A DNA stretch of 64,000 bases, taken from the IMG/VR virus record IMGVR_UViG_3300037504_000149. The stretch is one strand, 5' to 3'. This document shows positions 1 through 64,000 of this stretch, in pieces; the stretch's first letter is position 1; the number at the start of each line of letters is the position of its first letter. Below the pieces are notes generated by a model that saw only the letters and a list, made by a program, of their open reading frames with translations, was not told the origin of the DNA and did not search any database. The stretch comes from a virus. Lineage: Duplodnaviria > Caudoviricetes. The position numbers and the translations under genes are program-made.

Positions 1-1
1 T

Positions 2-838
2 ATACTAGATAGTGCAGACTATTATCGATCTTCTAACGCTTTCAATTGTTACGCGATCGAGATAGATCCACGTAACCCAGACAGAGAATACAATGTTAGT
101 GAAGTTGTTATACTTCGACTACCTTATAGTCACTTTTCTGTTCTGCAAAACGGATTGATTAAGTCTCCTGAAGAGCTATTTAGTAGTACTATATTAAAAG
201 CTCTCGAAGCGGATGGTATTGCATTAGATGTACCTTTGGCGTTGTATTTAGATAATAATACACCAAAGGAAGATAGGAGATACTTCCTGTTTAAGTCTAA
301 CCGTCCTGAAAAGATGAAGTATGGTAACGGTGGATGGGATCCATCTTACGTTGAAGCCAAGTATATCCCTGAAGAGATTTTAGACTCTTTACGTCCTTTA
401 GCTGATTGGTACTTAAACTTCCATAAGTTGCCTGATTCGGATGACCCAAAAGATATCTTCGACGAGAAGTTAGTACAGAGATCGTTGTATGCTTATCAGT
501 TGGAGGAAGCAGGTGAAGGAAGTTGGGAAACTTGTTATGATCTAGCTCTAGAATTAGTTAATGATTCTAAAACTGCAAAGACGTTGAGTAGTGTTGTGTC
601 AAAGGCTGCGTCTGCGGTAGACACATCTGACAAGTCCGATTCTACAAGCTCTGCTACGGAATCTTCGGATACTGAAAGTGAAGATGTTACTGAAGTTGAT
701 GTGACAGATTCTGAAGATGAGGATACTGAGTCGAAGATTGTAAAACAAGTTAAGGAAGAAGACAGTAGTTCTAAGAAAGTTTCTACGTTATTGCAACGTT
801 TACACGAAAAGAACGAAGAAAAGAAAGCTAAGATATAG
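2..838 (+). CDS. 5'-truncated protein with acidic C-terminal tail, possibly gp32-like ssDNA-binding protein
   Basis: Frame is open from window start (track start at 155 is an internal TTG). S/D/E-rich tail. Sits directly upstream of Mre11-Rad50-RecA. SSB call is inferred from context. Confidence 0.4.
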   Translation: MLDSADYYRSSNAFNCYAIEIDPRNPDREYNVSEVVILRLPYSHFSVLQNGLIKSPEELFSSTILKALEADGIALDVPLALYLDNNTPKEDRRYFLFKSNRPEKMKYGNGGWDPSYVEAKYIPEEILDSLRPLADWYLNFHKLPDSDDPKDIFDEKLVQRSLYAYQLEEAGEGSWETCYDLALELVNDSKTAKTLSSVVSKAASAVDTSDKSDSTSSATESSDTESEDVTEVDVTDSEDEDTESKIVKQVKEEDSSSKKVSTLLQRLHEKNEEKKAKI

Positions 839-891
839 CTTTGATGGGTGGGGTAGATATCTACCTCACCCCAACCTTAAAGGAAAGAATA

Positions 892-1128
892 ATGGCTGAT
901 TACACGGAAGTTAAAATACGTCTTGGTGGACAATATATAGCTGATATGCCTTTCGGCAGTGAATTTGAAAAAATTAAACCAGAGGCACATGTAGAAGTTG
1001 TTTATGATGGTGAACCTTCTGAAGAAAATATACGTGACCTGAGAGAAAGATTATCTATACTACTAGAACAATCAACTTCAGCTCTATTAGAGAGTTATGC
1101 TGATTTCAAAGATTGCTTGGATGAGTAG
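892..1128 (+). CDS. hypothetical protein
   Basis: ATG at 892 follows AAGGA. Hairpin 846-871 lies upstream. Confidence 0.6.
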   Translation: MADYTEVKIRLGGQYIADMPFGSEFEKIKPEAHVEVVYDGEPSEENIRDLRERLSILLEQSTSALLESYADFKDCLDE

Positions 1129-1140
1129 GAAGTTTGTTGC

Positions 1141-2166
1141 ATGGATATATTGTTCTTTACAGATACGCACATAAAAAATTCTAGTGTTGGCGGTTACACT
1201 AACTTTAAGAAGATGTTTCTTCATTTACTTAAAGTTTGTGATGACCACAATGTAGAGTTTGTGGTGTTTGGTGGAGACTTGTTTGATGCACGAGGCAATA
1301 TACCTTATGAAGCTTTCAACTTGGCAATGTGGTTCATAAAAGAATTAGTTAATAGAAATATTAAAATCTTTGCTACGGTAGGGAATCATGATCGTTTAGG
1401 TAATTACAAAACGTATACTACACATGCAATGGAAGCATTCGAGTGTGCGTTTCCAGACAACTTTAAATGTTTTAAAGAACCAATCTATATATTTAATCGA
1501 GACACTTGTACTAATGTTATTGATGGTGAAACAGATATCTCTGTTATAGAAACTGATGATAGTGATGATTTATATTCTATAGCTATGTTGCATCATGATG
1601 TACAAGGATATGATTTTGGTGGATACATTTGTGAGGATGGACTGGACCTCGAACACTTCAAAGATATTTGTGATTTAGTTTGTGTAGGGCATTACCACAA
1701 TGCAAGCAGTAAAGGTAAAGTAAGATATTTAGGATCGTTACACCATATGACACGTAATGATGCTAATACTACAAAGTATTATTATATTTTCAACACACAA
1801 ACTAGAGAGTTTATAGCACATGAAATGCCTCAATTCCACCCAACATATATAACTGTGTCTATAGATAATATTGATAGTTTCGAACTTGATAACATAGGAA
1901 ATAGTATTGTTTGTTTTGAATCTAACGAAGAAGTTTCACAAGAGCATATTGTAGAGCTTATAGAAGCTGTTAAAGATTCTGGAGCCATTAGCGCTGAATT
2001 TAAATTATCTAGTGTTACACGCAGTGCTGTAGTAGAATTAAGTACAGGTGATGATATAGACACTGTAGATGAAGCTTTAGGTGTTTTAGAAGAGTGGTTG
2101 ACCAAAAAAGATTATGATACAGATAAAATATTACAAACTAAGAAATTGGTAAAGGAGATAGTATAA
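1141..2166 (+). CDS. Mre11/SbcD-like metallophosphoesterase nuclease (gp47-like)
   Basis: Motifs TDTH, GGDLFD, GNHD, HH, GHYH; one gene upstream of a Rad50-like gene. Confidence 0.92.
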   Translation: MDILFFTDTHIKNSSVGGYTNFKKMFLHLLKVCDDHNVEFVVFGGDLFDARGNIPYEAFNLAMWFIKELVNRNIKIFATVGNHDRLGNYKTYTTHAMEAFECAFPDNFKCFKEPIYIFNRDTCTNVIDGETDISVIETDDSDDLYSIAMLHHDVQGYDFGGYICEDGLDLEHFKDICDLVCVGHYHNASSKGKVRYLGSLHHMTRNDANTTKYYYIFNTQTREFIAHEMPQFHPTYITVSIDNIDSFELDNIGNSIVCFESNEEVSQEHIVELIEAVKDSGAISAEFKLSSVTRSAVVELSTGDDIDTVDEALGVLEEWLTKKDYDTDKILQTKKLVKEIV

Positions 2167-2775
2167 ATGCTAGCAGATACGGCAGCACACATATATTTTG
2201 TAGCTTCGGCTATGGATGAGTTGGTACATAATAATTATAGTATATATGCTGCTACAGATGTACTGTTTGGTCCAGGAATACCTAAAGTTGCTGAGGGTTC
2301 ATATGATGTATTATACACTGATCCTACAGCATTTTATGGTATTTATCCATCTGGAAGTTTAGATTTAGATGACTTTGTAGGACGTATAGATGCTGATATT
2401 GACGGCGATAAACTGGACTTTGTACCATTAAATTCTATTGCAGGTTACGAGAAGACATCTTTACCACTATTTAGAGTAGGAATACAAGAAGGTTTTAAAC
2501 GTATTGCAATGTATACTGTAACATATGACACAGACTTAGCCGATGTTGAATTACTGAGTGCTGGTGTTTGTGGAAAGTGGTTTTCAGGTACAGCTAATTT
2601 GCCAAATATATTACATTATACAACAGCACAGTTTAAATCATATCTGAAAGATAGCTTGAGCTATATGTATATAACTAAGGATAGTCTATTTTTACATATT
2701 ACTGATGGTAATATACATAGCTTTACTGAGTTACTTCCTACTAACTATATTTTTGAATACGATGATAAAGATTAA
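2167..2775 (+). CDS. hypothetical protein
   Basis: AAGGAG RBS; ORF lies between the Mre11 and Rad50 genes. Confidence 0.65.
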   Translation: MLADTAAHIYFVASAMDELVHNNYSIYAATDVLFGPGIPKVAEGSYDVLYTDPTAFYGIYPSGSLDLDDFVGRIDADIDGDKLDFVPLNSIAGYEKTSLPLFRVGIQEGFKRIAMYTVTYDTDLADVELLSAGVCGKWFSGTANLPNILHYTTAQFKSYLKDSLSYMYITKDSLFLHITDGNIHSFTELLPTNYIFEYDDKD

Positions 2776-4510
2776 GTATATAAAAGCTAAGAACTTTATG
2801 AGTTTTGGTAACTTGGATTTAAATATCGAAGAGTTGCCTAACGGGGTATGTGTAGTTACGGGAAGAAATGATGATACATCTGATTCTGATAGTAATGGAG
2901 CAGGTAAATCTACTCTCTTTGAAGTAATTAGTTGGACAATATATGGTAGAACACATAAAGGTGTAGGTAAGGATAGTATAATTAAAGATGGTACATCTGA
3001 GACATATGGTGAAGTTTGTTTAGAAGTAGGTTCTACTACTGTTAAGGTTATTCGTCATAAGAAATTTAATAAGGCAGAAAAATTAGAAGTGTTTATTGAT
3101 GATGAAGAAATATGTAATACTGAAAGATTACGTCAAACTCAGCATAGACTAGATGAGATACTTAATATATCGTATGAGAAATTTGTAAATATAGTATATT
3201 TATCTTCATCAACCTATGGTAGTTTTGGTAATTCAACTGATAAAGATAAGAAGGATATACTACAACAATTTGTACCTACTATCTTCAATACTATTTATAC
3301 TAAAACTAGTGCAGTTTACTCTGAAGTTTCTAATGAACTAAGAAGATTAGAGACTGGCAAAGATTATCTAGATAAATCTATCCGTGAAGCAAAGACTAAT
3401 TTAAATAATAAAAACGAGGAATTAGTTAAGGTTACTGATGGAATAGAGGAATTAAGTATTCCAAATGAGGTTAAAGTAGATAGTGATGATTTATTACAGA
3501 GAATAACACATTACACTTCTGTTATAGATAATGTCGAATCAGCTAAAAGAAGACTTAAGGTATTTACAACTGAACTTGATGAACTTGAAAAGAAAATATT
3601 AGAAATAAGTAATAGACCAGCAGATGTTTGTTATGTGTGTGGTCAAGAATGGAAAGATGCTGAGAAGCATAACTTTGCTGAATTAGAAAAACTTACTGTT
3701 AAATATACTGCATTAGAAGATAAGATAGATAAATTTAAAGATGATAATAATGATAATCTAGAAAAGAATATCGAAGATTTGAAGAGAAAAAGAAGAGATC
3801 TTCAAACAGAATTAAAGAAGTATAATGCAAGTAATAAGAAAAGAGAAGAAGCTTTAAAGACAAAACATAAACTTGAAGGTAATAGGGAAAGTTTAGCTAA
3901 AACTATTGAAGAGTTACAATCTAATATTGTAAAATATGAAGAAGAACTATCTACTATTACACAAGAGTTACAAGATACTGAAAGTAAATTAGAAGTATTA
4001 GACATAATCAAGGCTGCGTTTTCCAGGAATGGGATACCTGCCGCAGTATTAGATAGTATTCTAGAAGAAATTCAAAATAGAATAAATTATTATTTGGAAC
4101 AATTATATAACAATGCATTATCTGTTACTATAAATTCTACTAGAGAATTGAAGAGTGGCGATAGTAAAGAAGAAATAGAGTTTATAATAAGGTCACCTAA
4201 AGGTATACGTGATTATAAAACATTATCTGGCGGAGAAAAGCGTAGAATTGACGTAGCATTTATATTAGCCTTACGTGAAGCGTATTTGACTAAAAAAGAT
4301 TTAGCCTTTAACATATTAGTGTTAGATGAGATATTTGATGCGTTAGATGTTACGGGAGGAAAACGTATACTAGATGTATTAAGTAATGCCTTAAAAGTAG
4401 ATCATGTATTTGTTATAGCACCTACAGATGAATATAAGCTATTGATAGACAATAATATTTGCGTTACTAAATCAAATGGCAATTCAGTATTAGAAACAGG
4501 AGATATTTAA
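2762..4510 (+). CDS. Rad50/SbcC-like SMC ATPase (gp46-like)
   Basis: N-terminal KNFMSF, Walker A NGAGKST, coiled coil with CYVC zinc hook, signature LSGGE, Walker B/D-loop LVLDEIFDALD. Start moved to MIKIKY. Confidence 0.93.
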   Translation: MIKIKYIKAKNFMSFGNLDLNIEELPNGVCVVTGRNDDTSDSDSNGAGKSTLFEVISWTIYGRTHKGVGKDSIIKDGTSETYGEVCLEVGSTTVKVIRHKKFNKAEKLEVFIDDEEICNTERLRQTQHRLDEILNISYEKFVNIVYLSSSTYGSFGNSTDKDKKDILQQFVPTIFNTIYTKTSAVYSEVSNELRRLETGKDYLDKSIREAKTNLNNKNEELVKVTDGIEELSIPNEVKVDSDDLLQRITHYTSVIDNVESAKRRLKVFTTELDELEKKILEISNRPADVCYVCGQEWKDAEKHNFAELEKLTVKYTALEDKIDKFKDDNNDNLEKNIEDLKRKRRDLQTELKKYNASNKKREEALKTKHKLEGNRESLAKTIEELQSNIVKYEEELSTITQELQDTESKLEVLDIIKAAFSRNGIPAAVLDSILEEIQNRINYYLEQLYNNALSVTINSTRELKSGDSKEEIEFIIRSPKGIRDYKTLSGGEKRRIDVAFILALREAYLTKKDLAFNILVLDEIFDALDVTGGKRILDVLSNALKVDHVFVIAPTDEYKLLIDNNICVTKSNGNSVLETGDI

Positions 4511-5562
4511 TGCCTAGTGAAAAAGTAGAGAAACTGTTAAAGAAACTTAATAACGATAAAAATATATCTAATATATTAGACGGTAATAAATTAGGAACCG
4601 TTAAAGATTATGTACCTCCTCGTAAGAACGTTATCTCTACTGGGTCATTAGTGTTTGATTACAGCGTACTGAATATAGGCGGGATACCAAAAGGGTGTAT
4701 CACAGAGTTGTTCGGACCAGAAGGTGCAGGGAAAACAACTATGGCTATGTTGCTAGTAGCTGAGGCTCAACGTAATGGTATACCTTGTATGTATTTAGAT
4801 ACTGAATGTAGTGTTGACCTATCTTATTCTGAGAAACTAGGTGTAGATATTGATGACCTTATATACCGAAAGCCTGAGACTGCTGAACGAGCACTAGATC
4901 TTATTTATCACGCATCTAAACTAGGTGGTGTTGGACTTATAGTTCTCGATACAATAGCGTCTATGATACCTACAGCGTCTTTAGAAGCTAGTGCAGATGA
5001 TGTGCAGGTAGCACTTATTGCTCGTTTATTGAGCGCTAACTTACCTAAGATTAGAACAGCTTTAAATAAAAATGATGTAGCATTATTGTGTGTAAATCAG
5101 GTAAGAGAAAAAATTGGAGGGTATTCTTCCTATGCCGCTACAACAACACCTGGTGGACGGGCTATGCGGCATTATACAGATTTACGCGTGGAAATAAGTA
5201 GGTCTGATCTAGAAAAAGATGGAGGTAATATAATTGGACAGGTCATTAGAATGAGTTTAAAAAAGACTCGATTCGGATCTCCTTATAAGAAAGGCACTGC
5301 TAAGTTAATTTATGGGGAAGGGTTTTCAGTTGGTGATGAGATTATAGAAGTTGCAGAGATGTGTGGTATTATTGAACGGAAAGGCGCTCATTATTATTAT
5401 AATGGTCAGAGACTAGGTATGGGTAAGTTAAAATCTACTAAATATATGAAAGAACATGGTATATTTGAAGAGATAAAAGAGGCCGTAGAAACAACACTCT
5501 TACCTGATAACGATGAAACCGAAGAAGGTATCGTTATCAAAAACACTGAGGATGAAGAATGA
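4510..5562 (+). CDS. recA: RecA recombinase
   Basis: GGIPKGCITELFGPEGAGKTT, YLDTE, NQVREKIG, TTPGGRA; full RecA length. Confidence 0.96.
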   Translation: MPSEKVEKLLKKLNNDKNISNILDGNKLGTVKDYVPPRKNVISTGSLVFDYSVLNIGGIPKGCITELFGPEGAGKTTMAMLLVAEAQRNGIPCMYLDTECSVDLSYSEKLGVDIDDLIYRKPETAERALDLIYHASKLGGVGLIVLDTIASMIPTASLEASADDVQVALIARLLSANLPKIRTALNKNDVALLCVNQVREKIGGYSSYAATTTPGGRAMRHYTDLRVEISRSDLEKDGGNIIGQVIRMSLKKTRFGSPYKKGTAKLIYGEGFSVGDEIIEVAEMCGIIERKGAHYYYNGQRLGMGKLKSTKYMKEHGIFEEIKEAVETTLLPDNDETEEGIVIKNTEDEE

Positions 5563-6035
5563 CGTACAAGCCCCAGCAGATAGTCGAAGATCTGAAGTCT
5601 TTTGTAGCTCGTTACCTTTACAGTGGTGACTTGAAACTGCAAGCTATAGATTATGTAACTCCAAGTGCTTTTAAACAGAGATTTATATTTCACTGGGATG
5701 ATCCTAAAGGTACTATGACGTGCAGTGCATACTTACCTACACACATAAATATTACAAAGGATTCTAACCCATGTGATTTACTGGAGTTGTATAGCAGATC
5801 TGCATTATCGCTTGGGATATTGCCGAAGATGATAAGTATACACTCTTTAGGGGGCAAGTTCAAAGATAAGTTTAGGTATCGTGCTAAGATAAAAGTAGCT
5901 GTATGTAAAGAAGATGTTGAAGCTAAGTATACAGTACCTTATAATTCTATCTGTACACTAGACGCAATAGCACGTAAACCTTGGTACGAGCTTACTGATA
6001 TAGATTTAGTTAAATTATACAGAGGGAGTACGTAG
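5559..6035 (+). CDS. hypothetical protein
   Basis: ATGA overlap with the recA stop. Confidence 0.65.
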   Translation: MTYKPQQIVEDLKSFVARYLYSGDLKLQAIDYVTPSAFKQRFIFHWDDPKGTMTCSAYLPTHINITKDSNPCDLLELYSRSALSLGILPKMISIHSLGGKFKDKFRYRAKIKVAVCKEDVEAKYTVPYNSICTLDAIARKPWYELTDIDLVKLYRGST

Positions 6036-6036
6036 A

Positions 6037-7146
6037 ATGGAAACTGTACAAGATAGCCAGAAAAATTTACGATGGAACGAGATGAATGAACCTTATAACT
6101 TAATCAGTTATGAATACGAAAGGGTTAAGTTAAAGGATTTAGAACTAACACCAAGTCTATATAATGGTGTTAAACTAAACAAACTTACTATGACTGGAGG
6201 AGAGTACGTTCCTATAACTGCCTCTGCCTACAAAGACTTACTTAAATATATCGGAGTATCTAGTAGTACTGCGAAGAAGATGGAAGGCACAAAACTATTA
6301 GATACGTTAATCCATACTAGATTACAAGACATCATAGAAGAATCTCCAGATAGAGAATTAGTGTTTGCATTAGCTCCGTGGGATGATCCATCTGGATACT
6401 GTATACGTGGTGTATCTTTGAAGCAACCGCTAGCAGATCCTAAAACAGTATTAAACTTATGGAGTAAAAAGGTAGACTCTTTAGTAGATAGTAGGGTTTT
6501 ATATAGCGTACAAGATACTCGCAGTATATGGATGTACAAGTTGCGAGATAGTATGTGTGCTAAGTTTTTACCCGATAGGTTTAGTTTATTGCTTGTACTT
6601 GATTACGATGATATTAATTGTGTACTAAACGAACGTATAGCTTTACGTTATTTTGAAGAGAATTATACAGAGGCTGTAATAGAAGGCAGTACAGAGACAA
6701 TGGTAATCCCAGATCATAAAGAATACACAGGTTCATTTTGGAGAAAAGGTATTGTTCCTTGTGTGGAATACCGTAACTTAAATAAGATAGATGTAAATAC
6801 ACTCTCTGAAAAGATGGATGAAAACAAACTTCTAAAATATACAGATCTAGAATCCTGCTTTACACCAGTAATAGAAGCTATTACAACAACTAAGTTATTT
6901 GACTTTACTGATTATCCAGTATTAGATATGAAAGCTAAGAAAGCTATGGGTAAAAAGGCTTATGAGCAGTCTAACTTACGTAGTGAAGTTGGTGGAGATT
7001 ATGTTAGGAATAATTTACCTTTACATGAATGGTTGATTGAGGTAGGAGATTCTATGTTTGATATGGAAACATTGAAGAAGAGTGTTAAACTACGCCATTT
7101 TGTAGGTGACGTACTAACTTATGTTACGGAGGAGTACACATCATGA
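6037..7146 (+). CDS. hypothetical protein
   Basis: 369-aa ORF with GGAG RBS, coupled to its neighbours. Confidence 0.7.
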   Translation: METVQDSQKNLRWNEMNEPYNLISYEYERVKLKDLELTPSLYNGVKLNKLTMTGGEYVPITASAYKDLLKYIGVSSSTAKKMEGTKLLDTLIHTRLQDIIEESPDRELVFALAPWDDPSGYCIRGVSLKQPLADPKTVLNLWSKKVDSLVDSRVLYSVQDTRSIWMYKLRDSMCAKFLPDRFSLLLVLDYDDINCVLNERIALRYFEENYTEAVIEGSTETMVIPDHKEYTGSFWRKGIVPCVEYRNLNKIDVNTLSEKMDENKLLKYTDLESCFTPVIEAITTTKLFDFTDYPVLDMKAKKAMGKKAYEQSNLRSEVGGDYVRNNLPLHEWLIEVGDSMFDMETLKKSVKLRHFVGDVLTYVTEEYTS

Positions 7147-7865
7147 AAAGTAAAGCAACATTATCTGTTGTGTTAGCCTTTCTTATAGGGAGTGTAGGTA
7201 CATTAATTGGTGTTAAAATTTATGATTATTTCAATACTGTTAATGCTGTTCAAGTATCTAAAGACACAATGACTTATATTACAGATCAAATTGTGGCATT
7301 ACGCGCAGCTTATGCAAAACGTATAAGTTTACTGGTTATAGATAATGAAGACTTGCGAAAGGAGTTGAAGAATCGTCCTGTTGAGATAATTGAAACTATT
7401 GAAGTTGTAGAAAAAGAACACACTGTGGAAGTTCCTGTGTATGTTGAAGAGCTTCCAGACGATAACGGATATGTATTGTGGTTTACTACAACTGAATTAC
7501 CTGATGAAGACAACTTATATGTAGAGGGCAATATAACTCTAGACCATTTTGATGTAAGAGAGGTTACTGACCCGATAGCTAGTATAACACAACTAGAACA
7601 TAGTATACCTATACAAATTATCAAAACAGAAGATGGCCAGTGGTATGTTTCGACCACCAGTCCGCATATAACATTTACAGATGTTAGTGTAGTAGAAACA
7701 CCTGAAGAAGAAAGTGTTTTTGTAGGAGGACACATAGCAGGTTACACTACACCAGATGTGGGTATTGGTTTAGATGCTATGTATAATAACTGGTGTGGCA
7801 GTATAGAGTATTTATTTAAACATGAAGATCTTAGACTAGAAATTGGTTATATGTGGGAGTTTTAA
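7143..7865 (+). CDS. membrane-anchored protein with C-terminal beta-strand-like segment
   Basis: N-terminal hydrophobic helix, short coiled coil, C-terminus LRLEIGYMWEF. Confidence 0.6.
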   Translation: MKSKATLSVVLAFLIGSVGTLIGVKIYDYFNTVNAVQVSKDTMTYITDQIVALRAAYAKRISLLVIDNEDLRKELKNRPVEIIETIEVVEKEHTVEVPVYVEELPDDNGYVLWFTTTELPDEDNLYVEGNITLDHFDVREVTDPIASITQLEHSIPIQIIKTEDGQWYVSTTSPHITFTDVSVVETPEEESVFVGGHIAGYTTPDVGIGLDAMYNNWCGSIEYLFKHEDLRLEIGYMWEF

Positions 7866-7866
7866 A

Positions 7867-8892
7867 ATGAGTGATAATAAAGATTTGCAAAAGACATTAA
7901 ATAAAGTTGTAGATAGGTATTATTCTGATAAGTACAATCCTTATGTTGTTATAGATTTTGTAAAAGATAGGTATGTAGATCGAGTAGAAGATGGTATAAA
8001 AACTATAGCTTCTATGGAAGCCGTGAGGGATTTCTTTACTGTAGTGGGGAATGGTCTTCCAGGAAACTTTAAATCTTTTAATGATTTTAGAACTACACAT
8101 GTTGATAGTGAGCTACCATCTACAGACGATACCGATACTCTAAATGAGTTTATTTTGTATGAATTTACATCATATAATATTAATGGTGTACCATTTAACA
8201 GGACCGAGATAGAAGATGTAAATTTTGTATTAACTAATTTAGATAAACTTTCACTTAGTTTACCGTTATCTACCAATATGTTATTACTAGGTTTAGGTGG
8301 CGGAGTATGGGATCCTAATAGTGAAGATCACATATACATTGAATTACTAAATTACCGTAAAAAGTATATGGAGAAATATGGTAAGTATCTATCGAAGTAT
8401 GTACCTATAAATCATTTATATAGTACTGATGTAATGCTTGCTATGTTATACGGTATATACAAGTTGAAAAGGTTTGGTATAGCTAATTTTGTTTACAAAG
8501 AATTTAAAGATAATATAGATAGTGATAAGGACGTAGATAGAATAATTAACTTCTTCGATGAATTAAAAATTGGGTTAGGTGAACCTATAACAGAATTGTA
8601 TAACAATCCAGAAATGGATAAAACAGATTACTATAACTCGAAAGTTAGACCAGTTGTAGTAGAATTACTGAATACCTATCCTAATTATTTATTAGAGTTT
8701 ACTGATGCTTTTAAGGAGCATAAACTTTCTGGTAAGGCAGATGATGTTACCCCGTCGGAAGTGATTAAGGAAAGTATAGTTGACGTGTATCAATTTATTC
8801 TACCCGAAACTGTGAGTGTGGATTATGCCTACAAAGATGGAGAAGCAGAAAAGGATCCAGGAAAAGTTAAAGATCAAGAGGAAGACACTTAG
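7867..8892 (+). CDS. hypothetical protein
   Basis: Long ORF; start moved to MSDNKD after GGGAG. Confidence 0.65.
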   Translation: MSDNKDLQKTLNKVVDRYYSDKYNPYVVIDFVKDRYVDRVEDGIKTIASMEAVRDFFTVVGNGLPGNFKSFNDFRTTHVDSELPSTDDTDTLNEFILYEFTSYNINGVPFNRTEIEDVNFVLTNLDKLSLSLPLSTNMLLLGLGGGVWDPNSEDHIYIELLNYRKKYMEKYGKYLSKYVPINHLYSTDVMLAMLYGIYKLKRFGIANFVYKEFKDNIDSDKDVDRIINFFDELKIGLGEPITELYNNPEMDKTDYYNSKVRPVVVELLNTYPNYLLEFTDAFKEHKLSGKADDVTPSEVIKESIVDVYQFILPETVSVDYAYKDGEAEKDPGKVKDQEEDT

Positions 8893-9355
8893 AGATAGAA
8901 TATCTAAATCAACTAGTCATAATTCTGGTGGATTTTCTTGGGTATCTACAATTCTTATATTAGTTGTAGTGGGATTATGTTGGTGGAATATAAGTTTACA
9001 CCGTAGATTAGAAGTATGCAAAGATTATGATACATCTAATTATACTGAGATACAACATACGATTTTAAACGATGATGATGCTGGTTACGTAGCAGAGTTG
9101 AAAAATTTTTCCGTTATCAGCTACAACGAACATATGGGAAATTACACAACGGTATGGGGAACACCCCTTACACCTAACAAATCATGCGCAGTTGATCCAA
9201 GAGTTATTCCTTATGGTGCGTATGTTATAATAGACGGAGAGATGTATGTTGCTGAAGACACTGGAGAATTTGTAGAAGGTGAGCGTATCATAGGTATTTG
9301 TACTACAGAATTTCGTCCATCTAAAATTACTGATGTATTGGTTATTGTAGACTAA
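8816..9355 (+). CDS. 3D-domain (MltA-like) membrane-anchored protein
   Basis: TM helix, then CAVDPRVIPYG...YVAEDTG. Third Asp position reads RIIGI. Start codon uncertain. Confidence 0.8.
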   Translation: MWIMPTKMEKQKRIQEKLKIKRKTLRDRISKSTSHNSGGFSWVSTILILVVVGLCWWNISLHRRLEVCKDYDTSNYTEIQHTILNDDDAGYVAELKNFSVISYNEHMGNYTTVWGTPLTPNKSCAVDPRVIPYGAYVIIDGEMYVAEDTGEFVEGERIIGICTTEFRPSKITDVLVIVD

Positions 9356-9367
9356 GAAAGGTATTGT

Positions 9368-10474
9368 ATGAAGATATTAATCCAAAAGAGTAAAACAGGT
9401 AATGGTGAAGACGTAGTACAGGAAGTAGTTATACCGGAAAATCTAGTTCCACTATACTCAGAGTTTCCGCATGTAGAAATTGAGGATTTAGGAGATAGAG
9501 TAGAAGAGTATACTGGACAAGATTTAGATGATAAGTCTCTACTTATTTCAAGATTTGGTGGTGGAGGTGATTTACTAGTAATTACGTCTGTCGCTAAATA
9601 TCTAAGATATTTGTATCCTCAATCACGGATAGCTTTGACAGCCGATCCTACATGGTTACAATTATTTAATTCACAAGATAACGTATATGATAAATGGCAT
9701 AGATACCCTATACCTGCTAGTGTATTAGATGAGTATGATTACTTGTTAACGTTTGAGGGTGTAGTCGAAGGTTCTGGTAAGGAGGGTGTACCTGGACCAT
9801 CAGATAATATTTACGATTTATTTATGGAGAAAGCAGGACTTAATCCTCAACTTATAGATGATAAACATAAGATTCCTTACTTTAATTTAACTAAACGTAC
9901 TATTAAAAAGGCTAAGAAAGAATTAGGTAAGCGCCATATAAAGCTAGGAACAAAGAAGAACACTAAAAAAGATACTATTATAGCTGTGCAATGGATGGCT
10001 AGTTCACCTATACGAACTTATCCCCCTAATAAACTCCAAGATGTATGTATTGGTTTAGCGGATAAAGGATACCAGGTAGTTATACTAGGCCAAAGAAAGT
10101 ATGTTAGACCAGATATAGTGCATAAAAAAGTACATTATCTATTAGATCTTAATGGTGGTGTAACAGAAGCTATAAGTATACTTAAATATACTGACTTACT
10201 ATTAGCTCCTGATTCATTGTTTGTACACGCTGCGGCTGCTTGGAATGTACCTACTGTCGCTTTATATGGACCCTTCACTAGGCATAGTCGAACTGAATAT
10301 TATCCTAACTGTACTACGTTAGAAGCGGAAGCTGATTGTGCACCTTGCTTTTTACATGGGCATAAACCTTGTCCAAACGCACGAGGATTGTATGGTGAAT
10401 GCTGGGATAGCTTACCACCTGAAGTAATTATAGATGAGTGTGTAAAGGTCTTATCTAGTCAGGAGAAAAAATGA
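9368..10474 (+). CDS. glycosyltransferase family 9 (heptosyltransferase-like)
   Basis: RFGGGGDLL, DSLFVHAAAAWNVPTVALYGP, C-terminal CAPC...CP...C cluster. Confidence 0.88.
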   Translation: MKILIQKSKTGNGEDVVQEVVIPENLVPLYSEFPHVEIEDLGDRVEEYTGQDLDDKSLLISRFGGGGDLLVITSVAKYLRYLYPQSRIALTADPTWLQLFNSQDNVYDKWHRYPIPASVLDEYDYLLTFEGVVEGSGKEGVPGPSDNIYDLFMEKAGLNPQLIDDKHKIPYFNLTKRTIKKAKKELGKRHIKLGTKKNTKKDTIIAVQWMASSPIRTYPPNKLQDVCIGLADKGYQVVILGQRKYVRPDIVHKKVHYLLDLNGGVTEAISILKYTDLLLAPDSLFVHAAAAWNVPTVALYGPFTRHSRTEYYPNCTTLEAEADCAPCFLHGHKPCPNARGLYGECWDSLPPEVIIDECVKVLSSQEKK

Positions 10475-11034
10475 AAGGTAGATTTGGTACATGGTTAAAA
10501 ACATATTGGTGGATTATACCAATTATGTTAGCCGTAGCTTTAATATCAGTTTATAGTATTGGTAAACTATTTGGTTTATACACTAGTTTATATAATGATG
10601 GATTAGTTTGGTTTTTTACACTAAGTATTATAGGTTCTGAGATAGGTGGTTTATCAGTAGTAGCACGTATGCATACTTTGGAATTTACTGGACGTAAACG
10701 TGATATCGCATTATCTTGGTTAGCTGTAGGATTAATAGTAGCATATGAAGTACTTGGTAATTATGGTGGCTCTATATCTACTATGTATGGTGTAGAGGGT
10801 GATGTAGCCTTAAGCATGGGGTCGTTCGGACTTATACCGCCCAATACCGCAGGAGTTATATTTGCTCTTATAACGGCTACTGTATTAGGTATAACTAATT
10901 TTATCTACATCAAGATAGTTACAGGTATGGTCATTGCACGTAAGGAATTAATACTAGTAGATGAAACGGACTCTATAAGTGATACTGATGAAGATGGAGT
11001 AGATGAGGAGGCTACTCCAGATAAACCCTTTTGA
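10471..11034 (+). CDS. multi-pass membrane protein
   Basis: About 4 hydrophobic helices; AGGAG RBS. Confidence 0.7.
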   Translation: MKGRFGTWLKTYWWIIPIMLAVALISVYSIGKLFGLYTSLYNDGLVWFFTLSIIGSEIGGLSVVARMHTLEFTGRKRDIALSWLAVGLIVAYEVLGNYGGSISTMYGVEGDVALSMGSFGLIPPNTAGVIFALITATVLGITNFIYIKIVTGMVIARKELILVDETDSISDTDEDGVDEEATPDKPF

Positions 11035-11461
11035 GTTAGATATAACTGAAGATACTAATATAGAAGAGGCTGATGAAATGGTAGAAGAGATTACCGAATC
11101 TTTAAATAAAAAAATTGCTGAATTAGAAGATCGATTAAAAGAAACAGAGAAACAAAAAGAAGATTTAATGGAAGAAAATGTATCTTTAAAGAAATCTATT
11201 ACATCTAAAGATACTACTATCAAAAAACTTAAAGAAGAAGTTAATAAGCCAATTCCCGCAGTTGTGGAGGATAAAGTATCTTTCGTTGCAAAAGACTATA
11301 ACTTGAAAGATGCTGAGAAACGTTGGAAAGATGATTCTATTTATGTTATAGTAGATGGTGTACATAAAGTTAAGGGTAAAGATAAGCCTCGTTTAGAAAT
11401 AAATTTCAGAAGGCTTAATGTAGATGCATCCAGATTGAATATTATAAGACCAAATAACTAA
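11003..11461 (+). CDS. coiled-coil hypothetical protein
   Basis: GGAG RBS; heptad-rich E/K segment. Confidence 0.65.
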   Translation: MRRLLQINPFELDITEDTNIEEADEMVEEITESLNKKIAELEDRLKETEKQKEDLMEENVSLKKSITSKDTTIKKLKEEVNKPIPAVVEDKVSFVAKDYNLKDAEKRWKDDSIYVIVDGVHKVKGKDKPRLEINFRRLNVDASRLNIIRPNN

Positions 11462-11994
11462 TGCCAGAAGAACTACCAGAAGGTGTAGTGCCTGAAGAAG
11501 AATTTAATCCGTGGGCACAAGAGATAGATAAAGCACATCAAGCGTGGGAGGAAGCGTTTAACTTGCCTCAAACGTTGCGTTATGCTGCGTGGCATTACAA
11601 AACAGTTACGATGACATTCAGTCGGCAGACCGGAGACATATACCCACCTGGTGTTGTTACACGACGCGTGGTGCTGTATAGTCTCCGTAAGTCTATTAAC
11701 CGCCAGCCAATACAACCAGTTTATTCATTATTAGTTTTCTTCTTTAATTTTGACTTAGACACAAGTCGTAGTGATTATCAAAAAACTGAGTCGTGCAACA
11801 TCAATAACATTACTGACGTAGTTATTAACCACGACGATGATATAAGAGCTTCAGGAGCACCTTTATATCGTGGAGCTACTGATGGTGTGCATGAGGAATT
11901 GGTTGATCAAATAACTGAATCTGGTGGAATAATAGGAGCTAAAGTACCAATATGGCGACCAGCATCAGCACGGAGAGGACCACATGGCTTCTAA
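11461..11994 (+). CDS. hypothetical protein
   Basis: TAATG coupling to the upstream gene. Confidence 0.65.
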   Translation: MPEELPEGVVPEEEFNPWAQEIDKAHQAWEEAFNLPQTLRYAAWHYKTVTMTFSRQTGDIYPPGVVTRRVVLYSLRKSINRQPIQPVYSLLVFFFNFDLDTSRSDYQKTESCNINNITDVVINHDDDIRASGAPLYRGATDGVHEELVDQITESGGIIGAKVPIWRPASARRGPHGF

Positions 11995-12724
11995 AGATTT
12001 AGTTTCTCGTAATACGACAGATTTAGTACGTCAAGGGGATCCTTGTGAAGCGTACAAAAAGTCGTGCCCAGAGTGTGGTTTTGTTTACAAGGGAACTTAT
12101 GAGGATGATAGAGTGTGTCCTATGTGTCATGCTGAAAGGCCGCGCTGTCAGCGTACAGTGTGTAAGGAAGCCAGAGCGGCAGGACATATGCTATGTTATG
12201 CTCACTGGAGAATGAAGTATCCAGAACTCAAAGGGATAGTAGATGTAGCTGAATCTAGGCGTATACCTTTCATAGAGGAATCTATTAGACAATTTGGTGA
12301 TAATAACGCACCAGATTTAAGTCCTGAGATTATTCAATTAAGAGAGATGATACAGAGGTCATACGAAGGCAATACATTAAACGCTGCTGAATATGGAAGA
12401 TTAATAAATTCATTAGCAACTGTCTCTGAAACTAATAAAAGGATACAAGAAAAGAATAGAGATATAGAAAAAGCTGTACAAAAGATTGTAGATGAGAAGC
12501 GTAAAGATGATGCTGTATATTACATGGCATATATGTTACTGCTTATCTTAGGACAGTTTGGTTGGAACAGTGACGAGGCAAAGTTTATCAAATCAAGATT
12601 GCTTTATTTAAATACTCCTTGGTTTAGAGAAATTATTAAAGCTGCGGAGGATATACGCGATAATGAGATAGTTGAATTTGCCGAAGATGAGGTAGATAAC
12701 ACAATAGATGAAGATACAGGATAA
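11984..12724 (+). CDS. probable terminase small subunit (N-terminal Zn-binding Cys motifs)
   Basis: CPEC, CPMC and C..C...CYAH motifs; helical C-terminus; directly upstream of and overlapping the large terminase. Confidence 0.55.
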   Translation: MASKDLVSRNTTDLVRQGDPCEAYKKSCPECGFVYKGTYEDDRVCPMCHAERPRCQRTVCKEARAAGHMLCYAHWRMKYPELKGIVDVAESRRIPFIEESIRQFGDNNAPDLSPEIIQLREMIQRSYEGNTLNAAEYGRLINSLATVSETNKRIQEKNRDIEKAVQKIVDEKRKDDAVYYMAYMLLLILGQFGWNSDEAKFIKSRLLYLNTPWFREIIKAAEDIRDNEIVEFAEDEVDNTIDEDTG

Positions 12725-14747
12725 AAGATTAGTTGAGTTTCTAGATTCACTACCTAAACCTGATAGGATAGAAGGTGAAACCATATGGGAGGGGACTCCC
12801 CCTGTTTCATTTGAAGATTTTCTAACGGCACAAAGGTATTTGAAGGGAGAAGTTATACCTTCTCCTAACCAGATGAAAATATGTAAAGCTATATTAGGCC
12901 AAAAACCTTCTGACTTATTTGACGACAAGCGACATATATCTCGTATAGTTGTAGCTGCCGGTAAGGGTGGTGGGAAGGATGAGATAATTTCGTTAGTATT
13001 TGTTTATGCTGTATATTTACTTCTTAAATTACGAAATCCACGGTCATACTTACAGGGAAAAACCGATCTAACTACTTCAGATATACGATCATCTGGTAGC
13101 TCTATTGACTTATTAAATGTTGCTACTTCTTCTGGACAAGCTGAGGGTGTTTTCTTTAATTACTTTTCCAATAAAGTACTTAACTGTGAATGGTTTAAAG
13201 ATAATTTTGTAATTAAACAATCAGGAAGGACAATAAGTATACCTAAACAGTATGAAGGTATGCGTATACATAATACACCTCGCATTGAAGTATCTACCAG
13301 TTCTATTATATTTCCAAAAGGTATACGTGCATTCACCTTAAACTCAAATTCAGAACGTTTAGAGGGATATAATACTTTCTTATGGTGTATGGATGAAGCT
13401 TCCGGTTTCGTAGATTCTAGTGGTCGCAGAAACGCACAAGCTGTATATGATAATCTTAACTCTTCTATGAAATCTAGGTTTGGATTAGTAGGTAAAGGTT
13501 TGATTATATCTTACCCCCGATCAACTACCGGAGACTTTACGTTACAAATGTATGATAGAAGCCAGATACCAGAGGGAGAACCTGGGTATGAAGATGACTT
13601 GATAGGGTTTAAATTCACTACATGGGAGATGCGTAAAGGAGCGCCTACTAACACTAAGTATGATTACAATAGAGATGGAACACCATTAGATTATGTACCT
13701 CACACATTAGTTAATGTTCCGGGAGAGGTTGAAGTAGAAGTACCTTCCTTCCTTGCAGCAGAGTTTGCATCAGATCCTGCTGACTCAGAGATGCGGTATA
13801 TGTGCTTACCTCCCCCTGTTAAACATAGATTTATTGAAGATGTTGCTGCTATATTTGATACCTATGATCCATCTATTAGACCAATGTTTTCTACTTCATC
13901 TAAAATTATACAAACTAATGGACGGCGAAGTATAGCTGTAGACATATATAATAAAGTACCTATAACTAATAAAGAGCGTAAAGAAGTAAAGTATTTTATG
14001 GCTATAGATAAAAGTAACATAAACCACCGTACTGTAGTTATGGTAGGCCATACTATGCATAAGCCTTCTGAAGTGTATGATGAGTTTAATAAAGTAACAT
14101 GGGTAGACTCGGCAGGAAGTAAATTAGTTATAGATGGTATAGCTGTTTGGACACCAGATCCTAAGCAACATATATATGTGTCCCATAGTAATGTAGCAGA
14201 GGTTATAGTTCATTTAGCTCGTTATTTTGGCATACATAACGATAACATTAATGCTGACCACTGGGATGCGGCATTACCAGATCAGTTAGTTAAACATGGT
14301 GTCACAGTAAATCTTACACGATCTAAGAATGCGGATTGGAACGTACTAAAGACAGCGGTGTTGAATCGACGTATATTACATGGCTATGATCCTGAGTTAG
14401 GTGGTATAGGTGCTGCCATCGAGTATGACTTAACTAATTTAGTACGTGAGGGAAGTAGAATAGGTTTCCCTAAAGCCAAAAAGAATACTGAGTCTCCAGA
14501 TATAGCTACATGTATGAATCGTTTACTTATGATGGCGTCTGATAGTTTAGGAAAAGAAACTAAGCTTCCTGGAATGGATATGTATGTTATGGGTCCATCA
14601 AGAGGTGGAAGTCCTATGCCTCCTCCAACCAAAAGAACATCTGACCAAGGTGTAAATGCGGAGGGGTCACCAGATTATCAGAGATTACCTAAAGAACGTC
14701 AACAGCGTAAGCCACCTAAATTGCAAATGTTTATATATGGTAAGTAG
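12708..14747 (+). CDS. terL: terminase large subunit
   Basis: Walker A AAGKGGGKD, Walker B WCMDEASG, ISYPR coupling motif, RNase H-like nuclease YFMAID...NADHWD. Confidence 0.88.
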   Translation: MKIQDKRLVEFLDSLPKPDRIEGETIWEGTPPVSFEDFLTAQRYLKGEVIPSPNQMKICKAILGQKPSDLFDDKRHISRIVVAAGKGGGKDEIISLVFVYAVYLLLKLRNPRSYLQGKTDLTTSDIRSSGSSIDLLNVATSSGQAEGVFFNYFSNKVLNCEWFKDNFVIKQSGRTISIPKQYEGMRIHNTPRIEVSTSSIIFPKGIRAFTLNSNSERLEGYNTFLWCMDEASGFVDSSGRRNAQAVYDNLNSSMKSRFGLVGKGLIISYPRSTTGDFTLQMYDRSQIPEGEPGYEDDLIGFKFTTWEMRKGAPTNTKYDYNRDGTPLDYVPHTLVNVPGEVEVEVPSFLAAEFASDPADSEMRYMCLPPPVKHRFIEDVAAIFDTYDPSIRPMFSTSSKIIQTNGRRSIAVDIYNKVPITNKERKEVKYFMAIDKSNINHRTVVMVGHTMHKPSEVYDEFNKVTWVDSAGSKLVIDGIAVWTPDPKQHIYVSHSNVAEVIVHLARYFGIHNDNINADHWDAALPDQLVKHGVTVNLTRSKNADWNVLKTAVLNRRILHGYDPELGGIGAAIEYDLTNLVREGSRIGFPKAKKNTESPDIATCMNRLLMMASDSLGKETKLPGMDMYVMGPSRGGSPMPPPTKRTSDQGVNAEGSPDYQRLPKERQQRKPPKLQMFIYGK

Positions 14748-14856
14748 TATTCTGTAGAAATCTTTTTATTCGTTGTATTTATGCTATAATTAAACTGAAG
14801 GTTAATTGAATAGAATACAACAATAAAGTTGTTAAATAATTAATGAGGGTACACCA

Positions 14857-16821
14857 ATGCCAGATGAAAAACTTTATGATAATCCGCTAGGGGATGCTTT
14901 ACTTACAGATGAAGTGTCTGTAATAATGGACGGTCATGAGAACACTATGGATATGTTCTCCCAACTATTTCATCCTTTACCAAGACGAGTACTTTCTAGA
15001 GGCATGATAGTTTATACACCGCCTGATTACAAAATGGGAAGAATAGTACGCATAACTCCTGATAGGCTTTATGTAAGTATATTGGGTAATGAGGCGGAAG
15101 ATTCTCAAAGAGTAATTGAACGTACTTCTAAAGATATAGATAAAATGGAAGTAGTTCTACCTCAGATTAGTACTAACCCAATTTTCAATCCTCCTACAAT
15201 AGGAACGCTAAGTAAAGCGGCTAGTAAAACTAAAAACATTAAAGTTAGTTTTAAAGAATGTTTTGCTTTTCCTTTGAAGTTTGCAATGACTACTCCTGTT
15301 GTAGATGATTTAGGTTTCTCTGGGTATATCGTTGGTGCTACAATGGACGGGTATACTATTAAGGGTACGGATGGTAGATTGTTTGAGAGGAAAGAAGCTG
15401 ATATTAAAAGTGTAGGACCGCCTATACACACACCTATATGGTTAAATAAACATAAATCATTCTGCAAGCTTGTACGTACCTCATCTATAGGTAATAAAGA
15501 GTACAGAGGTAAAGGGGCTATTATCAAAGAAATGGATCCTGTTACGGGACTAGCAGAGTATATGCTGCCTGGAGTGCTAGATAAGGATACATTGATAGCA
15601 CCATTATCAGTTATTGAGTATCCAGAGACTGCCGATGAACAATTACATCAAGCTGAGACTATTTTAGCTGATGCGTCTATGTACGGTGTAACGCCACCAG
15701 CGTATGGTGATGTAAGTGCGCCCTCTGGTATGGATTCTGAAAGTACTGGAATACCTGTGCACGAAGATAATATGGAATTAGGCATCGGGGATTCTGTGGT
15801 AATGCAAACAACTGATATGGAGGATTCCATGCCTGCCACTGTATCGCGTGTTTATGATGATGGATCAGTAGATGTAGAATATGCAAGTGGTTTAGGTAGT
15901 ATGGAAACTAAAAGATTGTCTCGTGAAGAGTTATATGACTTATCAGCAGAAGGAACACCTGGTGAAATATATAAGACTAGCCATCATTTAAGTTTCAGAA
16001 ATATTGGGGAACGCGCAAGTGATATGCCTATGTTTAAAATGGTAGAGGATAATCCAGTTAATCCTCATGCTGATAACAACATATTAAATACTGTAAGTAA
16101 GTATGCTAGAATTGTTAAATCTAAGGGTGGTAAGTATAATATAGTAAGTACTGCTGGTAAAATAGTAGATATCGCTAGCAATAAAAGAGAAGCAATGAGA
16201 AAGTTAGCTAGGTATGCAGCTAAAGAAATTAAAAAGATAAAGACCATTCTAGCTAAATTAGAAGAAGGCTTCCCAGTTGATACAAGATTAAAGGTTTCGC
16301 GTAATATGATGGGCGTTCCATTATATGTTAAGATAGTCGAACCAGTACACAAAAGACCTGTACTATCTAAAGTGATGGTTAATCCTGAAGTGTACTACTT
16401 AGAGTTAGAAGATAGGGAAAATAAGGATATACTTGTATCTACATTAAATACATATAACAATCAGCCACCTATAAATCTTAAATGGGCATCTACCCGCCTA
16501 CCATATGTTGTTGAGGTAGATAAGGATAGCTTAGAGAAGTTAGCACAGATAGGTGTATTTTCCTTAGTATCATGGCCTGGAGAAGATAAAATAGATGACG
16601 ATCAACAAGCACAGCAAGCGCCTCAACGTACACCAGGTGGTTTAGCAACACCACGTATAAGTAAGAAAACTGCTGCAATACCAAAGTATCCTTTCGATCA
16701 AGCCGAGTTTATGGCTACTGTTAGGTTAAAGGATGGTACTAAAGCAATTATACGTAAGTACGCTGTTAAGAATTACAACGACAATCATCCAGATAATCCA
16801 ATTGTAGAAATTATAGATTAA
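14857..16821 (+). CDS. hypothetical protein, possibly virion-associated
   Basis: 654-aa ORF after terL with upstream TGcTATAAT. No recognised family. Confidence 0.6.
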   Translation: MPDEKLYDNPLGDALLTDEVSVIMDGHENTMDMFSQLFHPLPRRVLSRGMIVYTPPDYKMGRIVRITPDRLYVSILGNEAEDSQRVIERTSKDIDKMEVVLPQISTNPIFNPPTIGTLSKAASKTKNIKVSFKECFAFPLKFAMTTPVVDDLGFSGYIVGATMDGYTIKGTDGRLFERKEADIKSVGPPIHTPIWLNKHKSFCKLVRTSSIGNKEYRGKGAIIKEMDPVTGLAEYMLPGVLDKDTLIAPLSVIEYPETADEQLHQAETILADASMYGVTPPAYGDVSAPSGMDSESTGIPVHEDNMELGIGDSVVMQTTDMEDSMPATVSRVYDDGSVDVEYASGLGSMETKRLSREELYDLSAEGTPGEIYKTSHHLSFRNIGERASDMPMFKMVEDNPVNPHADNNILNTVSKYARIVKSKGGKYNIVSTAGKIVDIASNKREAMRKLARYAAKEIKKIKTILAKLEEGFPVDTRLKVSRNMMGVPLYVKIVEPVHKRPVLSKVMVNPEVYYLELEDRENKDILVSTLNTYNNQPPINLKWASTRLPYVVEVDKDSLEKLAQIGVFSLVSWPGEDKIDDDQQAQQAPQRTPGGLATPRISKKTAAIPKYPFDQAEFMATVRLKDGTKAIIRKYAVKNYNDNHPDNPIVEIID

Positions 16822-16830
16822 GGAGAGTCA

Positions 16831-17709
16831 ATGGATAATAATGTAAAGAACAATGATATTGAGCAAGTAGAGCTTGAAAAAGAAACTGGTGTTTCTATTG
16901 ATATGTTAGCCAAAAAGATAGTAGAATATAAAGAAACAATGGCTGCTAAGAAACAAGCTTTGAAAAAGAAAAAAGAAATGTTAATTGAAAAAGGTACTTT
17001 GCCTGATGAAGCACGGGCAATGTTTAAGGATGAGTTACAGAAAGCAGCTACTGAAGCGGCAGGAGATATATTGGGTGAGTTAAAATTTTCGCCTGATGAA
17101 GAGTTATATATTAGCGATGGCGACGATCATAATGTTATACTTCATAATGCTGTAATTGATACGGCTGGTAGTGATACATCTGTTGTAATAGCATCATTAT
17201 ATGTTGATGGATACATAGAGCAGAGGTATGGTATACTTAATAAAACTATACCAAAAGAATCGTATCCCAACCCCACATGGTGGTTAATGATGCATTATAA
17301 AGATTTTACATTTTACAATTATATGAAAGATATAGTTAAGCCTCAAGCTAAACAGAAGTTAGCAGAGGTTACTAAAGCATGGAACTTATATAAAGGTAAG
17401 GTTTTACCAACTTCTGATTTAACAGAATTTGATGTAAAGGATGTTAAGTCTATTATAGGAAGGTTTAAAATAGGAGAGCTTAACGGAGCAGAAGATATAT
17501 ATTTATTTAAAGATTATATAGAGTTCGCTCTTTCGGCGATTGATACATATCTAAAAGCCTCACCTAAAAGAAGGCAAGCGCTATGGCGTAGTGGTATGAT
17601 AAAATACAAGGAAAAGAATCCGGATATTACTGCTAAATTAGAGAAGCAGCTAATAGGTATACGTGCTGCCGAACAGGAATATTCTTTCAATAGTGAGGAG
17701 GAAAATTAG
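16831..17709 (+). CDS. hypothetical protein
   Basis: AAGGAG RBS. Confidence 0.7.
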   Translation: MDNNVKNNDIEQVELEKETGVSIDMLAKKIVEYKETMAAKKQALKKKKEMLIEKGTLPDEARAMFKDELQKAATEAAGDILGELKFSPDEELYISDGDDHNVILHNAVIDTAGSDTSVVIASLYVDGYIEQRYGILNKTIPKESYPNPTWWLMMHYKDFTFYNYMKDIVKPQAKQKLAEVTKAWNLYKGKVLPTSDLTEFDVKDVKSIIGRFKIGELNGAEDIYLFKDYIEFALSAIDTYLKASPKRRQALWRSGMIKYKEKNPDITAKLEKQLIGIRAAEQEYSFNSEEEN

Positions 17710-17710
17710 T

Positions 17711-18757
17711 ATGTTTAATTTCGATCCAAATAAGTATGGGTTACCAAAACATGTGGAACCATTTTTGAAGAGTTTAGAATCTGGTAAGTATAATCAAGAT
17801 GCTGCCTATGGTAAAATATATTATAGGAAGAGTAGTTCAAGCGCACAAGATTCATATAATAGATCTGCAAGTGCTTTAGCAGAGGCGGGAATTACTCGTT
17901 CTAAATATGAATCTGAATGGGAAAAAGGATTAAAAGATAGTTCTATAGATAATTCACTAATTTATGGTGACTCTAGTCAAATGAGACTAGAGAAATTCTA
18001 TGAAGATTATGATCCAAGTTCTAATGAGGGTAAGTTAATAAGCGCCGAAGTTTTAATTAATCCTCCCAGAGGATGGTCTAGCAATATCAATCATCATAAA
18101 GGTATAGTTACTGCGATTAAAGCTAATGATATGGTAGAGGTAACCTCAGTTGATGGATCTAGTATTGATGTTCCGCGTAAATGGGTACAGATTATTAGTG
18201 GTGGACATGGTAAGTCTAGAAAACCGGTTAAAGCCACACTTAAATCAAGTAGAGATATTATGTCGTGGACTAACAGGGGAGATGCTGATGCAATAGTTTA
18301 CGAAGATGATCAGGTATTAGAATTCGCGCCCCAAGATCCAGACTTACGTATTGTAGATAAGATGGAAGATCCATATTATGATAACAAAGAACGTAATCTT
18401 AACGCTTATAAAAAGGATGTAGTTGCGGGAAAAGAAGATGTAACAGACATATCTGAGGTAGTAGTTACTAGAAAAACAGAAACTGGACCAAATCAGCAAT
18501 CCCAGTATGAAGATGAAGACGATAGGTCTACAGTAACGTTTGGGGATAAGTTAGATGCCGATGATCCCAATGTAGATGTAAAGAAATTAGTTAAAGCATT
18601 TAAGTATAGTAAAGCGGTGTGTGAAAAGCTAGAGGAAACTATAGCTAACACAGAAAATATAGAAGAAAAAGTAGAGCTATATACTAAACTTACTGCAGAA
18701 GCTAAAAAATTAGCAAGGTACAAAAAGAGCTTAACTAAAATAGCTATTAAGAATTAA
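17711..18757 (+). CDS. hypothetical protein
   Basis: Start moved to MFNFDP after GAGGAGG. Confidence 0.7.
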   Translation: MFNFDPNKYGLPKHVEPFLKSLESGKYNQDAAYGKIYYRKSSSSAQDSYNRSASALAEAGITRSKYESEWEKGLKDSSIDNSLIYGDSSQMRLEKFYEDYDPSSNEGKLISAEVLINPPRGWSSNINHHKGIVTAIKANDMVEVTSVDGSSIDVPRKWVQIISGGHGKSRKPVKATLKSSRDIMSWTNRGDADAIVYEDDQVLEFAPQDPDLRIVDKMEDPYYDNKERNLNAYKKDVVAGKEDVTDISEVVVTRKTETGPNQQSQYEDEDDRSTVTFGDKLDADDPNVDVKKLVKAFKYSKAVCEKLEETIANTENIEEKVELYTKLTAEAKKLARYKKSLTKIAIKN

Positions 18758-18768
18758 ATGAGGCTACT

Positions 18769-19269
18769 ATGGATACCTATGAACAAACACCGTTTGATGG
18801 TGTATACGATGAGTCACATGAGCTAGATTTTAACTTGGTGGATAGTATAATAGAAATTAATCCTATGCAACCAAGTAATTCAGTTAGAGGCTTTAAGGGT
18901 GAGGATATGCACGTTAACAGAAGTGCTAGTATGGATCGCGTAGTATATGCAATTAAAGACGCTATAAGTCATCCTAATTGCACACTATCAAAATTTTCTC
19001 TAACAATGCCTAGTGTAATAGAGAGTAACATTACTAAGATTGATGAGAGTGATAACGAAGTGTTGTCAGGTACGTTCAAGATAGCTTATGTGGTAGCTGA
19101 TGAAGGTATCGGAGAATCTATAACTATTGAACTAGATGTAGATGTTGAGGACGGTGTAATGGTTAAATTACCTAAAAAGGTATTTGTAGAAGAATTAAAT
19201 AAGAGTATAAAGCTTAAGCCAGACACTATTAGAAAGGCTATAGCACAGACTAAGCTGACTTATCAGTAA
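18769..19269 (+). CDS. hypothetical protein
   Basis: GAGG RBS. Confidence 0.65.
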   Translation: MDTYEQTPFDGVYDESHELDFNLVDSIIEINPMQPSNSVRGFKGEDMHVNRSASMDRVVYAIKDAISHPNCTLSKFSLTMPSVIESNITKIDESDNEVLSGTFKIAYVVADEGIGESITIELDVDVEDGVMVKLPKKVFVEELNKSIKLKPDTIRKAIAQTKLTYQ

Positions 19270-19280
19270 GAGGTTTTAAT

Positions 19281-19679
19281 ATGGCAAGTGAATACACAGT
19301 AGATGTTACTATAGACGTAACCTCATCATCATCTTTAGTTAATCCAGTAGAGATATCCAAATCAGATGATTTTAGTATACTATCTCAAGACGGATTGATT
19401 GAGGGAAATGTTAAAGTAGTAGCAGATAGTACATCATATATACCTATACCGTTTGGAGCACTATCTTATATCCAAATGTTGATGATAATTACTGACTATC
19501 CAGTTAAACTATTCTTAAACGGAACAACTGGTGTAGATGCTATACCTATTCATTCAGCATTTTTAGATACATTTGGTGATTCAAACAATGATGGTAAGGG
19601 AAAGATTACGTCTGCTTACTTGCGTAATGATGGTAATACAAGAGCCACATGTACTATAAGATTGTGTGGTAAAGAATAA
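19281..19679 (+). CDS. hypothetical beta-rich protein, possibly structural
   Basis: GAGG RBS; beta-strand-like composition. Confidence 0.6.
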   Translation: MASEYTVDVTIDVTSSSSLVNPVEISKSDDFSILSQDGLIEGNVKVVADSTSYIPIPFGALSYIQMLMIITDYPVKLFLNGTTGVDAIPIHSAFLDTFGDSNNDGKGKITSAYLRNDGNTRATCTIRLCGKE

Positions 19680-19694
19680 CTAAATATATAAGGA

Positions 19695-20471
19695 GTGATG
19701 TTTATGCCACCTATTTGGGCAAAAGATGAAAGACTATATCGTTTAGCAACTGAAGAGGCGAGAAAAAAGCATCGTGCTAATGTTATTAAAGATGGTCCTA
19801 GGTACTGGAAAGTAGTTAAAGAAATATATAATAGATTAGAGAGTGAAGCACTCATGTCTATTAATACTGATGAAGCTGTAAAAGAGGACAAGAAGCTTGA
19901 AAATAATGAGTATAGTGAACCGGAAGTTTTATCTTATGAAGTAGAAGATAAAACTACATTTGAAGAAAATGAATGTTATGAGCCAGATCAACAATGTGTA
20001 TGTATAGATTCTTATTCATTGCATACAATAGACGATACAGAAGTATTGAAGTATGGTTACCATACTGGTATCATTTATGTAGATACTGATATTAACACAG
20101 GAGATTACTTAACTGTTAAAGTTGAATCTCCTAACGTAGCTCGACTAAGTACACCAGGTATTGATGAATCATTGTGGTTATGCCGTTCAGACGACGAAAA
20201 GGTATCTAATAGTTATTCTATTGGACTAGAAGAAAATGATAAGATTTACATTCTAGATAATTATAATGAGGAAGTCACCGAGATATATAAAGATTACCCC
20301 CCGTTCGGTATGGTTATCTTTTATTGGTTGACCGATAAACTTGGTGTCAAGGTATCTAAAGTAGTTGGAGAAGACTTCCACTATACACTTAAGGAACCCG
20401 ATGGTTCTAAAATAAGTAAAGCTAAACGGCGTTTGTGTCAGAGTTATAAAGCGGCGGTTAATAAAGGCTAA
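19695..20471 (+). CDS. hypothetical protein
   Basis: AAGGAG RBS. Confidence 0.65.
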   Translation: MMFMPPIWAKDERLYRLATEEARKKHRANVIKDGPRYWKVVKEIYNRLESEALMSINTDEAVKEDKKLENNEYSEPEVLSYEVEDKTTFEENECYEPDQQCVCIDSYSLHTIDDTEVLKYGYHTGIIYVDTDINTGDYLTVKVESPNVARLSTPGIDESLWLCRSDDEKVSNSYSIGLEENDKIYILDNYNEEVTEIYKDYPPFGMVIFYWLTDKLGVKVSKVVGEDFHYTLKEPDGSKISKAKRRLCQSYKAAVNKG

Positions 20472-20476
20472 GTATA

Positions 20477-21172
20477 ATGGCTACTATACCCAGACTAGAG
20501 ACTTCAGGCTTAGAGCCTGTAAGCATCATGGAAGAAACTGCTATGGGTATAGTAGCTCATTCTTCCATACAATATAATGGTTACTTTTCTCTTCTAATTA
20601 TAGGTACTAGAAGAGGGGAGTGGCTATTTCGTTTATACAATTATATAGTACCAGCACACGTTAGTGGAGGTAATATAGTTGCAGTGGATAATATACATTG
20701 GGATGGTAGACCTTTTAATTACCAAGAAGGAAGGGATTTACTAACTCCTAGAGAAGCTGAAGAAAATGGAAGATATGTAACTAGTATTATTCACAATTAT
20801 AATTTACAAAACATAACTCTACATACGAAAGGTAGTACTGATTATTTTGCAAACCATAATGACACATTTGATTGTGTAATACTTAATGGTGCTCGTGGGT
20901 ATAGTGAATTTTCTAGTGATCTAACCAGTGCTTACGCTGTACTTAATGATAAAGGTACAATTGCTGTACCATTTTACGGTAAGACAATTAATGGTTTACG
21001 TACAGATAATAATCTTACTAAAGCTGTAGATGAGTTTTCCGATAAAACATGTAGAAAACGGCGAGTACGCTGTGCAACTGGTATGATGTTGATGAGAAAG
21101 TTTACGGAAAAGACAAGAAAGTTGAATGGTCCGGGAGGAAAAATAGATTACAATTGTAATCTTCCTGGTTGA
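20477..21172 (+). CDS. class I SAM-dependent methyltransferase-like protein (divergent)
   Basis: LIIGTRRG, IVAVD, FDCVILNG..GY...SDL..AY..L..KGTI resemble the Methyltransf_24 pattern. Confidence 0.55.
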   Translation: MATIPRLETSGLEPVSIMEETAMGIVAHSSIQYNGYFSLLIIGTRRGEWLFRLYNYIVPAHVSGGNIVAVDNIHWDGRPFNYQEGRDLLTPREAEENGRYVTSIIHNYNLQNITLHTKGSTDYFANHNDTFDCVILNGARGYSEFSSDLTSAYAVLNDKGTIAVPFYGKTINGLRTDNNLTKAVDEFSDKTCRKRRVRCATGMMLMRKFTEKTRKLNGPGGKIDYNCNLPG

Positions 21173-21197
21173 AAATTTTCGTGGAATATGCTATACT
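21169..21197 (+). promoter_or_regulatory. sigma70-type promoter
   Basis: TTGAAA-17-TATACT with TGn extension. Confidence 0.6.
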
Positions 21198-21399
21198 GGA
21201 AGTGTGAATGGGTTGTTTGTAAGCCATTTACATAAGGACGATAGCTTCGCATGATACCACGATTGACGAGACGAACATCTAAATGGGATTCTTTACTTTC
21301 GGAAATAAATTGGCTTAGATTTTACACCATCGCTAAACGTTATATTGATTTAAATGTAAAACAATTTAGGCGACGAGAAAATAAATAGGAGAGTTTACT

Positions 21400-22290
21400 G
21401 TGTATAGAACTAAATTACCTTTATATGTGCGTAAATTATTTGGGTTAGATATAGAAGATAGTTCATCTTTTATTGATATAGTTGGGCACACGCTTGAAGA
21501 GCGGTTAGATACTATAAGCCGCGTATGTATTAAACAGACAGATAAGATGTCTAAAGAGTATAAAGTATCATTAGCTAAATTATATGATGAGACTCGTGTA
21601 CAACAAGAAAAAGAAGACTTTAGTACTCTACATAATCTACAATCTTTACGATATAGATTTTTTAATGCTTTAAAAGCTATAACAGATAGCTTAAATCCTA
21701 TGAGCTTACGCACTATAGGAGTGATACCCCCTCCAGATATTCTTTCTGCATATCGAGATGCCTTCCAGACATATATCCCGCTGATTTATCAGGTTTACGA
21801 ATCATTATCCCCAAGTTTAAAAATAAAGTTAAATGAAATAATTCCACATAAAAGCTTCTTAGTTGATGGAATTTTAAATACTAACAATAAAAAATTACTA
21901 ACAACTGCGGATATAACAGCAGCCGCATTGTCTGTGTTACCAGCTCAAAGATGGAGTATTATTCCAGTTGACGGAACTAGTGAGGCAGAGGATGAGGATA
22001 GTAATCTACCGGACGTAGTTGTGTTATTAAGAAATGTCAATTCACCATACCTTCAGATGAATCCAGACAACCAAGAAAACACAGATGACATGACTAAGTT
22101 GAAGGATTACTTTAAGAAAAATATTGTTGGTAAAGAATATTATAATATAATTCCTATCTACGAAGAGTTTGTGTTAGGTATACATGGTTACACAGCTTTA
22201 TACGATGGTAAAACTTACAAACCATGCATCGACGCACGCATAGATTGTGAACACAACGGTGTTTGCCGAATTTTGACCGAACACGCTTGA
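21400..22290 (+). CDS. hypothetical protein
   Basis: AGGAG RBS, GTG start. Confidence 0.65.
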   Translation: MYRTKLPLYVRKLFGLDIEDSSSFIDIVGHTLEERLDTISRVCIKQTDKMSKEYKVSLAKLYDETRVQQEKEDFSTLHNLQSLRYRFFNALKAITDSLNPMSLRTIGVIPPPDILSAYRDAFQTYIPLIYQVYESLSPSLKIKLNEIIPHKSFLVDGILNTNNKKLLTTADITAAALSVLPAQRWSIIPVDGTSEAEDEDSNLPDVVVLLRNVNSPYLQMNPDNQENTDDMTKLKDYFKKNIVGKEYYNIIPIYEEFVLGIHGYTALYDGKTYKPCIDARIDCEHNGVCRILTEHA

Positions 22291-22305
22291 CAGGGAAGGC
22301 CGATT

Positions 22306-22779
22306 GTGTTATACTCGTATAAGTTAAGCTCGTTACTGCAGACTGCGAAACCGTCCCTACCCACTATTATTACCATAACGGATGATTGCGATGAGATTGA
22401 ACTGGTCAACGATTTAAATTTGGCTTGCAGTTTATATTTCTATAATTACGATAAGAATAACATAACTGAATCGTATGAATTATTGGTGAAGTACTCGGTT
22501 GTACGTACAGGTAAGTGTATGGCGATGGAAATGTCTTCGATAGAAGATGTAGGTTTATTAGTGGTAGTAGGAGATATAACTAAAGATCTTGAACGGCACG
22601 TAGGTTTTACCTCAGCTAAGTTATTGTTTATACCACGGAGTAATAATGTTACTGATAAACAGCTATCAGAAATACAAGATAAGACCGTCGAAAAGGTACA
22701 TACCAGAAGAACTGAAGATACTGGAAGCTCTACAAAGTCTAGTAGGAGAAGCACTGGTCGTAGGCTCTGGGAACTATAG
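22306..22779 (+). CDS. hypothetical protein
   Basis: Fills the gap, but overlaps the next gene by ~130 bp. Confidence 0.45.
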   Translation: MLYSYKLSSLLQTAKPSLPTIITITDDCDEIELVNDLNLACSLYFYNYDKNNITESYELLVKYSVVRTGKCMAMEMSSIEDVGLLVVVGDITKDLERHVGFTSAKLLFIPRSNNVTDKQLSEIQDKTVEKVHTRRTEDTGSSTKSSRRSTGRRLWEL

Positions 22780-23281
22780 TGTCTGTTACACATTAGAATA
22801 TAGTTTTCCTGTAGAAAACTATAACCCTGAAAATATTACATTAGAAAAATATATTACCGATACACACACGGTGTCGGAAGACGGTGTGTATGGTGTAACT
22901 ATCCCCGAAGACAGAGGCGTACCAATACCAACGCAAAATATGCATGGTAATATGTTGGGCGTCTTTAATTATCCTCATATGCCGAGAAACTATATGTTCG
23001 ATAAATGGCTAGGGTTAGGGATAAGACATTTTGCACTGTGTGGACTTAGTAGACATAGTGGTTTAATTAAAACTGCTGAAGCAATTAGACAATATTCACG
23101 TTATTATGAGATAGAGAAGGAAGTTAAAGTAGGTATTGTAGAAGATGCTAGTATGTCTATAAACTGTGATAACGATACAACTGTGCAAGTAAGTACTCGC
23201 TGTGATGAGTTTACCTCTCTTATGGTACAAACCGTTGTTGCTGAAGATACACAACAGTTGGCGGAGTTCCTTGATCGTTAG
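22646..23281 (+). CDS. degenerate isochorismatase/cysteine-hydrolase-like protein
   Basis: LGIRHFALCGLS....IKTA...VGIVEDAS follows the isochorismatase C-terminal pattern. Catalytic Cys appears absent. Confidence 0.45.
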   Translation: MLLINSYQKYKIRPSKRYIPEELKILEALQSLVGEALVVGSGNYSVCYTLEYSFPVENYNPENITLEKYITDTHTVSEDGVYGVTIPEDRGVPIPTQNMHGNMLGVFNYPHMPRNYMFDKWLGLGIRHFALCGLSRHSGLIKTAEAIRQYSRYYEIEKEVKVGIVEDASMSINCDNDTTVQVSTRCDEFTSLMVQTVVAEDTQQLAEFLDR

Positions 23282-23286
23282 GGGAT

Positions 23287-23730
23287 ATGATGGAACGCAA
23301 GAAATCAGCGGTAGGTAGTCGTGCATGGTCGTGGGCCTTTAACAAACTTCCGCAACTTACTGCTATATTATTTTGGCTTATCGTTAGCGTAGCAGTAGGG
23401 TGGTCTACGGAATGGATCTATGGGGTGATACTAGGGGGAGGGCTTGTAGTAGGCTTACTGGTTGTATGGGTTATTGGATTGATTATACCTAGCAAGAGTA
23501 AAGAAGAGACGGCTCTCGATACTTTTCACGAGTATAAAAACTCTACAGATGCAATCATTGCGAAGAGGGAAAGGATTAAAAGTACTTATGATGTGATTGT
23601 TAGTTACTCACAACTACAAGAGTTTATACTGCGGTCGCCTGAAAACATGAATCGAGTGATAACTATGGTAAATGATATTAAAGCTTCTCAGGGAGAGGCT
23701 ACGATTCCGAAGGTGGTTGATGATGGATAA
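23287..23730 (+). CDS. membrane protein (2 TM)
   Basis: Two hydrophobic helices. Confidence 0.65.
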   Translation: MMERKKSAVGSRAWSWAFNKLPQLTAILFWLIVSVAVGWSTEWIYGVILGGGLVVGLLVVWVIGLIIPSKSKEETALDTFHEYKNSTDAIIAKRERIKSTYDVIVSYSQLQEFILRSPENMNRVITMVNDIKASQGEATIPKVVDDG

Positions 23731-24043
23731 TATCTCAACAGATAGTCCAATGGATGGTAAATTAGCATATCAAATTGTAAAAAGTTTACAGATAGAAATA
23801 GGACAAGATGGGTTGGAGGATACTTTTAAGTATCTGACAGTGGAAAATTTGAATGAAATATGGGAAACTGTACTGACGCAAACTAAAGGATTTACATATG
23901 ACAGGATTGAGTTAGATGAAGCAGTACCTGTATCGGTAGCAGGTAGGGTCTCTATAGTGAGGCAACACGATATACAAGAAGCATTAGCTTTGTTTGTTCA
24001 AGCTGTGGTGGATCAGATTAAACAAGCTCAAGCTAGGGAATAA
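23720..24043 (+). CDS. hypothetical protein
   Basis: Start moved to MMDNIS. Confidence 0.6.
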   Translation: MMDNISTDSPMDGKLAYQIVKSLQIEIGQDGLEDTFKYLTVENLNEIWETVLTQTKGFTYDRIELDEAVPVSVAGRVSIVRQHDIQEALALFVQAVVDQIKQAQARE

Positions 24044-24333
24044 TGTATAATACTATTTACAGATTATTATCTTCTAGTGGTGCTATACTTTTCGAAGGCA
24101 CTATAGATATTAATTATGCTTTAGATAGTGAAATTGTTGAGCTAGATGCTAAGGAGTTTAAATCTGGAGCAAAAGTAGCTGATGATAAATTGTATTTAAT
24201 AAATGAATTAGTAACTAATTTTCCTACAAGTGAAGATTTCTTTAAATGTTTAGTAGGGGATAAATGTATAAAAATTATATTAATACAACGACGGAAGGAC
24301 TTAAATGAATCCAAACCAGAGGAACCTACTTAA
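24043..24333 (+). CDS. hypothetical protein
   Basis: TAATG coupling to the upstream gene. Confidence 0.6.
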   Translation: MYNTIYRLLSSSGAILFEGTIDINYALDSEIVELDAKEFKSGAKVADDKLYLINELVTNFPTSEDFFKCLVGDKCIKIILIQRRKDLNESKPEEPT

Positions 24334-25015
24334 TTTAACTGACTTCTCATATGATCCTACTAAGGTATTAGAGAAGACTATAGATACTACACGAGATTTA
24401 TTTTTAAGCGGTATTATAGATAGTAGAATGTCTTTATATATTTGTGCAGCTTTAAAAGTAATTACATCATGGCAACAGGAGGAGACCCAAGAACGAGTAA
24501 ATTCACTTAGTGCTATAGTCAAGCAAGAAGATATGGAGCAAGTACAGTACATGATTCCTTCTACCGCTATATATATTAATAGTAGTGGAGGATATTTAGG
24601 TGCATCTTCAGCTATAATAAATGCAATTCATGAAACACCATATCATGTAATATCTATAGCTGCGGGAGATGTATTTAGTGCAGCCGCATATGTATATGCA
24701 TCAGCAGATTTGAGGTTAGCTTCTCCTTTATCTATGTTTATGATACATGAACCAAGTTATATGCAGCAAGGAGAATTATCAAAACACAAAGGACGATGGG
24801 AAGCTATTGAACGGCAACAGGATAGGTGGCTTAGCTATTTTGCCAGTCGGACTAATAAACCTGTAGAGTTTTGGAAAGATAAATTAAATGATGAGCATGA
24901 TTACTATATGACTGCTGATGAAGCATTAGAATTAGGATTGGTTGATGAGATTATAGATTATAATGATACTAAACTCGGACTAGACAAGAAGGATAACGAT
25001 GGTAAATCAAAATAA
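24305..25015 (+). CDS. clpP: ClpP-family protease
   Basis: IYINSSGG, catalytic Ser region GDVFSAA, MFMIHEP, DYYMTADEALELGLVDEII. Confidence 0.9.
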   Translation: MNPNQRNLLNLTDFSYDPTKVLEKTIDTTRDLFLSGIIDSRMSLYICAALKVITSWQQEETQERVNSLSAIVKQEDMEQVQYMIPSTAIYINSSGGYLGASSAIINAIHETPYHVISIAAGDVFSAAAYVYASADLRLASPLSMFMIHEPSYMQQGELSKHKGRWEAIERQQDRWLSYFASRTNKPVEFWKDKLNDEHDYYMTADEALELGLVDEIIDYNDTKLGLDKKDNDGKSK

Positions 25016-26987
25016 GTTTTCACTAACTAAGAATTTTATACGGAAATATAAAAAGAAAACACCACCATTCGGATATAATGGTCTCGGAGAGATTGTGTAT
25101 ATGCGCACATACTCTCGTAAGAAAGAAGACGGTACTAAAGAACAATGGTGGGAAACTGTTAAAAGAGTAGTTGAAGGTACATACAATTTACAGAAGGAAT
25201 GGATTGAGCATTGGGGACTAGGCTGGAACCCTTGGAAAGGCCAGAAAAGTGCCCAGGAAATGTATGACAAGATATTTAATATGAAGTTCCTCCCCCCAGG
25301 TCGTGGCTTATGGGCTATGGGTACAGACATTATAGATAAGAAACGATTAATCATTGCTTTGAATAACTGTGCTTTTGTATCCACAGAAACAATTAAAGAT
25401 GATCCTGCCAAGCCATTTGCATTTATTATGGATGTAAGTATGTTAGGTGTAGGGTGTGGATTCGACACTAGAGGCGCAGGGACTATAGTTATACAAGGGC
25501 CAGATGAATCTAGGGAGACTGAAACATATACCATTCCAGACACCAGAGAGGGGTGGGTAGAATCAGTTAGTTTATTACTAGAGTCATACTTTAGAGGTTC
25601 ACATCCTATAGAGTTTAACTATGATGAGGTAAGACCTGAAGGTGTCCCTATTAAAACATTTGGCGGTATTAGTAGTGGTCCTGGACCTTTAAGAGATTTA
25701 CATAATAATATAAGGAACCTATTAGACAATAAGGTTGGTGAGCCTTTAGCAGATACTACTATAGTAGATATAGCTAATATGATAGGTGTTTGTGTAGTTA
25801 GTGGAGGTGTACGGCGTACTGCTCTACTGGCTTTAGGAGATCATGAATCTGATGAATATTTGGATTTAAAAGACTACGAACTTAATCCTGATCGTGTAGC
25901 TTACGGATGGTCATCTAATAATTCTATACTAAGTAAGCTAGGTATGGATTATGGACCAATAGCGGAGAGGATACGTAATAACGGTGAACCTGGTATAGTG
26001 TGGATGGACAACGTACACGCTTACTCTAGGATGAACGGCGTAGTAGATAATAAAGATATTCGAGCTAAAGGAGTTAACCCTTGTGCCGAGCAACCGTTAG
26101 ATTCTTATGAGGTATGTAACCTTGTTGAAACGTTCCCAGCACGTCATGATAGTTTAGAAGAATATATGCGTACTTTAAAATATGCTTATTTATACGCTAA
26201 AACTGTTTCTTTAGGGAACACTCATTGGCCTGAAACAAACCGAGTGTTACTGCGCAATAGACGTATAGGCTGTTCTATAAGCGGTGTAGCTCAATTTTTA
26301 GCTAAACACGACATACATACACTACGTGAATGGTTACTTGAAGGGTACAATTATATACAAGATTTAGATAAAGAATACTCCGACTGGATGGCAGTACCTC
26401 GTTCTATAAAAACAACAACAGTTAAACCTAGTGGGACTGTATCATTATTAGCAGGTTCAACTCCCGGAGTGCATTATCCTATCTCTAGGTATTACATACG
26501 CCGAGTACGGTTGAATAAAAACAACTTCATGGTTAAGGTGTTAGAGAAGGCAAATTATTCTATTGAGCCTGCGGTTGATGCGCCAGAAAGTACAGTAGTA
26601 GTAAGTATCCCTATTGATGTTGGTGAAGGTGTTCGCTCTTTAGAAGAAGTATCTATGTGGGAACAATTAAACTTGACTGCATTTATACAAGAACATTGGT
26701 CAGATAATGCGGTATCTAGTACCATATCTTTTAAGCCAGAAACTGAGGGTAAAGACATAGAACGAGCTTTAGATATGTTTCAGTATCGTTTGAAAGATGT
26801 ATCGTTCTTACCTAATGTTGAGGGTGGTGCGTATAAGCAGATGCCGTATGAAGCGATAGATGAGCAGACATACAAGAGTGAACTGTCTAAATTAAGCAAT
26901 ATAGATTACACTATCTTATCTGAAGAAGAAGCAGAAGATGGTATAGGTGAGAAGTATTGTGATGGAGATTCCTGTCAACTAACTTAG
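24999..26987 (+). CDS. nrdJ: class II (adenosylcobalamin-dependent) ribonucleotide reductase
   Basis: RTYSR, PPGRGLW, LNNC, GGVRR, NPCAEQ, TVKPSGTVS, C-terminal CDGDSC. Confidence 0.95.
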   Translation: MVNQNKFSLTKNFIRKYKKKTPPFGYNGLGEIVYMRTYSRKKEDGTKEQWWETVKRVVEGTYNLQKEWIEHWGLGWNPWKGQKSAQEMYDKIFNMKFLPPGRGLWAMGTDIIDKKRLIIALNNCAFVSTETIKDDPAKPFAFIMDVSMLGVGCGFDTRGAGTIVIQGPDESRETETYTIPDTREGWVESVSLLLESYFRGSHPIEFNYDEVRPEGVPIKTFGGISSGPGPLRDLHNNIRNLLDNKVGEPLADTTIVDIANMIGVCVVSGGVRRTALLALGDHESDEYLDLKDYELNPDRVAYGWSSNNSILSKLGMDYGPIAERIRNNGEPGIVWMDNVHAYSRMNGVVDNKDIRAKGVNPCAEQPLDSYEVCNLVETFPARHDSLEEYMRTLKYAYLYAKTVSLGNTHWPETNRVLLRNRRIGCSISGVAQFLAKHDIHTLREWLLEGYNYIQDLDKEYSDWMAVPRSIKTTTVKPSGTVSLLAGSTPGVHYPISRYYIRRVRLNKNNFMVKVLEKANYSIEPAVDAPESTVVVSIPIDVGEGVRSLEEVSMWEQLNLTAFIQEHWSDNAVSSTISFKPETEGKDIERALDMFQYRLKDVSFLPNVEGGAYKQMPYEAIDEQTYKSELSKLSNIDYTILSEEEAEDGIGEKYCDGDSCQLT

Positions 26988-27001
26988 AAAGTTGAGACAA
27001 G

Positions 27002-28897
27002 ATGGATAGTGTAAAAGATATACGCGATATAATTGAGAAGAATTTTAACATATACGCAAAGTATGTTATTACATCTAGGGCTTTACCTTCTGCTTTAGAC
27101 GGGTTGAAAGATTCTCAGCGTAAACTATTGTGGACTCTTTATAATTGTAAGAGAGAAATATATCAGAAGGTTACTAAAGTAGCCGGACAAGCAATGGCAT
27201 ATTACGTACATGGGCCAGCTAGTGCTGAGAAAGCATTAGTGGCCCTATATCATAAAACTTTACCATTGATTGATGGGCAGGGTAATTTTGGTAATTATAT
27301 ATTAGATATGCCAGCGGCTGCTGGGCGATACATTGAAGCGCGATTATCAGAAAAATATAAGGATTATCTATTTGATAATAAGATAACTACGTTTGTAGAT
27401 TCTTATGATGGGCAGTCCAAGGAGCCAGCATTACTACCCACTAAATTGCCTCTATTGCTCTGTAATGGGGCGGAAGGCATTGCGGTGGGGATGAGTACCT
27501 TGATATTTCCCCACGCTCCTAGAGAAGTTATAGACGCCGTGTGCAAGCATTTATCGGGAGTGGCGTTCCGTAAAATTCCTTTACCTGATTTTCAAGATAG
27601 TAAATGTAAGATTGATGCTACTACATACAAAGAGGATGGTCGTATAACTTGCCAAGCTATTATAGAGAAGGTAACAGATAAAGAGTTAAAAATTATTGGC
27701 CTTCCACCCCAAGTTAAAATACCTAAGTTACTAGATGAAATAGAGAACGTAAATACAAAATATGCTTTAGGTATTACCGATGTAGGTGACTATACTAGTA
27801 AGGATGATATAAGTAATAACAGGATAGATTTACGTATTAAGTTTGTTAATGGAAATTATTCAAAAGTATTACGAGCATTATTAGGAGATACCAGTTGTAC
27901 TATGACTATGGTATCTAATAATATAGCTTTAGATAAAACATCCAAACCCAAAGAATATACTATCCAAGACTTAGTTATTGAAGCGGCAGAATATATAGCG
28001 TATATATTCAAGTCCATAGACGAGAAAGAAGCTGCTAATATTGAAGAAAAGATAAATAGTTGGGAAAGATTTATCAATTTCTATACTGCGGTTAAGAATA
28101 ATGATTTAGATACCTATACTAAAGATGAGTTGATTTTACTTGCAGAAAATTGTGGTGATAAAGAATTATACAATACACCTACATATAAGATGACTGAATC
28201 ATATGTTGAAGACTTAGAAGAACGTAAGAAGGTTTTAGTTAAAGAACTTGATCTTTTACATAAATCATTAAAGAATAAAGATTATAAAATTAAAGCAATT
28301 AATTTCTTAGAAGAAGTAAAAGGTAATCTACCGAAGCGCAATTGTGAAATTGTGAACGATGATATAGATGATGTAGAAGTACCAACAATTGAGAATAAGT
28401 TAGAGTTTTATTATAGGACAGGTGATGTGGCGCTAATATCTCCAAACAAGACAAGTGGATTAAGTAAACTAGAATGTACACCAAAAGATAAAGTAGTAGT
28501 AGTTTATGATACAGGTGAGCATGTCCAGATTATTGCAGACACTATCACATCTATTGTATATTTGAATAGTTTAGTAAATGATGGTAATGTTATTGGTGTA
28601 TTTGTTTTAGATGAAGATGACGAATACTTAGTAGCTAGTGAATGTGGTAGAATTGCCAGACTGTACTTCGTATCTAAATGGAGTAATAGAGCTTACAAAT
28701 ATTTTAATATTACTGATAAGGTAATTTTCTTTGCTAAGAGACCAGAAGAATTAAAAGGTAGTATACATTATCTTACTAGTAAGCGAGAGAAGGAAGATAG
28801 CTTAGAAGTTTATGATACTATATCATTACAGAAGATAGGTAGTAAAGGAACTCGTAAATATAAATACGGTATAATTGATGTATGTTTAGACAAATAG
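27002..28897 (+). CDS. type IIA topoisomerase subunit A (GyrA/ParC family)
   Basis: RALP..LDGLK..QR, YYVHG, DGQGNFG, AAGRY (catalytic Tyr), GIAVGM. Confidence 0.93.
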   Translation: MDSVKDIRDIIEKNFNIYAKYVITSRALPSALDGLKDSQRKLLWTLYNCKREIYQKVTKVAGQAMAYYVHGPASAEKALVALYHKTLPLIDGQGNFGNYILDMPAAAGRYIEARLSEKYKDYLFDNKITTFVDSYDGQSKEPALLPTKLPLLLCNGAEGIAVGMSTLIFPHAPREVIDAVCKHLSGVAFRKIPLPDFQDSKCKIDATTYKEDGRITCQAIIEKVTDKELKIIGLPPQVKIPKLLDEIENVNTKYALGITDVGDYTSKDDISNNRIDLRIKFVNGNYSKVLRALLGDTSCTMTMVSNNIALDKTSKPKEYTIQDLVIEAAEYIAYIFKSIDEKEAANIEEKINSWERFINFYTAVKNNDLDTYTKDELILLAENCGDKELYNTPTYKMTESYVEDLEERKKVLVKELDLLHKSLKNKDYKIKAINFLEEVKGNLPKRNCEIVNDDIDDVEVPTIENKLEFYYRTGDVALISPNKTSGLSKLECTPKDKVVVVYDTGEHVQIIADTITSIVYLNSLVNDGNVIGVFVLDEDDEYLVASECGRIARLYFVSKWSNRAYKYFNITDKVIFFAKRPEELKGSIHYLTSKREKEDSLEVYDTISLQKIGSKGTRKYKYGIIDVCLDK

Positions 28898-29481
28898 AAA
28901 AGACTAAAGAAGAGATAGATAACATAAAAGATAACCTAGACGTATCTGTAGGTATTGCAGATATAAGTTTTAGGATTATAAAATATAGACCTGCTGCATT
29001 GTTTAAAAATATACATTTTATACCATCTACTTTACACGATATAGCTACTAAAGTGTTTATGAATGTATATACTTTTCCGTGGCATAAGATATTGAATCAT
29101 GATATGTTTCGTATAGATGAAGGCACAATAGCATTATCTAGATATTTACACGGATCTAATGATGGTGACATATCTATATATAGTTGTAGTGGGGATGAGT
29201 ACCGGAATGTATTAACAATACTTGACGGGGTATGTGGTGAAAATATAACAGATGTTGAATTACTACCATGTGAAGGTGATGAGTTTTATGAGTATATGTA
29301 TTATGTAGCAGATAGTATAACTATTAAGTTTATTAAACAACTACATAATTATAGAAATACAATGGTAGAAGAATATAGTTATGATAATTTAGAAGCACGA
29401 CCTAATGGTAAAGTATATATCTTTTATGCTAAGTACCCTCTTTATGCTTTGACTCCAGGAGATAGTTTACGTGACTGTTAG
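28882..29481 (+). CDS. hypothetical protein between the topoisomerase subunits
   Basis: Overlaps both neighbours. Confidence 0.6.
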   Translation: MFRQIEKTKEEIDNIKDNLDVSVGIADISFRIIKYRPAALFKNIHFIPSTLHDIATKVFMNVYTFPWHKILNHDMFRIDEGTIALSRYLHGSNDGDISIYSCSGDEYRNVLTILDGVCGENITDVELLPCEGDEFYEYMYYVADSITIKFIKQLHNYRNTMVEEYSYDNLEARPNGKVYIFYAKYPLYALTPGDSLRDC

Positions 29482-31261
29482 AAAATACACAGAAAAGGAT
29501 ATACAAACTCTTGAAGGGTTAGAACATATTCGTCAATGTCCATCGATGTATATAGGGGATACCTCTATAGGTGGAGTATTACAATTATTTATTGAAATAG
29601 TTTCGAATTCTATTGATGAAATTCTACAAGGTAATACCAAAAAACGTATTGATATTACTACTGATGGATTCTCTATAACTATACGTGATTACGGTAGAGG
29701 TATACCGTTAGGTAAGTTAACTGATGCTTGTTCTGTACCAAACACAGGTGGAAAGTTTGATAGTGATGGAGCGTATAGTGGTATTCAAACAGGTTTACAT
29801 GGTCTTGGATTAAAAGTAGTTAATGCACTTAGTGAAAAGTTTGATATAGTAAGTTATTACAACGGCAAGCGAAAGCAAGTCACGTTTGAACAAGGCGAAG
29901 AAACTTATGCCAGTAGAAGAAACAAGACAAAAGAACATAATGGAGTAGAAGTAACCTTTACACCTGATACAACTATCTTTAATGTAGAGGAGTGGCCGTA
30001 TAGTAAACTACATACAATTTGCGATGATTATTGTTATGTATTGCCAGGACTTACAATTTCATTAAATGGCGAGATATTAGAGCATCCAGAAGGATTGAAG
30101 GGCAAGTTACATTCATTAACATCTAAGGAGTTTTTATACGATCCTATTGAAATTAAGGAAGATGGATTGCAGATAGTATTTTCACATGTAGATGATTTTT
30201 CTGAAAAGATGGTCAGCTATGCTAATATGGTTCGTACAACGGATGGTGGTACTCACGTTACGTCGTTTAAGACAGCATTAACACAAGCCATTAATCAATT
30301 AGCTGATGATAAATTTACGGGAAAAGATGTAAGGAGTGGCATAGTATGTGTAATCTCCCTGTTTATTAATGACGCAGAATTTGAAGGACAAACTAAGCGT
30401 AAGCTGAATACTGACATGGGAGGAGTAGTTAAGCAGTGGAGAGAGTATATCATACGCACATTGATAAAGAATAATGACGCTAAAGATATAATTATTAAAG
30501 CTGCTGCTATGTACCATGAGTTGAAAAAGAGATCTAAGTTAGTTAAAGATAAAATACGTCAAGCAAATAGAAGTGTAAGCTTTAAGAGTAAACTATTAAA
30601 AGATTGTTTATCTAAGAATGTTGAGGATAGAGAAGTATTTATTGTAGAGGGGAATAGTGCTAGTGGTACTATAGTAGCAGCTAGGGATAAAAATACCCAA
30701 GCAGTTTACCCACTGAAAGGTAAGCTTAAAAACGTGCTTAACAGTTCTCCAGAAGTATTGTACAAGAATGAGACATTGTTTGGTTTGGTACACTCATTAG
30801 GTATATCTGAGGATATAGATAACTTAAAGTACAATAAAATTATTTTAACAACAGATGCTGACGAAGATGGTTATCATATACAAAATTTGTTACTAACGTT
30901 CTTTTATCATTTCTTTCCAGAAATAATAGATGCTGGACATTTATATATACTTAACACACCATTATTCAGATGTCAGAATTCAAAGGGGGAAATAGTATAT
31001 TGCTACAATCAAAAAGAGTTAGAAAAAGTTTTAAGTAAAGGCGATTATGGTATAATAACTAGGCACAAAGGTTTAGGTGAAGTGGATAGTCAGGACATGG
31101 CTATGTTCATAGATCCTTCTACACGCAGTTTAATCAATATCACAATTGATTGCTGGGATAACCTTGAAGATGACATAGAATTTTTCTGTGGGCATCGACG
31201 TTCTAAAGCACGTAAGAAATACTTGTTACGTAAATTTAAGGAGAAAGATAGCGGGGATTAG
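29471..31261 (+). CDS. type IIA topoisomerase subunit B (GyrB/ParE family)
   Basis: LEHIRQCPSMYIG, NSIDE, DYGRGIP, GLHGLG, VEGNSA, PLKGK, DADEDG, KGLGE. Confidence 0.95.
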   Translation: MTVRKYTEKDIQTLEGLEHIRQCPSMYIGDTSIGGVLQLFIEIVSNSIDEILQGNTKKRIDITTDGFSITIRDYGRGIPLGKLTDACSVPNTGGKFDSDGAYSGIQTGLHGLGLKVVNALSEKFDIVSYYNGKRKQVTFEQGEETYASRRNKTKEHNGVEVTFTPDTTIFNVEEWPYSKLHTICDDYCYVLPGLTISLNGEILEHPEGLKGKLHSLTSKEFLYDPIEIKEDGLQIVFSHVDDFSEKMVSYANMVRTTDGGTHVTSFKTALTQAINQLADDKFTGKDVRSGIVCVISLFINDAEFEGQTKRKLNTDMGGVVKQWREYIIRTLIKNNDAKDIIIKAAAMYHELKKRSKLVKDKIRQANRSVSFKSKLLKDCLSKNVEDREVFIVEGNSASGTIVAARDKNTQAVYPLKGKLKNVLNSSPEVLYKNETLFGLVHSLGISEDIDNLKYNKIILTTDADEDGYHIQNLLLTFFYHFFPEIIDAGHLYILNTPLFRCQNSKGEIVYCYNQKELEKVLSKGDYGIITRHKGLGEVDSQDMAMFIDPSTRSLINITIDCWDNLEDDIEFFCGHRRSKARKKYLLRKFKEKDSGD

Positions 31262-31299
31262 TGTGAAATCTAACTCTGCTCAAAATAAGGAGATGTTTT

Positions 31300-32427
31300 A
31301 TGCTAGGGATGCAAAATGAGAAACTAGATAAACACACACAAACTATTGTGGATATACTTGAGGTAGTAGTATCCAAATATACTAAGTTTTTAATAACTAA
31401 AAACGATTCTATTTTAAGTAAAAGAATTAAGTTAATGTCGTTGGATGGTAACACTAGGATTAAATTATGTAAATTGACTGATAAGGCACACCCAAATCTA
31501 TACTTAGCTATATGTCATTTACTAAATAACGATACTGAAAAGGCTAAGAATTGCCTTGTGTTAGATTTTAATTTTGCCGTAAGTATGTCTGGTATACTAG
31601 ATAGTTTAGAATGTACCATGAGCGATATTCGAGAAGATTTAAAAAAAGCTGATTGGACAAAAGTTTGTGGGTTTATAAAATCACATTACAGACGGTTACT
31701 TAAAGGTAAAGATATTATACTACCGTGGAATAAGTGGTATGTAGAAGGAATATTATATAGGAATCAGTCAATCAACTCAGCTATTACATCCAGAATACGT
31801 GATTATGATAAACTTTGTGAAAAGGTTATTATACCTGATAAATCACATGAAGTAAGTGAAGCGAGTGAAGTGAAATTACCTACTGAAGTTGGTGAATATG
31901 TAGAAATACCTCCTTCAGTATATGATACAAAGCGTAAATCTTTAGAAACTGGTTACAAGCACGAGAGACTACTAGAAATGCTTGGGGCTGTAGATAAGAT
32001 TATGGATATTAGTCCAAACTGGACTCCTTATCCAGTATGCGAAGCAAGAGAAGTTTGGGTAGAACCTAAGATATATGATATGGTTGAGTTGATGTATTTA
32101 GCAGATTTACATCAAGCAGAAGATTATGACATACCAGACGTTTATATTTACTTAGGTGAAACACCTATAACCCATAGTATATTTGATACGTACATACCTT
32201 CTATGTTCATAACTAATGTAATGATGGTAGTTAAAGATAAACGTACAGAAAGTTTATTAGACACTATTGTATTTAAGCATTTTATAGATGAAGACGATAT
32301 TGTAGATTCTAAAGAACGTAAGTTGTGGGAGGCTAGGTGGGAGAAGTATCTTGATAAAATTGAGGAAATAGAATCGGCTAAAGCGGACAATACTCCTTTG
32401 GCGAATGAGGATAAAGAACAGGCTTGA
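31300..32427 (+). CDS. hypothetical protein
   Basis: AAGGAG RBS. Confidence 0.7.
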   Translation: MLGMQNEKLDKHTQTIVDILEVVVSKYTKFLITKNDSILSKRIKLMSLDGNTRIKLCKLTDKAHPNLYLAICHLLNNDTEKAKNCLVLDFNFAVSMSGILDSLECTMSDIREDLKKADWTKVCGFIKSHYRRLLKGKDIILPWNKWYVEGILYRNQSINSAITSRIRDYDKLCEKVIIPDKSHEVSEASEVKLPTEVGEYVEIPPSVYDTKRKSLETGYKHERLLEMLGAVDKIMDISPNWTPYPVCEAREVWVEPKIYDMVELMYLADLHQAEDYDIPDVYIYLGETPITHSIFDTYIPSMFITNVMMVVKDKRTESLLDTIVFKHFIDEDDIVDSKERKLWEARWEKYLDKIEEIESAKADNTPLANEDKEQA

Positions 32428-32687
32428 CAACACAAAAAAATTGTGTTACTTTTAGAGCGATGGAACTTGCTGATTCTCGGAGGGTTATGCACGATGCAAA
32501 AGCTAAACTTTTACAAGCGCAAGTGCTTACTGGGATTTCGTTATGCTATGAGATGTTAGAAGTCATTGAAAAGGTTTCTCCTATAGAAGTTAGAGAACAG
32601 TTAGCTAATCGTCTCGAAGGTTTACTAACGACCAGTTGTAATTGTATCGAGATGTGCGATGAGCTAACTGATGGGGAGTTGAGCTAA
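32424..32687 (+). CDS. hypothetical protein
   Basis: Short ORF; start uncertain. Confidence 0.45.
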   Translation: MTTQKNCVTFRAMELADSRRVMHDAKAKLLQAQVLTGISLCYEMLEVIEKVSPIEVREQLANRLEGLLTTSCNCIEMCDELTDGELS

Positions 32688-32691
32688 TGGT

Positions 32692-33075
32692 ATGCTGATG
32701 GACTCCAAATCCATTAATGGGAGTTCAAATCTTCCACTCCCCGCCAAGCCTTCTATACGTTGGGATGTAGTGTCTGGTGTCAAAGAGACGACAATACGTA
32801 TAGGCACTTATATCGATCCTACAGATCTAAGGAGTAGTATGCCTGATGAAACTACGTTAAAGACAGACGATATAGTAGTTCTTCTTCGTGACGTATCTAA
32901 AGCTACTTGTTGGAAAAGTTTTGGATGGCATCTTACATTAGGGTATTTAGAATTATCGATAGCATTTGATGATAATAAAGAGAATAGACTACAAGCATTA
33001 GATAAGTTAATATCAATACTTAAATTAACATCTAAAGATGGGTATCTTGTACATATAACATACGCAATGGAGTGA
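32692..33075 (+). CDS. hypothetical protein
   Basis: ORF within the operon. Confidence 0.55.
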   Translation: MLMDSKSINGSSNLPLPAKPSIRWDVVSGVKETTIRIGTYIDPTDLRSSMPDETTLKTDDIVVLLRDVSKATCWKSFGWHLTLGYLELSIAFDDNKENRLQALDKLISILKLTSKDGYLVHITYAME

Positions 33076-33078
33076 GTT

Positions 33079-33606
33079 ATGGCTAATAGGGTTGAATTAT
33101 TTTCTATTCCTTTAACTGATTGTACTTGGGAAGAAAAAGTAGATGGTGGTTTCAAAAAATGTGTAGGTGTACATAAACCGTCACAAGCAAAATCAGAAGC
33201 CGTGGTAACAACAAGTATATGGTTAGGGTATTTGGAAGCTTTCAAAAAGCTTACAGAAACTGTAGAGTTTATAGAATGGATTAAAAAAGAGGCAGTACGT
33301 GTAAAGAAAGTATTAGCTCAAAAGACACGTAAAAAATACAGCGAATATGACGAATTTATATTAGATCCTAACGGCAGTATTTTAGAGGCATATACTTTTG
33401 AATATGCTAAAAAGAAGTCTAAGAAAAAATCTAATCAAAATAAGGCTAAGAAAAAATCTAATCAAAATAAGGCTAAGAAAAAATCTAATCAAAATAAGGC
33501 TAAGAAAAAATCTAATCAAAATAAGGCTAAGAAAAAATCTAATCAAAATAAGGCTAAGAAAAAATCTAATCAAAATAAGGCTAAGAAAAATGAAACTAAC
33601 AAGTAA
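33079..33606 (+). CDS. protein with Lys-rich repeat tail (KKKSNQNKA)x6
   Basis: GGAG RBS; tail is encoded by a 27-bp tandem repeat. Confidence 0.7.
   Translation: MANRVELFSIPLTDCTWEEKVDGGFKKCVGVHKPSQAKSEAVVTTSIWLGYLEAFKKLTETVEFIEWIKKEAVRVKKVLAQKTRKKYSEYDEFILDPNGSILEAYTFEYAKKKSKKKSNQNKAKKKSNQNKAKKKSNQNKAKKKSNQNKAKKKSNQNKAKKKSNQNKAKKNETNK
33419..33590 (+). repeat. perfect 27-bp tandem repeat, 6 copies plus a partial
   Basis: Unit CTAAGAAAAAATCTAATCAAAATAAGG. Confidence 0.97.
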
Positions 33607-33856
33607 AAATATTTTCACCGATGATAATGGTATCAAAGGTTATATCTGGTATGCTCATATAGCTGTTAAGAAGTTTCTGGATATGGTACAAGAGTATGAG
33701 CTAACAAATTTTCATCATACAATTGCGTATGATGAAAGAGATGTTAAGCAAATGTATTTCAAAAAGACAGAACCTAGTGATAGTGAACATACTATTTTTA
33801 CATTTATCTCTAACGAAAAATTTGGATATGAACCTTGTACTATGATGTATCGCTAA
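33590..33856 (+). CDS. hypothetical protein
   Basis: Start moved to MKLTSK after the repeat. Confidence 0.55.
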   Translation: MKLTSKNIFTDDNGIKGYIWYAHIAVKKFLDMVQEYELTNFHHTIAYDERDVKQMYFKKTEPSDSEHTIFTFISNEKFGYEPCTMMYR

Positions 33857-34086
33857 TGCAAACTACACTATTTAATTTAATTACACAAAACTTTAATGGA
33901 TTGTTTGAAGTAATTTGCGTTACGGGTGGTAAGCGAGCTAAGAAAAAATTACTAGAGATGGGAATTTATCGAGGAATCAAAGGACACGTAATTCAGCGGT
34001 GTCCTATTATTTTATGTATAGATGACACGCGGCTTGCGTTAGGATGTGGTTTGGCTGATAAAATTGTGGTTTGCCTTGACAAATGA
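33856..34086 (+). CDS. feoA: FeoA-domain protein
   Basis: GG....KKLLEMGI..G.......PII..IDDTRLALG.GLADKIVV. Confidence 0.85.
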   Translation: MQTTLFNLITQNFNGLFEVICVTGGKRAKKKLLEMGIYRGIKGHVIQRCPIILCIDDTRLALGCGLADKIVVCLDK

Positions 34087-34104
34087 CAAAACTCATGCTA
34101 TAAT
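34076..34104 (+). promoter_or_regulatory. consensus sigma70 promoter
   Basis: TTGACA-17-TATAAT with TGn. Confidence 0.85.
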
Positions 34105-34401
34105 GTATTTGTGATTGGAATTGGTCTGTGGCTAAATATGCATCGATGGTGTAATATATTTATGTTCTACATATACTTTTTTAAGCTCGGCAATCGTGTT
34201 GCGTGTGGTGTACCAGAAAGTGAATTTTATAGTAATATAACTCTTGATGGAGTGTTTAAAATATATAATAAAAATTTATGTAGTTTACTGCCTAGTACAA
34301 GTATACAAATAATTGAAGCCGTTAACATAAAACAATTTGGTAAGTTAAAATCAAGCGAGATATCTATTATGAAACTATAATTAAATAGAGGTGAAATATT
34401 T

Positions 34402-34596
34402 ATGACTAAGCAAGAGTTTATTGAGCAAACTATACTAGAGATTGAAGAGATGTACATAGAAGATGTAATTAAAAATTTAGATATCGTAGACAGTGTTTCT
34501 ACACCGTACACTAAACCAGACAGTATACATGACTGGGAAGAGTATGGTATAGGGTCATACAAGGATTTAAATTGGTGGAGAGGCTTGGGAGAATAA
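34402..34596 (+). CDS. small acidic hypothetical protein
   Basis: GAGGTG RBS. Confidence 0.6.
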   Translation: MTKQEFIEQTILEIEEMYIEDVIKNLDIVDSVSTPYTKPDSIHDWEEYGIGSYKDLNWWRGLGE

Positions 34597-34614
34597 TTTC
34601 ACTAGGAGATAAAC

Positions 34615-35463
34615 ATGGGTATTAAAACTATTGGAACGTATACATCTTTTGGAGAATACATACGTGATTTACGTTTAAATAAAAATGTAGGTTTTATTAA
34701 ACTAACCTCAAATGTATCTGAACTAGATACTGTAAGGTGGAGCGATATCGAAAGGGATATTGTACCACCTAGTTGTGAAGAGTTGTTAGCTGTAGCTAAA
34801 TATCTATATCCAGAGAAGAGGTTGCAAGCTTTGTCTTCTTTAATAGAAGCGTGGCAGGACTTAGTGTATGAAACAAAATATATTAGAAACTACGTTAAAG
34901 AAGCGGCAGTTCATATGAATCTACAGTCTGATAAATATAAGTATTCTAGAAACAGAGTGGCGTTTTCGGAGGATAATCAATCACAAGATAACTCTACAAA
35001 ACCTGATACAACTAAAGAAGTTGAAATAGATATGTGCCCAGTAACAGGAAGTGTTACTATGTTTAATCAACAATCGGATGATAATAAACATGAGTGTGTG
35101 GAGAAATCTGTCCCAACTGAGCGTTACGAAGTTTCATGGATAGATGATTCATCTGCAAGTAAACTAAGCTCATTTATGTCAAGTATAGAAACGTACTTCA
35201 CTACAGGTGATATTATTGATTGTATTGTAACTACAAAACGTTTAGATTATAATCAATGGAAGGTTGAAGTAGAGGTATATTCTCCTGTTAACAGGTGGTT
35301 CGCAGCTACTGATATCTTAGCAGACACACTTGTAAGTATAGGGACGCAACAAGTCTACCCTGCGAAGTGTGAGTCTAGTAAGGTTGGCGAAGTAGTGGGT
35401 AAGTTTTGTAGTGATAGTGCGCCACCAAACTCTAGTTTGTGGTGGTCTGGTGAACAACACTAA
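34615..35463 (+). CDS. protein with N-terminal XRE-type HTH
   Basis: SFGEYIRDLRLNK...WSDIERD...P. Confidence 0.65.
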   Translation: MGIKTIGTYTSFGEYIRDLRLNKNVGFIKLTSNVSELDTVRWSDIERDIVPPSCEELLAVAKYLYPEKRLQALSSLIEAWQDLVYETKYIRNYVKEAAVHMNLQSDKYKYSRNRVAFSEDNQSQDNSTKPDTTKEVEIDMCPVTGSVTMFNQQSDDNKHECVEKSVPTERYEVSWIDDSSASKLSSFMSSIETYFTTGDIIDCIVTTKRLDYNQWKVEVEVYSPVNRWFAATDILADTLVSIGTQQVYPAKCESSKVGEVVGKFCSDSAPPNSSLWWSGEQH

Positions 35464-35492
35464 TAAATGTTTAATAACATAGGATTATTAAA

Positions 35493-35768
35493 ATGAAATG
35501 TATTAATTGTGGTAGTCCAGGAGCATCTCGTAATACTCATCTATGTTTCTCATGTGAGCAAATGATGGAAGAGTACGAAGAGACAGTGGAAGATTCTATT
35601 AGTGATAGTGTATTTGAAGATCGTTTTGTCAAATGTAGTGTTTGTGGTAACCTAATAGATACGTACAGTGAGCCAGTTTATTGTGTAGCAGTTACTGGGG
35701 AGGAGTGTTGTGGAGCGTGTCGGTCTTACAATAGATATAAATTACATTACTTAATGGAGAAACTATAA
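35493..35768 (+). CDS. small Cys-rich Zn-binding protein
   Basis: CINC, CFSC, CSVC, CCGAC. Confidence 0.65.
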   Translation: MKCINCGSPGASRNTHLCFSCEQMMEEYEETVEDSISDSVFEDRFVKCSVCGNLIDTYSEPVYCVAVTGEECCGACRSYNRYKLHYLMEKL

Positions 35769-36091
35769 TGTCTTATGATAAGTATAAAGAAAGAGAGGTT
35801 TTCGAAATGTTGAAGTATCCAGATTTAATCTTAGTTGGTAATAAAACTTACCAAGGTTATGCTTCAGATGATCAAATAGCACAATGTATTAAAAAATACC
35901 TAATAGATACAAAAGAAACTTTAGATATTAGTCTTGGATCTGCCAAACCTACTGTAGTTAAATATATGGTGATGTCCCTTTGTCCGTTTGAATTTCCTGA
36001 GCATAGATCAGGTAAACCGGGGATATACCTAGAGGTGGAGGGTACAGGAAAGCATGGTGTCAGAGTGCCTAAGTGTACAACTAAAAAGTAA
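35768..36091 (+). CDS. paralog family A, copy 1
   Basis: Shares KETLDISLGSAKP and SGKPG.YLEV.GTGK blocks with its neighbours. Confidence 0.65.
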   Translation: MSYDKYKEREVFEMLKYPDLILVGNKTYQGYASDDQIAQCIKKYLIDTKETLDISLGSAKPTVVKYMVMSLCPFEFPEHRSGKPGIYLEVEGTGKHGVRVPKCTTKK

Positions 36092-36141
36092 TAGCTGTAA
36101 CACTACCCACTGCTTGTAAACCACAAATTGAGGATTAAGTT

Positions 36142-36417
36142 ATGTCAAAGCAGCTACCAAAAGAAACTACAAAAATCAATGTACATATCGGGTTGTGCCG
36201 ATATGGAGCTATTAAAGCTATTATTTGTGATGAGGTATTTGCTGAGATATGTAAACGTTACAACCTGGAAAACTACCCCACAACTATCTCAGGTAAGCCG
36301 GGAGTTTATCTAGAAGTAAAGGGTACAGGAAAATGTGGTGTTAAGGAAATTGATAATAAACCTAAACTAAAAGTTACGATACTACCCACTGCTTGTAAAC
36401 CACAAATTGAGAATTAA
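36142..36417 (+). CDS. paralog family A, copy 2
   Basis: MSKQLPKET...PKLKVTILPTACKPQI. Confidence 0.65.
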   Translation: MSKQLPKETTKINVHIGLCRYGAIKAIICDEVFAEICKRYNLENYPTTISGKPGVYLEVKGTGKCGVKEIDNKPKLKVTILPTACKPQIEN

Positions 36418-36420
36418 GTT

Positions 36421-36657
36421 ATGTCAAAGCAGCTACCAAAAGAAACTGCAAAAATCAGATTTAGCGCAAATAAAGTTTTATTTATTGAGTTAAATAATGT
36501 CGAGTGGCTAGACTATATACCTACATTCTATTCAACTAAGCCGGGGGCTTGGGTAGAGTTAGCCAGCGCAGTAAAGCATGGTGTTGAGACATTTGAACCA
36601 CCTAAACTAAAAGTTACGATACTACCCACTGCTCGTAAGTTACAATTTAAGGTGTAA
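36421..36657 (+). CDS. paralog family A, copy 3
   Basis: MSKQLPKET...PKLKVTILPTA. Confidence 0.65.
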   Translation: MSKQLPKETAKIRFSANKVLFIELNNVEWLDYIPTFYSTKPGAWVELASAVKHGVETFEPPKLKVTILPTARKLQFKV

Positions 36658-36660
36658 GAT

Positions 36661-36906
36661 ATGTTAAAAAAGCTACCAAAAGAAACTTTAGATATTAGTC
36701 TTGGATCTGCCAAACCTGCTATATTTGCTGGGTTATGTGAATTTTTGAATATAAAAAACCACCCTGGGTATTACTCAGGTAAGTCGGGTGTTTCTCTAGA
36801 AGTAAAGGATACAGGAAAATGTGATGTTAAGGAAGTTGATATGAAACCTAAATTAAAAGTTACGATATTACCCACTGCTTGCAAACCACAAATTGATAAG
36901 GACTGA
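36661..36906 (+). CDS. paralog family A, copy 4
   Basis: LPKETLDISLGSAKP...PKLKVTILPTACKPQI. Confidence 0.65.
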   Translation: MLKKLPKETLDISLGSAKPAIFAGLCEFLNIKNHPGYYSGKSGVSLEVKDTGKCDVKEVDMKPKLKVTILPTACKPQIDKD

Positions 36907-36908
36907 TA

Positions 36909-37214
36909 ATGTCTAGTGATAATCCTAAAGAGCGTCGCGCCAATAGCAACGCAGAAAAGGTGGATACTTTATACACAAAAAATTTAGTTAAATATGATAA
37001 GCGGCAGATGGTAACTAATTTACGTATAATATGTAATTTAAGGGCATGTAAGGTTATTAATGGGGATTATCCTATTGAGTTCGCAAAAAGTGCAAAACCA
37101 CATTTCTTGTATCGATGGGAATATTTAGTCCGTCCATCAGAGTTAGAGCTAAAACGCTTTACTACACTTCGTGCATCTAAACAAGTTAAGGAGAACGATC
37201 TTAAACGATCTTAA
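36909..37214 (+). CDS. hypothetical protein
   Basis: AAGGA RBS. Confidence 0.55.
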   Translation: MSSDNPKERRANSNAEKVDTLYTKNLVKYDKRQMVTNLRIICNLRACKVINGDYPIEFAKSAKPHFLYRWEYLVRPSELELKRFTTLRASKQVKENDLKRS

Positions 37215-37241
37215 TTGATCTTGTACAGGCGGAGTTGAATC

Positions 37242-37769
37242 ATGAGTAATATAAATATAGATATCGTTACGGATACTGATAATAATTTTAACTTAGAAGT
37301 AGAAGAGGGGGATAAGTATGCAGACCATCCCGCCTATCATGAAGATAACTCTCCAACAAACTGCACTATAAATTTAAGGGGACCAAAAACTGATGTTAAT
37401 GGTTCTCTTAAATGGGTATGTTTTGATATGTACGAGTTTAAAATATTAAACGATTTTTTAATATATACAATAAACACCTACGGCAGTACAAAACACTTTA
37501 GAGATAAGACAACTCGAATAACTTACAAGTTATCACCTCCTGTACCTATATATGATTACTGCGTAAGTTATGAATATGATATAGCTTTAAAAATGTACTA
37601 CATTACTGACGGGGATAGGATGGTAGGTTTTGATTATATATCTGGTACCGCTATACGTCGTGGTATTAAAACCATTCTAGATACGTTTTCTTGGGTAACC
37701 AGAAACAACCAAGCACCAGCGTGTGAACAACCCTCTGACACAACATACCTTGATTGTGAAAATTTATAA
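37242..37769 (+). CDS. hypothetical protein
   Basis: GGAG RBS. Confidence 0.6.
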   Translation: MSNINIDIVTDTDNNFNLEVEEGDKYADHPAYHEDNSPTNCTINLRGPKTDVNGSLKWVCFDMYEFKILNDFLIYTINTYGSTKHFRDKTTRITYKLSPPVPIYDYCVSYEYDIALKMYYITDGDRMVGFDYISGTAIRRGIKTILDTFSWVTRNNQAPACEQPSDTTYLDCENL

Positions 37770-37808
37770 CCCTCACTGTTAAATTACAAACGACCTTAAG
37801 GAGACGTT

Positions 37809-38483
37809 ATGAGTACATACAACATTTCTGAAAAAATATCTGATTTAGTTAGGAATCATGGAATAGATCAATGCAAAATTATGTTTTATTCTACTGATAC
37901 GAGTGGTATGAGAATGTGTATTAAAGGATACGTAGAGGACAAACATATTTCCCGATCGATTGATCTAGATACTGACAATAGTTTTGATGATCAGGTAGAA
38001 GCACTGTGTGAAAGTATACTGGATGAAGCCAAAGAAATACGTAACATAAATAGCGGCTATTATCATTGCCCACCACAGCAGACAAAAGAAAACAAACCTA
38101 CCTCTAAGTGGTATACATTAGCTACAAACTCTACCCCAACTATATATTATAAAGATAAAACTATAACATTACCCGACGTAGGAAGTCCGTGGAGATATAG
38201 TAAGGGTGGAGGGGGTTGTGTAATTCATATTTGGTATAGTATACAGTGTGTAAATACACCTACAACCGTATATTGTGAAACATTAGATTGTGTTTTAGCT
38301 ACCGCTGTTTATTCCAACCAGAAGTATTACCTTAACTATTCCGAAGAAGATGATTGCTTCGAAATGTATATATACGATCTAGATACTATAAGTATTCACC
38401 AGCAGTCTACTCAATATAAAGATGTGGATATCATAAACATTAACGCCGAACAAATTGAATATGATAATATACTTAAGGAGTAA
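37809..38483 (+). CDS. hypothetical protein
   Basis: AAGGAG RBS. Confidence 0.65.
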   Translation: MSTYNISEKISDLVRNHGIDQCKIMFYSTDTSGMRMCIKGYVEDKHISRSIDLDTDNSFDDQVEALCESILDEAKEIRNINSGYYHCPPQQTKENKPTSKWYTLATNSTPTIYYKDKTITLPDVGSPWRYSKGGGGCVIHIWYSIQCVNTPTTVYCETLDCVLATAVYSNQKYYLNYSEEDDCFEMYIYDLDTISIHQQSTQYKDVDIININAEQIEYDNILKE

Positions 38484-38484
38484 T

Positions 38485-38820
38485 ATGCTTAAGTTTGATA
38501 CAGAATCAGTGTGCTTTGATTTAACTTCTTCAGCTCCTCACAAAGATACCTCTGAAGATTTACAGTGGTATATTAAGTTTAAGTATAACGATCCTGATTT
38601 GTTAGATCACGATGGTTATAGTACGCATACATTAAAATTTACACATTGCACACGTAATTCCATACAAACATGGCTACAAAAACTTTATGCAGCTTCATGG
38701 TTAATTATTGACAAATCACGTGATATGTGTGAAATAAGATTATGTTATATACCTAAGAAACATATTATTAACATAACGGTCAGCAGATACACTGAATGTG
38801 AGACTAACCATTTCATATAA
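38485..38820 (+). CDS. paralog family B, copy 1
   Basis: Start moved to MLKFDT; similar to the N-terminus of 38860. Confidence 0.6.
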   Translation: MLKFDTESVCFDLTSSAPHKDTSEDLQWYIKFKYNDPDLLDHDGYSTHTLKFTHCTRNSIQTWLQKLYAASWLIIDKSRDMCEIRLCYIPKKHIINITVSRYTECETNHFI

Positions 38821-38859
38821 GGTAAAGCCGTAAGATTAGCACCAACTAATTGAGAACTA

Positions 38860-39429
38860 ATGTTATCTCTAAAACGAACAACTAGTGTAGATCTAAACAC
38901 ATCCAGACCACTCAAAGATGCATCTAAACATCTAAGGTGGGACGTAACTATCTACCACACTTCAAAACGATATGAAGATGCTAGTGTAGATCCTATGCGT
39001 TTTAGAGTTGAACATTGTTCGCACGATTCACTTACAGCATGGATAGATTCTATATACAGCGCAACTAGCATCACTATACCTATGCAAAATAAACCACGTG
39101 CCGAACACATTATACCTGTTAAAATGTTACAAGACATATTTATTGCTAAAGTACATCCAGAATGTAATATAGATCCATGCAATTTACCCCAGCTCCCCTT
39201 CCACGTTGAAGTGTTGGAGGGAGAACTTGAGGGTGAAATTATGATAGCTACTGAGGAGAATAATTCTACGTACACAACTACGTTGGGTAGGAGGCATAAA
39301 ATAGGTACAACAATTAGACCTCCCCATTACCAAGTAAGTCTTACATCAGAAAAAACTAATCATATACGACAGGTACCATTACAAAAACTAAAGCTGATAC
39401 TATATGGACCAAAACTAATGCCTGGTTAA
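38860..39429 (+). CDS. paralog family B, copy 2
   Basis: DL.S..P.KD.S..L.W...HC...S...W...Y.A shared with 38485. Confidence 0.6.
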   Translation: MLSLKRTTSVDLNTSRPLKDASKHLRWDVTIYHTSKRYEDASVDPMRFRVEHCSHDSLTAWIDSIYSATSITIPMQNKPRAEHIIPVKMLQDIFIAKVHPECNIDPCNLPQLPFHVEVLEGELEGEIMIATEENNSTYTTTLGRRHKIGTTIRPPHYQVSLTSEKTNHIRQVPLQKLKLILYGPKLMPG

Positions 39430-39606
39430 ACCATTTCAATAGTAAATCATAAAGTGTAACCCTCCTATTATCAGTAATTTACTACAACCTATAACTCCCC
39501 TAATATCAACACCTTATAACTTATTGTAAAATTTACAACATATTTCATTCTATTTATGCGAAATAATAAACACTTCAAGTAAACACACTAACCTAGGAGG
39601 CTAACT

Positions 39607-39771
39607 ATGAGTAAGAATCCTAAAGAAAATCCACCCTTAGATCCAAAGATAAAACTACCAAAACCCAAAAAGTTTAAAACATTAGTGGGTAGGCTCTTTT
39701 TCCCGCCTCTAGCACCAGATGAAGATATAGCATTTACCGAAGGCCCATCAATAGCGATATGGAATAAGTGA
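39607..39771 (+). CDS. 54-aa Pro/Lys-rich protein (below the ORF track cutoff)
   Basis: AGGAGG RBS; MSKNPKENPPLDPK...WNK. Confidence 0.6.
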   Translation: MSKNPKENPPLDPKIKLPKPKKFKTLVGRLFFPPLAPDEDIAFTEGPSIAIWNK

Positions 39772-39789
39772 TAAAATTAAGGAGTTGCC

Positions 39790-40713
39790 ATGAGTAAACT
39801 AACGATCCGCTTCCACGAATTAGCCTGTCCAGTACGTGGTGTAGTCGAAGACCAGGATCAGGATGTATTTTCAAAACACAGAAACATTTGGAGTATCGAG
39901 ATTCCAATGTGGAAGTCTGGTAGAATACCAGTTTACCAATCACCAGAAGAACCAGAGACGTTCATAGCTAACAGATGGCTAACTCCCCGTGAATTCTTAA
40001 CCTATTTAGTTGATAGATTACAAACCGATGAAGTGCTATTAGACAATCCCTACATTGATTTTGGGGAACAAGAAATAAGGTTGGTTTATAAATTGATAAC
40101 TGATTCCCCTACAGTTATAGAACGTCTAAATAAGGCAGTTGTAGAGGGGGACGGCAACTCCTATGTTATTATAAAACAACGCCCCTACAATAGAATACAA
40201 TGGTGTTATGAGCACGTAGTAGAAACACCAGAAGACCTAGTCTATGTTCCACCAAGACCGGCTGAGTATGACGATGTGCGGGAGGAAATGTCATTTACAT
40301 TCAAGAAATCAACAACAAACGTGAGGTGTACCACGGACTGTGTCACATATGAACGTTGCCATGCTATTAAAGGCTCAGAAGGATACTACCAAGGCTTACC
40401 TTTTTACATAACTTTCGATTCTAACTCGCGTAAATATGACGAGGAGTTAGGGGTAGAAAAAGTAGACTTTGCACTTACTGCAAGATACTCAGATAACGAT
40501 GAGCCCATTAAACAAATTAAAGGATATTCCTACTACAAACCTGATGATGCAGACGTTACCGTAATGTTTAGACAACCCCTACTAGGTCAGTATAGCAAGA
40601 GAATAGAAAGCTGCTTCGATGGTTGGAAACCCCAAGAAGTTAAGGTGTTGGGAGATGCTATTATTAATGCCTACAAAAACTCTATTGTATCATGTATATA
40701 CAAGCGCAATTAA
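39790..40713 (+). CDS. paralog family C (C-terminal domain)
   Basis: AAGGAG RBS; DFA.T.R.S....P..QIKGY shared with 40765. Confidence 0.65.
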   Translation: MSKLTIRFHELACPVRGVVEDQDQDVFSKHRNIWSIEIPMWKSGRIPVYQSPEEPETFIANRWLTPREFLTYLVDRLQTDEVLLDNPYIDFGEQEIRLVYKLITDSPTVIERLNKAVVEGDGNSYVIIKQRPYNRIQWCYEHVVETPEDLVYVPPRPAEYDDVREEMSFTFKKSTTNVRCTTDCVTYERCHAIKGSEGYYQGLPFYITFDSNSRKYDEELGVEKVDFALTARYSDNDEPIKQIKGYSYYKPDDADVTVMFRQPLLGQYSKRIESCFDGWKPQEVKVLGDAIINAYKNSIVSCIYKRN

Positions 40714-40717
40714 CTGC

Positions 40718-40755
40718 CAAGGATTCCTTGACAGTTGATAACCCTAGTAAAGGAG
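40718..40755 (+). repeat. 38-bp palindrome+RBS element, copy 1 (copy 2 at 41263-41300)
   Basis: CAAGGATTCCTTGACAGTTGATAACCCTAGTAAAGGAG is identical at both sites. Confidence 0.9.
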
Positions 40756-40764
40756 GCTCTAACA

Positions 40765-41229
40765 ATGGGTTTTAAAACATATGAACACTCTAAAAATATT
40801 ACCAAAATCTCAGGAGTATATTATAAAGGTATAACAATGTACATAACCTTGGATTATGACGACCCATCCTTATATAAGGAGGAGGAACATGGTGGTCACT
40901 TAGATTTTGCAATTACTGTGAGGGATTCTACTAATGGTGTTCCTCTTGCACAAATCAAAGGATATGCACACTGTGGTCCTGATACTACAGAGCCTGACAT
41001 ACAATTTATACATCCTCTGGAAGGCTACGTCTGTGAGACAATAGAAGACTGCTTATTCAGGAGGGGTGAAACATACAAAGACTATAAATTGCTGGTAGAG
41101 GAAGCAGTAGATAAGGTAGTGGGGGATGAAGAAGTAGATAAGGTGCTGTGGGGCTTTATGTTTAATGTCTTCGAAAGGGATATGGTAGATGCCTTAGTTC
41201 CGGAAGGATGGTATACTAAGATTAAATAA
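40765..41229 (+). CDS. paralog family C, copy 2
   Basis: Start moved to MGFKTY after AGGAGG. Confidence 0.65.
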   Translation: MGFKTYEHSKNITKISGVYYKGITMYITLDYDDPSLYKEEEHGGHLDFAITVRDSTNGVPLAQIKGYAHCGPDTTEPDIQFIHPLEGYVCETIEDCLFRRGETYKDYKLLVEEAVDKVVGDEEVDKVLWGFMFNVFERDMVDALVPEGWYTKIK

Positions 41230-41305
41230 GAGAATAGTGTATACGAAGCAAAAAGCAGATGTCAAGGATTCCTTGACAGTTGATAACCCTAGTAAAGGAG
41301 CAATC

Positions 41306-41824
41306 ATGGGAGAATTACACTGGCCTGGTGAACGCTGTGACAGATGCAAGAATCGCATTGTCGTTGGTTTCGATATTACTGATGGAGACTGGGACGCAGT
41401 AACACGACACACTAACTATGACATACTTTGTTTAGCCTGCTTCGACGAACTTGCCCAAATAAGGGGAGTACACTATGAGATGAAAACAACTGATTTACAA
41501 CCGCCCCTCACTTGGCATGATTGGAATCTCCCCGGAGTAAACAATGAGGTTGTCGAGCTACCCAGTGAACTGAGAAGTATAACTAGAAAAACGCTAGGTA
41601 ATGATTATCCACGACCCCACGATAAATGTGGACCGTGGAGTGTTAACGAGAAAGGATATCTGTGCTATAATTATAATCCGGTATTGTTTGGAGGCCAAGA
41701 ACAACTCTTTGTATGTGCATATCTAGTCACCGCACTTTATGACTCTGGAAAAACACAAGAGGCTGAGTTTGTACATCGATGGGGTACAGCACGATTGTCA
41801 CGTTGTTACTGGAAGTATAGCTAA
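41306..41824 (+). CDS. hypothetical protein with CxxC pairs
   Basis: Start moved to MGELHW; CDRC, CLAC. Confidence 0.65.
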   Translation: MGELHWPGERCDRCKNRIVVGFDITDGDWDAVTRHTNYDILCLACFDELAQIRGVHYEMKTTDLQPPLTWHDWNLPGVNNEVVELPSELRSITRKTLGNDYPRPHDKCGPWSVNEKGYLCYNYNPVLFGGQEQLFVCAYLVTALYDSGKTQEAEFVHRWGTARLSRCYWKYS

Positions 41825-41860
41825 GGAATCCTTGATAAATAAAATCCCAAGGAGGTAGAT

Positions 41861-42109
41861 ATGTGGTGGTTGACTATTGTTATTTCGGTAGTAGTGGTAG
41901 GAGTTTGGTGTATGTTGTATGCCTACCATAATAAAACTTCTCCAGAGGAACGCTTGGAAAAGATAAAAACAAAAGAGCTGCGTCGTTGCAGGAGATTACA
42001 GAGAAAGTATCTTAGGGAGATCGACGGGAGCTGGGGCAGCTCCGGGATGAAAGTGTTTAATTTTTACGATAGTCTTGAGGAGTGGTTGAAAAACCCCGAG
42101 GAAGAATAA
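41861..42109 (+). CDS. small membrane-anchored protein
   Basis: AAGGAGG RBS; N-terminal TM helix. Confidence 0.65.
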   Translation: MWWLTIVISVVVVGVWCMLYAYHNKTSPEERLEKIKTKELRRCRRLQRKYLREIDGSWGSSGMKVFNFYDSLEEWLKNPEEE

Positions 42110-42453
42110 TGGAACGCAAGCAAGCTTATGAGCTTATCCAGAAACATGCCTTACGCGCTCATCGAGGTGAAGTTAACTTTCGTGAAGCTATTTTAAATGA
42201 CCCCGAAATAACCAAGCGTCTATCACGAGCTACGATTCTAAAATGCTTTGAGCTGAAACCAAAATACCTAGATTATATTTACAAACGAGTTGAGAGAGCA
42301 ACACGTAAATATGGTGTGTTTGTAAGAGGATGTTCAACACCTTACTTAGGAGGGAGATATAGGAGTGGAAAATCGTTAGGATGTAATAGGAGAGGAGAGT
42401 ATAGTGGAGGGAAGCAAATGAGAAGAAGACTAAGGAAGGAGGTAACAAGATGA
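42109..42453 (+). CDS. stand-alone adenylosuccinate lyase (PurB) C-terminal domain-like protein
   Basis: R..AY.LIQK.A..A......FRE.IL.DP.IT..LS...I..CF.....LDYIYKRV matches the PurB C-terminus. Confidence 0.7.
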   Translation: MERKQAYELIQKHALRAHRGEVNFREAILNDPEITKRLSRATILKCFELKPKYLDYIYKRVERATRKYGVFVRGCSTPYLGGRYRSGKSLGCNRRGEYSGGKQMRRRLRKEVTR

Positions 42454-42548
42454 GTCTTTGGATGGCGATTAAACCTATAGTGCTGGTTATTGTTGGCATC
42501 TGCCTAGGGAGTGCTTTGTATTACTTTACAATAGGTAGAAGGAAGTAG
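42450..42548 (+). CDS. 32-aa single-TM peptide (below the track cutoff)
   Basis: AAGGAGG RBS; MSLWMAIKPIVLVIVGICLGSALYYFTIGRRK. Confidence 0.6.
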   Translation: MSLWMAIKPIVLVIVGICLGSALYYFTIGRRK

Positions 42549-42631
42549 AGAGGGAGAGGATAACAGTAGGAACGCAATAGAATATTACCTTCAGGAGATC
42601 CTACCTTACACCAGATCTAAGGAGATAAAGA

Positions 42632-42994
42632 ATGAAGATTCCACAGTATTACAACAAAGATAAAAAGATTCTCGCTATCATCATGACGGAGAAAGTTCTA
42701 AAAAACGTAACGTCTCGTATGATACTTGGTTGTATTGCTGATGCTTGTATATTTCGGGGGTTAGAAGTGGACTGCCTAGAAATATGCTTTCCAATGCTTG
42801 AGGATAAACCCCAACCTGTACCTTGGCAGACTACCCCTTTGATGCTTCAGGATGTTGTAGCTCTTCTGACTCGTCATCTTAATCGTGTTCCGGGAGGGGT
42901 GGTGGTAAGGTTTATAGATAACCATCACATACTAGAAATAACTGAACGGTGGATTCACCTAGACGAAGAGGAAGATAAAGAAGTAGATGAATAA
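42632..42994 (+). CDS. hypothetical protein
   Basis: AAGGAG RBS. Confidence 0.6.
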   Translation: MKIPQYYNKDKKILAIIMTEKVLKNVTSRMILGCIADACIFRGLEVDCLEICFPMLEDKPQPVPWQTTPLMLQDVVALLTRHLNRVPGGVVVRFIDNHHILEITERWIHLDEEEDKEVDE

Positions 42995-43316
42995 TGAGGT
43001 ACTACCTTACGAAATTACATTAAACACAGAGGAAGGTAATGACTACTTAGCTAGTTTCCTAGACGAGCCTCTACAACCAGGAACGGAAGTTAGTATCCTC
43101 TTTGAGTTTGATACAGGGCGGTGTTCCTTTGACTTCTTTAATGGTACAAGCTCACCAGAAGGTTGGGATGATGATTGGGAAGGAGCACTCGATTGGTTAT
43201 CTAAGAATGGTTATGAGGATGAGGTGGCAGAAATAAATCGCCTAGCAGAAGAGTGGAATACTTTTAGTTATCAAAAGGAGAACTATGAAGGTAACAGTGA
43301 CAACCGAGCACGGTGA
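42987..43316 (+). CDS. acidic hypothetical protein
   Basis: Strongly D/E-rich. Confidence 0.6.
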   Translation: MNNEVLPYEITLNTEEGNDYLASFLDEPLQPGTEVSILFEFDTGRCSFDFFNGTSSPEGWDDDWEGALDWLSKNGYEDEVAEINRLAEEWNTFSYQKENYEGNSDNRAR

Positions 43317-43530
43317 GATGAGTGGACAGGATGCCGTAGATCAATTGCGTCGTGATGTTGTGGAGGCTCGTGAGGATTGGCGAGAAGCTGCACAGAGAGC
43401 GATAGACAAGCCTACGGATGAGGACTTCAGGTGCTGGGATACTGACCGTGAGGCGCATAGACTTTATGAGAGGTATAAAACTTGCTTACTCCAGTTCTGT
43501 GACGTTGAGCGGGCAGTAGGAGAAGAGTGA
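43285..43530 (+). CDS. hypothetical protein
   Basis: AAGGAG RBS. Confidence 0.6.
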   Translation: MKVTVTTEHGEMSGQDAVDQLRRDVVEAREDWREAAQRAIDKPTDEDFRCWDTDREAHRLYERYKTCLLQFCDVERAVGEE

Positions 43531-43566
43531 CTGGGAACCCTAAAGAGGAGGTAGGTATGAGGAGGG

Positions 43567-43884
43567 ATGGTTATAATGACAGATGAACTCTTAGATATGA
43601 TAGATGTGGTAAATGCTTACCGTCCTTGGACTATGGAATATATAGTTGAGGAGGGGTATATCCCAGGGTCCGAACCTACTTGTGTGTTAACTGTAGAGAA
43701 TGGTGAAAGAATTTACAAGCCAGCAAAAGGAGAATGTTCTATAGATTATGGAGAGCTTGTGTATATGGAATGCTTCCAGTCTAAAAAAGAAGCAATAGAT
43801 AGGCGCAAAGAACTAGAAAATAAATACAAGTTACGCTGGGCACATATCTATCGCACAGAGGCAGAATACGAGAATGGGAGATAA
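43567..43884 (+). CDS. hypothetical protein
   Basis: GGAGG RBS; last gene before the non-coding region. Confidence 0.6.
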   Translation: MVIMTDELLDMIDVVNAYRPWTMEYIVEEGYIPGSEPTCVLTVENGERIYKPAKGECSIDYGELVYMECFQSKKEAIDRRKELENKYKLRWAHIYRTEAEYENGR

Positions 43885-44110
43885 GGAAGAAGTGAAGAGT
43901 AGGAGGGGGAGGCACGATAGTTATAAGAGATACAAGGGAGGGGAGGGAGTAGTTGTAGGAGAGACAGGAGGGACACAGGGGAGAGATGAGGTAGGGGAGG
44001 ATAGAGTTAGGAGGGAGTAGTTGTAGGAGGGGGAAAGCTATGATGATGGAGGGGAGGGAAGTTAGAGGGGACATAGAAGGAGTATAGCAGGAGTATAGAG
44101 GGGGGGGGAT
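43870..44110 (+). other. G-rich polypurine tract containing a 20-bp direct repeat
   Basis: Almost no C on +; GGAGGGAGTAGTTGTAGGAG at 43942 and 44010; ends in a G9 run. Confidence 0.85.
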
Positions 44111-44157
44111 TGTACTGCCTTCTGCGTCCCCCCGAATATCTACCCCCCTCTACCTCT

Positions 44158-44336
44158 ATTTTAACATATTTTTTATTAAATGTCAAGTGTCATCTTGCTA
44201 TATTATTAAAATCGAATATAAAATAAAATATACATTTTTTTTATTATAACATATTATTTATTAAATGTCAAGTAAAATCTTTTATTTTTTTATTTTTATA
44301 ATCTTTTATTATAACATATTATTTATTAAATGTCAA
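44158..44336 (-). promoter_or_regulatory. three tandem leftward sigma70 promoters
   Basis: Minus strand: TTGACA-17-TAAAAT (44158-44186) and TTGACA-17-TATAAT (44243-44271, 44308-44336), all with TGn and AT-rich upstream sequence. Confidence 0.85.
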
Positions 44337-44640
44337 GTAAAATCTTAATTTTTTATTTATTTTTATTATTCATACTTCCCTATTTATAATAATAATATCC
44401 TTATTTATAAACTCCGTAACTCCCCTATTATCAATAAGTTATAACTGGCCCCTATCGCCACTCAAGGCATACCATACCACCCCTAGAACCGATCGGCGCT
44501 CTATGGCCCGTTATATCGATCCTGAGCGAAAATGCGTAAATACGCATATGGAGCCAATTGATATACTGTCTCAGTGTGCGCAACGTCACACCTTCCAATA
44601 AATATCGTGTATCAATAAGCCTACTTTGTGATAAAAGCCC

Positions 44641-44669
44641 TTGACAACACTAATCTTTTATGTTAGAAT
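44641..44669 (+). promoter_or_regulatory. promoter, mirror copy of the cassette reverse promoter
   Basis: TTGACA-17-TAGAAT followed by CACGTTATGAGGGG, as at 45280. Confidence 0.75.
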
Positions 44670-45201
44670 CACGTTATGAGGGGCAGTGTAGGGGTTTATA
44701 CATATACTACACTCCCCACTATTCATATACTCAATACTACAATTACAATAATGGGGAGGTGTATTCATATACTAACTAATCCTTCCCCTATATACAACAT
44801 TGAATAATAGTAATCTTAATTAGCATCGTCGCATATGTATCTTTATTCATATGCTCCACCAGACATTACCTGCTACCAGTCTATTTATAATATGAATATC
44901 AAAACTTATAATTAAGTATGTTAACACTATACTTAATTATACCATATTCGCCTATTCTAAAATGGATTTTACAGAATAATCTAATATGAATATAAGAAGA
45001 ACAGGGGGAGGGACCAGATAATTACAATATGAATATAAACAATTCCCCACTTAGGGGTCTCTATACAGGAAAAATCCCCACTGCTATATGATTATTCCTA
45101 TGTAGAGAGTCGCTCTTTCCCCACTTATTCATACTACCAGCATTCATAACATGAATAAATGCAGGTATAGCAAGGGTCTAGGGGGTGGGGAATAAATAAA
45201 A

Positions 45202-45281
45202 GTGATATAAACCTTGTACCAATAGGGTTTTATAGTGATATAAACCCTTGCCGCACTAAGGTTTATAGTGATATAAACCTT
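45202..45281. repeat. three 33-bp-period repeats containing the palindrome AAGGTTTATA-GTGA-TATAAACCTT
   Basis: GTGATATAAACC at 45202, 45235, 45268. Confidence 0.85.
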
Positions 45282-45405
45282 GACACAAAAGAAGTTTTAT
45301 GTTAGAATCACGTTATGAGGGGGAGTGTAGGGGGAGTATATATAACTATATACGTATAATCGAATATCCAGAATAAAAAAAAACCCCCGGCGATAACACC
45401 GGGGG
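45280..45405 (-). repeat. mirror-orientation cassette module (promoter, conserved spacer, terminator of the minus-strand gene)
   Basis: TTGACA-17-TAGAAT, GAGGGGGAG, ATAATCGAATAT, hairpin CCCCCGG..CCGGGGG with a T-tract on the minus strand. Confidence 0.8.
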
Positions 45406-45415
45406 AAGGGGGCGG

Positions 45416-45598
45416 CTATGCGTCGTCAAGAGCACCGCGAGCAGACCAGACGGCCTGGGCGGCCCGAACTATGGCACTGCGGGCGGCGGCGGCAGGGTCG
45501 CTGGTGAGGTGTTTGAGGGCGTCAAGGGTGTTGTATGCATCGCAAATGTCGTTGATAGCGGAAGTGAGGGCGGCGGCGGCGCGGGCAGTGTTTCTCAT
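45416..45598 (-). CDS. cassette cargo, 60-aa Ala-rich helical protein
   Basis: Has its own promoter (45649-45678 on -), GCCCC-ACC-GGGGC leader hairpin, GGGAG RBS and terminator. Confidence 0.75.
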   Translation of the reverse strand: MRNTARAAAALTSAINDICDAYNTLDALKHLTSDPAAAARSAIVRAAQAVWSARGALDDA

Positions 45599-45648
45599 GA
45601 TCTTCTCCCTTCTGCCCCGGTGGGGCGGTTGTTGATTGTTGTGAGACA

Positions 45649-45731
45649 AGTATACCATATAAACTAGAGGATTGTCAAGGGTAAAATTAAATAAAATAGT
45701 ACTTGACTTTAAGGGAGTTTTATGTTATCAT
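45649..45731. promoter_or_regulatory. back-to-back promoter pair, mirror orientation
   Basis: Minus TTGACA-18-TATACT; plus TTGACT-17-TATCAT; 24 bp between the -35 boxes. Confidence 0.8.
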
Positions 45732-46070
45732 CATGTTATGAGGGGGAGTGTAGGGGGAAGGGAGCGGGAGACGTTGAATAGTTACAATATGAATGGGGGA
45801 GTAGAGGGGAGCGGGAGATGTTGAGAGGATGTTGAATAGTTAGAATATGAATAGGGAGGAAGAAGGGGGGGTGATTATTCATATTAAGATCATTCTGAGA
45901 TTTTGCAGGGTATTTATATTATTGATATACCGTACAATCCCCCAATATACGCGCACAAAATTTTGCAACCCCCAATTTTAATTATTCATAATAATTATAT
46001 TCTACCCCCCCCCTGCTCCTTCCCCTGCTCCCGTATTCCTCGCGCTATTATAATTCTACATACCTACCAT

Positions 46071-46209
46071 AAAAGAGTTTAACATAAAACTTCCCTGAAG
46101 TCAATACCTATTTTATTCCATTTTATCCTTGACAAGTTTTCAATCCATATGGTATACTGCCTTCAGAAGATAAAAACGCCCCGGAGGGGGCATAACCTGG
46201 AAGGGAACG
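46071..46209 (+). repeat. cassette module R0 (no terminator)
   Basis: AGTCAA 46099-46104, TTGACA 46129-46134, TATACT 46153, leader hairpin, RBS. Confidence 0.9.
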
Positions 46210-46410
46210 ATGGATAAGGAAAACTTTGATGTATTTTATGCGGCGGCGCAAGCTGTAGCAACACTTAAATCAGCTCGTGCCATTGCCTGTGTCGTTGACG
46301 CTGCTGTCCGTACAAAAGAAACACGGACAGCGCTGAATAAAATCTGTGATGCGCTGAAAACGATGGAATCGGTGCGAAACAGTAACCTAGAAACAATATA
46401 TTCTCGCTAA
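46210..46410 (+). CDS. cassette cargo, 66-aa helical protein
   Basis: Lies between R0 and R1. Confidence 0.8.
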   Translation: MDKENFDVFYAAAQAVATLKSARAIACVVDAAVRTKETRTALNKICDALKTMESVRNSNLETIYSR

Positions 46411-46422
46411 ACATACTACACC

Positions 46423-46655
46423 GCCCCGCTGGAATCCAGCGGGGCTTTTCTTTATCCTGGATATTCGATTATTCTTATATCCTATTTTATATATTCCCCT
46501 TAGTCTTCCCCTTCAAACATAATGCTAACATAAAACTTACCTGAAGTCAATACCTATTTTATTCAATTTTATCCTTGACAATCTAGGAACTAGTATGATA
46601 TAATAGCTTTACAAGATTAGAAACGCCCGCAAGGCGGGCATAACAGGGAGGATAT
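46423..46655 (+). repeat. cassette module R1
   Basis: Terminator GCCCCGCTGG-AAT-CCAGCGGGGC-TTTT, spacer, AGTCAA 46545, TTGACA 46575, leader, RBS. Confidence 0.95.
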
Positions 46656-46838
46656 ATGGAACGGACAACCTATATTGTTATCGGCGGCCAGCAGGTCGGC
46701 ATCACTGGCAACCCCAACGATGACCCGCTGTCCGCCCCGGCGGCCAAGGCGGCGCTGAAGGACTATCGCGCCCGCACCGGCCGGACCGCTGTCCCTATCC
46801 GGCTGGCCAATGGGACGGTATTCTCACGGGGATTCTAG
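46656..46838 (+). CDS. cassette cargo, 60-aa protein
   Basis: GGGAGG RBS; GC-rich. Confidence 0.8.
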   Translation: MERTTYIVIGGQQVGITGNPNDDPLSAPAAKAALKDYRARTGRTAVPIRLANGTVFSRGF

Positions 46839-46846
46839 GTTATTAC

Positions 46847-47076
46847 GCCCCGCTGGAATCCAGCGGGGCTTTTCTATACCTTGTATATTCGATTATTCTT
46901 ATATCCTAATATATTCCCCTTAGTCTCCCCCTTCAAACATAATGCTAACATAAAACTTCCCTGAAGTCAAGACCTATTTTATTCCATTTTATACTTGACA
47001 ATCTAGGAATCCATATGGTATACTACTTTCAGAAGATGAAAACGCCCCGGAGGGGCAAAACTAGGGAGGGGAAAGA
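46847..47076 (+). repeat. cassette module R2
   Basis: Near-identical to R1; AGTCAA 46965, TTGACA 46995. Confidence 0.95.
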
Positions 47077-47328
47077 ATGGAGTATTTATTGCGTCTGACC
47101 CGCGCCCGATATAATGATATACCGATAGATAACATCGGGCAAGCTACGCGAATAAAGGTCAAGAGTATACAAGCCGCTAAGATAGCGGCAACAAGATGGG
47201 CGGAGCAAGTGGCAACACCAAACAAGCCCTATTGTGTCGTTATCTACACAATCGAGGGTACACCTATAATAAGAAAACACAGCTTTACTAAGAAATGGGC
47301 GAAAGCGGGAGAATTCTACTGTACCTAG
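47077..47328 (+). CDS. cassette cargo, 83-aa basic protein
   Basis: GGGAGG RBS. Confidence 0.8.
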   Translation: MEYLLRLTRARYNDIPIDNIGQATRIKVKSIQAAKIAATRWAEQVATPNKPYCVVIYTIEGTPIIRKHSFTKKWAKAGEFYCT

Positions 47329-47334
47329 CATTTA

Positions 47335-47563
47335 CCCCCGCTGGATTCCAGCGGGGCTTTTCTTTATCCTGGATATTCGATTATTCTTATATCCTAATAT
47401 ATTCCCCTTACTCTCCCCTTCAAACATAATGCTAACATAAAACTTCCCTGAAGTCAAGACCTATTTTATTCCATTTTATACTTGACACTCTAGGAACTAG
47501 TATGGTATACTACCTTCAGAAGATGAAAAGCCCGCATAGCGGGCATAACAGGAAGGGAAACGG
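47335..47563 (+). repeat. cassette module R3
   Basis: AGTCAA 47452, TTGACA 47482. Confidence 0.95.
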
Positions 47564-47896
47564 ATGATTTACGAAGTTATTACTCGCGATGAACTCTATC
47601 ACCGTCTGAAGGGGTATAACGACGTATTCTCGTATGAGGGGGCTCGGATAATATACGATTATATTACCGAACTCGGCGATACGGAGCTAGACGTTCCCGA
47701 CATTCACGGCGGGTTTACGGAGTATTCCGATGCTGAGGAAGCGGCAGAGGACATTCTCCCCCCTGATGAGGTCGAGGAAATGCGGAAAGAATTCGCGGAA
47801 TTCCCCGGCCTTGATGATGAATGCTGGAAGGCGCTGGAGCGGGCCGGTGAAACAGTGCTGGGCTCGGCGTCCGGGCCTGTCATTATCGCGGAATAG
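47564..47896 (+). CDS. cassette cargo, 110-aa strongly acidic protein
   Basis: D/E-rich; single gene between R3 and R4. Confidence 0.8.
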   Translation: MIYEVITRDELYHRLKGYNDVFSYEGARIIYDYITELGDTELDVPDIHGGFTEYSDAEEAAEDILPPDEVEEMRKEFAEFPGLDDECWKALERAGETVLGSASGPVIIAE

Positions 47897-47903
47897 TTTT
47901 ATC

Positions 47904-48130
47904 GCCCCGCTGGTATTCCAGCGGGGCTTTTCTATACCTTGTATATTCGATTATTCTTATATATATTCCCCTTACACTTCCCCTTCAAACATAATGCTAA
48001 CATAAAAGTTCCCTGAAGTCAATACCTATTTTATTTAATTTTACACTTGACAATCATTTAATCCGTATGATATAATACCTTTACAAGATTGAAACGCCCC
48101 TACAGGGGCATAACAGGAAAGGGAAGGAAT
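47904..48130 (+). repeat. cassette module R4
   Basis: AGTCAA 48017, TTGACA 48047. Confidence 0.95.
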
Positions 48131-48568
48131 ATGATTTACACCAATCTTGATGAAGCACGCGCCGCGAAGGCGGCGAGCGTAGCAAAGGCGCGAGAGCTGG
48201 AGTCCCGCGCTATCGAAGGTGAGGGGCCTACTTCCACCGAAGCCGAAGAAGTCAGGCATGAACGGTGGATCAAGGAAAACACCCTGGTTGTTACCAGGCA
48301 CGCAGGCCTGGTCGACTACATCAAAGAAGAGTTCATTTATCCCGCGTACCTGGCATCAGACGTGGTATTCTCTCACGTTGAGCAAAAGGACGTGGAGGGG
48401 AAGCACGTGGTTGGCATTTTGCCGCTCCACCTGGCCGCATTGGCAGATAAGGTGACGGTCATCCCCCTGAACCTGACCCCGGCGGATCGAGGTCAGGAAC
48501 TTTCCGCCGAACGGGTGCGGGAAGTGGCCGGTGACCCGGTAACCTACCGGGTCGAGCAGGTGAATTAG
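48131..48568 (+). CDS. Csx16-like protein (putative cyclic-oligoadenylate ring nuclease)
   Basis: VTRHAG...VVGILPLHLAA...L.LTPADRGQELSAE matches the recalled Csx16 pattern SRHPG...IGTLP.HLAA...RG.ELS. Start moved to 48131. Confidence 0.75.
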   Translation: MIYTNLDEARAAKAASVAKARELESRAIEGEGPTSTEAEEVRHERWIKENTLVVTRHAGLVDYIKEEFIYPAYLASDVVFSHVEQKDVEGKHVVGILPLHLAALADKVTVIPLNLTPADRGQELSAERVREVAGDPVTYRVEQVN

Positions 48569-48576
48569 CTCTCACT

Positions 48577-48707
48577 GCCCCGCTGGATTCCAGCGGGGCT
48601 TTTCTATACCTTGTATATTCGATTATTCTTATATCCTATTATATATATATATTACCCTAGTCTCCCCCTTCAAACATAATGCTAACATAAAACTTCCCTG
48701 AAGTCAA
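48577..48707 (+). repeat. cassette module R5 (terminator and reverse promoter only)
   Basis: Similarity ends just after AGTCAA 48702-48707. Confidence 0.9.
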
Positions 48708-48903
48708 GAACTATTTTAATGTATCTAAAACAAGGCAGCACAAGGGTATATTTTAGTCGCCCGTAGAAGTGATATAACGGGCCGTAGATGGCCGTAAAGG
48801 GTGGCAGAGTGGTATAGTATACTTATCTATTGAACGGCCTTAAAATCGCCCTACGGGCATTATATGGAATATCAGGAAAGTTTAATATAGATAAAGTTTT
48901 CTC

Positions 48904-49136
48904 TTGACAGGGAGCAAAGGTTATGATATACTTCCCCCGTAAGATTGAGAAATAGATACCTGAAACGCCCCCCAGAGGGGGCATAAAGGAAAGGGGAATA
49001 AATGAAGGGTTGACAGCGATGGGGAAGTATGATATACTTCCCCCGTAAGATTGAAGATGTAGTAAACGCCCCTACGGGGCACAAAGGAAAGGGGCTAAAA
49101 TTAGGGGTTGACAAGGGTGGGGAAGTATGATATAAT
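48904..49136 (+). promoter_or_regulatory. three tandem promoters, the first two with leader hairpin and RBS but no gene
   Basis: TTGACA-17-TATACT at 48904 and 49010; TTGACA-17-TATAAT at 49108; ~100-bp period. Confidence 0.85.
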
Positions 49137-49145
49137 CCCCTTGAT

Positions 49146-49389
49146 GAGCGTTACCTATAACACAGTATCATTTATTCACTAGAGTTAACAAGGGAGGGAG
49201 GCGCAGGATGAAACACTATCAGCGTAACATCCTGCTGGAACCCGGTTAAATCATCGGGGCGGAAAGTAAGTCGGCCCCGCCCCGGCTTTCCCGGGCCTTA
49301 ACATGGGATACACCGTAGACCTATTGTGATCAACGGTAAATCCGTTGTGACGCTCCCCCGGTCCCTAAACTATGGGGACCGGGGATTTT
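49146..49389 (+). ncRNA. candidate structured ncRNA A with its own terminator
   Basis: End pairing GAGCGTTAC/GTGACGCTC, four internal hairpins, terminator stem 49356-49384. Only a 13-aa ORF inside. Confidence 0.6.
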
Positions 49390-49430
49390 AGTATAGTTAG
49401 TTTATATTATAAGACTGCCGGACTGCCCAC

Positions 49431-49569
49431 AAAAGAGTTTAACATAAAAGTTACCTGAAGTCAATACCTATTTTATTTAATTTTACGCTTGACATTCTAG
49501 GAACTAGTATGATATAATAGCTTTACAAGATTAAAACGCCCCGGAACGGGGCATAACAGGGAGGGAACG
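49431..49569 (+). repeat. cassette module R6 (no terminator, same 5' end as R0)
   Basis: AAAAGAGTTTAACATAAAA..., AGTCAA 49459, TTGACA 49489. Confidence 0.9.
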
Positions 49570-49782
49570 GTGTTTCACTTAAAATTCTACGACGGGACGA
49601 CCGGGAGTGCCGGTTGTTACGGGAGTTTTGATACGCTCGCCGACGCTATGGCTGAGTGTGATACCGTCCCCGGTTGCTCCGGGGAGTCAGGGTATGAGTC
49701 ATCCTCGTTGTATATCGAGGATGACACAGGAGAAGTTGTCGCATCCCTAGGCGCATATTGCGCCGGTTGGGTTGTGGGCTAG
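49570..49782 (+). CDS. cassette cargo, 70-aa acidic protein
   Basis: GGGAGG RBS, GTG start. Confidence 0.75.
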   Translation: MFHLKFYDGTTGSAGCYGSFDTLADAMAECDTVPGCSGESGYESSSLYIEDDTGEVVASLGAYCAGWVVG

Positions 49783-49789
49783 ATTTACG

Positions 49790-49962
49790 GCCCCGCTGAT
49801 ATTCTCAGCGGGGCTTTTCTTTTACCTTGTATATTCGATTATTCTTATATATATCCCCTTACTCTCCCCCTTCAAACATAATGATAACATAAAACTTTCC
49901 TGAAGTCAACCCCTAAATTTCCCTATTAAATCCTTGACATCTATCTGCTGTTTTGATACAAT
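49790..49962 (+). repeat. cassette module R7 (variant; drives an RNA, no leader or RBS)
   Basis: Terminator with compensatory TGA/TCA change; AGTCAA 49904; TTGACA 49934-17-TACAAT. Confidence 0.9.
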
Positions 49963-49969
49963 ACTCGTC

Positions 49970-50102
49970 GAGGTGGCAGCCGCAGTAGGCGCAGGGAAGT
50001 TGAGACCCCTAGACGTAGGACTCCGGTCCCTGTATCCCCGCCGATCACGGGGTGCATGCGGGTGTCGGGATTGTCCGGGCAATCCCCAATCCCGCCCACC
50101 TT
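49970..50102 (+). ncRNA. candidate structured ncRNA B occupying a cassette slot
   Basis: GAGGTGG/CCACCTT closing stem with four internal stems; lies between promoter and terminator; no RBS or ATG-started ORF of meaningful length. Confidence 0.7.
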
Positions 50103-50113
50103 ACATGAAACGG

Positions 50114-50348
50114 CCCCCGCTGGATTCCAGCGGGGCTTTTCTTTTACCTTGTATATTCGATTATTCTTATATCCTAATATATTCCCCTTAGTCTCCCCCT
50201 TCAAACATAATGCTAACATAAAAGTTACCTGAAGTCAATACCTATTTTATTCAATTTTATACTTGACAAGCTATAAACTAGTATGATATACTATCCCCAC
50301 AAGATTAGAAACGCCCCCGGAGGGGGCATAACAAAGGAAGGGGAAGAA
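50114..50348 (+). repeat. cassette module R8
   Basis: AGTCAA 50233, TTGACA 50263. Confidence 0.95.
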
Positions 50349-50861
50349 ATGGGCTGGGATGGTAGGTATATGGATAACACTGTGAAAGCCCGTCAACGAG
50401 TGATGATGGAGACTGTCGGACTGATAGACTTGTCGGTCCGGGGCAATGAAGGGTACGCTGCAGTGAAACATCCCGATATGGAGGCCGTGTTTTGTATGAT
50501 CTTCATTTTCCGGTATTCTGAAGGGGAATTGTGTACAAAGACCTGTACGGAGCTTGACGGCCCGTTTTGTTGGAATTGCCCGCAACGTATTATGAAACAG
50601 CTCACTGCGCCGCTGAACGAGCGGGCGGCGGATTGGCGCGATGCTTGTCGGCTCGCTGCGAAGTTGCGCAAAGCGCGTTATGTTTATCTGGAGCGGTCGC
50701 CGCATGGCACTGACATACGCTTAGTGGAAAAGGTGGCGAATGCTCGGAGTGTTTACCGTGAGATGTATACCGGTGAACTATGGCGGCTGCGCGTTAACAC
50801 TATGATGCACTACGGCGCTCGTCCAGTGGATAAGGACGAAGCCGAGGCGATGTTACGTTAG
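50349..50861 (+). CDS. DUF6927-like protein
   Basis: MGW...YAAV...E.DGP...NCP.RIM..LT.....A.DWR..C. Start moved to 50349. Confidence 0.65.
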   Translation: MGWDGRYMDNTVKARQRVMMETVGLIDLSVRGNEGYAAVKHPDMEAVFCMIFIFRYSEGELCTKTCTELDGPFCWNCPQRIMKQLTAPLNERAADWRDACRLAAKLRKARYVYLERSPHGTDIRLVEKVANARSVYREMYTGELWRLRVNTMMHYGARPVDKDEAEAMLR

Positions 50862-50868
50862 ATTTACC

Positions 50869-51088
50869 GCCCCGCTGGAATCCAGCGGGGCTTTTCTTTA
50901 TCCTTTATATTCAATTATTCTTATATATATATTCCCCTTAGTCTTCCCCTTCAAACATAATGCTAACATAAAACTTCCCTGAAGTCAATACCTATTTTAT
51001 CCAATTTTACACTTGACAAGCTATAAACTAGTATGATATAATAGCTTTACAAGATTGATAGCAGTTAACATTAAAAGGGGAGGGCTCC
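50869..51088 (+). repeat. cassette module R9
   Basis: AGTCAA 50983, TTGACA 51013. Confidence 0.9.
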
Positions 51089-51958
51089 ATGCGTGTTGAT
51101 AAGAAAAAGGAAAAGGTACTCACACACTTAGAGGATATTTTATCGGCGCTGAAGAATGACCCGGCGGCGCTGAAGCGCTTGTCGTGGATTAAACCGTGGA
51201 GTAACCCACCCCGTAACTTGGCCGGGCGTCAATATAACGGTGGTAATGTACATATTCTGAACTTTGCCTCCGTCGTTAGTAGTTATAAGCATAATAGGTG
51301 GGGAACGTTCAATCAATATAAGAAGTATGGGGCCAGCATTATTAAGGGCTCCAGTGCGACGCCTATCTATTACTATAATGTAAAGAAATACACTAAAGAA
51401 GATGAGAATGGAGAGGAAAAGGAATATACTTATTATGTGTTTAAGTATTTTAATCTTTTCAATATCGCACAAACGACATTGGAGATTGAGCGGCTCCCCG
51501 GCGTCGAGTATAAAGAAGTAGAATATACCACACCGGAACGAATCCGGAGGGGATATTGTGACAATGGCGGCCCGGAGTATCAGGAATCCGGTGACCGTGC
51601 CTTTTATCGGCCCGGAGGGGATTTAGTCTGCTTGCCGCCCCGCGAAACATTCCATTCATCAGCGGAGTATGCCAGTACGCTATATCATGAACTGGTGCAT
51701 AGCACCGGGCATGAAAAGCGGCTGGACCGGGGATTTAGCTTGTCTCGGGGCGGGGAAGGGTACGCCCTAGAGGAACTGGTCGCAGAGACTGGAGCGCTAA
51801 TCCTTTGTGACCGGAGCGGTATTAACCCGGACGTGAATAACTTCAAGGCGTATATTGCTAGCTGGCTTCAGGCGGTAAAATCTGACCAGCGTTACAAAAC
51901 TTTCTCCGCATTGTCACAAGCGGAGAAGGCCGTTGACTACATTCTAGGGGAAAGGTAG
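51089..51958 (+). CDS. ardC: ArdC-family antirestriction protein (ssDNA-binding domain plus zincin-like domain)
   Basis: WIKPW, Y.G.N, WGTFNQ, FNIAQT, AFY.P..D.V.LP, HELVHSTGHEKRLDR, YALEELVAE, YIASWL. Confidence 0.92.
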   Translation: MRVDKKKEKVLTHLEDILSALKNDPAALKRLSWIKPWSNPPRNLAGRQYNGGNVHILNFASVVSSYKHNRWGTFNQYKKYGASIIKGSSATPIYYYNVKKYTKEDENGEEKEYTYYVFKYFNLFNIAQTTLEIERLPGVEYKEVEYTTPERIRRGYCDNGGPEYQESGDRAFYRPGGDLVCLPPRETFHSSAEYASTLYHELVHSTGHEKRLDRGFSLSRGGEGYALEELVAETGALILCDRSGINPDVNNFKAYIASWLQAVKSDQRYKTFSALSQAEKAVDYILGER

Positions 51959-51996
51959 ACTTTCCCCTTGACATTATAGAGCATTTTATGGTACTA
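51947..51996 (+). promoter_or_regulatory. palindrome fused to a promoter (type-2 module, copy 1)
   Basis: GGGGAAAG-GTAGA-CTTTCCCC immediately followed by TTGACA 51968-17-TACTAT. Confidence 0.75.
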
Positions 51997-52039
51997 TTGC
52001 CTTAGAAGATTGAAAAACAAAACAAGGGAAGGGGAAAAC

Positions 52040-52612
52040 ATGGCCACGGGAAACTTTCACTATCATACGAATTTGTGTTATGCTTTGCCTGATGACGGTC
52101 CAAACGTATTAGAAGATGCGTTAGATCGTATAAAGGTCGAAGCGGCCCGTATGGGGTTGACGCTGGAAAAGTACCTAGCACCGGAAAAATTCGATACAAA
52201 ATCATACGGTCGGCACTATTATACTCACCTTGCTGAGTATAGTGTAGAACAGCCGTATTATGGCGGGTTCATTACTGTTTCTGCTGGTATTGGCGTCCGT
52301 GCTGGATACTATACTGGTGGATGCTATGACTGCTGCATTATTGCAGAGTTTTACGGCAGTAAGATAGCTGATAGTCACTACGATGACTCCTATACGGATG
52401 TAGATGAGATTGAGGAACTTTTGCTAGAATGTAGCGATGTACCAAAGGGTTTTATTCAGCACGCTGCAATTAAGGTGCGGGATAAAGCCGATGAACTGAT
52501 TGATGAGGTAGAAGATACGACAAACCGCTTACTCGCTGCCGCTGCTGAAGTGAAACTGGCTTGTCTAGGCTCGGCCAGTAACGGCGAGACGTTTTATCGG
52601 AAGGTGGATTAG
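52040..52612 (+). CDS. hypothetical protein
   Basis: Start moved to MATGNF after AGGGAAGGGG. Confidence 0.75.
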   Translation: MATGNFHYHTNLCYALPDDGPNVLEDALDRIKVEAARMGLTLEKYLAPEKFDTKSYGRHYYTHLAEYSVEQPYYGGFITVSAGIGVRAGYYTGGCYDCCIIAEFYGSKIADSHYDDSYTDVDEIEELLLECSDVPKGFIQHAAIKVRDKADELIDEVEDTTNRLLAAAAEVKLACLGSASNGETFYRKVD

Positions 52613-52620
52613 GTTAGATA

Positions 52621-52723
52621 GGGGAAAGCATATGCTTTCCCCTTGACTTTCACGTTGTCTTATGGTACAGTTGTCTTAGAAGATTAAACAACGCCCCGTC
52701 GGGGCATAACTGGGAGGGAAAAG
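52621..52723 (+). promoter_or_regulatory. type-2 module, copy 2
   Basis: 22-bp perfect palindrome GGGGAAAGCATATGCTTTCCCC, TTGACT, leader GCCCC-GTC-GGGGC-ATAAC, RBS. Confidence 0.8.
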
Positions 52724-53353
52724 ATGAAACTGTACAAGCGTAACGGCAAGATGTACCTTGCCGTCGAAGGACAAGAGATTGAGATAGCCGACATTCGAGA
52801 CGCTGTTAAGGCGCTCGGCGGTACGGTCGAAACGTCAACCTATCGCAAAGTCGAGCTGTTTCATGATTACGATTGTCCTAATCCGCTGGAGGGTGATTCG
52901 GAAGTTTTCATCTATCATAAGCGGAATCGAGAGTTTGAAGTCGGTCAAGATATTGAAGCGGCTGGCGGCTTCGAGGGCGTCCGAGAAGCGCATCCCGATG
53001 CTGTTATCGCGCCCCTGTACGCATACGTGCATTCTGGCGTGTGCTTCAGTACCAAGTACACCTATCCTTTCACTTGTCAATGGGATGCTGGATTGACGGG
53101 TTGCATCGTCGGTCCGAGTAAAGAAGCGATTCTTGGCGCTATCGAGGAATTGAATCATTATGTAGCAGGGAACTGCTACGGATATGAGGTGCAAGATGAA
53201 TGGGGTGAGGTGCTGGATTGTTGTGGCGGTTTCTGGGGATATATCGACGACGAACTTTTGAAGGAATATGCGATGGCGCATTGCCCCGACCCGGAGAACA
53301 TGGACGTTGTTTTTAGCGACCCCTTCGGCCGAGAAGAGAAGGTTGAGTGGTAG
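52724..53353 (+). CDS. acidic hypothetical protein
   Basis: GGGAGG RBS. Confidence 0.75.
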   Translation: MKLYKRNGKMYLAVEGQEIEIADIRDAVKALGGTVETSTYRKVELFHDYDCPNPLEGDSEVFIYHKRNREFEVGQDIEAAGGFEGVREAHPDAVIAPLYAYVHSGVCFSTKYTYPFTCQWDAGLTGCIVGPSKEAILGAIEELNHYVAGNCYGYEVQDEWGEVLDCCGGFWGYIDDELLKEYAMAHCPDPENMDVVFSDPFGREEKVEW

Positions 53354-53361
53354 GTAGGATA

Positions 53362-53412
53362 GGGGAAAGCATATGCTTTCCCCTTGACTTTACCGTTATC
53401 TTGTGGTATACT
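53362..53412 (+). promoter_or_regulatory. type-2 module, copy 3
   Basis: Same 22-bp palindrome, then TTGACT-17-TATACT. Confidence 0.8.
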
Positions 53413-53463
53413 TGAGGCAACGTAGCATTGAGAGTAACGTTACATCAAAGGGAAGGAAAAAAG

Positions 53464-53610
53464 ATGATTATGTCACTGAAGATGCGTGCGGAGGCCGCCG
53501 AGAAAAAGGCCGCCGAGTATGCGGCTCGCGATCAGAATGAGGCCAGTGCGGAAATGCACCGCCGCGCCGAGGCTATCCGACGCCGGATGGACCGGGAAGC
53601 GGGGAGGTAA
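53464..53610 (+). CDS. 48-aa helical protein
   Basis: Start moved to follow AGGGAAGG. Confidence 0.6.
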   Translation: MIMSLKMRAEAAEKKAAEYAARDQNEASAEMHRRAEAIRRRMDREAGR

Positions 53611-53612
53611 AG

Positions 53613-54089
53613 ATGCCTTGCACCGAATGTCAAAAAGGACAGTGTGAATGGTATGACGCTGTTATGAGCGGCCTTGCTACGCATTCCGACTTTCCGTTTA
53701 TGGACGCTCGCGGGCGCTGTCTACGCAATGCTGACCCCGATGAACTGTTGCGCCGGGGGATCGACCCGGTATACGATGAATGCTCGGAGTACGAATATGT
53801 CCCCCACGATTGGGAATATCCTGATGGCATGGGGACGCAGGTCCGTGTCCGCTGTTACGATAACGGTGGGCAGACTGTTGACCGGTATACTATTCTGTAT
53901 CAGTATATCGGTGATAAGCATATACTTAACCCGGTATGGGCATTGGCAGTCGGCGCTACGCCGCGTCACTTTTGTCAGCATACCGCTGCCGTTGCGGGTG
54001 ATCACTTGGGCAATCCTATTGCCTTTGATGACCTGCCCGAATCGGTCCAGCGGGCGGCGCTGAAGGATACGCTGAAGGATACCAAGTAA
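53613..54089 (+). CDS. hypothetical protein
   Basis: GGAGG RBS; hairpin 54095-54116 follows. Confidence 0.7.
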   Translation: MPCTECQKGQCEWYDAVMSGLATHSDFPFMDARGRCLRNADPDELLRRGIDPVYDECSEYEYVPHDWEYPDGMGTQVRVRCYDNGGQTVDRYTILYQYIGDKHILNPVWALAVGATPRHFCQHTAAVAGDHLGNPIAFDDLPESVQRAALKDTLKDTK

Positions 54090-54145
54090 CGATATGGCGG
54101 TCCTCTATGGGCCGCCTTAACTATTCTTTTACAGAAAGGATAACA

Positions 54146-54721
54146 ATGTTTACCGACTTCAACGATATATTCGATAACTACCAAGAGGACGACTTGTGGT
54201 TGGATCCGGTAGATGAGAATGAGATATATTTCGGTACGCTGATCAATACGTTTCCGGGCACTGAAGCGGTGGTACATCAGCTTGATGCGGCGTCACACTT
54301 GGGATATATTCAGTATCAGAATACTGAGAAGGAAGTATTCTTTAGTATTGCTACTCTGAAGGAATTGGTCCCTGTGGACAATTTCTCTGGAGAAGATGAA
54401 TGGAAAGAAGAGCTAGAGGATACCTTGAAGGTGTGGGGTGGCCGCATTGACGGCGATGAAGTCTACCTTGTATTGCGAGCGTATGACGTTATTTATACGC
54501 CGCTGGAGCGAATCAAAGAGAAGTTGGATGCCGGGATGTATTCCGCAGAGCGGCTTGAATTTTGGTGCTGGCAAGCCTATAGTGTTGCCACCGTTGACGG
54601 GTGGGTTAGCATCCGTAACGGCCGGTTCAAGCATTCTCGACAAGAGATGATGCAGGAACTGGTGGACATTATCGAAGGTCGCGTTACGCTTGATGATATG
54701 CGGCATGGGGAACGAAACTAA
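54146..54721 (+). CDS. acidic hypothetical protein
   Basis: Start moved to MFTDFN after AAGGA. Confidence 0.7.
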   Translation: MFTDFNDIFDNYQEDDLWLDPVDENEIYFGTLINTFPGTEAVVHQLDAASHLGYIQYQNTEKEVFFSIATLKELVPVDNFSGEDEWKEELEDTLKVWGGRIDGDEVYLVLRAYDVIYTPLERIKEKLDAGMYSAERLEFWCWQAYSVATVDGWVSIRNGRFKHSRQEMMQELVDIIEGRVTLDDMRHGERN

Positions 54722-54759
54722 AAGGATGAGTATGACATTACTTACAAGAAAGGATAGCA

Positions 54760-55038
54760 ATGGGTATCAGTAATTATATGGATAACCGCGAGAAGTGGCT
54801 TAAAAACCTTAAAGCCGGTTCGCTAGTTTGGTGCGCCGAGCTGGGCCGAGGCGGATGCTGGAAGGCTCAGATTAACGATGTTACAGAGCGTACTATTGAA
54901 GTGCAAGCCGATGCGTGGCGTACTGTCGTAGTGGACAGACAGACTGGAATGCAACGTGACGGCACGTTGCGTATCTACCAAAGTATGCCACGTAACATTA
55001 TGAGCCCAGTACAGGAAGTGCGGGCTAAATCATACTAA
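54760..55038 (+). CDS. hypothetical protein
   Basis: AAGGA RBS. Confidence 0.65.
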   Translation: MGISNYMDNREKWLKNLKAGSLVWCAELGRGGCWKAQINDVTERTIEVQADAWRTVVVDRQTGMQRDGTLRIYQSMPRNIMSPVQEVRAKSY

Positions 55039-55054
55039 ACACAGGGAGATAGTT

Positions 55055-55477
55055 ATGAGTGCGTACATGGTCAGTCCGACGACGATTGAGAATATCTTGG
55101 GGTACTTCGAAAGTAAGCTACCTGATACGGTTAAAGATGTGCTAAGTGAGTATGATTTGGGACTTAGTTGGAGACGACTAGGTCGTGAGTTGGTAGCTAT
55201 GAATGCCCGTGCTATTATGGCGCGGTATGATGAAGACCCGTTAGGTAAAGATTGGCAGAGTTGGATGCCTGCACCTGACATATACGATAATCTACGGCCT
55301 AATACTGCCGTGACGCAGATACAGGCGGTTAAATCACTAAAGTGCTACTTGTATCAGTGTAGTGAGGGTGATGTACCTAAAGAGAAGTTGTATAATATGC
55401 TAAAGAAGATAGAGGGCGCGACAATTCGCGCAATTGTCGAGAATTCACAAGAATATCAAGATGCAGATTGGGGATAG
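55055..55477 (+). CDS. hypothetical protein
   Basis: GGGAG RBS; motif LKCYLYQCSEG. Confidence 0.7.
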   Translation: MSAYMVSPTTIENILGYFESKLPDTVKDVLSEYDLGLSWRRLGRELVAMNARAIMARYDEDPLGKDWQSWMPAPDIYDNLRPNTAVTQIQAVKSLKCYLYQCSEGDVPKEKLYNMLKKIEGATIRAIVENSQEYQDADWG

Positions 55478-55559
55478 ATGAGCTTACTAGGTTACATTGG
55501 GTTAACAGTGCTTATAGGTATAACTTGCTGGATTTACCAGTACAGTTTGGAGGTTAAAG

Positions 55560-56075
55560 ATGAGTAACATTATTAACGTAGTAAACAAACCTAACATTTA
55601 CCTAGTTGGCATTACGTTAGGAACGGGAGATTATTTTACGCATAGCGGTAGGTATGCGGAAATCGGAGACCTGAAGCAATACCGTCAGTCTTTACTTGAC
55701 GATTACCATAATGGAGCTACTTATTTAACGTACATTTATAGTGTAGATACTTTGGCAACGATCCCCCGTCATTACTATACCGGACCCTATCTTATTCAGT
55801 CAGTCGAAGATTTAGAGGATAACTTGGATTATCTGATGGGATTGGGTATGGTATGGGGCAAGTATGGTAGTGACTTTCTACTGATGGAGAGCGACGAGAA
55901 TGCCGAAGCATGGGCTGACGCGACGGCCCTTCGCATATCTGATGAATCGCCGTATGACGACGATACTAAAGAGCTGCTACGGGAAGTGCTGTCTAATGCT
56001 CTGCTTAATAATCCTGGGCAGCTTATGCGGTTGATTGGGACTGAGATTATTGAAGAGAATTACTTTAATGAGTAA
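55560..56075 (+). CDS. hypothetical protein
   Basis: GGAGG RBS. Confidence 0.7.
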   Translation: MSNIINVVNKPNIYLVGITLGTGDYFTHSGRYAEIGDLKQYRQSLLDDYHNGATYLTYIYSVDTLATIPRHYYTGPYLIQSVEDLEDNLDYLMGLGMVWGKYGSDFLLMESDENAEAWADATALRISDESPYDDDTKELLREVLSNALLNNPGQLMRLIGTEIIEENYFNE

Positions 56076-56083
56076 CTTTACAC

Positions 56084-56113
56084 TTGACAACCTACCATAC
56101 TCTATGGTAGAAT
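56084..56113 (+). promoter_or_regulatory. sigma70 promoter with internal inverted repeat
   Basis: TTGACA-18-TAGAAT; CTACCATA-CTC-TATGGTAG. Confidence 0.75.
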
Positions 56114-56151
56114 ATGGGTAGAAACGATAAACAAAGGAAGGGGAAAGGGAT

Positions 56152-56646
56152 ATGGCTTGCAGATATACCAAGAAAGGTAAAGAGCTATTCGGCAAACACA
56201 TTCGCCGCTCGCTAGATGCTGCGAAGGTGCCCGTGCCACGTTACAACGTCATTCATGGCATCGTGAACGGCGATAGTGACAGTGGCGTCATTGCGGCATT
56301 GAGTAATGGCGTCCAGTGGCAGGTGACTAACTGCCCCGAAGACTTCGAGGAAGGTACACTGGACGATTACGTCCAGCTTCTGGAGTACGCTAAGGATAAC
56401 ATCGCCGCTGTTACCTATCTGGCGGAAATGCTGGATGTATACTTGGGCGATGAAGTGTGCTTGGTGCCGTCACATCAGACGATACATGCTATCACGCACT
56501 ATGGTATAGGGTACTACAGAACCTGGGCCGAGGAAAATCAGGCTCGGGAGTGGGTAAAGGGAACTGTTAGTGAGTATGCCCATTTACTGCGTACTTATAT
56601 GCAGCCTGAGCTTGTGGAGTACCTTATAGATTCACTTAAGCGATAA
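56152..56646 (+). CDS. hypothetical protein
   Basis: GGAAGGGG RBS. Confidence 0.7.
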   Translation: MACRYTKKGKELFGKHIRRSLDAAKVPVPRYNVIHGIVNGDSDSGVIAALSNGVQWQVTNCPEDFEEGTLDDYVQLLEYAKDNIAAVTYLAEMLDVYLGDEVCLVPSHQTIHAITHYGIGYYRTWAEENQAREWVKGTVSEYAHLLRTYMQPELVEYLIDSLKR

Positions 56647-56665
56647 CTGTCTAGGAGGCGTTACT

Positions 56666-57001
56666 ATGAGTCGGTATTACCGTATGAGTTTCGAGATCAC
56701 GGGGCATGACGATAAGAAGCAGGAAGCGATCTGCTCCGTTGTGAGCGATGCCTACGGCATCGATATGTTCCCTGATGGTAAGGGAATCTACGGTAGCGGG
56801 GAGTATACTCTCGCTGGTGGACAGACTGAGGATGAGTTCGCTCAGGAGGCTACGCTGCTGGTATGGAAGGCCAACGGCAAGCCTTGCCGAGTAAGTATTA
56901 TGCAGTATTATTTGGAAGACCCGCCGTGTACACTATATGAATACACTGAGGACGATGGGGCTATGCTGTCCTTGTATAAAGCCCAACAGAAGGAGAGTTG
57001 A
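56666..57001 (+). CDS. hypothetical protein
   Basis: AGGAGG RBS. Confidence 0.7.
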   Translation: MSRYYRMSFEITGHDDKKQEAICSVVSDAYGIDMFPDGKGIYGSGEYTLAGGQTEDEFAQEATLLVWKANGKPCRVSIMQYYLEDPPCTLYEYTEDDGAMLSLYKAQQKES

Positions 57002-57002
57002 T

Positions 57003-57380
57003 ATGATTCATATCTTACCTATTAAGTTTGTGTGGTATAACACTACGTCGCATGGGTACTGTTGGACTACCGATGAAGGATACCCTAATGGGTATCAAGT
57101 GTGCCAAAACACTATCGCAGGTATCCGCGACATCGTTTTAGAAGACCCCGACATCACATGCAATCGCGGCATGGACCCACTGTTGGACAAAGTATTTTGC
57201 CCTGATTGTCTTGATGATTTTCTGCCTCACGTTTTACCGGATATGTGCGCTGATACCGGATTACGGAACGTACTGGAATCCGTTTCAGCAAGTTATAAGG
57301 TTGTCATTCACTTGGCCGCTGATGAAATTGTTATCACAGTGGGGGAACTTCAGGACGAGATGGCTGAGACAGAAAGTTGA
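57003..57380 (+). CDS. hypothetical protein
   Basis: Start moved to MIHILP after AAGGAG. Confidence 0.65.
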   Translation: MIHILPIKFVWYNTTSHGYCWTTDEGYPNGYQVCQNTIAGIRDIVLEDPDITCNRGMDPLLDKVFCPDCLDDFLPHVLPDMCADTGLRNVLESVSASYKVVIHLAADEIVITVGELQDEMAETES

Positions 57381-57405
57381 CTTTACGATGAATGACTGCT
57401 ATACT
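57377..57405 (+). promoter_or_regulatory. sigma70 promoter
   Basis: TTGACT-17-TATACT with TGn. Confidence 0.8.
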
Positions 57406-57410
57406 GTTTA

Positions 57411-57572
57411 CGGTATCCGCTAGGTTCCCCTTCCCTACCTGGCGGCGGGCGCAGGGGACGAGATGCCCTGTCGGGTGCGCCGTATCTACCCGAGACCTAA
57501 ATACGGTAGCGACCTGTCGCGCTGAGTCGGCAGGAAGTATGGGGGAGTGGCCCTCCCCACTCCCCCTAAACT
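57411..57572 (+). ncRNA. candidate structured RNA C (sRNA or 5' leader)
   Basis: Five hairpins plus a CCGTAT/ATACGG pseudoknot between the promoter and the RBS of the clamp-like gene. Confidence 0.6.
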
Positions 57573-57592
57573 TTCCTAAAGGAGATGTATGT

Positions 57593-58801
57593 ATGACTGT
57601 TAAGCAGTTAAAGAAGATTTTGGATACGCTGAAAAAGTTCTATATGTGGTATAATTGCGGATATTACGCGCTTACGTATACGCGGGTTGAGGTTACGCCG
57701 CTAGGCACAATTTTCGACTTCCTACACAAGGATCGTAGGTTGCGAATTATTACAGAAGAAGAGACGCCGCAGGAACATTGTGGTGAGGTGTACCTTGATG
57801 AAGAGCGTACTAAAACGCTTAAACGGTTGCTTACCAAGAAGTCTACTAAGGATGGCATTACACTAAGTATTAGTAATGATAAGCTAGTGGTAGCTTTCAA
57901 AAAAGGCGATTATAAATTTTCATCTACGCCACCTAAAGATACAAGCGGTTTTGAGGATGTGATAAGTGCATGGAGTAATGCTGCGCACTATGAGCGGGTG
58001 AGCTTGTCTGGTGCGGAGTGGTATAATGAGGTTACACGCATAGGTAAAGTGTGTGCGAAGGACAATGAAAATCGCGAAAAGCTACACTATGTGTACACGC
58101 ATTATTGGGATGGTAAGTTGCGTCTTGGTGCTGTTGATGGACACCGTTTAGTTGACAAGATTTATCGTCCTTTTGCTACAGTTGACACTGCTGATGCTTA
58201 CTTGCACAAGAACGATGTGGCGCTTATCGGAACTGTGTGTAAGAAAGCTGATAGCGTAGATATATGTTATCAGATGAATAGCAGTAAACAAGAAGGAAAC
58301 CGTGATTATGTACTGCGTACATACTATGATGGTATTACTACGTTGGTGTACGGTCCCGCCGCAGAGATAGAGGCACCGTACTGGCAAGAGTTTAAGCAGT
58401 CGCAGACAGGATGGTATGAGGCGCTCCTTGTGGAAGGTGAACGTCTATACACTACAATTGACTTAGCACGTATGGAAGCTGCGTTGAAGCACGTTATACC
58501 ATTGGCGCGTATGAACAGCGATAATAGGGTTAAGTTGACACTGGGTTGTGACATTACGGTGTCTACAAGATCGTGGAATGATGACGTAGCTACCTATACT
58601 ATAGAACATAATAGTAAAGACCTAGGAGCGCGAGTAGTCTACATTAACGGTGTAGAATTACTTGAGCAAGTACAGTTTCTAAAAGTGTTGGGGTTTGAAA
58701 CGACTGAATTGTCTGTTAAAGATGGAGATGAGTCGTTAACTGCGGTAGTCCTAGAGGTGCCGGATTGCGTGTTTTTACAACTGCCTATGCGGGCACCCTA
58801 A
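57593..58801 (+). CDS. DNA sliding clamp (DnaN/beta)-like protein
   Basis: REKLHYVY....LRLGAVDGHRL matches the beta-clamp domain II motif; C-terminal YIN...L.E...LQLPMR. Start moved to 57593. Confidence 0.65.
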   Translation: MTVKQLKKILDTLKKFYMWYNCGYYALTYTRVEVTPLGTIFDFLHKDRRLRIITEEETPQEHCGEVYLDEERTKTLKRLLTKKSTKDGITLSISNDKLVVAFKKGDYKFSSTPPKDTSGFEDVISAWSNAAHYERVSLSGAEWYNEVTRIGKVCAKDNENREKLHYVYTHYWDGKLRLGAVDGHRLVDKIYRPFATVDTADAYLHKNDVALIGTVCKKADSVDICYQMNSSKQEGNRDYVLRTYYDGITTLVYGPAAEIEAPYWQEFKQSQTGWYEALLVEGERLYTTIDLARMEAALKHVIPLARMNSDNRVKLTLGCDITVSTRSWNDDVATYTIEHNSKDLGARVVYINGVELLEQVQFLKVLGFETTELSVKDGDESLTAVVLEVPDCVFLQLPMRAP

Positions 58802-58805
58802 AAAC

Positions 58806-58834
58806 TTGACATTTACCTTATCGTGTGGTATTAT
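58806..58834 (+). promoter_or_regulatory. sigma70 promoter
   Basis: TTGACA-17-TATTAT with TGn. Confidence 0.75.
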
Positions 58835-58863
58835 AGAGTTGACCTACTAAGGAAGGGAAGGTT

Positions 58864-59520
58864 ATGGGCCAGGAAGAGTTACTAAACTACATTGAAGATG
58901 TCAAGACGGACATCGAGGCTACTCTGCAGAAAGAGTATGACGCCGTAGTGGAACGTTACACCGAGCGGGAATTCGCCACCCCGCCTGATTGGGGTGCGGG
59001 CAATCCTACGCTGCTCGAAACGTCTTGTTACGACCAGCACGTTTATGAGGCGATGCGGCACGCCCCGAAGGGCATTTACATTCTCGATGCCAACCTGAAC
59101 ACGGAGTATTCGTTCCAGTTTCCGGCATTAGAGTTGCCGAGTTATAACCTGATTACTGAGGTACTGTCTAGCGCAGTGGTACGTCAGATTATCAAAAACA
59201 TCGCGGATTTTGATGTGGACTTTTACGCACTAGAGGACGGTGTGCCGCTATTCACTCAGTACGAAACTTGCCCTATCATGGCATACCGCATCGATCCGGT
59301 TCCGGAGTACGATCACTATACTTTGGAAAACTTTCATCATGCGTATCTCGTTCGTCACGACGGGGTGTGGAGTGTTTTTTGTAAGAATGGTAAAGTACGT
59401 GCCTTGGCGGCGTATCAGCAAGGTCTGCTGCGTCTGCTTGAAGTAGAGGACTTTGACACGGCGATGGGTGAATTCGTTGAGTCGATGGATACCAAGATCG
59501 ACTACACTAAACTTGCTTAG
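58864..59520 (+). CDS. hypothetical protein
   Basis: GGAAGG RBS. Confidence 0.7.
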   Translation: MGQEELLNYIEDVKTDIEATLQKEYDAVVERYTEREFATPPDWGAGNPTLLETSCYDQHVYEAMRHAPKGIYILDANLNTEYSFQFPALELPSYNLITEVLSSAVVRQIIKNIADFDVDFYALEDGVPLFTQYETCPIMAYRIDPVPEYDHYTLENFHHAYLVRHDGVWSVFCKNGKVRALAAYQQGLLRLLEVEDFDTAMGEFVESMDTKIDYTKLA

Positions 59521-59530
59521 GAAGGTAGTT

Positions 59531-59785
59531 ATGCCGAAGTATAAACTGGAAATACCTTATCTGGAGTTGTGGTACTGTACGGCTATTGTTGAGGCGGATT
59601 CCGCCGAAGATGCTGTACAGAAATATAACGAGAGTCTAACTGGATCCCCGCGTACAGATGACCCGGATGGGAGTGAGTTTGTGGAAACTCTGGGAGTGGC
59701 GGAAGATCAACCTTTCTATGCTCAAGAAGTTGAAGAGCATACGACTTATGAACCTATTGGAGAGAGTGTGCGTATAGACCTCTAA
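59531..59785 (+). CDS. small acidic protein, DpnD/PcfM-like motif
   Basis: VEADSAEDAVQK; similar to 62738. Confidence 0.55.
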   Translation: MPKYKLEIPYLELWYCTAIVEADSAEDAVQKYNESLTGSPRTDDPDGSEFVETLGVAEDQPFYAQEVEEHTTYEPIGESVRIDL

Positions 59786-59802
59786 AGGAGGGAAGGATTA
59801 CG

Positions 59803-59988
59803 ATGGAAGTTATTCGAGGCAAGTACGGTGAGGCTATTGGGTACAGGGAGCGCTGCGGTTCACGTATTTATCTACGTGACGAAGCAGGACAAACCCTCGG
59901 ATACTACGACGAGGGTATGGATCGAACGTATGACAATGTTGGCATGGAAGTTGGTCAGGGTAACATCCTGTCTAGCCTTCTGCCGTAG
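59803..59988 (+). CDS. hypothetical protein
   Basis: GGAGG RBS. Confidence 0.65.
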   Translation: MEVIRGKYGEAIGYRERCGSRIYLRDEAGQTLGYYDEGMDRTYDNVGMEVGQGNILSSLLP

Positions 59989-60110
59989 AGGACTTTTCCT
60001 AGTTAGTCCTAAAATAAACTAGGTGGTGGACCTCCGCATGAATGCGGTTTGCCCCTTGCCACCCCTCGATCTTTGTGGCAGTGTCCCGTCGAAGCGAGGG
60101 ATAGACGGGA
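59989..60110 (+). other. intergenic structured element (H-type pseudoknot and kissing hairpins)
   Basis: AGGACT/AGTCCT with CCTAGTT/AACTAGG; hairpin loops CCCTCG and CGAGGG are complementary. Confidence 0.55.
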
Positions 60111-60129
60111 ACAACTATACAGAGGGAAT

Positions 60130-60597
60130 ATGAGAATTACTATTATAGATGATATGATTAGTCGTTTAGAGCAGTTTGAAGAAAACTTACCTAAAGGACA
60201 TACCGTTCGTACACCTTTGGACCTAGAAATTGCAGAGGTTACAAAGGGGTGTATTGAAAATACTTTAATGTGTGGAGAAGTTTTACTAGAGGAAGGTTGT
60301 GATGTATTATATTTAGATCATGACTTCGGACCGGATACTTTACAAGGCGCGTATGGCGGTGTCACGTCAGGTACTGGAATGGATTTATTGCAAGGGATTA
60401 TAAAAAACTTGCTGCCCTGCCCTACTTGTGCTATAATTGTACATAGCGCAAACGTTCCGGCAGCGATTCAAATGGTTGCTAAGGCGCAGGTGCTTGATAT
60501 TCCAGTAGTTAAAATGTGGGCACCATGGGCTGTTAAAGGTTGTAAATTAACTTCTGTTATCAACGAGGATAATAATGATAATATGGGAACTACCTGA
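60130..60597 (+). CDS. cyclic-phosphate-processing receiver domain (cREC-like) protein
   Basis: IIDD, LYLDHDFG, GTGMDLL, IIVHSANV. Start moved to 60130. Confidence 0.8.
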   Translation: MRITIIDDMISRLEQFEENLPKGHTVRTPLDLEIAEVTKGCIENTLMCGEVLLEEGCDVLYLDHDFGPDTLQGAYGGVTSGTGMDLLQGIIKNLLPCPTCAIIVHSANVPAAIQMVAKAQVLDIPVVKMWAPWAVKGCKLTSVINEDNNDNMGTT

Positions 60598-61003
60598 TAG
60601 TGTCAAAGAAGTATTGCGCGATGCTTTCAGAAAAAAAGATCACTTCTCAACAAAACCGTATTCAACTATTACTGATTTTAGTTATAGTACGAAAGAGGGG
60701 ACAAGACCTTACTACGAAGAAAATGGTGATAAATATGTAGTTGACGAAATTCCCCCTTACTGGTGTGAGCGACTAGGTTGTTATAGTTGTATGTATTCTA
60801 AGTTTGAGGGTACATATAAAGGTTGTTATTGTTTTGAAGTATGTGTAATGGAAGACGGAACCTGCTTATCATATGAACCTAAAGAAGTGACAATCGAAAA
60901 ATGTAAATCACAAAAATCTGCGGCAACTAGAGGCAGAGCTAAAAAAGCAGTAATCGATAAAGGTTCACATCGTCAGACAATAAAAACAGCCTGTAAACCT
61001 TGA
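60575..61003 (+). CDS. Cys-rich hypothetical protein
   Basis: GAGG RBS. Confidence 0.6.
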   Translation: MIIWELPDSVKEVLRDAFRKKDHFSTKPYSTITDFSYSTKEGTRPYYEENGDKYVVDEIPPYWCERLGCYSCMYSKFEGTYKGCYCFEVCVMEDGTCLSYEPKEVTIEKCKSQKSAATRGRAKKAVIDKGSHRQTIKTACKP

Positions 61004-61028
61004 CAAAACTGATATTATATGCTATACT
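61000..61028 (+). promoter_or_regulatory. sigma70 promoter
   Basis: TTGACA-17-TATACT with TGn. Confidence 0.8.
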
Positions 61029-61060
61029 GTATATAGAAACTCAAACACAAAGGAGAAGTT

Positions 61061-61252
61061 TTGGCCTGGAATTACTACGGACCTTATAGTACATACGAAG
61101 AAGCTGAAGAGCATCTTCGGGAATGTAAAAAGAAACATGAATCCGAGTACGGAGAAAAGGTGCTCGGAAAACAGTGGCAAATTCGCAGTAAAGCGGACGG
61201 CTTTTACGTTCGTATCAGAACGAAAAGTCTGAAAACTGATTGTCCTACATAG
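61061..61252 (+). CDS. hypothetical protein
   Basis: AAGGAG RBS, TTG start. Confidence 0.65.
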   Translation: MAWNYYGPYSTYEEAEEHLRECKKKHESEYGEKVLGKQWQIRSKADGFYVRIRTKSLKTDCPT

Positions 61253-61263
61253 AAAGGATACAG

Positions 61264-61602
61264 ATGCCTACTCCTACCCTGACGGAAAAGTTGCATCCTC
61301 GGCGATTCGCAGGTATGTCGGGATTCATGGAACGCCTGCTGGCGTACATGATGAACAACGTTTACTATGATGGGGAATTGCCTCATGATGCCTTTACCGG
61401 CACTGCTTGGACTTCTGAAGGGTATCTGATGATTTCTCACGTTGAAGACGGTGGAATGTTGAACCGTTTTCATGGAGCGACACCTACTCAGCTTCGGTAC
61501 AATTTCCGTAAACTTTTCGATACGGCAGAACTAACCGATGCTGAGCTGGAAGAAGCAAAGCTACGTTTCTTCCAAGCGTTTCGTATCACGCTGGACGAGT
61601 AG
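61264..61602 (+). CDS. hypothetical protein
   Basis: Start moved to MPTPTL. Confidence 0.65.
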   Translation: MPTPTLTEKLHPRRFAGMSGFMERLLAYMMNNVYYDGELPHDAFTGTAWTSEGYLMISHVEDGGMLNRFHGATPTQLRYNFRKLFDTAELTDAELEEAKLRFFQAFRITLDE

Positions 61603-61604
61603 TT

Positions 61605-61805
61605 ATGATTACGGAAGGACATCTGGATCCTAAATATGTCATCAAGACGTTAGGCTGTGAAGGGTGTAAGTACGCACTTCCTGATGCCCTCCGTAATAAA
61701 CAAAACTGGTGTAATTATCCTCCATTACATTATAATGAGATGGTTATAACATCAATTCTGTCATTCGTAATTAGTGGGGAGGGGTGCCCGTATAAAGAAG
61801 TTTAA
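61605..61805 (+). CDS. hypothetical protein
   Basis: Coupled ORF with a CEGC motif. Confidence 0.5.
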   Translation: MITEGHLDPKYVIKTLGCEGCKYALPDALRNKQNWCNYPPLHYNEMVITSILSFVISGEGCPYKEV

Positions 61806-61818
61806 CGTAGGAGAAGCT

Positions 61819-62022
61819 ATGCTAGGTTACATTATCTTAGGTGTTATTATATTAGGTGGTATATTAGGATTATGTTTTATTGATTCTATGATTAGTCATT
61901 ATAAATCATTTAAAGATAGAGTACGCTGGAAAAGGTATATAAAAGAGCTTCAGCGTAGAAATAAAGATATACATGACATCGAGTTACCTTTTAGAGTCCG
62001 GGAGTCGGTTGTAGAAAGGTAA
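61819..62022 (+). CDS. small TM protein
   Basis: AGGAG RBS; N-terminal TM helix. Confidence 0.6.
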   Translation: MLGYIILGVIILGGILGLCFIDSMISHYKSFKDRVRWKRYIKELQRRNKDIHDIELPFRVRESVVER

Positions 62023-62025
62023 GTA

Positions 62026-62256
62026 ATGTCTACGGTAAAGAAAGATACTCCATACGGTGCAATAGTGTACCAACGGGTCACTGCTCGTAATCTTAGAGCC
62101 ACTACACCGTGGGGTATTTCATATCGAATCAAACGTATTAATGGTAAATGGTACTTTGATACGATATGCGTAACATCTACCAGTGATTGGAGAGCAGCGT
62201 GTAGTGACGCTACACGAATACTAGTTAAACGGTATGAGCGTAGTAACCTAGTATAG
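62026..62256 (+). CDS. hypothetical protein
   Basis: Coupled ORF. Confidence 0.55.
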   Translation: MSTVKKDTPYGAIVYQRVTARNLRATTPWGISYRIKRINGKWYFDTICVTSTSDWRAACSDATRILVKRYERSNLV

Positions 62257-62269
62257 ATAGGAGTCTCTT

Positions 62270-62500
62270 ATGGGGCAGTCAAGCTATAAAAACATCTTCT
62301 TAGGTATCCTAACAATTTTCATCGTTATGATTATGCTAGCCATAGGTTATGGATTGATAACGGTTTACGTTTTCAATTGGTATCCTAACTCTCAGTGGTA
62401 TGAGGTAGCGTTTATAGCAGGCTACATTCAATTAGCAATATGTATCGCAGCTCTAGGTAATTATGCTATTGTAGCTTACGCATTTTCAGATCGTAAATAA
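62270..62500 (+). CDS. small 2-TM protein
   Basis: AGGAG RBS; two hydrophobic helices. Confidence 0.65.
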   Translation: MGQSSYKNIFLGILTIFIVMIMLAIGYGLITVYVFNWYPNSQWYEVAFIAGYIQLAICIAALGNYAIVAYAFSDRK

Positions 62501-62502
62501 TT

Positions 62503-62745
62503 ATGGATAAACACAATATGATTATAGAAGTAAACAGAGGTACACCAAATAATCCCCTGTGGGAGGAAGTATCGATGATACAACGATACTTAACTCCTCC
62601 AGTTGTACAGCGTATACTTTACGGTAGTACGCTTGAGAAGCAACAAGTATCTGTTAACATTTTCCAGTTCCTAGAAATGTTACCTATGACACGAGATTGT
62701 GTCGAGTTCAGATTACGCGAAAGGGGAGGAACGTACCATGCCTAA
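62503..62745 (+). CDS. hypothetical protein
   Basis: Coupled ORF. Confidence 0.5.
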   Translation: MDKHNMIIEVNRGTPNNPLWEEVSMIQRYLTPPVVQRILYGSTLEKQQVSVNIFQFLEMLPMTRDCVEFRLRERGGTYHA

Positions 62746-63118
62746 GCAATACAAGGTGCTGACAGAACAGAAGTATATCATTCCTATTTGGGTTGAGGCG
62801 GATTCTCAAGAGGAAGCCGTTGAGAAGGTTAAGAACGGGGAAGGGTTTGAGCTTGATCACGCAGGACACTATAAAGAGTGTTTGGTTCCTGGTGAGCAAG
62901 GCGACACTCCGGTTGTCGTAGAGGTTCCTGAGAACAGTGAGGGACTCACCCTTTACCGTGTACGGCTGTCTGAGCTGCATTACGGTGAGTATATTGTGTA
63001 TGCAGCAAGTAAGGGAGAGGCGTTTCAGAAGGTTTGGGACGGTGGCGGAGTAGCGTTGGGGCATACGGATTATGTGGACACTTTGGACGATGATAGTGCT
63101 TTGGTGGTAGAGGTGTGA
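62738..63118 (+). CDS. tandem-duplicated DpnD/PcfM-like motif protein
   Basis: VEADSQEEAVEKV..GEG and VYAASKGEAFQKV..GGG. Confidence 0.6.
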   Translation: MPKQYKVLTEQKYIIPIWVEADSQEEAVEKVKNGEGFELDHAGHYKECLVPGEQGDTPVVVEVPENSEGLTLYRVRLSELHYGEYIVYAASKGEAFQKVWDGGGVALGHTDYVDTLDDDSALVVEV

Positions 63119-63504
63119 GAGACTTTAACAAAGACTTGCACGTTAGGGCTGTCATGTTTCTTCAGCGTAACGCTAGGAAGCAGCAAGCAGCGTTAGGTGG
63201 AACTACTGACAGACCTAGACTAGAGTTGCAACGAGATAAGGTGGGAGAAATAGAGGGTTATAGAGGTGATACTATACCACTTTATCGTTACTTCCTTAAT
63301 GATGGTTCTATAGTGGAGGAAGTGGCACAACGTAAAGTTAATCTTAACGATGTACTGGGTATTACTTTAACTCAGTTGATTGATGACAAGTTGGGATGTA
63401 TTATATTTAAGTGCCTACAAACTGATGATGGTAGGGCTTTTGGTAAATGGACGCAAGATGAGATAAAGGAAATTACAGCAAAAATAATTGATAAAATAAC
63501 TTGA
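63115..63504 (+). CDS. hypothetical protein
   Basis: GTGA overlap with the upstream gene. Confidence 0.6.
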   Translation: MRDFNKDLHVRAVMFLQRNARKQQAALGGTTDRPRLELQRDKVGEIEGYRGDTIPLYRYFLNDGSIVEEVAQRKVNLNDVLGITLTQLIDDKLGCIIFKCLQTDDGRAFGKWTQDEIKEITAKIIDKIT

Positions 63505-63529
63505 CATAGACACCTGCTTATGGTATCAT
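63501..63529 (+). promoter_or_regulatory. tmRNA promoter
   Basis: TTGACA-17-TATCAT with TGn. Confidence 0.8.
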
Positions 63530-63544
63530 GGGTGTACGTTACGT

Positions 63545-63929
63545 GGGGCTGATAAGGGTTCGACGTGCGAGTAAAAGTGAGGTAGCATCCCGTGGTTGGT
63601 CTCTAGGCCACGTAAAAAAGAGACCAAACAACAACAGCCGAAAATGCTGTTCCCTTGGCTGCTTAAAAAGCCGCTCCTCTATGGAGCTAGGCTCGTAGCC
63701 CGCCCCCGGAAAGGTTTCTCTGCACCTGACTGGATAAGGCGTCAAAAAGCAGGGGTCCGACTTGGAGTTACCTAATCGCTCCTAAAAGGACTACAGAGTA
63801 ATTAGGTAGGGTGCGCGAGACTGTGCCGTATCAGCCGGACCGCACCGACACGACATGATACGGCTATGGATGTAGATGCCGAAGCGGCACTTGACACGGA
63901 CGCGGGTTCGATTCCCGCCAGCTCCACCA
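63545..63929 (+). ncRNA. ssrA: tmRNA, tag AENAVPLAA
   Basis: Acceptor stem GGGGCTG/CAGCTCC with G3:U, ACCA end, T-arm GCGGGTTCGATTCCCGC, pseudoknot pk1, tag frame 63637-63666 ending LAA-stop. Confidence 0.97.
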
Positions 63930-64000
63930 TTATTTTAACTACCTTCAAAGGAGATAGGATGCTGATAATTGAAGATAGTTACAAGATGCTTGATCATATT

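Follow-up and report, generated by a model that had tools for sequence, protein, structure and literature searches.

The slot that opens at position 49934 in a phage cassette array is, in our judgement, a genuine orphan small RNA gene (probability about 0.65-0.7). It combines a promoter of its own, a body of about 133 nt that is predicted to fold into a five-way junction, and the terminator that is standard in the array. With so few unpaired bases, recognition by a protein is favoured over base pairing, and the RNA would most likely be a protein-binding one. All positions refer to the window, the whole stretch of 64,000 nucleotides that was analysed, which comes from a contig of 229,864 bp that belongs to an uncultured phage (JGI/IMG record).

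Anatomy of the slot

The slot lies in an array (about 46000-51090) with 8-10 copies of a module of 180-230 bp. In each module, a terminator hairpin is followed by a conserved spacer with a minus-strand promoter-like site, by a plus-strand promoter with a TG-extended -10 box, and then by an AAGAT box, a GC leader hairpin, the motif AUAAC and a strong ribosome-binding site (RBS). One small open reading frame (ORF) is the usual content between two modules. The features in and around the slot are as follows.

49789..49824, plus strand: terminator of the preceding cassette, which holds a 70-codon ORF; a variant of the array terminator with a stem at 49789-49815 and a T-run (row R7 of the module alignment)
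49825..49933, no strand assigned: shared inter-cassette module, copy R7, with the conserved AACATAAAA..CCTGAAGTCAA box
49909-49881, minus strand: promoter-like site in R7, TTGACT-17-TATCAT
49934..49962, plus strand: RNA promoter, with -35 box TTGACA (49934-49939), a 17-nt spacer, TG (49954-49955) and -10 box TACAAT (49957-49962)
49970..50102, plus strand: five-way-junction RNA body, delimited from the MFE fold and pairing probabilities
50103..50113, plus strand: linker ACAUGAAACGG, 11 nt, mostly single-stranded, joining the body to the terminator
50114..50146, plus strand: standard array terminator, a GC-rich hairpin plus CUUUUCUUUU (family D4), which doubles as the start of the next module, R8

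An earlier note on this DNA, made from the letters alone, had described a promoter TTGACA-17-TACAAT, a structured RNA and the standard terminator, and had remarked that the leader hairpin and RBS of protein cassettes are missing. These elements are all found. The promoter is present at 49934-49962, matches 11 of the 12 consensus positions and carries the TG; the terminator consists of a stem-loop at 50115-50135 followed by the T-run; and in the module alignment the slot has neither the AAGAT box nor the leader hairpin, the AUAAC or the RBS that protein cassettes have. The same alignment shows that the identity of layout with the other modules ends at the -35 box, and that the spacer and the -10 box of the slot promoter are unique to the slot and not copied from a module. 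Copying from module to module cannot have preserved these parts, and their agreement with the consensus counts in favour of a real RNA gene. With a typical spacing of 7 nt from the -10 box, the start is predicted at 49969/49970, that is, at the first base of the closing helix P1.

Predicted fold of the RNA body

In the MFE fold (-63 kcal/mol), 49970-50104 forms a five-way junction made up of eight helices.

49970-76/50096-102: P1, the 7-bp closing helix, GAGGUGG/CCACCUU
49979-81/49988-90: P2
49991-97/50027-33: P3
50002-04/50021-23: P3a, inside P3
50008-11/50016-19: P3b, inside P3
50036-40/50048-52: P4
50058-62/50091-95: P5
50067-74/50079-86: P5a, inside P5

All stems that had been listed from inspection of the letters reappear in this fold, namely GAGGUGG/CCACCUU, GCC/GGC, CAGGGA/UCCCUG, CCCCG/CGGGG and GCGGG/CCCGC, together with the inner stems CCUA/UAGG within CAGGGA/UCCCUG and the 8-bp hairpin within GCGGG/CCCGC. 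Mean pairing probabilities are 0.81-0.99 for each of the eight helices, and the MFE structure has a frequency of 0.166 in the ensemble. The fold is the same with the terminator added and at temperatures from 25 to 55 C. Including the terminator hairpin, the predicted transcript is about 175 nt long. Nearly all bases of the predicted RNA are in helices; no unpaired stretch is longer than the linker at 50103-50113, whose AAAC pairs with the terminator U-run in the full-length fold.

Against dinucleotide shuffles, the body scores z = -2.9, and z = -3.8 with the terminator. Local segments of 135 nt have a mean z of -1.14 (sd 1.48), with lower scores for segments that contain a terminator, so that the energy alone is unremarkable. 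As to architecture, when the transcript body was shuffled 500 times, 2 of the shuffles closed end to end around at least three inner branches, and 10% closed end to end in some way. Among 1310 real local segments, 20 (1.5%) have closed folds with at least four branches. The best of these reaches -53.4 versus -63 for the RNA, which is the most stable closed multi-branch fold (at least four branches) in 20 kb.

The architecture tests, on shuffles and on local segments alike, are post hoc, and their statistics are supportive of the structure, not decisive. GC-rich protein cargo nearby has a comparable ensemble sharpness, as for example in the segment at 49592 in the upstream ORF, and the minus strand of the slot folds equally well. 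Elevated GC content was considered as a signal of non-coding RNA and dropped, because the protein cargo is equally GC-rich. The predicted structure thus appears real on paper and somewhat unusual, short of statistical proof.

RNA family searches and tRNA-like outline

At gathering thresholds, only tRNA and tmRNA families of Rfam reach threshold anywhere in the window. No family, 6S RNA among them, does so in the slot. With the E-value limit relaxed to 10, the slot has only weak matches that are driven by the terminator hairpin (the best with 21 bits, versus a threshold of 49.5 bits), and none to a family of the tRNA clan or to a CRISPR-repeat, SRP, Y-RNA, pRNA, riboswitch or ribozyme family. 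ARAGORN reports neither a tRNA nor a tmRNA in the slot at default or 80% thresholds, and implausible models only at 50-60%. The view that the RNA is not a tRNA, an SRP RNA or a CRISPR repeat holds in these searches.

The outline of the fold is nevertheless reminiscent of a tRNA. The 7-bp P1 is followed by two unpaired nucleotides, 8 and 9, which form a 2-nt linker, and then by a 3-bp first arm, GCC/GGC, as in class II tRNAs. The 5-bp P5 abuts the 3' strand of P1 without a linker, so that the two form a 12-bp stack as in a tRNA minihelix. Between these parts lie a long second arm and a 5-bp arm whose loop has 7 nt and which sits where a long variable arm would be.

The loops do not follow suit. 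There is no T-loop (UUCRANY), as P5 leads across a 4x4 internal loop to an 8-bp hairpin capped by CCGG. The loop of the first arm, GCAGUA, does not contain the GG of a D-loop. An anticodon loop is also missing: the second arm, of 43 nt, ends in a 4-nt loop, GACG, and in the sole 7-nt loop, CCGAUCA, a C stands at each of the two key positions of an anticodon loop (U33 and purine 37). The 3' side reads ACAUG and provides no CCA end. Without a T-loop, the GG of a D-loop, an anticodon loop and a CCA end, the RNA cannot decode. A class II tRNA with a long variable arm was accordingly rejected: the outline fits, the loops and the CCA end do not, and the detectors are negative. For some protein the RNA may serve as a tRNA-shaped object; it is not a tRNA.

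Other RNA types were considered and dropped. A retron non-coding RNA would call for a reverse transcriptase, and there is none nearby; a phi29-type pRNA has no Rfam match and belongs to the wrong phage type; and a CsrA/RsmA sponge does not fit, as the GGA motifs are in stems instead of loops.

Searches for relatives of the slot

By blastn, the slot has no match among 50,697 phage records and 72,556 plasmids. An exact 21-mer was not found in IMG/VR, and the module patterns had no match in IMG/VR, in JGI metagenomes or in GTDB genomes. For a structure-aware search we used three patterns in which loops and junctions were fixed and stems were free, and rescored the resulting loci with an RNA covariance model. 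In IMG/VR, two of the patterns gave 2 loci each and the third gave 0; 49 loci were found in JGI metagenomes and 0 in GTDB genomes. None of them passed rescoring. The best locus (L022, 15.8 bits) does not have the second arm and was set aside, as it looks like a chance match. Searching the window with the covariance model yielded no paralogues of the RNA, and the downstream protein of 163/170 residues, used as an anchor, matched only itself. Since the homologue search came back empty, there is no covariation support for the helices.

Coding alternatives in the slot

Two open frames cross the slot. On the plus strand, 49934-50191 (72-85 codons) is the only long one; it opens within the -35 box, is not preceded by a Shine-Dalgarno sequence, and extends past the terminator into the next module. 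On the minus strand, 49941-50219 (92 codons) starts inside the reverse promoter of the next module, also without an RBS. The public record has this frame as a called gene, so that a predicted protein is on file for it. By our estimate, an open frame of such length arises by chance about one time in three at 65% GC.

A full HMMER scan of 1.8 billion representative proteins for relatives of the 92-codon frame gave low-complexity matches only, and two word-based searches brought up no relative, the word-indexed one retrieving the frame itself and nothing else, which makes it a singleton. PHROGs has no match to any frame of the slot. Despite the two open frames and the entry in the public record, we consider it extremely improbable that the slot encodes a small protein on either strand, given the missing RBS, the positions of both frames relative to terminator and reverse promoter, and the empty searches. 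The 92-codon call is very likely an annotation artefact and, as it lies across the RNA slot in the public record, a small warning on annotation.

RNA cargo in place of protein cargo, as suggested by the earlier note, fits the anatomy of the slot, with its own promoter, a predicted start at the closing helix and a terminator. It also fits the missing RBS, leader and plausible ORF, and the lack of a protein-family match in any frame.

The cassette array and its phage

All long ORFs of the window are on the plus strand. They encode, among others, an SbcC/Rad50-like ATPase, a class II ribonucleotide reductase, and both subunits of a topoisomerase II of the gyrase type. The window also holds a tRNA-Trp(CCA) at 32673-32746 and a tmRNA at 63545-63929 (137.9 bits, tag peptide ENAVPLAA). 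GC content is about 34% in the block of replication genes (1-40000) versus about 46-50% in the cassette region (46000-60000), and single cargo genes have a GC content as high as 72%. This step, together with the GC content of single cargo genes, suggests a foreign origin of the cargo. Proteins of the region with recognisable domains include the following.

48089-48568: Cas_VVA1548 (Csx16-like) protein, array cargo
51089-51958: protein with ArdC-N and zincin-peptidase domains, array cargo
60049-60597: cREC_REC-domain protein (cyclic-phosphate-processing receiver), kept in a related contig (L002) at 9223-9690

The cREC_REC protein hints at RNA-end or cyclic-nucleotide chemistry in the region.

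No close relative of the phage was found among 50,697 deposited phages, where the best topoisomerase matches have less than 40% identity. Similarity of the topoisomerase II to that of T4-like phages is only distant (about 27% identity for the best matches). Used as a route to related phages, the topoisomerase had no match in IMG/VR, and a reduced terminator-promoter pattern led to a single contig, which is unrelated. The ArdC-like protein was the route to two short-read contigs, L001 (1.6 kb), which is from the same phage, and L002, which is from a relative. Run SRR12689834 is likewise from the same phage. Contig L002 is a Logan contig from run SRR25621649; it has about 86% nucleotide identity to the window across 51-62 kb, and its ArdC-like protein is 92% identical. 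L001 and L002 both start within the module directly before ardC, and the RNA slot lies outside both.

The same module is present upstream of ardC in L002. After ardC, the window has a 200-codon gene (52010-52612), versus an unrelated 83-codon gene in L002 (1066-1317), with collinear flanks. An unrelated gene between collinear flanks shows directly that cassettes are replaced, and cargo is therefore swapped at module boundaries.

Proposed reading of the slot

If the slot is a small RNA gene, a strong promoter of the sigma-70 type with an extended -10 box would direct transcription from the first G of the 7-bp helix, or from one base before. The transcript would fold into a single compact five-way junction that leaves hardly any of its sequence unpaired, and transcription would end at the intrinsic terminator that is common to every neighbouring cassette. 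The RNA would be made alongside other early, individually promoted phage cargo, including the ArdC-like and Csx16-like proteins, and would act as a stable protein-binding decoy or scaffold. In the most specific version, a host factor with specificity for tRNA-shaped or structured RNA would be titrated. The sequence shows the promoter, the terminator, the lack of RBS and ORF, and the predicted fold; that the RNA is transcribed, where exactly it starts and stops, that it binds a protein and that it has to do with defence are our inferences. The whole statement, a free-standing small RNA that is made early and whose function lies in being bound, is tentative, and we would give it somewhat less than even odds. 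In its favour are the nearly all-helical RNA, in which no unpaired stretch exceeds 11 nt, the compact junction with its tRNA-like stack, and an array whose recognisable cargo is of anti-defence type.

An anti-defence role as decoy or sponge, which had also been put forward in the earlier note, is a guess by analogy with the ArdC-like and Csx16-like cargo nearby. This is guilt by association, which speaks against the functional reading, as most array cargo has no assigned function. The RNA showed no similarity to the RNA of a defence system, and nothing connects it with one such system in particular. There is a precedent for phage RNAs in counter-defence in the Racrs (PMC10651486), and tRNA and tmRNA fragments associate with a type III CRISPR complex via an anti-CRISPR protein (PMC11662646). 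It is possible, if unlikely, that the slot represents a new class of counter-defence cargo, namely a tRNA-outlined five-way-junction decoy with its own early promoter in a swappable cassette, which would titrate a host protein. The target of such a decoy would be a protein of host immunity or RNA surveillance, one that recognises either structured RNA in general or the acceptor/T-stem stack.

Instead of a gene, the slot could hold non-functional DNA, either decayed or captured, that is, a GC-rich fragment and possibly a degenerate tRNA relic between a promoter and a terminator. The fold would then be what any stretch of this length with 65% GC can give. Such an origin would agree with the singleton status of the slot sequence in all searches, with a z value that is within the local spread, and with coding cargo that is comparably well defined; the 10% of shuffles that close, and the 1.5% of local segments that are closed with at least four branches, point in the same direction, and the array has apparently empty units at 48890-49140. 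The empty heads retain leader hairpin and RBS, however, whereas the slot is cleanly without both and has its own consensus promoter. Moreover, the predicted start is exactly on the closing helix, no local segment is as stable with the same architecture, and the eight helices are of high probability. On balance, non-functional DNA seems rather unlikely, although it deserves to be taken seriously.

Two further possibilities accept a functional RNA and differ in how it would work. A trans-acting small RNA could use the 11-nt linker or the loops as a seed for base pairing with host or phage mRNA, in line with the layout of a terminator-ended small RNA that has an unpaired stretch directly before the terminator. 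Nucleotides 23-32 of the RNA (CAGGGAAGUU, 49991-50000) are also exactly complementary to the box AACTTCCCTG, which is found in five modules (at 46088, 46954, 47441, 48691 and 50972). A 10-nt match is at chance level, however, with about 11 such matches expected in the window and a local alignment score within that of shuffles, and the nucleotides concerned are inside helix P3, in an RNA that is nearly all locked in helices. We regard a base-pairing mode of action as improbable. A cis-acting element would be either a put-like RNA for terminator read-through or a ligand-sensing aptamer that controls the next terminator. The position of a structured RNA directly between promoter and terminator, with co-oriented genes downstream, would suit this purpose, and the 5' strand of P4, CCCCGC, could, as read from the letters, compete for the GCGGGG of the terminator. 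Yet every downstream gene has its own promoter, Rfam has no match to a known antiterminator or riboswitch family, and the ensemble contains no convincing anti-terminator alternative fold, which makes control in cis very improbable.

Comparison with known systems

The array is PeSL-like, an already known kind, and orphan structured phage RNAs are likewise common. PeSL (promoter-early stem-loop) cassettes have been described in T4-type phages (PMC2839356; PMC4122927). As in PeSL regions, a composite of terminator and early promoter is repeated between single small genes in a variable region, and whole cargo is replaced between close relatives at module boundaries, here between the window and L002. 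The modules of the present array are longer, however (about 180-230 bp), and include a leader hairpin for the mRNA as well as an additional promoter on the minus strand; the phage has no demonstrable T4 affiliation; and in place of an ORF the slot holds an RNA with a promoter variant of its own. What is new here is the cassette payload, an RNA that has its own promoter, is predicted to fold into a five-way junction, belongs to no known family and is located among anti-defence genes.

Phage T4 encodes two stable RNAs, species 1 and 2 (rnaC and rnaD), which are about 120-140 nt long, have tRNA-like paired ends and do not decode. They are located within the tRNA cluster and cut from a common precursor, and have no known role. 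The RNA of the slot is similar in being phage-encoded, in size and in its predicted tRNA-like paired ends. It differs by its private promoter and terminator, its protein-cassette neighbours and the lack of a T-loop.

Bacterial Y RNAs (YrlA) mimic tRNA (PMC4201824). They are also non-coding and similar in size, carry a tRNA-like module with several arms, and work by binding proteins. In contrast to them, the RNA of the slot lacks a T-loop and has no Rfam match (to Y-RNA models too, if Rfam includes them), and the window shows no Ro/Rsr gene. Racrs are small non-coding RNAs with promoters that are found among phage anti-defence genes and act as decoys for immune proteins; they are single CRISPR-repeat mimics of about 30-40 nt (PMC10651486). 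The slot, by comparison, has a 133-nt five-way junction with no match to any Rfam family, CRISPR-repeat models among them. Finally, a collection of structured-RNA candidates from phages contains unclassified RNAs, some of them tRNA-like and many with Rho-independent terminators; they were defined by covariation across many genomes, and orphan phage RNAs are common (PMC10690425). The present RNA differs from these candidates in being a singleton without covariation.

Regions of promoter-terminator cassettes in phages are regarded as stores of small accessory proteins. A folded-RNA payload, if true, would mean that such arrays also trade RNA genes, and would add one more candidate to a very short list of RNA-based phage effectors. 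Should the decoy class exist, RNA cargo would be a regular currency of PeSL-like anti-defence arrays. As a single unconserved sequence, the RNA slot is at present of value as a lead instead of a result. The unit is self-contained, with promoter, 133-nt body and terminator, so that it can be synthesized and tested directly.

Other units of the array

The 70-codon ORF upstream of the RNA slot (49570-49782) has a GTG start and neither homologues nor family matches. It is exceptionally structured, with -65 kcal/mol and an ensemble diversity of 5.4 for the segment at 49592, and z = -5.7 for the segment at 49700.

At 48890-49140 there are three tandem heads, each made up of promoter, leader hairpin and RBS (repeat families D5 and D10), of which the first two are without a gene. 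They look like vacated cassette heads.

The cassette leaders (46170-50345) have a hairpin of the GCCCC/GGGGC type that is followed by AUAAC. We take this to resemble the hairpin-plus-handle end of type I-E CRISPR repeats (CCCCGC..GCGGGG AUAAACCG), a likeness that may be a coincidence.

A second ORF-poor structured unit, at 49140-49392, has its own promoter and a different terminator (49356-49384). It folds with -98 kcal/mol (z = -4.1), has no Rfam match at E-values up to 1, and includes a 13-codon ORF after a strong Shine-Dalgarno sequence.

Follow-up and report, generated by a model that had tools for sequence, protein, structure and literature searches.

Between a promoter and a sliding-clamp gene, the DNA of an uncultured giant phage carries a GC-rich folded stretch of ~180 bases. 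Does the RNA made from it act on the clamp message that carries it, or on other messages of the phage? A preliminary description of the locus proposed the latter, a trans-acting small RNA (sRNA) that shuts off translation of early genes through a loop antisense to their ribosome-binding sites (RBSs). We analyzed the stretch within a window of 64,000 nt, part of a contig of ~229.9 kb. The features of the locus are as follows.

57377–57405, + strand: promoter of the sigma-70 type (TTGACT-17-TATACT, TG-extended); the stop codon of the gene before it (ORF end 57380) shares bases with the −35 hexamer
57417–57445, + strand: hairpin H1 of the minimum-free-energy fold, with a 9-bp stem (one G-U pair) and a pure-pyrimidine, C-rich loop of 11–12 nt
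57425–57436, + strand: loop TTCCCCTTCCCT, with two UCCC motifs, reverse complement of the early-leader RBS motif
57453–57458, + strand: AGGGGA, internal partner of loop bases 57426–57431 in an alternative fold
57463–57525, + strand: upstream ORF of 20 aa, which may be chance, with its stop codon within the H4 loop
57471–57507, + strand: two crossing 6-bp complementarities (57471–76/57488–93 and 57480–85/57502–07), a claimed H-type pseudoknot
57513–57534, + strand: hairpin H4
57541–57566, + strand: hairpin H5, with a perfect 10-bp G+C-rich stem and the loop CCCTCC, which holds an anti-Shine–Dalgarno (anti-SD) core
57578–57584, + strand: canonical Shine–Dalgarno (SD) sequence AAAGGAG of the clamp-like gene, in a predicted weak local hairpin with 57571–57576
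57593–58801, + strand: gene for a beta-sliding-clamp-like protein of 402 aa, orphan by sequence (weak match to phrog_947, E 1.2e-4)

The promoter that had been placed ahead of the structured stretch was borne out, with 10 of 12 hexamer positions matching in addition to the TG extension. It belongs to the same host-type class as the early promoters and, at 10/12 versus 11–12/12, is weaker than most of them. Downstream of it, GC content rises in a sharp spike to 0.61–0.66 over 57400–57559, relative to 0.36–0.50 in the flanks. With a start predicted near 57412 and its AUG at 57593, the clamp leader is ~181 nt long with a GC content of 0.61, and the seven other promoter-proximal early leaders are 23–50 nt long with GC contents of 0.36–0.52. 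The SD lies 8 nt from the start codon at 57593 and, being canonical, is unlike the shared motif of the early leaders.

Where the transcript ends bears directly on whether the stretch is an sRNA gene. The terminal hairpin of the preliminary description was recovered as H5, whose arms (57541–57550 and 57557–57566) are complementary at 10 of 10 bp (100%). H5 is absent from the 31 terminator-like sites in the window, however, and the sequence downstream of it, TAAACTTTCC, contains no T-run (U-tract); the cassette terminators of this phage all have TTTTCT tails. A sequence scan thus found at H5 no Rho-independent terminator that would end the stretch as a discrete transcript, and no discrete sRNA is predicted. 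The AUG of the clamp gene follows 26 nt after H5, with no promoter match between. Because H5 lacks a U-tract and there is no second promoter, the RNA is, at a minimum, the clamp-like gene's leader and not an sRNA gene of its own; it probably exists only as that leader, the outcome that the preliminary description had itself named as counting against a free-standing sRNA. No RNA sequencing run containing the stretch is listed, the sole run being of DNA from a tidal-flat metagenome, from which the window itself may derive. A Logan contig of this DNA run is identical to the window over 56500–59500; it is not independent and is uninformative on variation.

We assessed folding by comparing stability with that of shuffled sequences (300 shuffles per element, 200 for the element with flanks). 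H1, with arms CCGCTAGG(T)/(A)CCTGGCGG presenting the loop at 57425–57436, folds at −14.6 kcal/mol (z −2.58), and equally good folds occurred in 6 of 300 shuffles. The corresponding values are −11.2 kcal/mol, z −2.04, and 10 of 300 for H4, and −21.8 kcal/mol, z −4.59, and 0 of 300 for H5, whose CCCUCC loop is unpaired with a probability of at least 0.9. The fold of the whole element is only marginal (z −1.41, 24/300 shuffles as good; z −1.79 and 10/200 with flanks), and the 5′ half of the stretch is no more stable than its shuffles. The pseudoknot had been described from the CCGTAT/ATACGG repeat. This repeat and TCGGGT/ACCCGA are crossing 6-bp complementarities whose joint pairing is sterically possible, and perfect 6-mer inverted pairs number 10 versus 5.0 expected (41/500 shuffles reach 10). 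The middle part that holds them (57446–57512), however, scored z +0.34, with 183 of 300 shuffles as stable, by a tool that scores nested structures only, without pseudoknots.

The protein encoded downstream has a beta-clamp fold according to its Atlas model, which aligns with a TM score of 0.78 over 358 residues to a cluster annotated 100% as DNA_pol3_beta; our own AlphaFold model, built from a two-row alignment, had a pLDDT of 31.7 and was unusable. The only homologue found in an HMMER search of 1.84 billion representatives was P0003; P0003 and P0005, the only two homologues, both lie on Logan contigs (4,308 bp and up to 13,623 bp, respectively). Each is called at 264 aa and begins at residue 137 of the clamp-like protein, so the 5′ region may differ in these relatives.

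The RNA matches no known family in the collections searched. Across the window, the only Rfam 15 matches at gathering score are tmRNA and tRNA, and between 57300 and 57700 the three matches all fall far below threshold (17.4 versus 60, 15.3 versus 55, and 10.3 versus 38 bits). Known riboswitch, ribozyme, sRNA, and leader families were rejected on this lack of a covariance-model match, and a tRNA-like element was rejected because ARAGORN finds only tRNA-Trp and tmRNA in the window. A search of the window for paralogues (blastn, word size 7) gave only short matches with E of at least 0.22. The 8-mer GGCGCAGG occurs five times on the + strand (25473, 49200, 49988, 57448, and 60483), so an RNA family with elements at ~49200 and ~49990, based on this word alone, was not counted. 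Megablast and tblastn against 50,697 phage records returned no match, IMG/VR returned nothing by protein or by 29-mer, and protein alignment against JGI metagenomes revealed no relative. A single IMG/VR match to the H5 pattern (L001) is an unrelated terminator-like hairpin, and four 19-mer matches in JGI metagenomes (L002–L005) have unrelated flanks and were attributed to chance.

The reading we favor, if tentatively, is that the stretch forms a long, structured 5′ leader on the mRNA for the beta-sliding-clamp-like protein and most likely acts in cis. The leader would be transcribed from its own host-type promoter and probably also by read-through from the upstream three-gene unit, because no terminator is seen between that unit and the leader. 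How stable the clamp message is, and how fast it is translated, would be set by H5, placed just upstream of the SD, along with H1 and H4. The C-rich loop of H1 may toggle between exposure and pairing with the internal AGGGGA, which doubles as an SD-like element 4 nt before the AUG of the 20-codon upstream ORF. This pairing (57426–31/57453–58) competes with H1 and appears in two of three minimum-free-energy folds. The mean unpaired probability of the loop RNA, UCCCCUUCCCU, is 0.55, 0.73, or 0.87, varying with the chosen transcript end; the hairpin and its presented 12-mer are thus as first described, whereas the exposure claimed for the loop is ambiguous. An attenuator at H5 with the H1 loop as antiterminator was rejected, as only 6 bp could form versus a hairpin of −21.8 kcal/mol. 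That the leader regulates at all, and in which manner, we infer. Three findings count against action in cis: the whole element folds only marginally more stably than its shuffles, the clamp SD is not obviously sequestered beyond its weak local hairpin, and a purely cis role leaves unexplained the match of the loop to early RBSs, set out below, which beats composition-matched sequences and all 120 shuffled or native controls. For a leader acting in cis, this complementarity would arise incidentally from an anti-SD-like loop or, at most, serve a second role.

The matches to early RBSs that bear on an action in trans are as follows.

52025–52036, + strand: complementary to the loop at 12/12 positions, its last base 3 nt ahead of the AUG at 52040; best predicted trans target
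50336–50345, + strand: 10/10 complement, within the RBS whose gene starts at 50349
56136–56145, + strand: 10/10 complement, within the RBS whose gene starts at 56152

A sequence search confirmed that the loop at 57425–57436 is the exact reverse complement of 52025–52036, which is also its best nonself site on either strand (hybrid energy −24.0 kcal/mol). The + strand has exact copies of the 10-mer GGAAGGGGAA at 50336, 52027, and 56136, and the − strand has one at 57425. Allowing up to one mismatch, the 10-mer occurs 17 times versus 3.59 expected, and the 12-mer with up to two mismatches occurs 12 times versus 4.72 expected; neither count was reached in any of 100 shuffles. The further matches first described at 50336–50345 and 56136–56145 hold at 10/10, but the three exact RBS matches all belong to a single, homologous leader motif. 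As copies of a shared motif they count as one event, not three. An origin of the loop by inverted duplication of an RBS-bearing leader was rejected, since the similarity ends at exactly 12 nt.

We scored pairing within the window as accessibility-corrected interaction energy using our own scripts. Gene starts came from our own crude caller, and some of the 24 "early" starts are doubtful; ranking and control tests used all 24 early start regions, and in these and the permutation test below the caller's start at 50496 was replaced by 50349. Seven of the 24 scored −12 kcal/mol or better, versus a mean of 0.42 such strong targets for dinucleotide shuffles of the leader and 0.3 for native 181-nt windows. 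None of 60 shuffles and none of 60 native windows reached the observed mean or seven strong targets, although one native window came close (mean −8.38, six strong targets); no strong target was scored by any of four other structured RNAs from the window. The mean score was −8.44 at early starts, −3.67 at starts within positions 1–45000 (n = 65), −4.76 at starts beyond 57400 (n = 16), and −3.52 in 100 random windows. Ranking against shuffled controls, the check proposed at the outset, therefore favors pairing in this window. Among 17 start regions scoring −8 or better, the segment used was the H1 loop in 14 and the H5 loop in three. In a permutation test on 19 hand-kept early start regions (45509, 45672, 45903, 49772, and 50000 being omitted as doubtful), the H1 loop ranked 11th by mean energy among 792 permutations of the same composition, and two of the 792 had a best target as strong as its own.

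These results are what lend weight to a trans-acting anti-SD riboregulator, in which the H1 loop, with the CCCUCC of H5, would pair with the shared G-rich motif (…AACAARGGAAGGGGAA…) of promoter-proximal early mRNAs and block ribosomes. We regard this as possible but doubtful. The acting RNA would be either the intact leader on the clamp mRNA or a piece released from it by processing after H5. Hybrid energies at the RBS sites (−18 to −23 kcal/mol) are stronger than those of the same sites with an anti-SD motif (~−8 kcal/mol), and the complementarities of 12/12 and 10/10 fall directly on RBSs. Of 22 C-rich pyrimidine runs of at least 10 nt on the + strand, three are flagged as loops, and H1 is the only one presented by a strong hairpin (the other two at −6.7 and −0.2 kcal/mol). 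Against this stand the missing terminator, the effectively single independent match, the loop's unpaired probability of down to 0.55, the crude gene starts, and the 223 overlapping sites at −14.5 or better on a G-rich coding strand, only 38 of them at start regions. The promoter, being of the same type as the early ones and weaker than most, suggests neither delayed timing nor an excess over targets, which is a poor fit with stoichiometric shut-off of many strong early mRNAs. Of the trans-acting shut-off sRNA first proposed, then, the predicted pairing stands up to controls, but its targets are not independent, the RNA is by sequence a leader rather than a free sRNA, and the promoter is weaker than most early ones.

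In its fullest form, which we hold with similar doubt, the clamp leader would double as a trans mimic of the ribosomal anti-SD tail. H1, and to a lesser degree H5, would outbind 16S rRNA at the cassette-borne early RBSs, shutting off translation of early (counter-defence, takeover) genes as the replication-gene message accumulates. It is also possible that the same pairing works in mirror image, abundant early mRNAs or G-rich backward-promoter RNAs titrating the loop and so timing clamp synthesis. If the pairing is real, a lytic giant phage would time its early-to-replication switch through competition between RNA and ribosome for a shared, phage-specific RBS motif, and the retention of the same odd RBS by otherwise unrelated early cassettes would be explained.

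RNAIII, which belongs to the C-rich UCCC-loop RNAs of Firmicutes, also serves as an mRNA, a likeness to the clamp leader. In the account of Geissmann et al. (2009, PMC2790875), RNAIII, RsaE/RoxS, and other Rsa RNAs carry unpaired loop motifs complementary to the G-rich SDs of several mRNAs, and it is through unpaired UCCC motifs that RsaE and RNAIII bind SDs, a precedent for action in trans. Similarly, in the predicted folds, unpaired C-rich motifs of this type lie in the hairpin loops of H1 (two UCCC) and H5 (CCCUCC) and are complementary to G-rich SDs beyond controls, with targets that share one homologous motif. Unlike that class as described, the present RNA has no sequence or Rfam match to it and no U-tract terminator, is phage-encoded, and has the phage's own early genes as predicted targets.

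To our knowledge, RNA-level timing through a shared RBS motif is so far known from proteins, namely RegA and RegB of phage T4. In the T4 accounts cited here, early mRNAs are shut off by the RegB endoribonuclease, which cuts GGAG, and by the translational repressor RegA, whose sites are A+U-rich and unstructured and which is a repressor of gene 45 (clamp) and gene 44 (clamp loader) as well (PMC3014915; PMC1702504). The concept is alike, a common motif in early translation initiation regions serving as the handle for post-transcriptional shut-off. Here, however, an RNA loop would be the effector, with GGAAGGGGAA as the motif, and the clamp leader is GC-rich and structured, unlike the RegA operator sites described in PMC3014915. 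If the trans mimic is true, an mRNA would contain within itself a counterpart of RegB/RegA made of RNA alone.

A common cause without RNA–RNA pairing is unlikely, though parts of the sequence are consistent with it. TTCCCC/GGGGAA recurs on both strands of this early region, and the loop might carry the word because it binds the same factor (ribosomal protein S1 on a pyrimidine tract, or another nucleic-acid-binding protein of phage or host) or reflect a local sequence grammar. All copies of AAGGGGAA, five on the + strand and 13 on the − strand, lie within 46494–57425; most cassette spacers have the word twice, and directly beside the −35 hexamers of the promoters at 51968, 52643, and 53384 it supplies the arms of palindromes GGGGAAAG…CTTTCCCC. 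In the palindromes, however, it is merely one stem arm; the RBS-motif match spans 12 nt, longer than a shared word of 6–8 nt, and no candidate binding protein was identified.

It is least probable that the stretch has no dedicated function, being a GC-rich insertion or relic with incidental hairpins and complementarity (as the unexceptional folding of its 5′ half and middle part and the lack of Rfam matches and of paralogues in the window would allow), or that it is part of a longer coding frame, 57392–58801, which is open through the stretch and in frame with the clamp gene, since the GC spike is sharp and three hairpins beat their shuffles, the ATG at 57392 falls inside the promoter, after the −35 and before the −10 hexamer, the translation of the stretch is rich in Pro, Arg, and Cys, unlike the remaining protein, and a good SD at 8-nt spacing precedes 57593.

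If the stretch is, as we favor, only a cis-acting clamp leader, its interest is moderate and local, that of an orphan structured RNA preceding a beta-clamp gene, itself an orphan, in a phage lineage not yet cultured. A parallel is found in the lambda sRNA PreS/LPR1, reported to enhance translation initiation of host dnaN (bioRxiv 10.1101/2024.10.31.621285), which is likewise a phage-encoded RNA linked to sliding-clamp supply. PreS is a discrete sRNA acting on a host clamp mRNA, whereas the RNA here is the leader of the phage's own clamp gene. The predicted targets in turn resemble the promoter-early stem-loop (PeSL) cassettes of T4-type phages, as described by Arbiol et al. (2010, PMC2839356), in that they carry the leader end of a repeated module. 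The element itself differs from such cassettes: it shows no similarity to the module, lacks a terminator, and forms a unique GC-rich leader of 181 nt.

The GC-rich folded stretch upstream of the clamp-like gene (57593–58801), proposed earlier to be a trans-acting small RNA, contains the following features.

57377–57405, + strand: promoter TTGACT-17-TATACT, 10/12 hexamer matches, TG extension
57417–57445, + strand: hairpin H1, whose loop (57425–57436) is TTCCCCTTCCCT
57463–57525, + strand: basic, Arg-rich upstream ORF of 20 codons inside the leader, preceded by AGGGGA, with its stop codon in the loop of hairpin H4
57541–57566, + strand: terminal hairpin H5, perfect 10-bp stem

Reading and folding the sequence placed the promoter, H1 with its presented loop and the terminal hairpin exactly where the preliminary description had them. 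The preceding ORF ends at 57380, its stop codon overlapping the −35 hexamer. GC content rises to 0.61–0.66 over 57400–57559, against 0.36–0.50 on either side. Each part was folded alongside 300 dinucleotide shuffles.

Folding energy, z-score and shuffles folding as well
H1: −14.6 kcal/mol; z −2.58; 6/300
H4 (57513–57534): −11.2 kcal/mol; z −2.04; 10/300
H5: −21.8 kcal/mol; z −4.59; 0/300
Middle part (57446–57512): −21.5 kcal/mol; z +0.34; 183/300
5′ half of the element: −35.8 kcal/mol; z +0.27; 179/300
Whole element: −70.9 kcal/mol; z −1.41; 24/300

With flanks included, the whole element gave z −1.79 (10/200 shuffles fold as well). For the pseudoknot claimed in the middle part, both crossing 6-bp complementarities are present and an H-type fold is sterically possible, but the z-score of +0.34 lends it no support beyond chance. 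In two of three minimum-free-energy folds the H1 loop instead pairs with AGGGGA (57453–57458), and because of this alternative its mean unpaired probability falls to 0.55–0.87, depending on the transcript end chosen.

By sequence criteria, this RNA is the clamp mRNA leader rather than the product of its own small RNA gene. H5 is followed by TAAACTTTCC, whereas the cassette terminators of this phage all have TTTTCT tails, and H5 is absent from the 31 terminator-like sites. Only 26 nt, with no promoter match inside, separate H5 from the clamp AUG. At 181 nt and GC 0.61, the leader contrasts with the leaders of seven further promoter-proximal genes in this region (23–50 nt, GC 0.36–0.52). No terminator was seen to separate the element from the three-gene unit upstream of it, so transcription of the stretch probably comes from two sources, the promoter at 57377 and read-through. 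A fragment of ~160 nt could be released by processing after H5.

A canonical Shine–Dalgarno sequence (AAAGGAG, 57578–57584) lies 8 nt before the ATG at 57593. The 402-aa product has no Pfam match and only a weak PHROG match to DNA polymerase processivity factor (E 1.2e-4), and is an orphan by sequence. The ESM Atlas model of the exact sequence aligned to a cluster composed entirely (100%) of DNA_pol3_beta, with TM 0.78 over 358 residues; the AlphaFold model was unusable (pLDDT 31.7). HMMER against 1.84 billion representatives returned a sole homolog, P0003 (82% identity, 264 aa), whose cluster has one further member, P0005; they are encoded on Logan contigs of 4308 bp and up to 13,623 bp, respectively. 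Both are called at 264 aa, with their start corresponding to residue 137 of the 402-aa product; these relatives may lack the N-terminal domain, carry it separately or have it in broken form. DNA and protein searches of phage records, IMG/VR and JGI metagenomes found no relatives.

The complementarity that motivated the trans-acting proposal is exact. The H1-loop 12-mer TTCCCCTTCCCT is the reverse complement of 52025–52036, at the ribosome-binding site (RBS) of gene 52040, and GGAAGGGGAA occurs on the + strand at 50336, 52027 and 56136. Both words are over-represented: GGAAGGGGAA has 17 matches at ≤1 mismatch (3.59 expected) and the 12-mer 12 at ≤2 mismatches (4.72 expected), counts reached by 0/100 shuffles in either case. 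Plain duplex energies were computed for positions −25 to +3 of 105 starts from our own crude caller (start 50496 replaced by hand with 50349), with a 9-nt anti-SD motif for comparison.

Mean duplex energy, loop 12-mer and 9-nt anti-SD motif
Starts 1–45000 (n = 65): −5.6 and −7.2 kcal/mol
Starts 45000–57400 (n = 24): −11.7 and −8.4 kcal/mol
Starts beyond 57400 (n = 16): −7.6 and −7.5 kcal/mol

Across 19 early start regions (five doubtful calls dropped), the loop mean was −13.05 against −11.37 (sd 0.76) for all 792 same-composition permutations, 11 of which did as well or better. A best target as strong as the loop's was found by only 2/792 permutations, and its count of seven targets at or below −15 was reached by 67/792. 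We also scanned the whole leader with an accessibility correction, using our own simplified stand-in for IntaRNA. The top targets were 56152, 52040, 50349, 47077, 47564, 53464 and 52724 (−16.8 to −12.7 kcal/mol), and 17 start regions scored ≤ −8, 14 of them through the H1 loop and 3 through the H5 loop (CCCUCC). Early starts averaged −8.44, compared with −3.67 in the first 45 kb and −4.76 beyond 57400; 100 random windows averaged −3.52, with a best score of −15.2 kcal/mol. Neither the observed mean nor the seven strong targets were matched by any of 60 dinucleotide shuffles or 60 native 181-nt windows (closest: mean −8.38, six strong targets). The ranking proposed with the original claim, made here within the window, came out in that claim's favor. 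Two other candidate RNAs, the cREC gene leader and the tmRNA had no strong targets. The sense strand holds 22 C-rich pyrimidine runs of at least 10 nt; three were flagged as loops, and of these only the H1 loop is carried by a strong hairpin.

Several features limit this signal. The loop match was singled out post hoc, by a reader seeking such matches. Alignment of 12 promoter-proximal start regions revealed a common leader end, ~GGGGCATAACA-RGGAAGGG(G)AA, from which the clamp start region differs; the three exact RBS matches thus form one motif family, and the top targets cannot be counted as independent. The coding strand is rich in purines and in G, and a hybrid-only scan of both strands gave 223 overlapping sites at ≤ −14.5 kcal/mol, only 38 at start regions; the best nonself site was 52024–52037 (−24.0 kcal/mol). 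Pyrimidine runs of the TCT(C/T)CCCCTTC type lie downstream of the terminator in each cassette spacer over 46494–50952 (+ strand), so any read-through RNA would likewise complement the early RBS motif. Dense G-rich low-complexity tracts with GAGGGGAGGGA-type repeats (+ strand, 43900–44110 and 45000–45870; a G9 run at ~44098–44110) are predicted to pair strongly with the C-rich loop at many sites.

At face value, the permutation controls put chance complementarity for a pyrimidine loop at roughly 0.3 to 1.4%; allowing for the many loops that could have been picked, our estimate is a few per cent. That any one phage leader acts in trans on the phage's own early genes likewise has a prior of only a few per cent. 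With both low, three readings stand at comparable weight, and we chose the most conservative: a structured leader acting in cis on the clamp mRNA, a reading that we hold to be somewhat short of an even bet. Such a leader could toggle by pairing of the H1 loop with the AGGGGA that precedes the 20-codon ORF.

Pairing of the C-rich loop in trans with the shared early RBS motif is a less likely reading, though one to be taken seriously. Against it, the promoter at 57377 shares its host type with the cassette promoters, most of which are stronger (11–12/12 versus 10/12); this would give the RNA neither delay nor excess over its supposed targets. The same logic is seen in Staphylococcus and Bacillus, where unpaired UCCC loops of RsaE and RNAIII bind the SD and block initiation (PMC2790875); unlike that class, the clamp leader lacks Rfam homology and, by sequence, a discrete terminated transcript. 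In concept it would also parallel T4, in which RegB shuts off early mRNAs through a shared SD motif and RegA represses genes 44 and 45 (PMC3014915, PMC1702504). A lambda small RNA is described as boosting host dnaN translation (bioRxiv 10.1101/2024.10.31.621285). Literature searches listed no phage RNA reported to silence early genes of the same phage by way of a common RBS motif, a result that falls short of proving absence.

That the match merely reflects a common motif or protein-binding site is rather improbable. TTCCCC/GGGGAA does recur in other roles, with two copies in most cassette spacers and as palindrome arms abutting −35 hexamers at 51968, 52643 and 53384. These palindromes, GGGGAAAG-N4-6-CTTTCCCC at 51946–51973, 52621–52648 and 53362–53389, run into TTGACA/TTGACT and, like the H1 loop, contain the TTCCCC word; they may be compact terminator–promoter junctions or operator sites. 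We give still less credence to an element that has no function, or that is coding, even with the frame of ORF 57392–58801, whose ATG lies within the promoter, open throughout.

The window derives from a large uncultured phage, and its own protein sits on a 229,864-bp contig. A run search found the stretch in a single sequencing run, a tidal-flat DNA metagenome that gives one contig, identical across 56500–59500, and in no RNA run. The + strand carries all long ORFs. GC content steps from 0.30–0.38 in the first 40 kb, presumably the structural part, to 0.44–0.50 at 46–60 kb, the phage's early/replication part. Strong sigma-70-type promoters and stem-loop terminators are frequent at 45–61 kb (80 promoter-like sites versus 36.4 expected; 31 terminator-like sites versus 15.1), in repeated modules resembling the PeSL cassettes of Arbiol et al. 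2010 (PMC2839356). The phage also encodes tRNA-Trp (32673–32746), a protein with ArdC-N and zincin-peptidase (MPTase-PolyVal) domains (51089–51958) and a tmRNA (63545–63929, tag ENAVPLAA, 137.9 bits) accompanied by a promoter-like site (63501–63529). The product of 60049–60597 carries a cREC_REC cyclic-phosphate-processing receiver domain, and upstream of its gene lies another GC-rich, structured stretch, 59989–60129, without a promoter.
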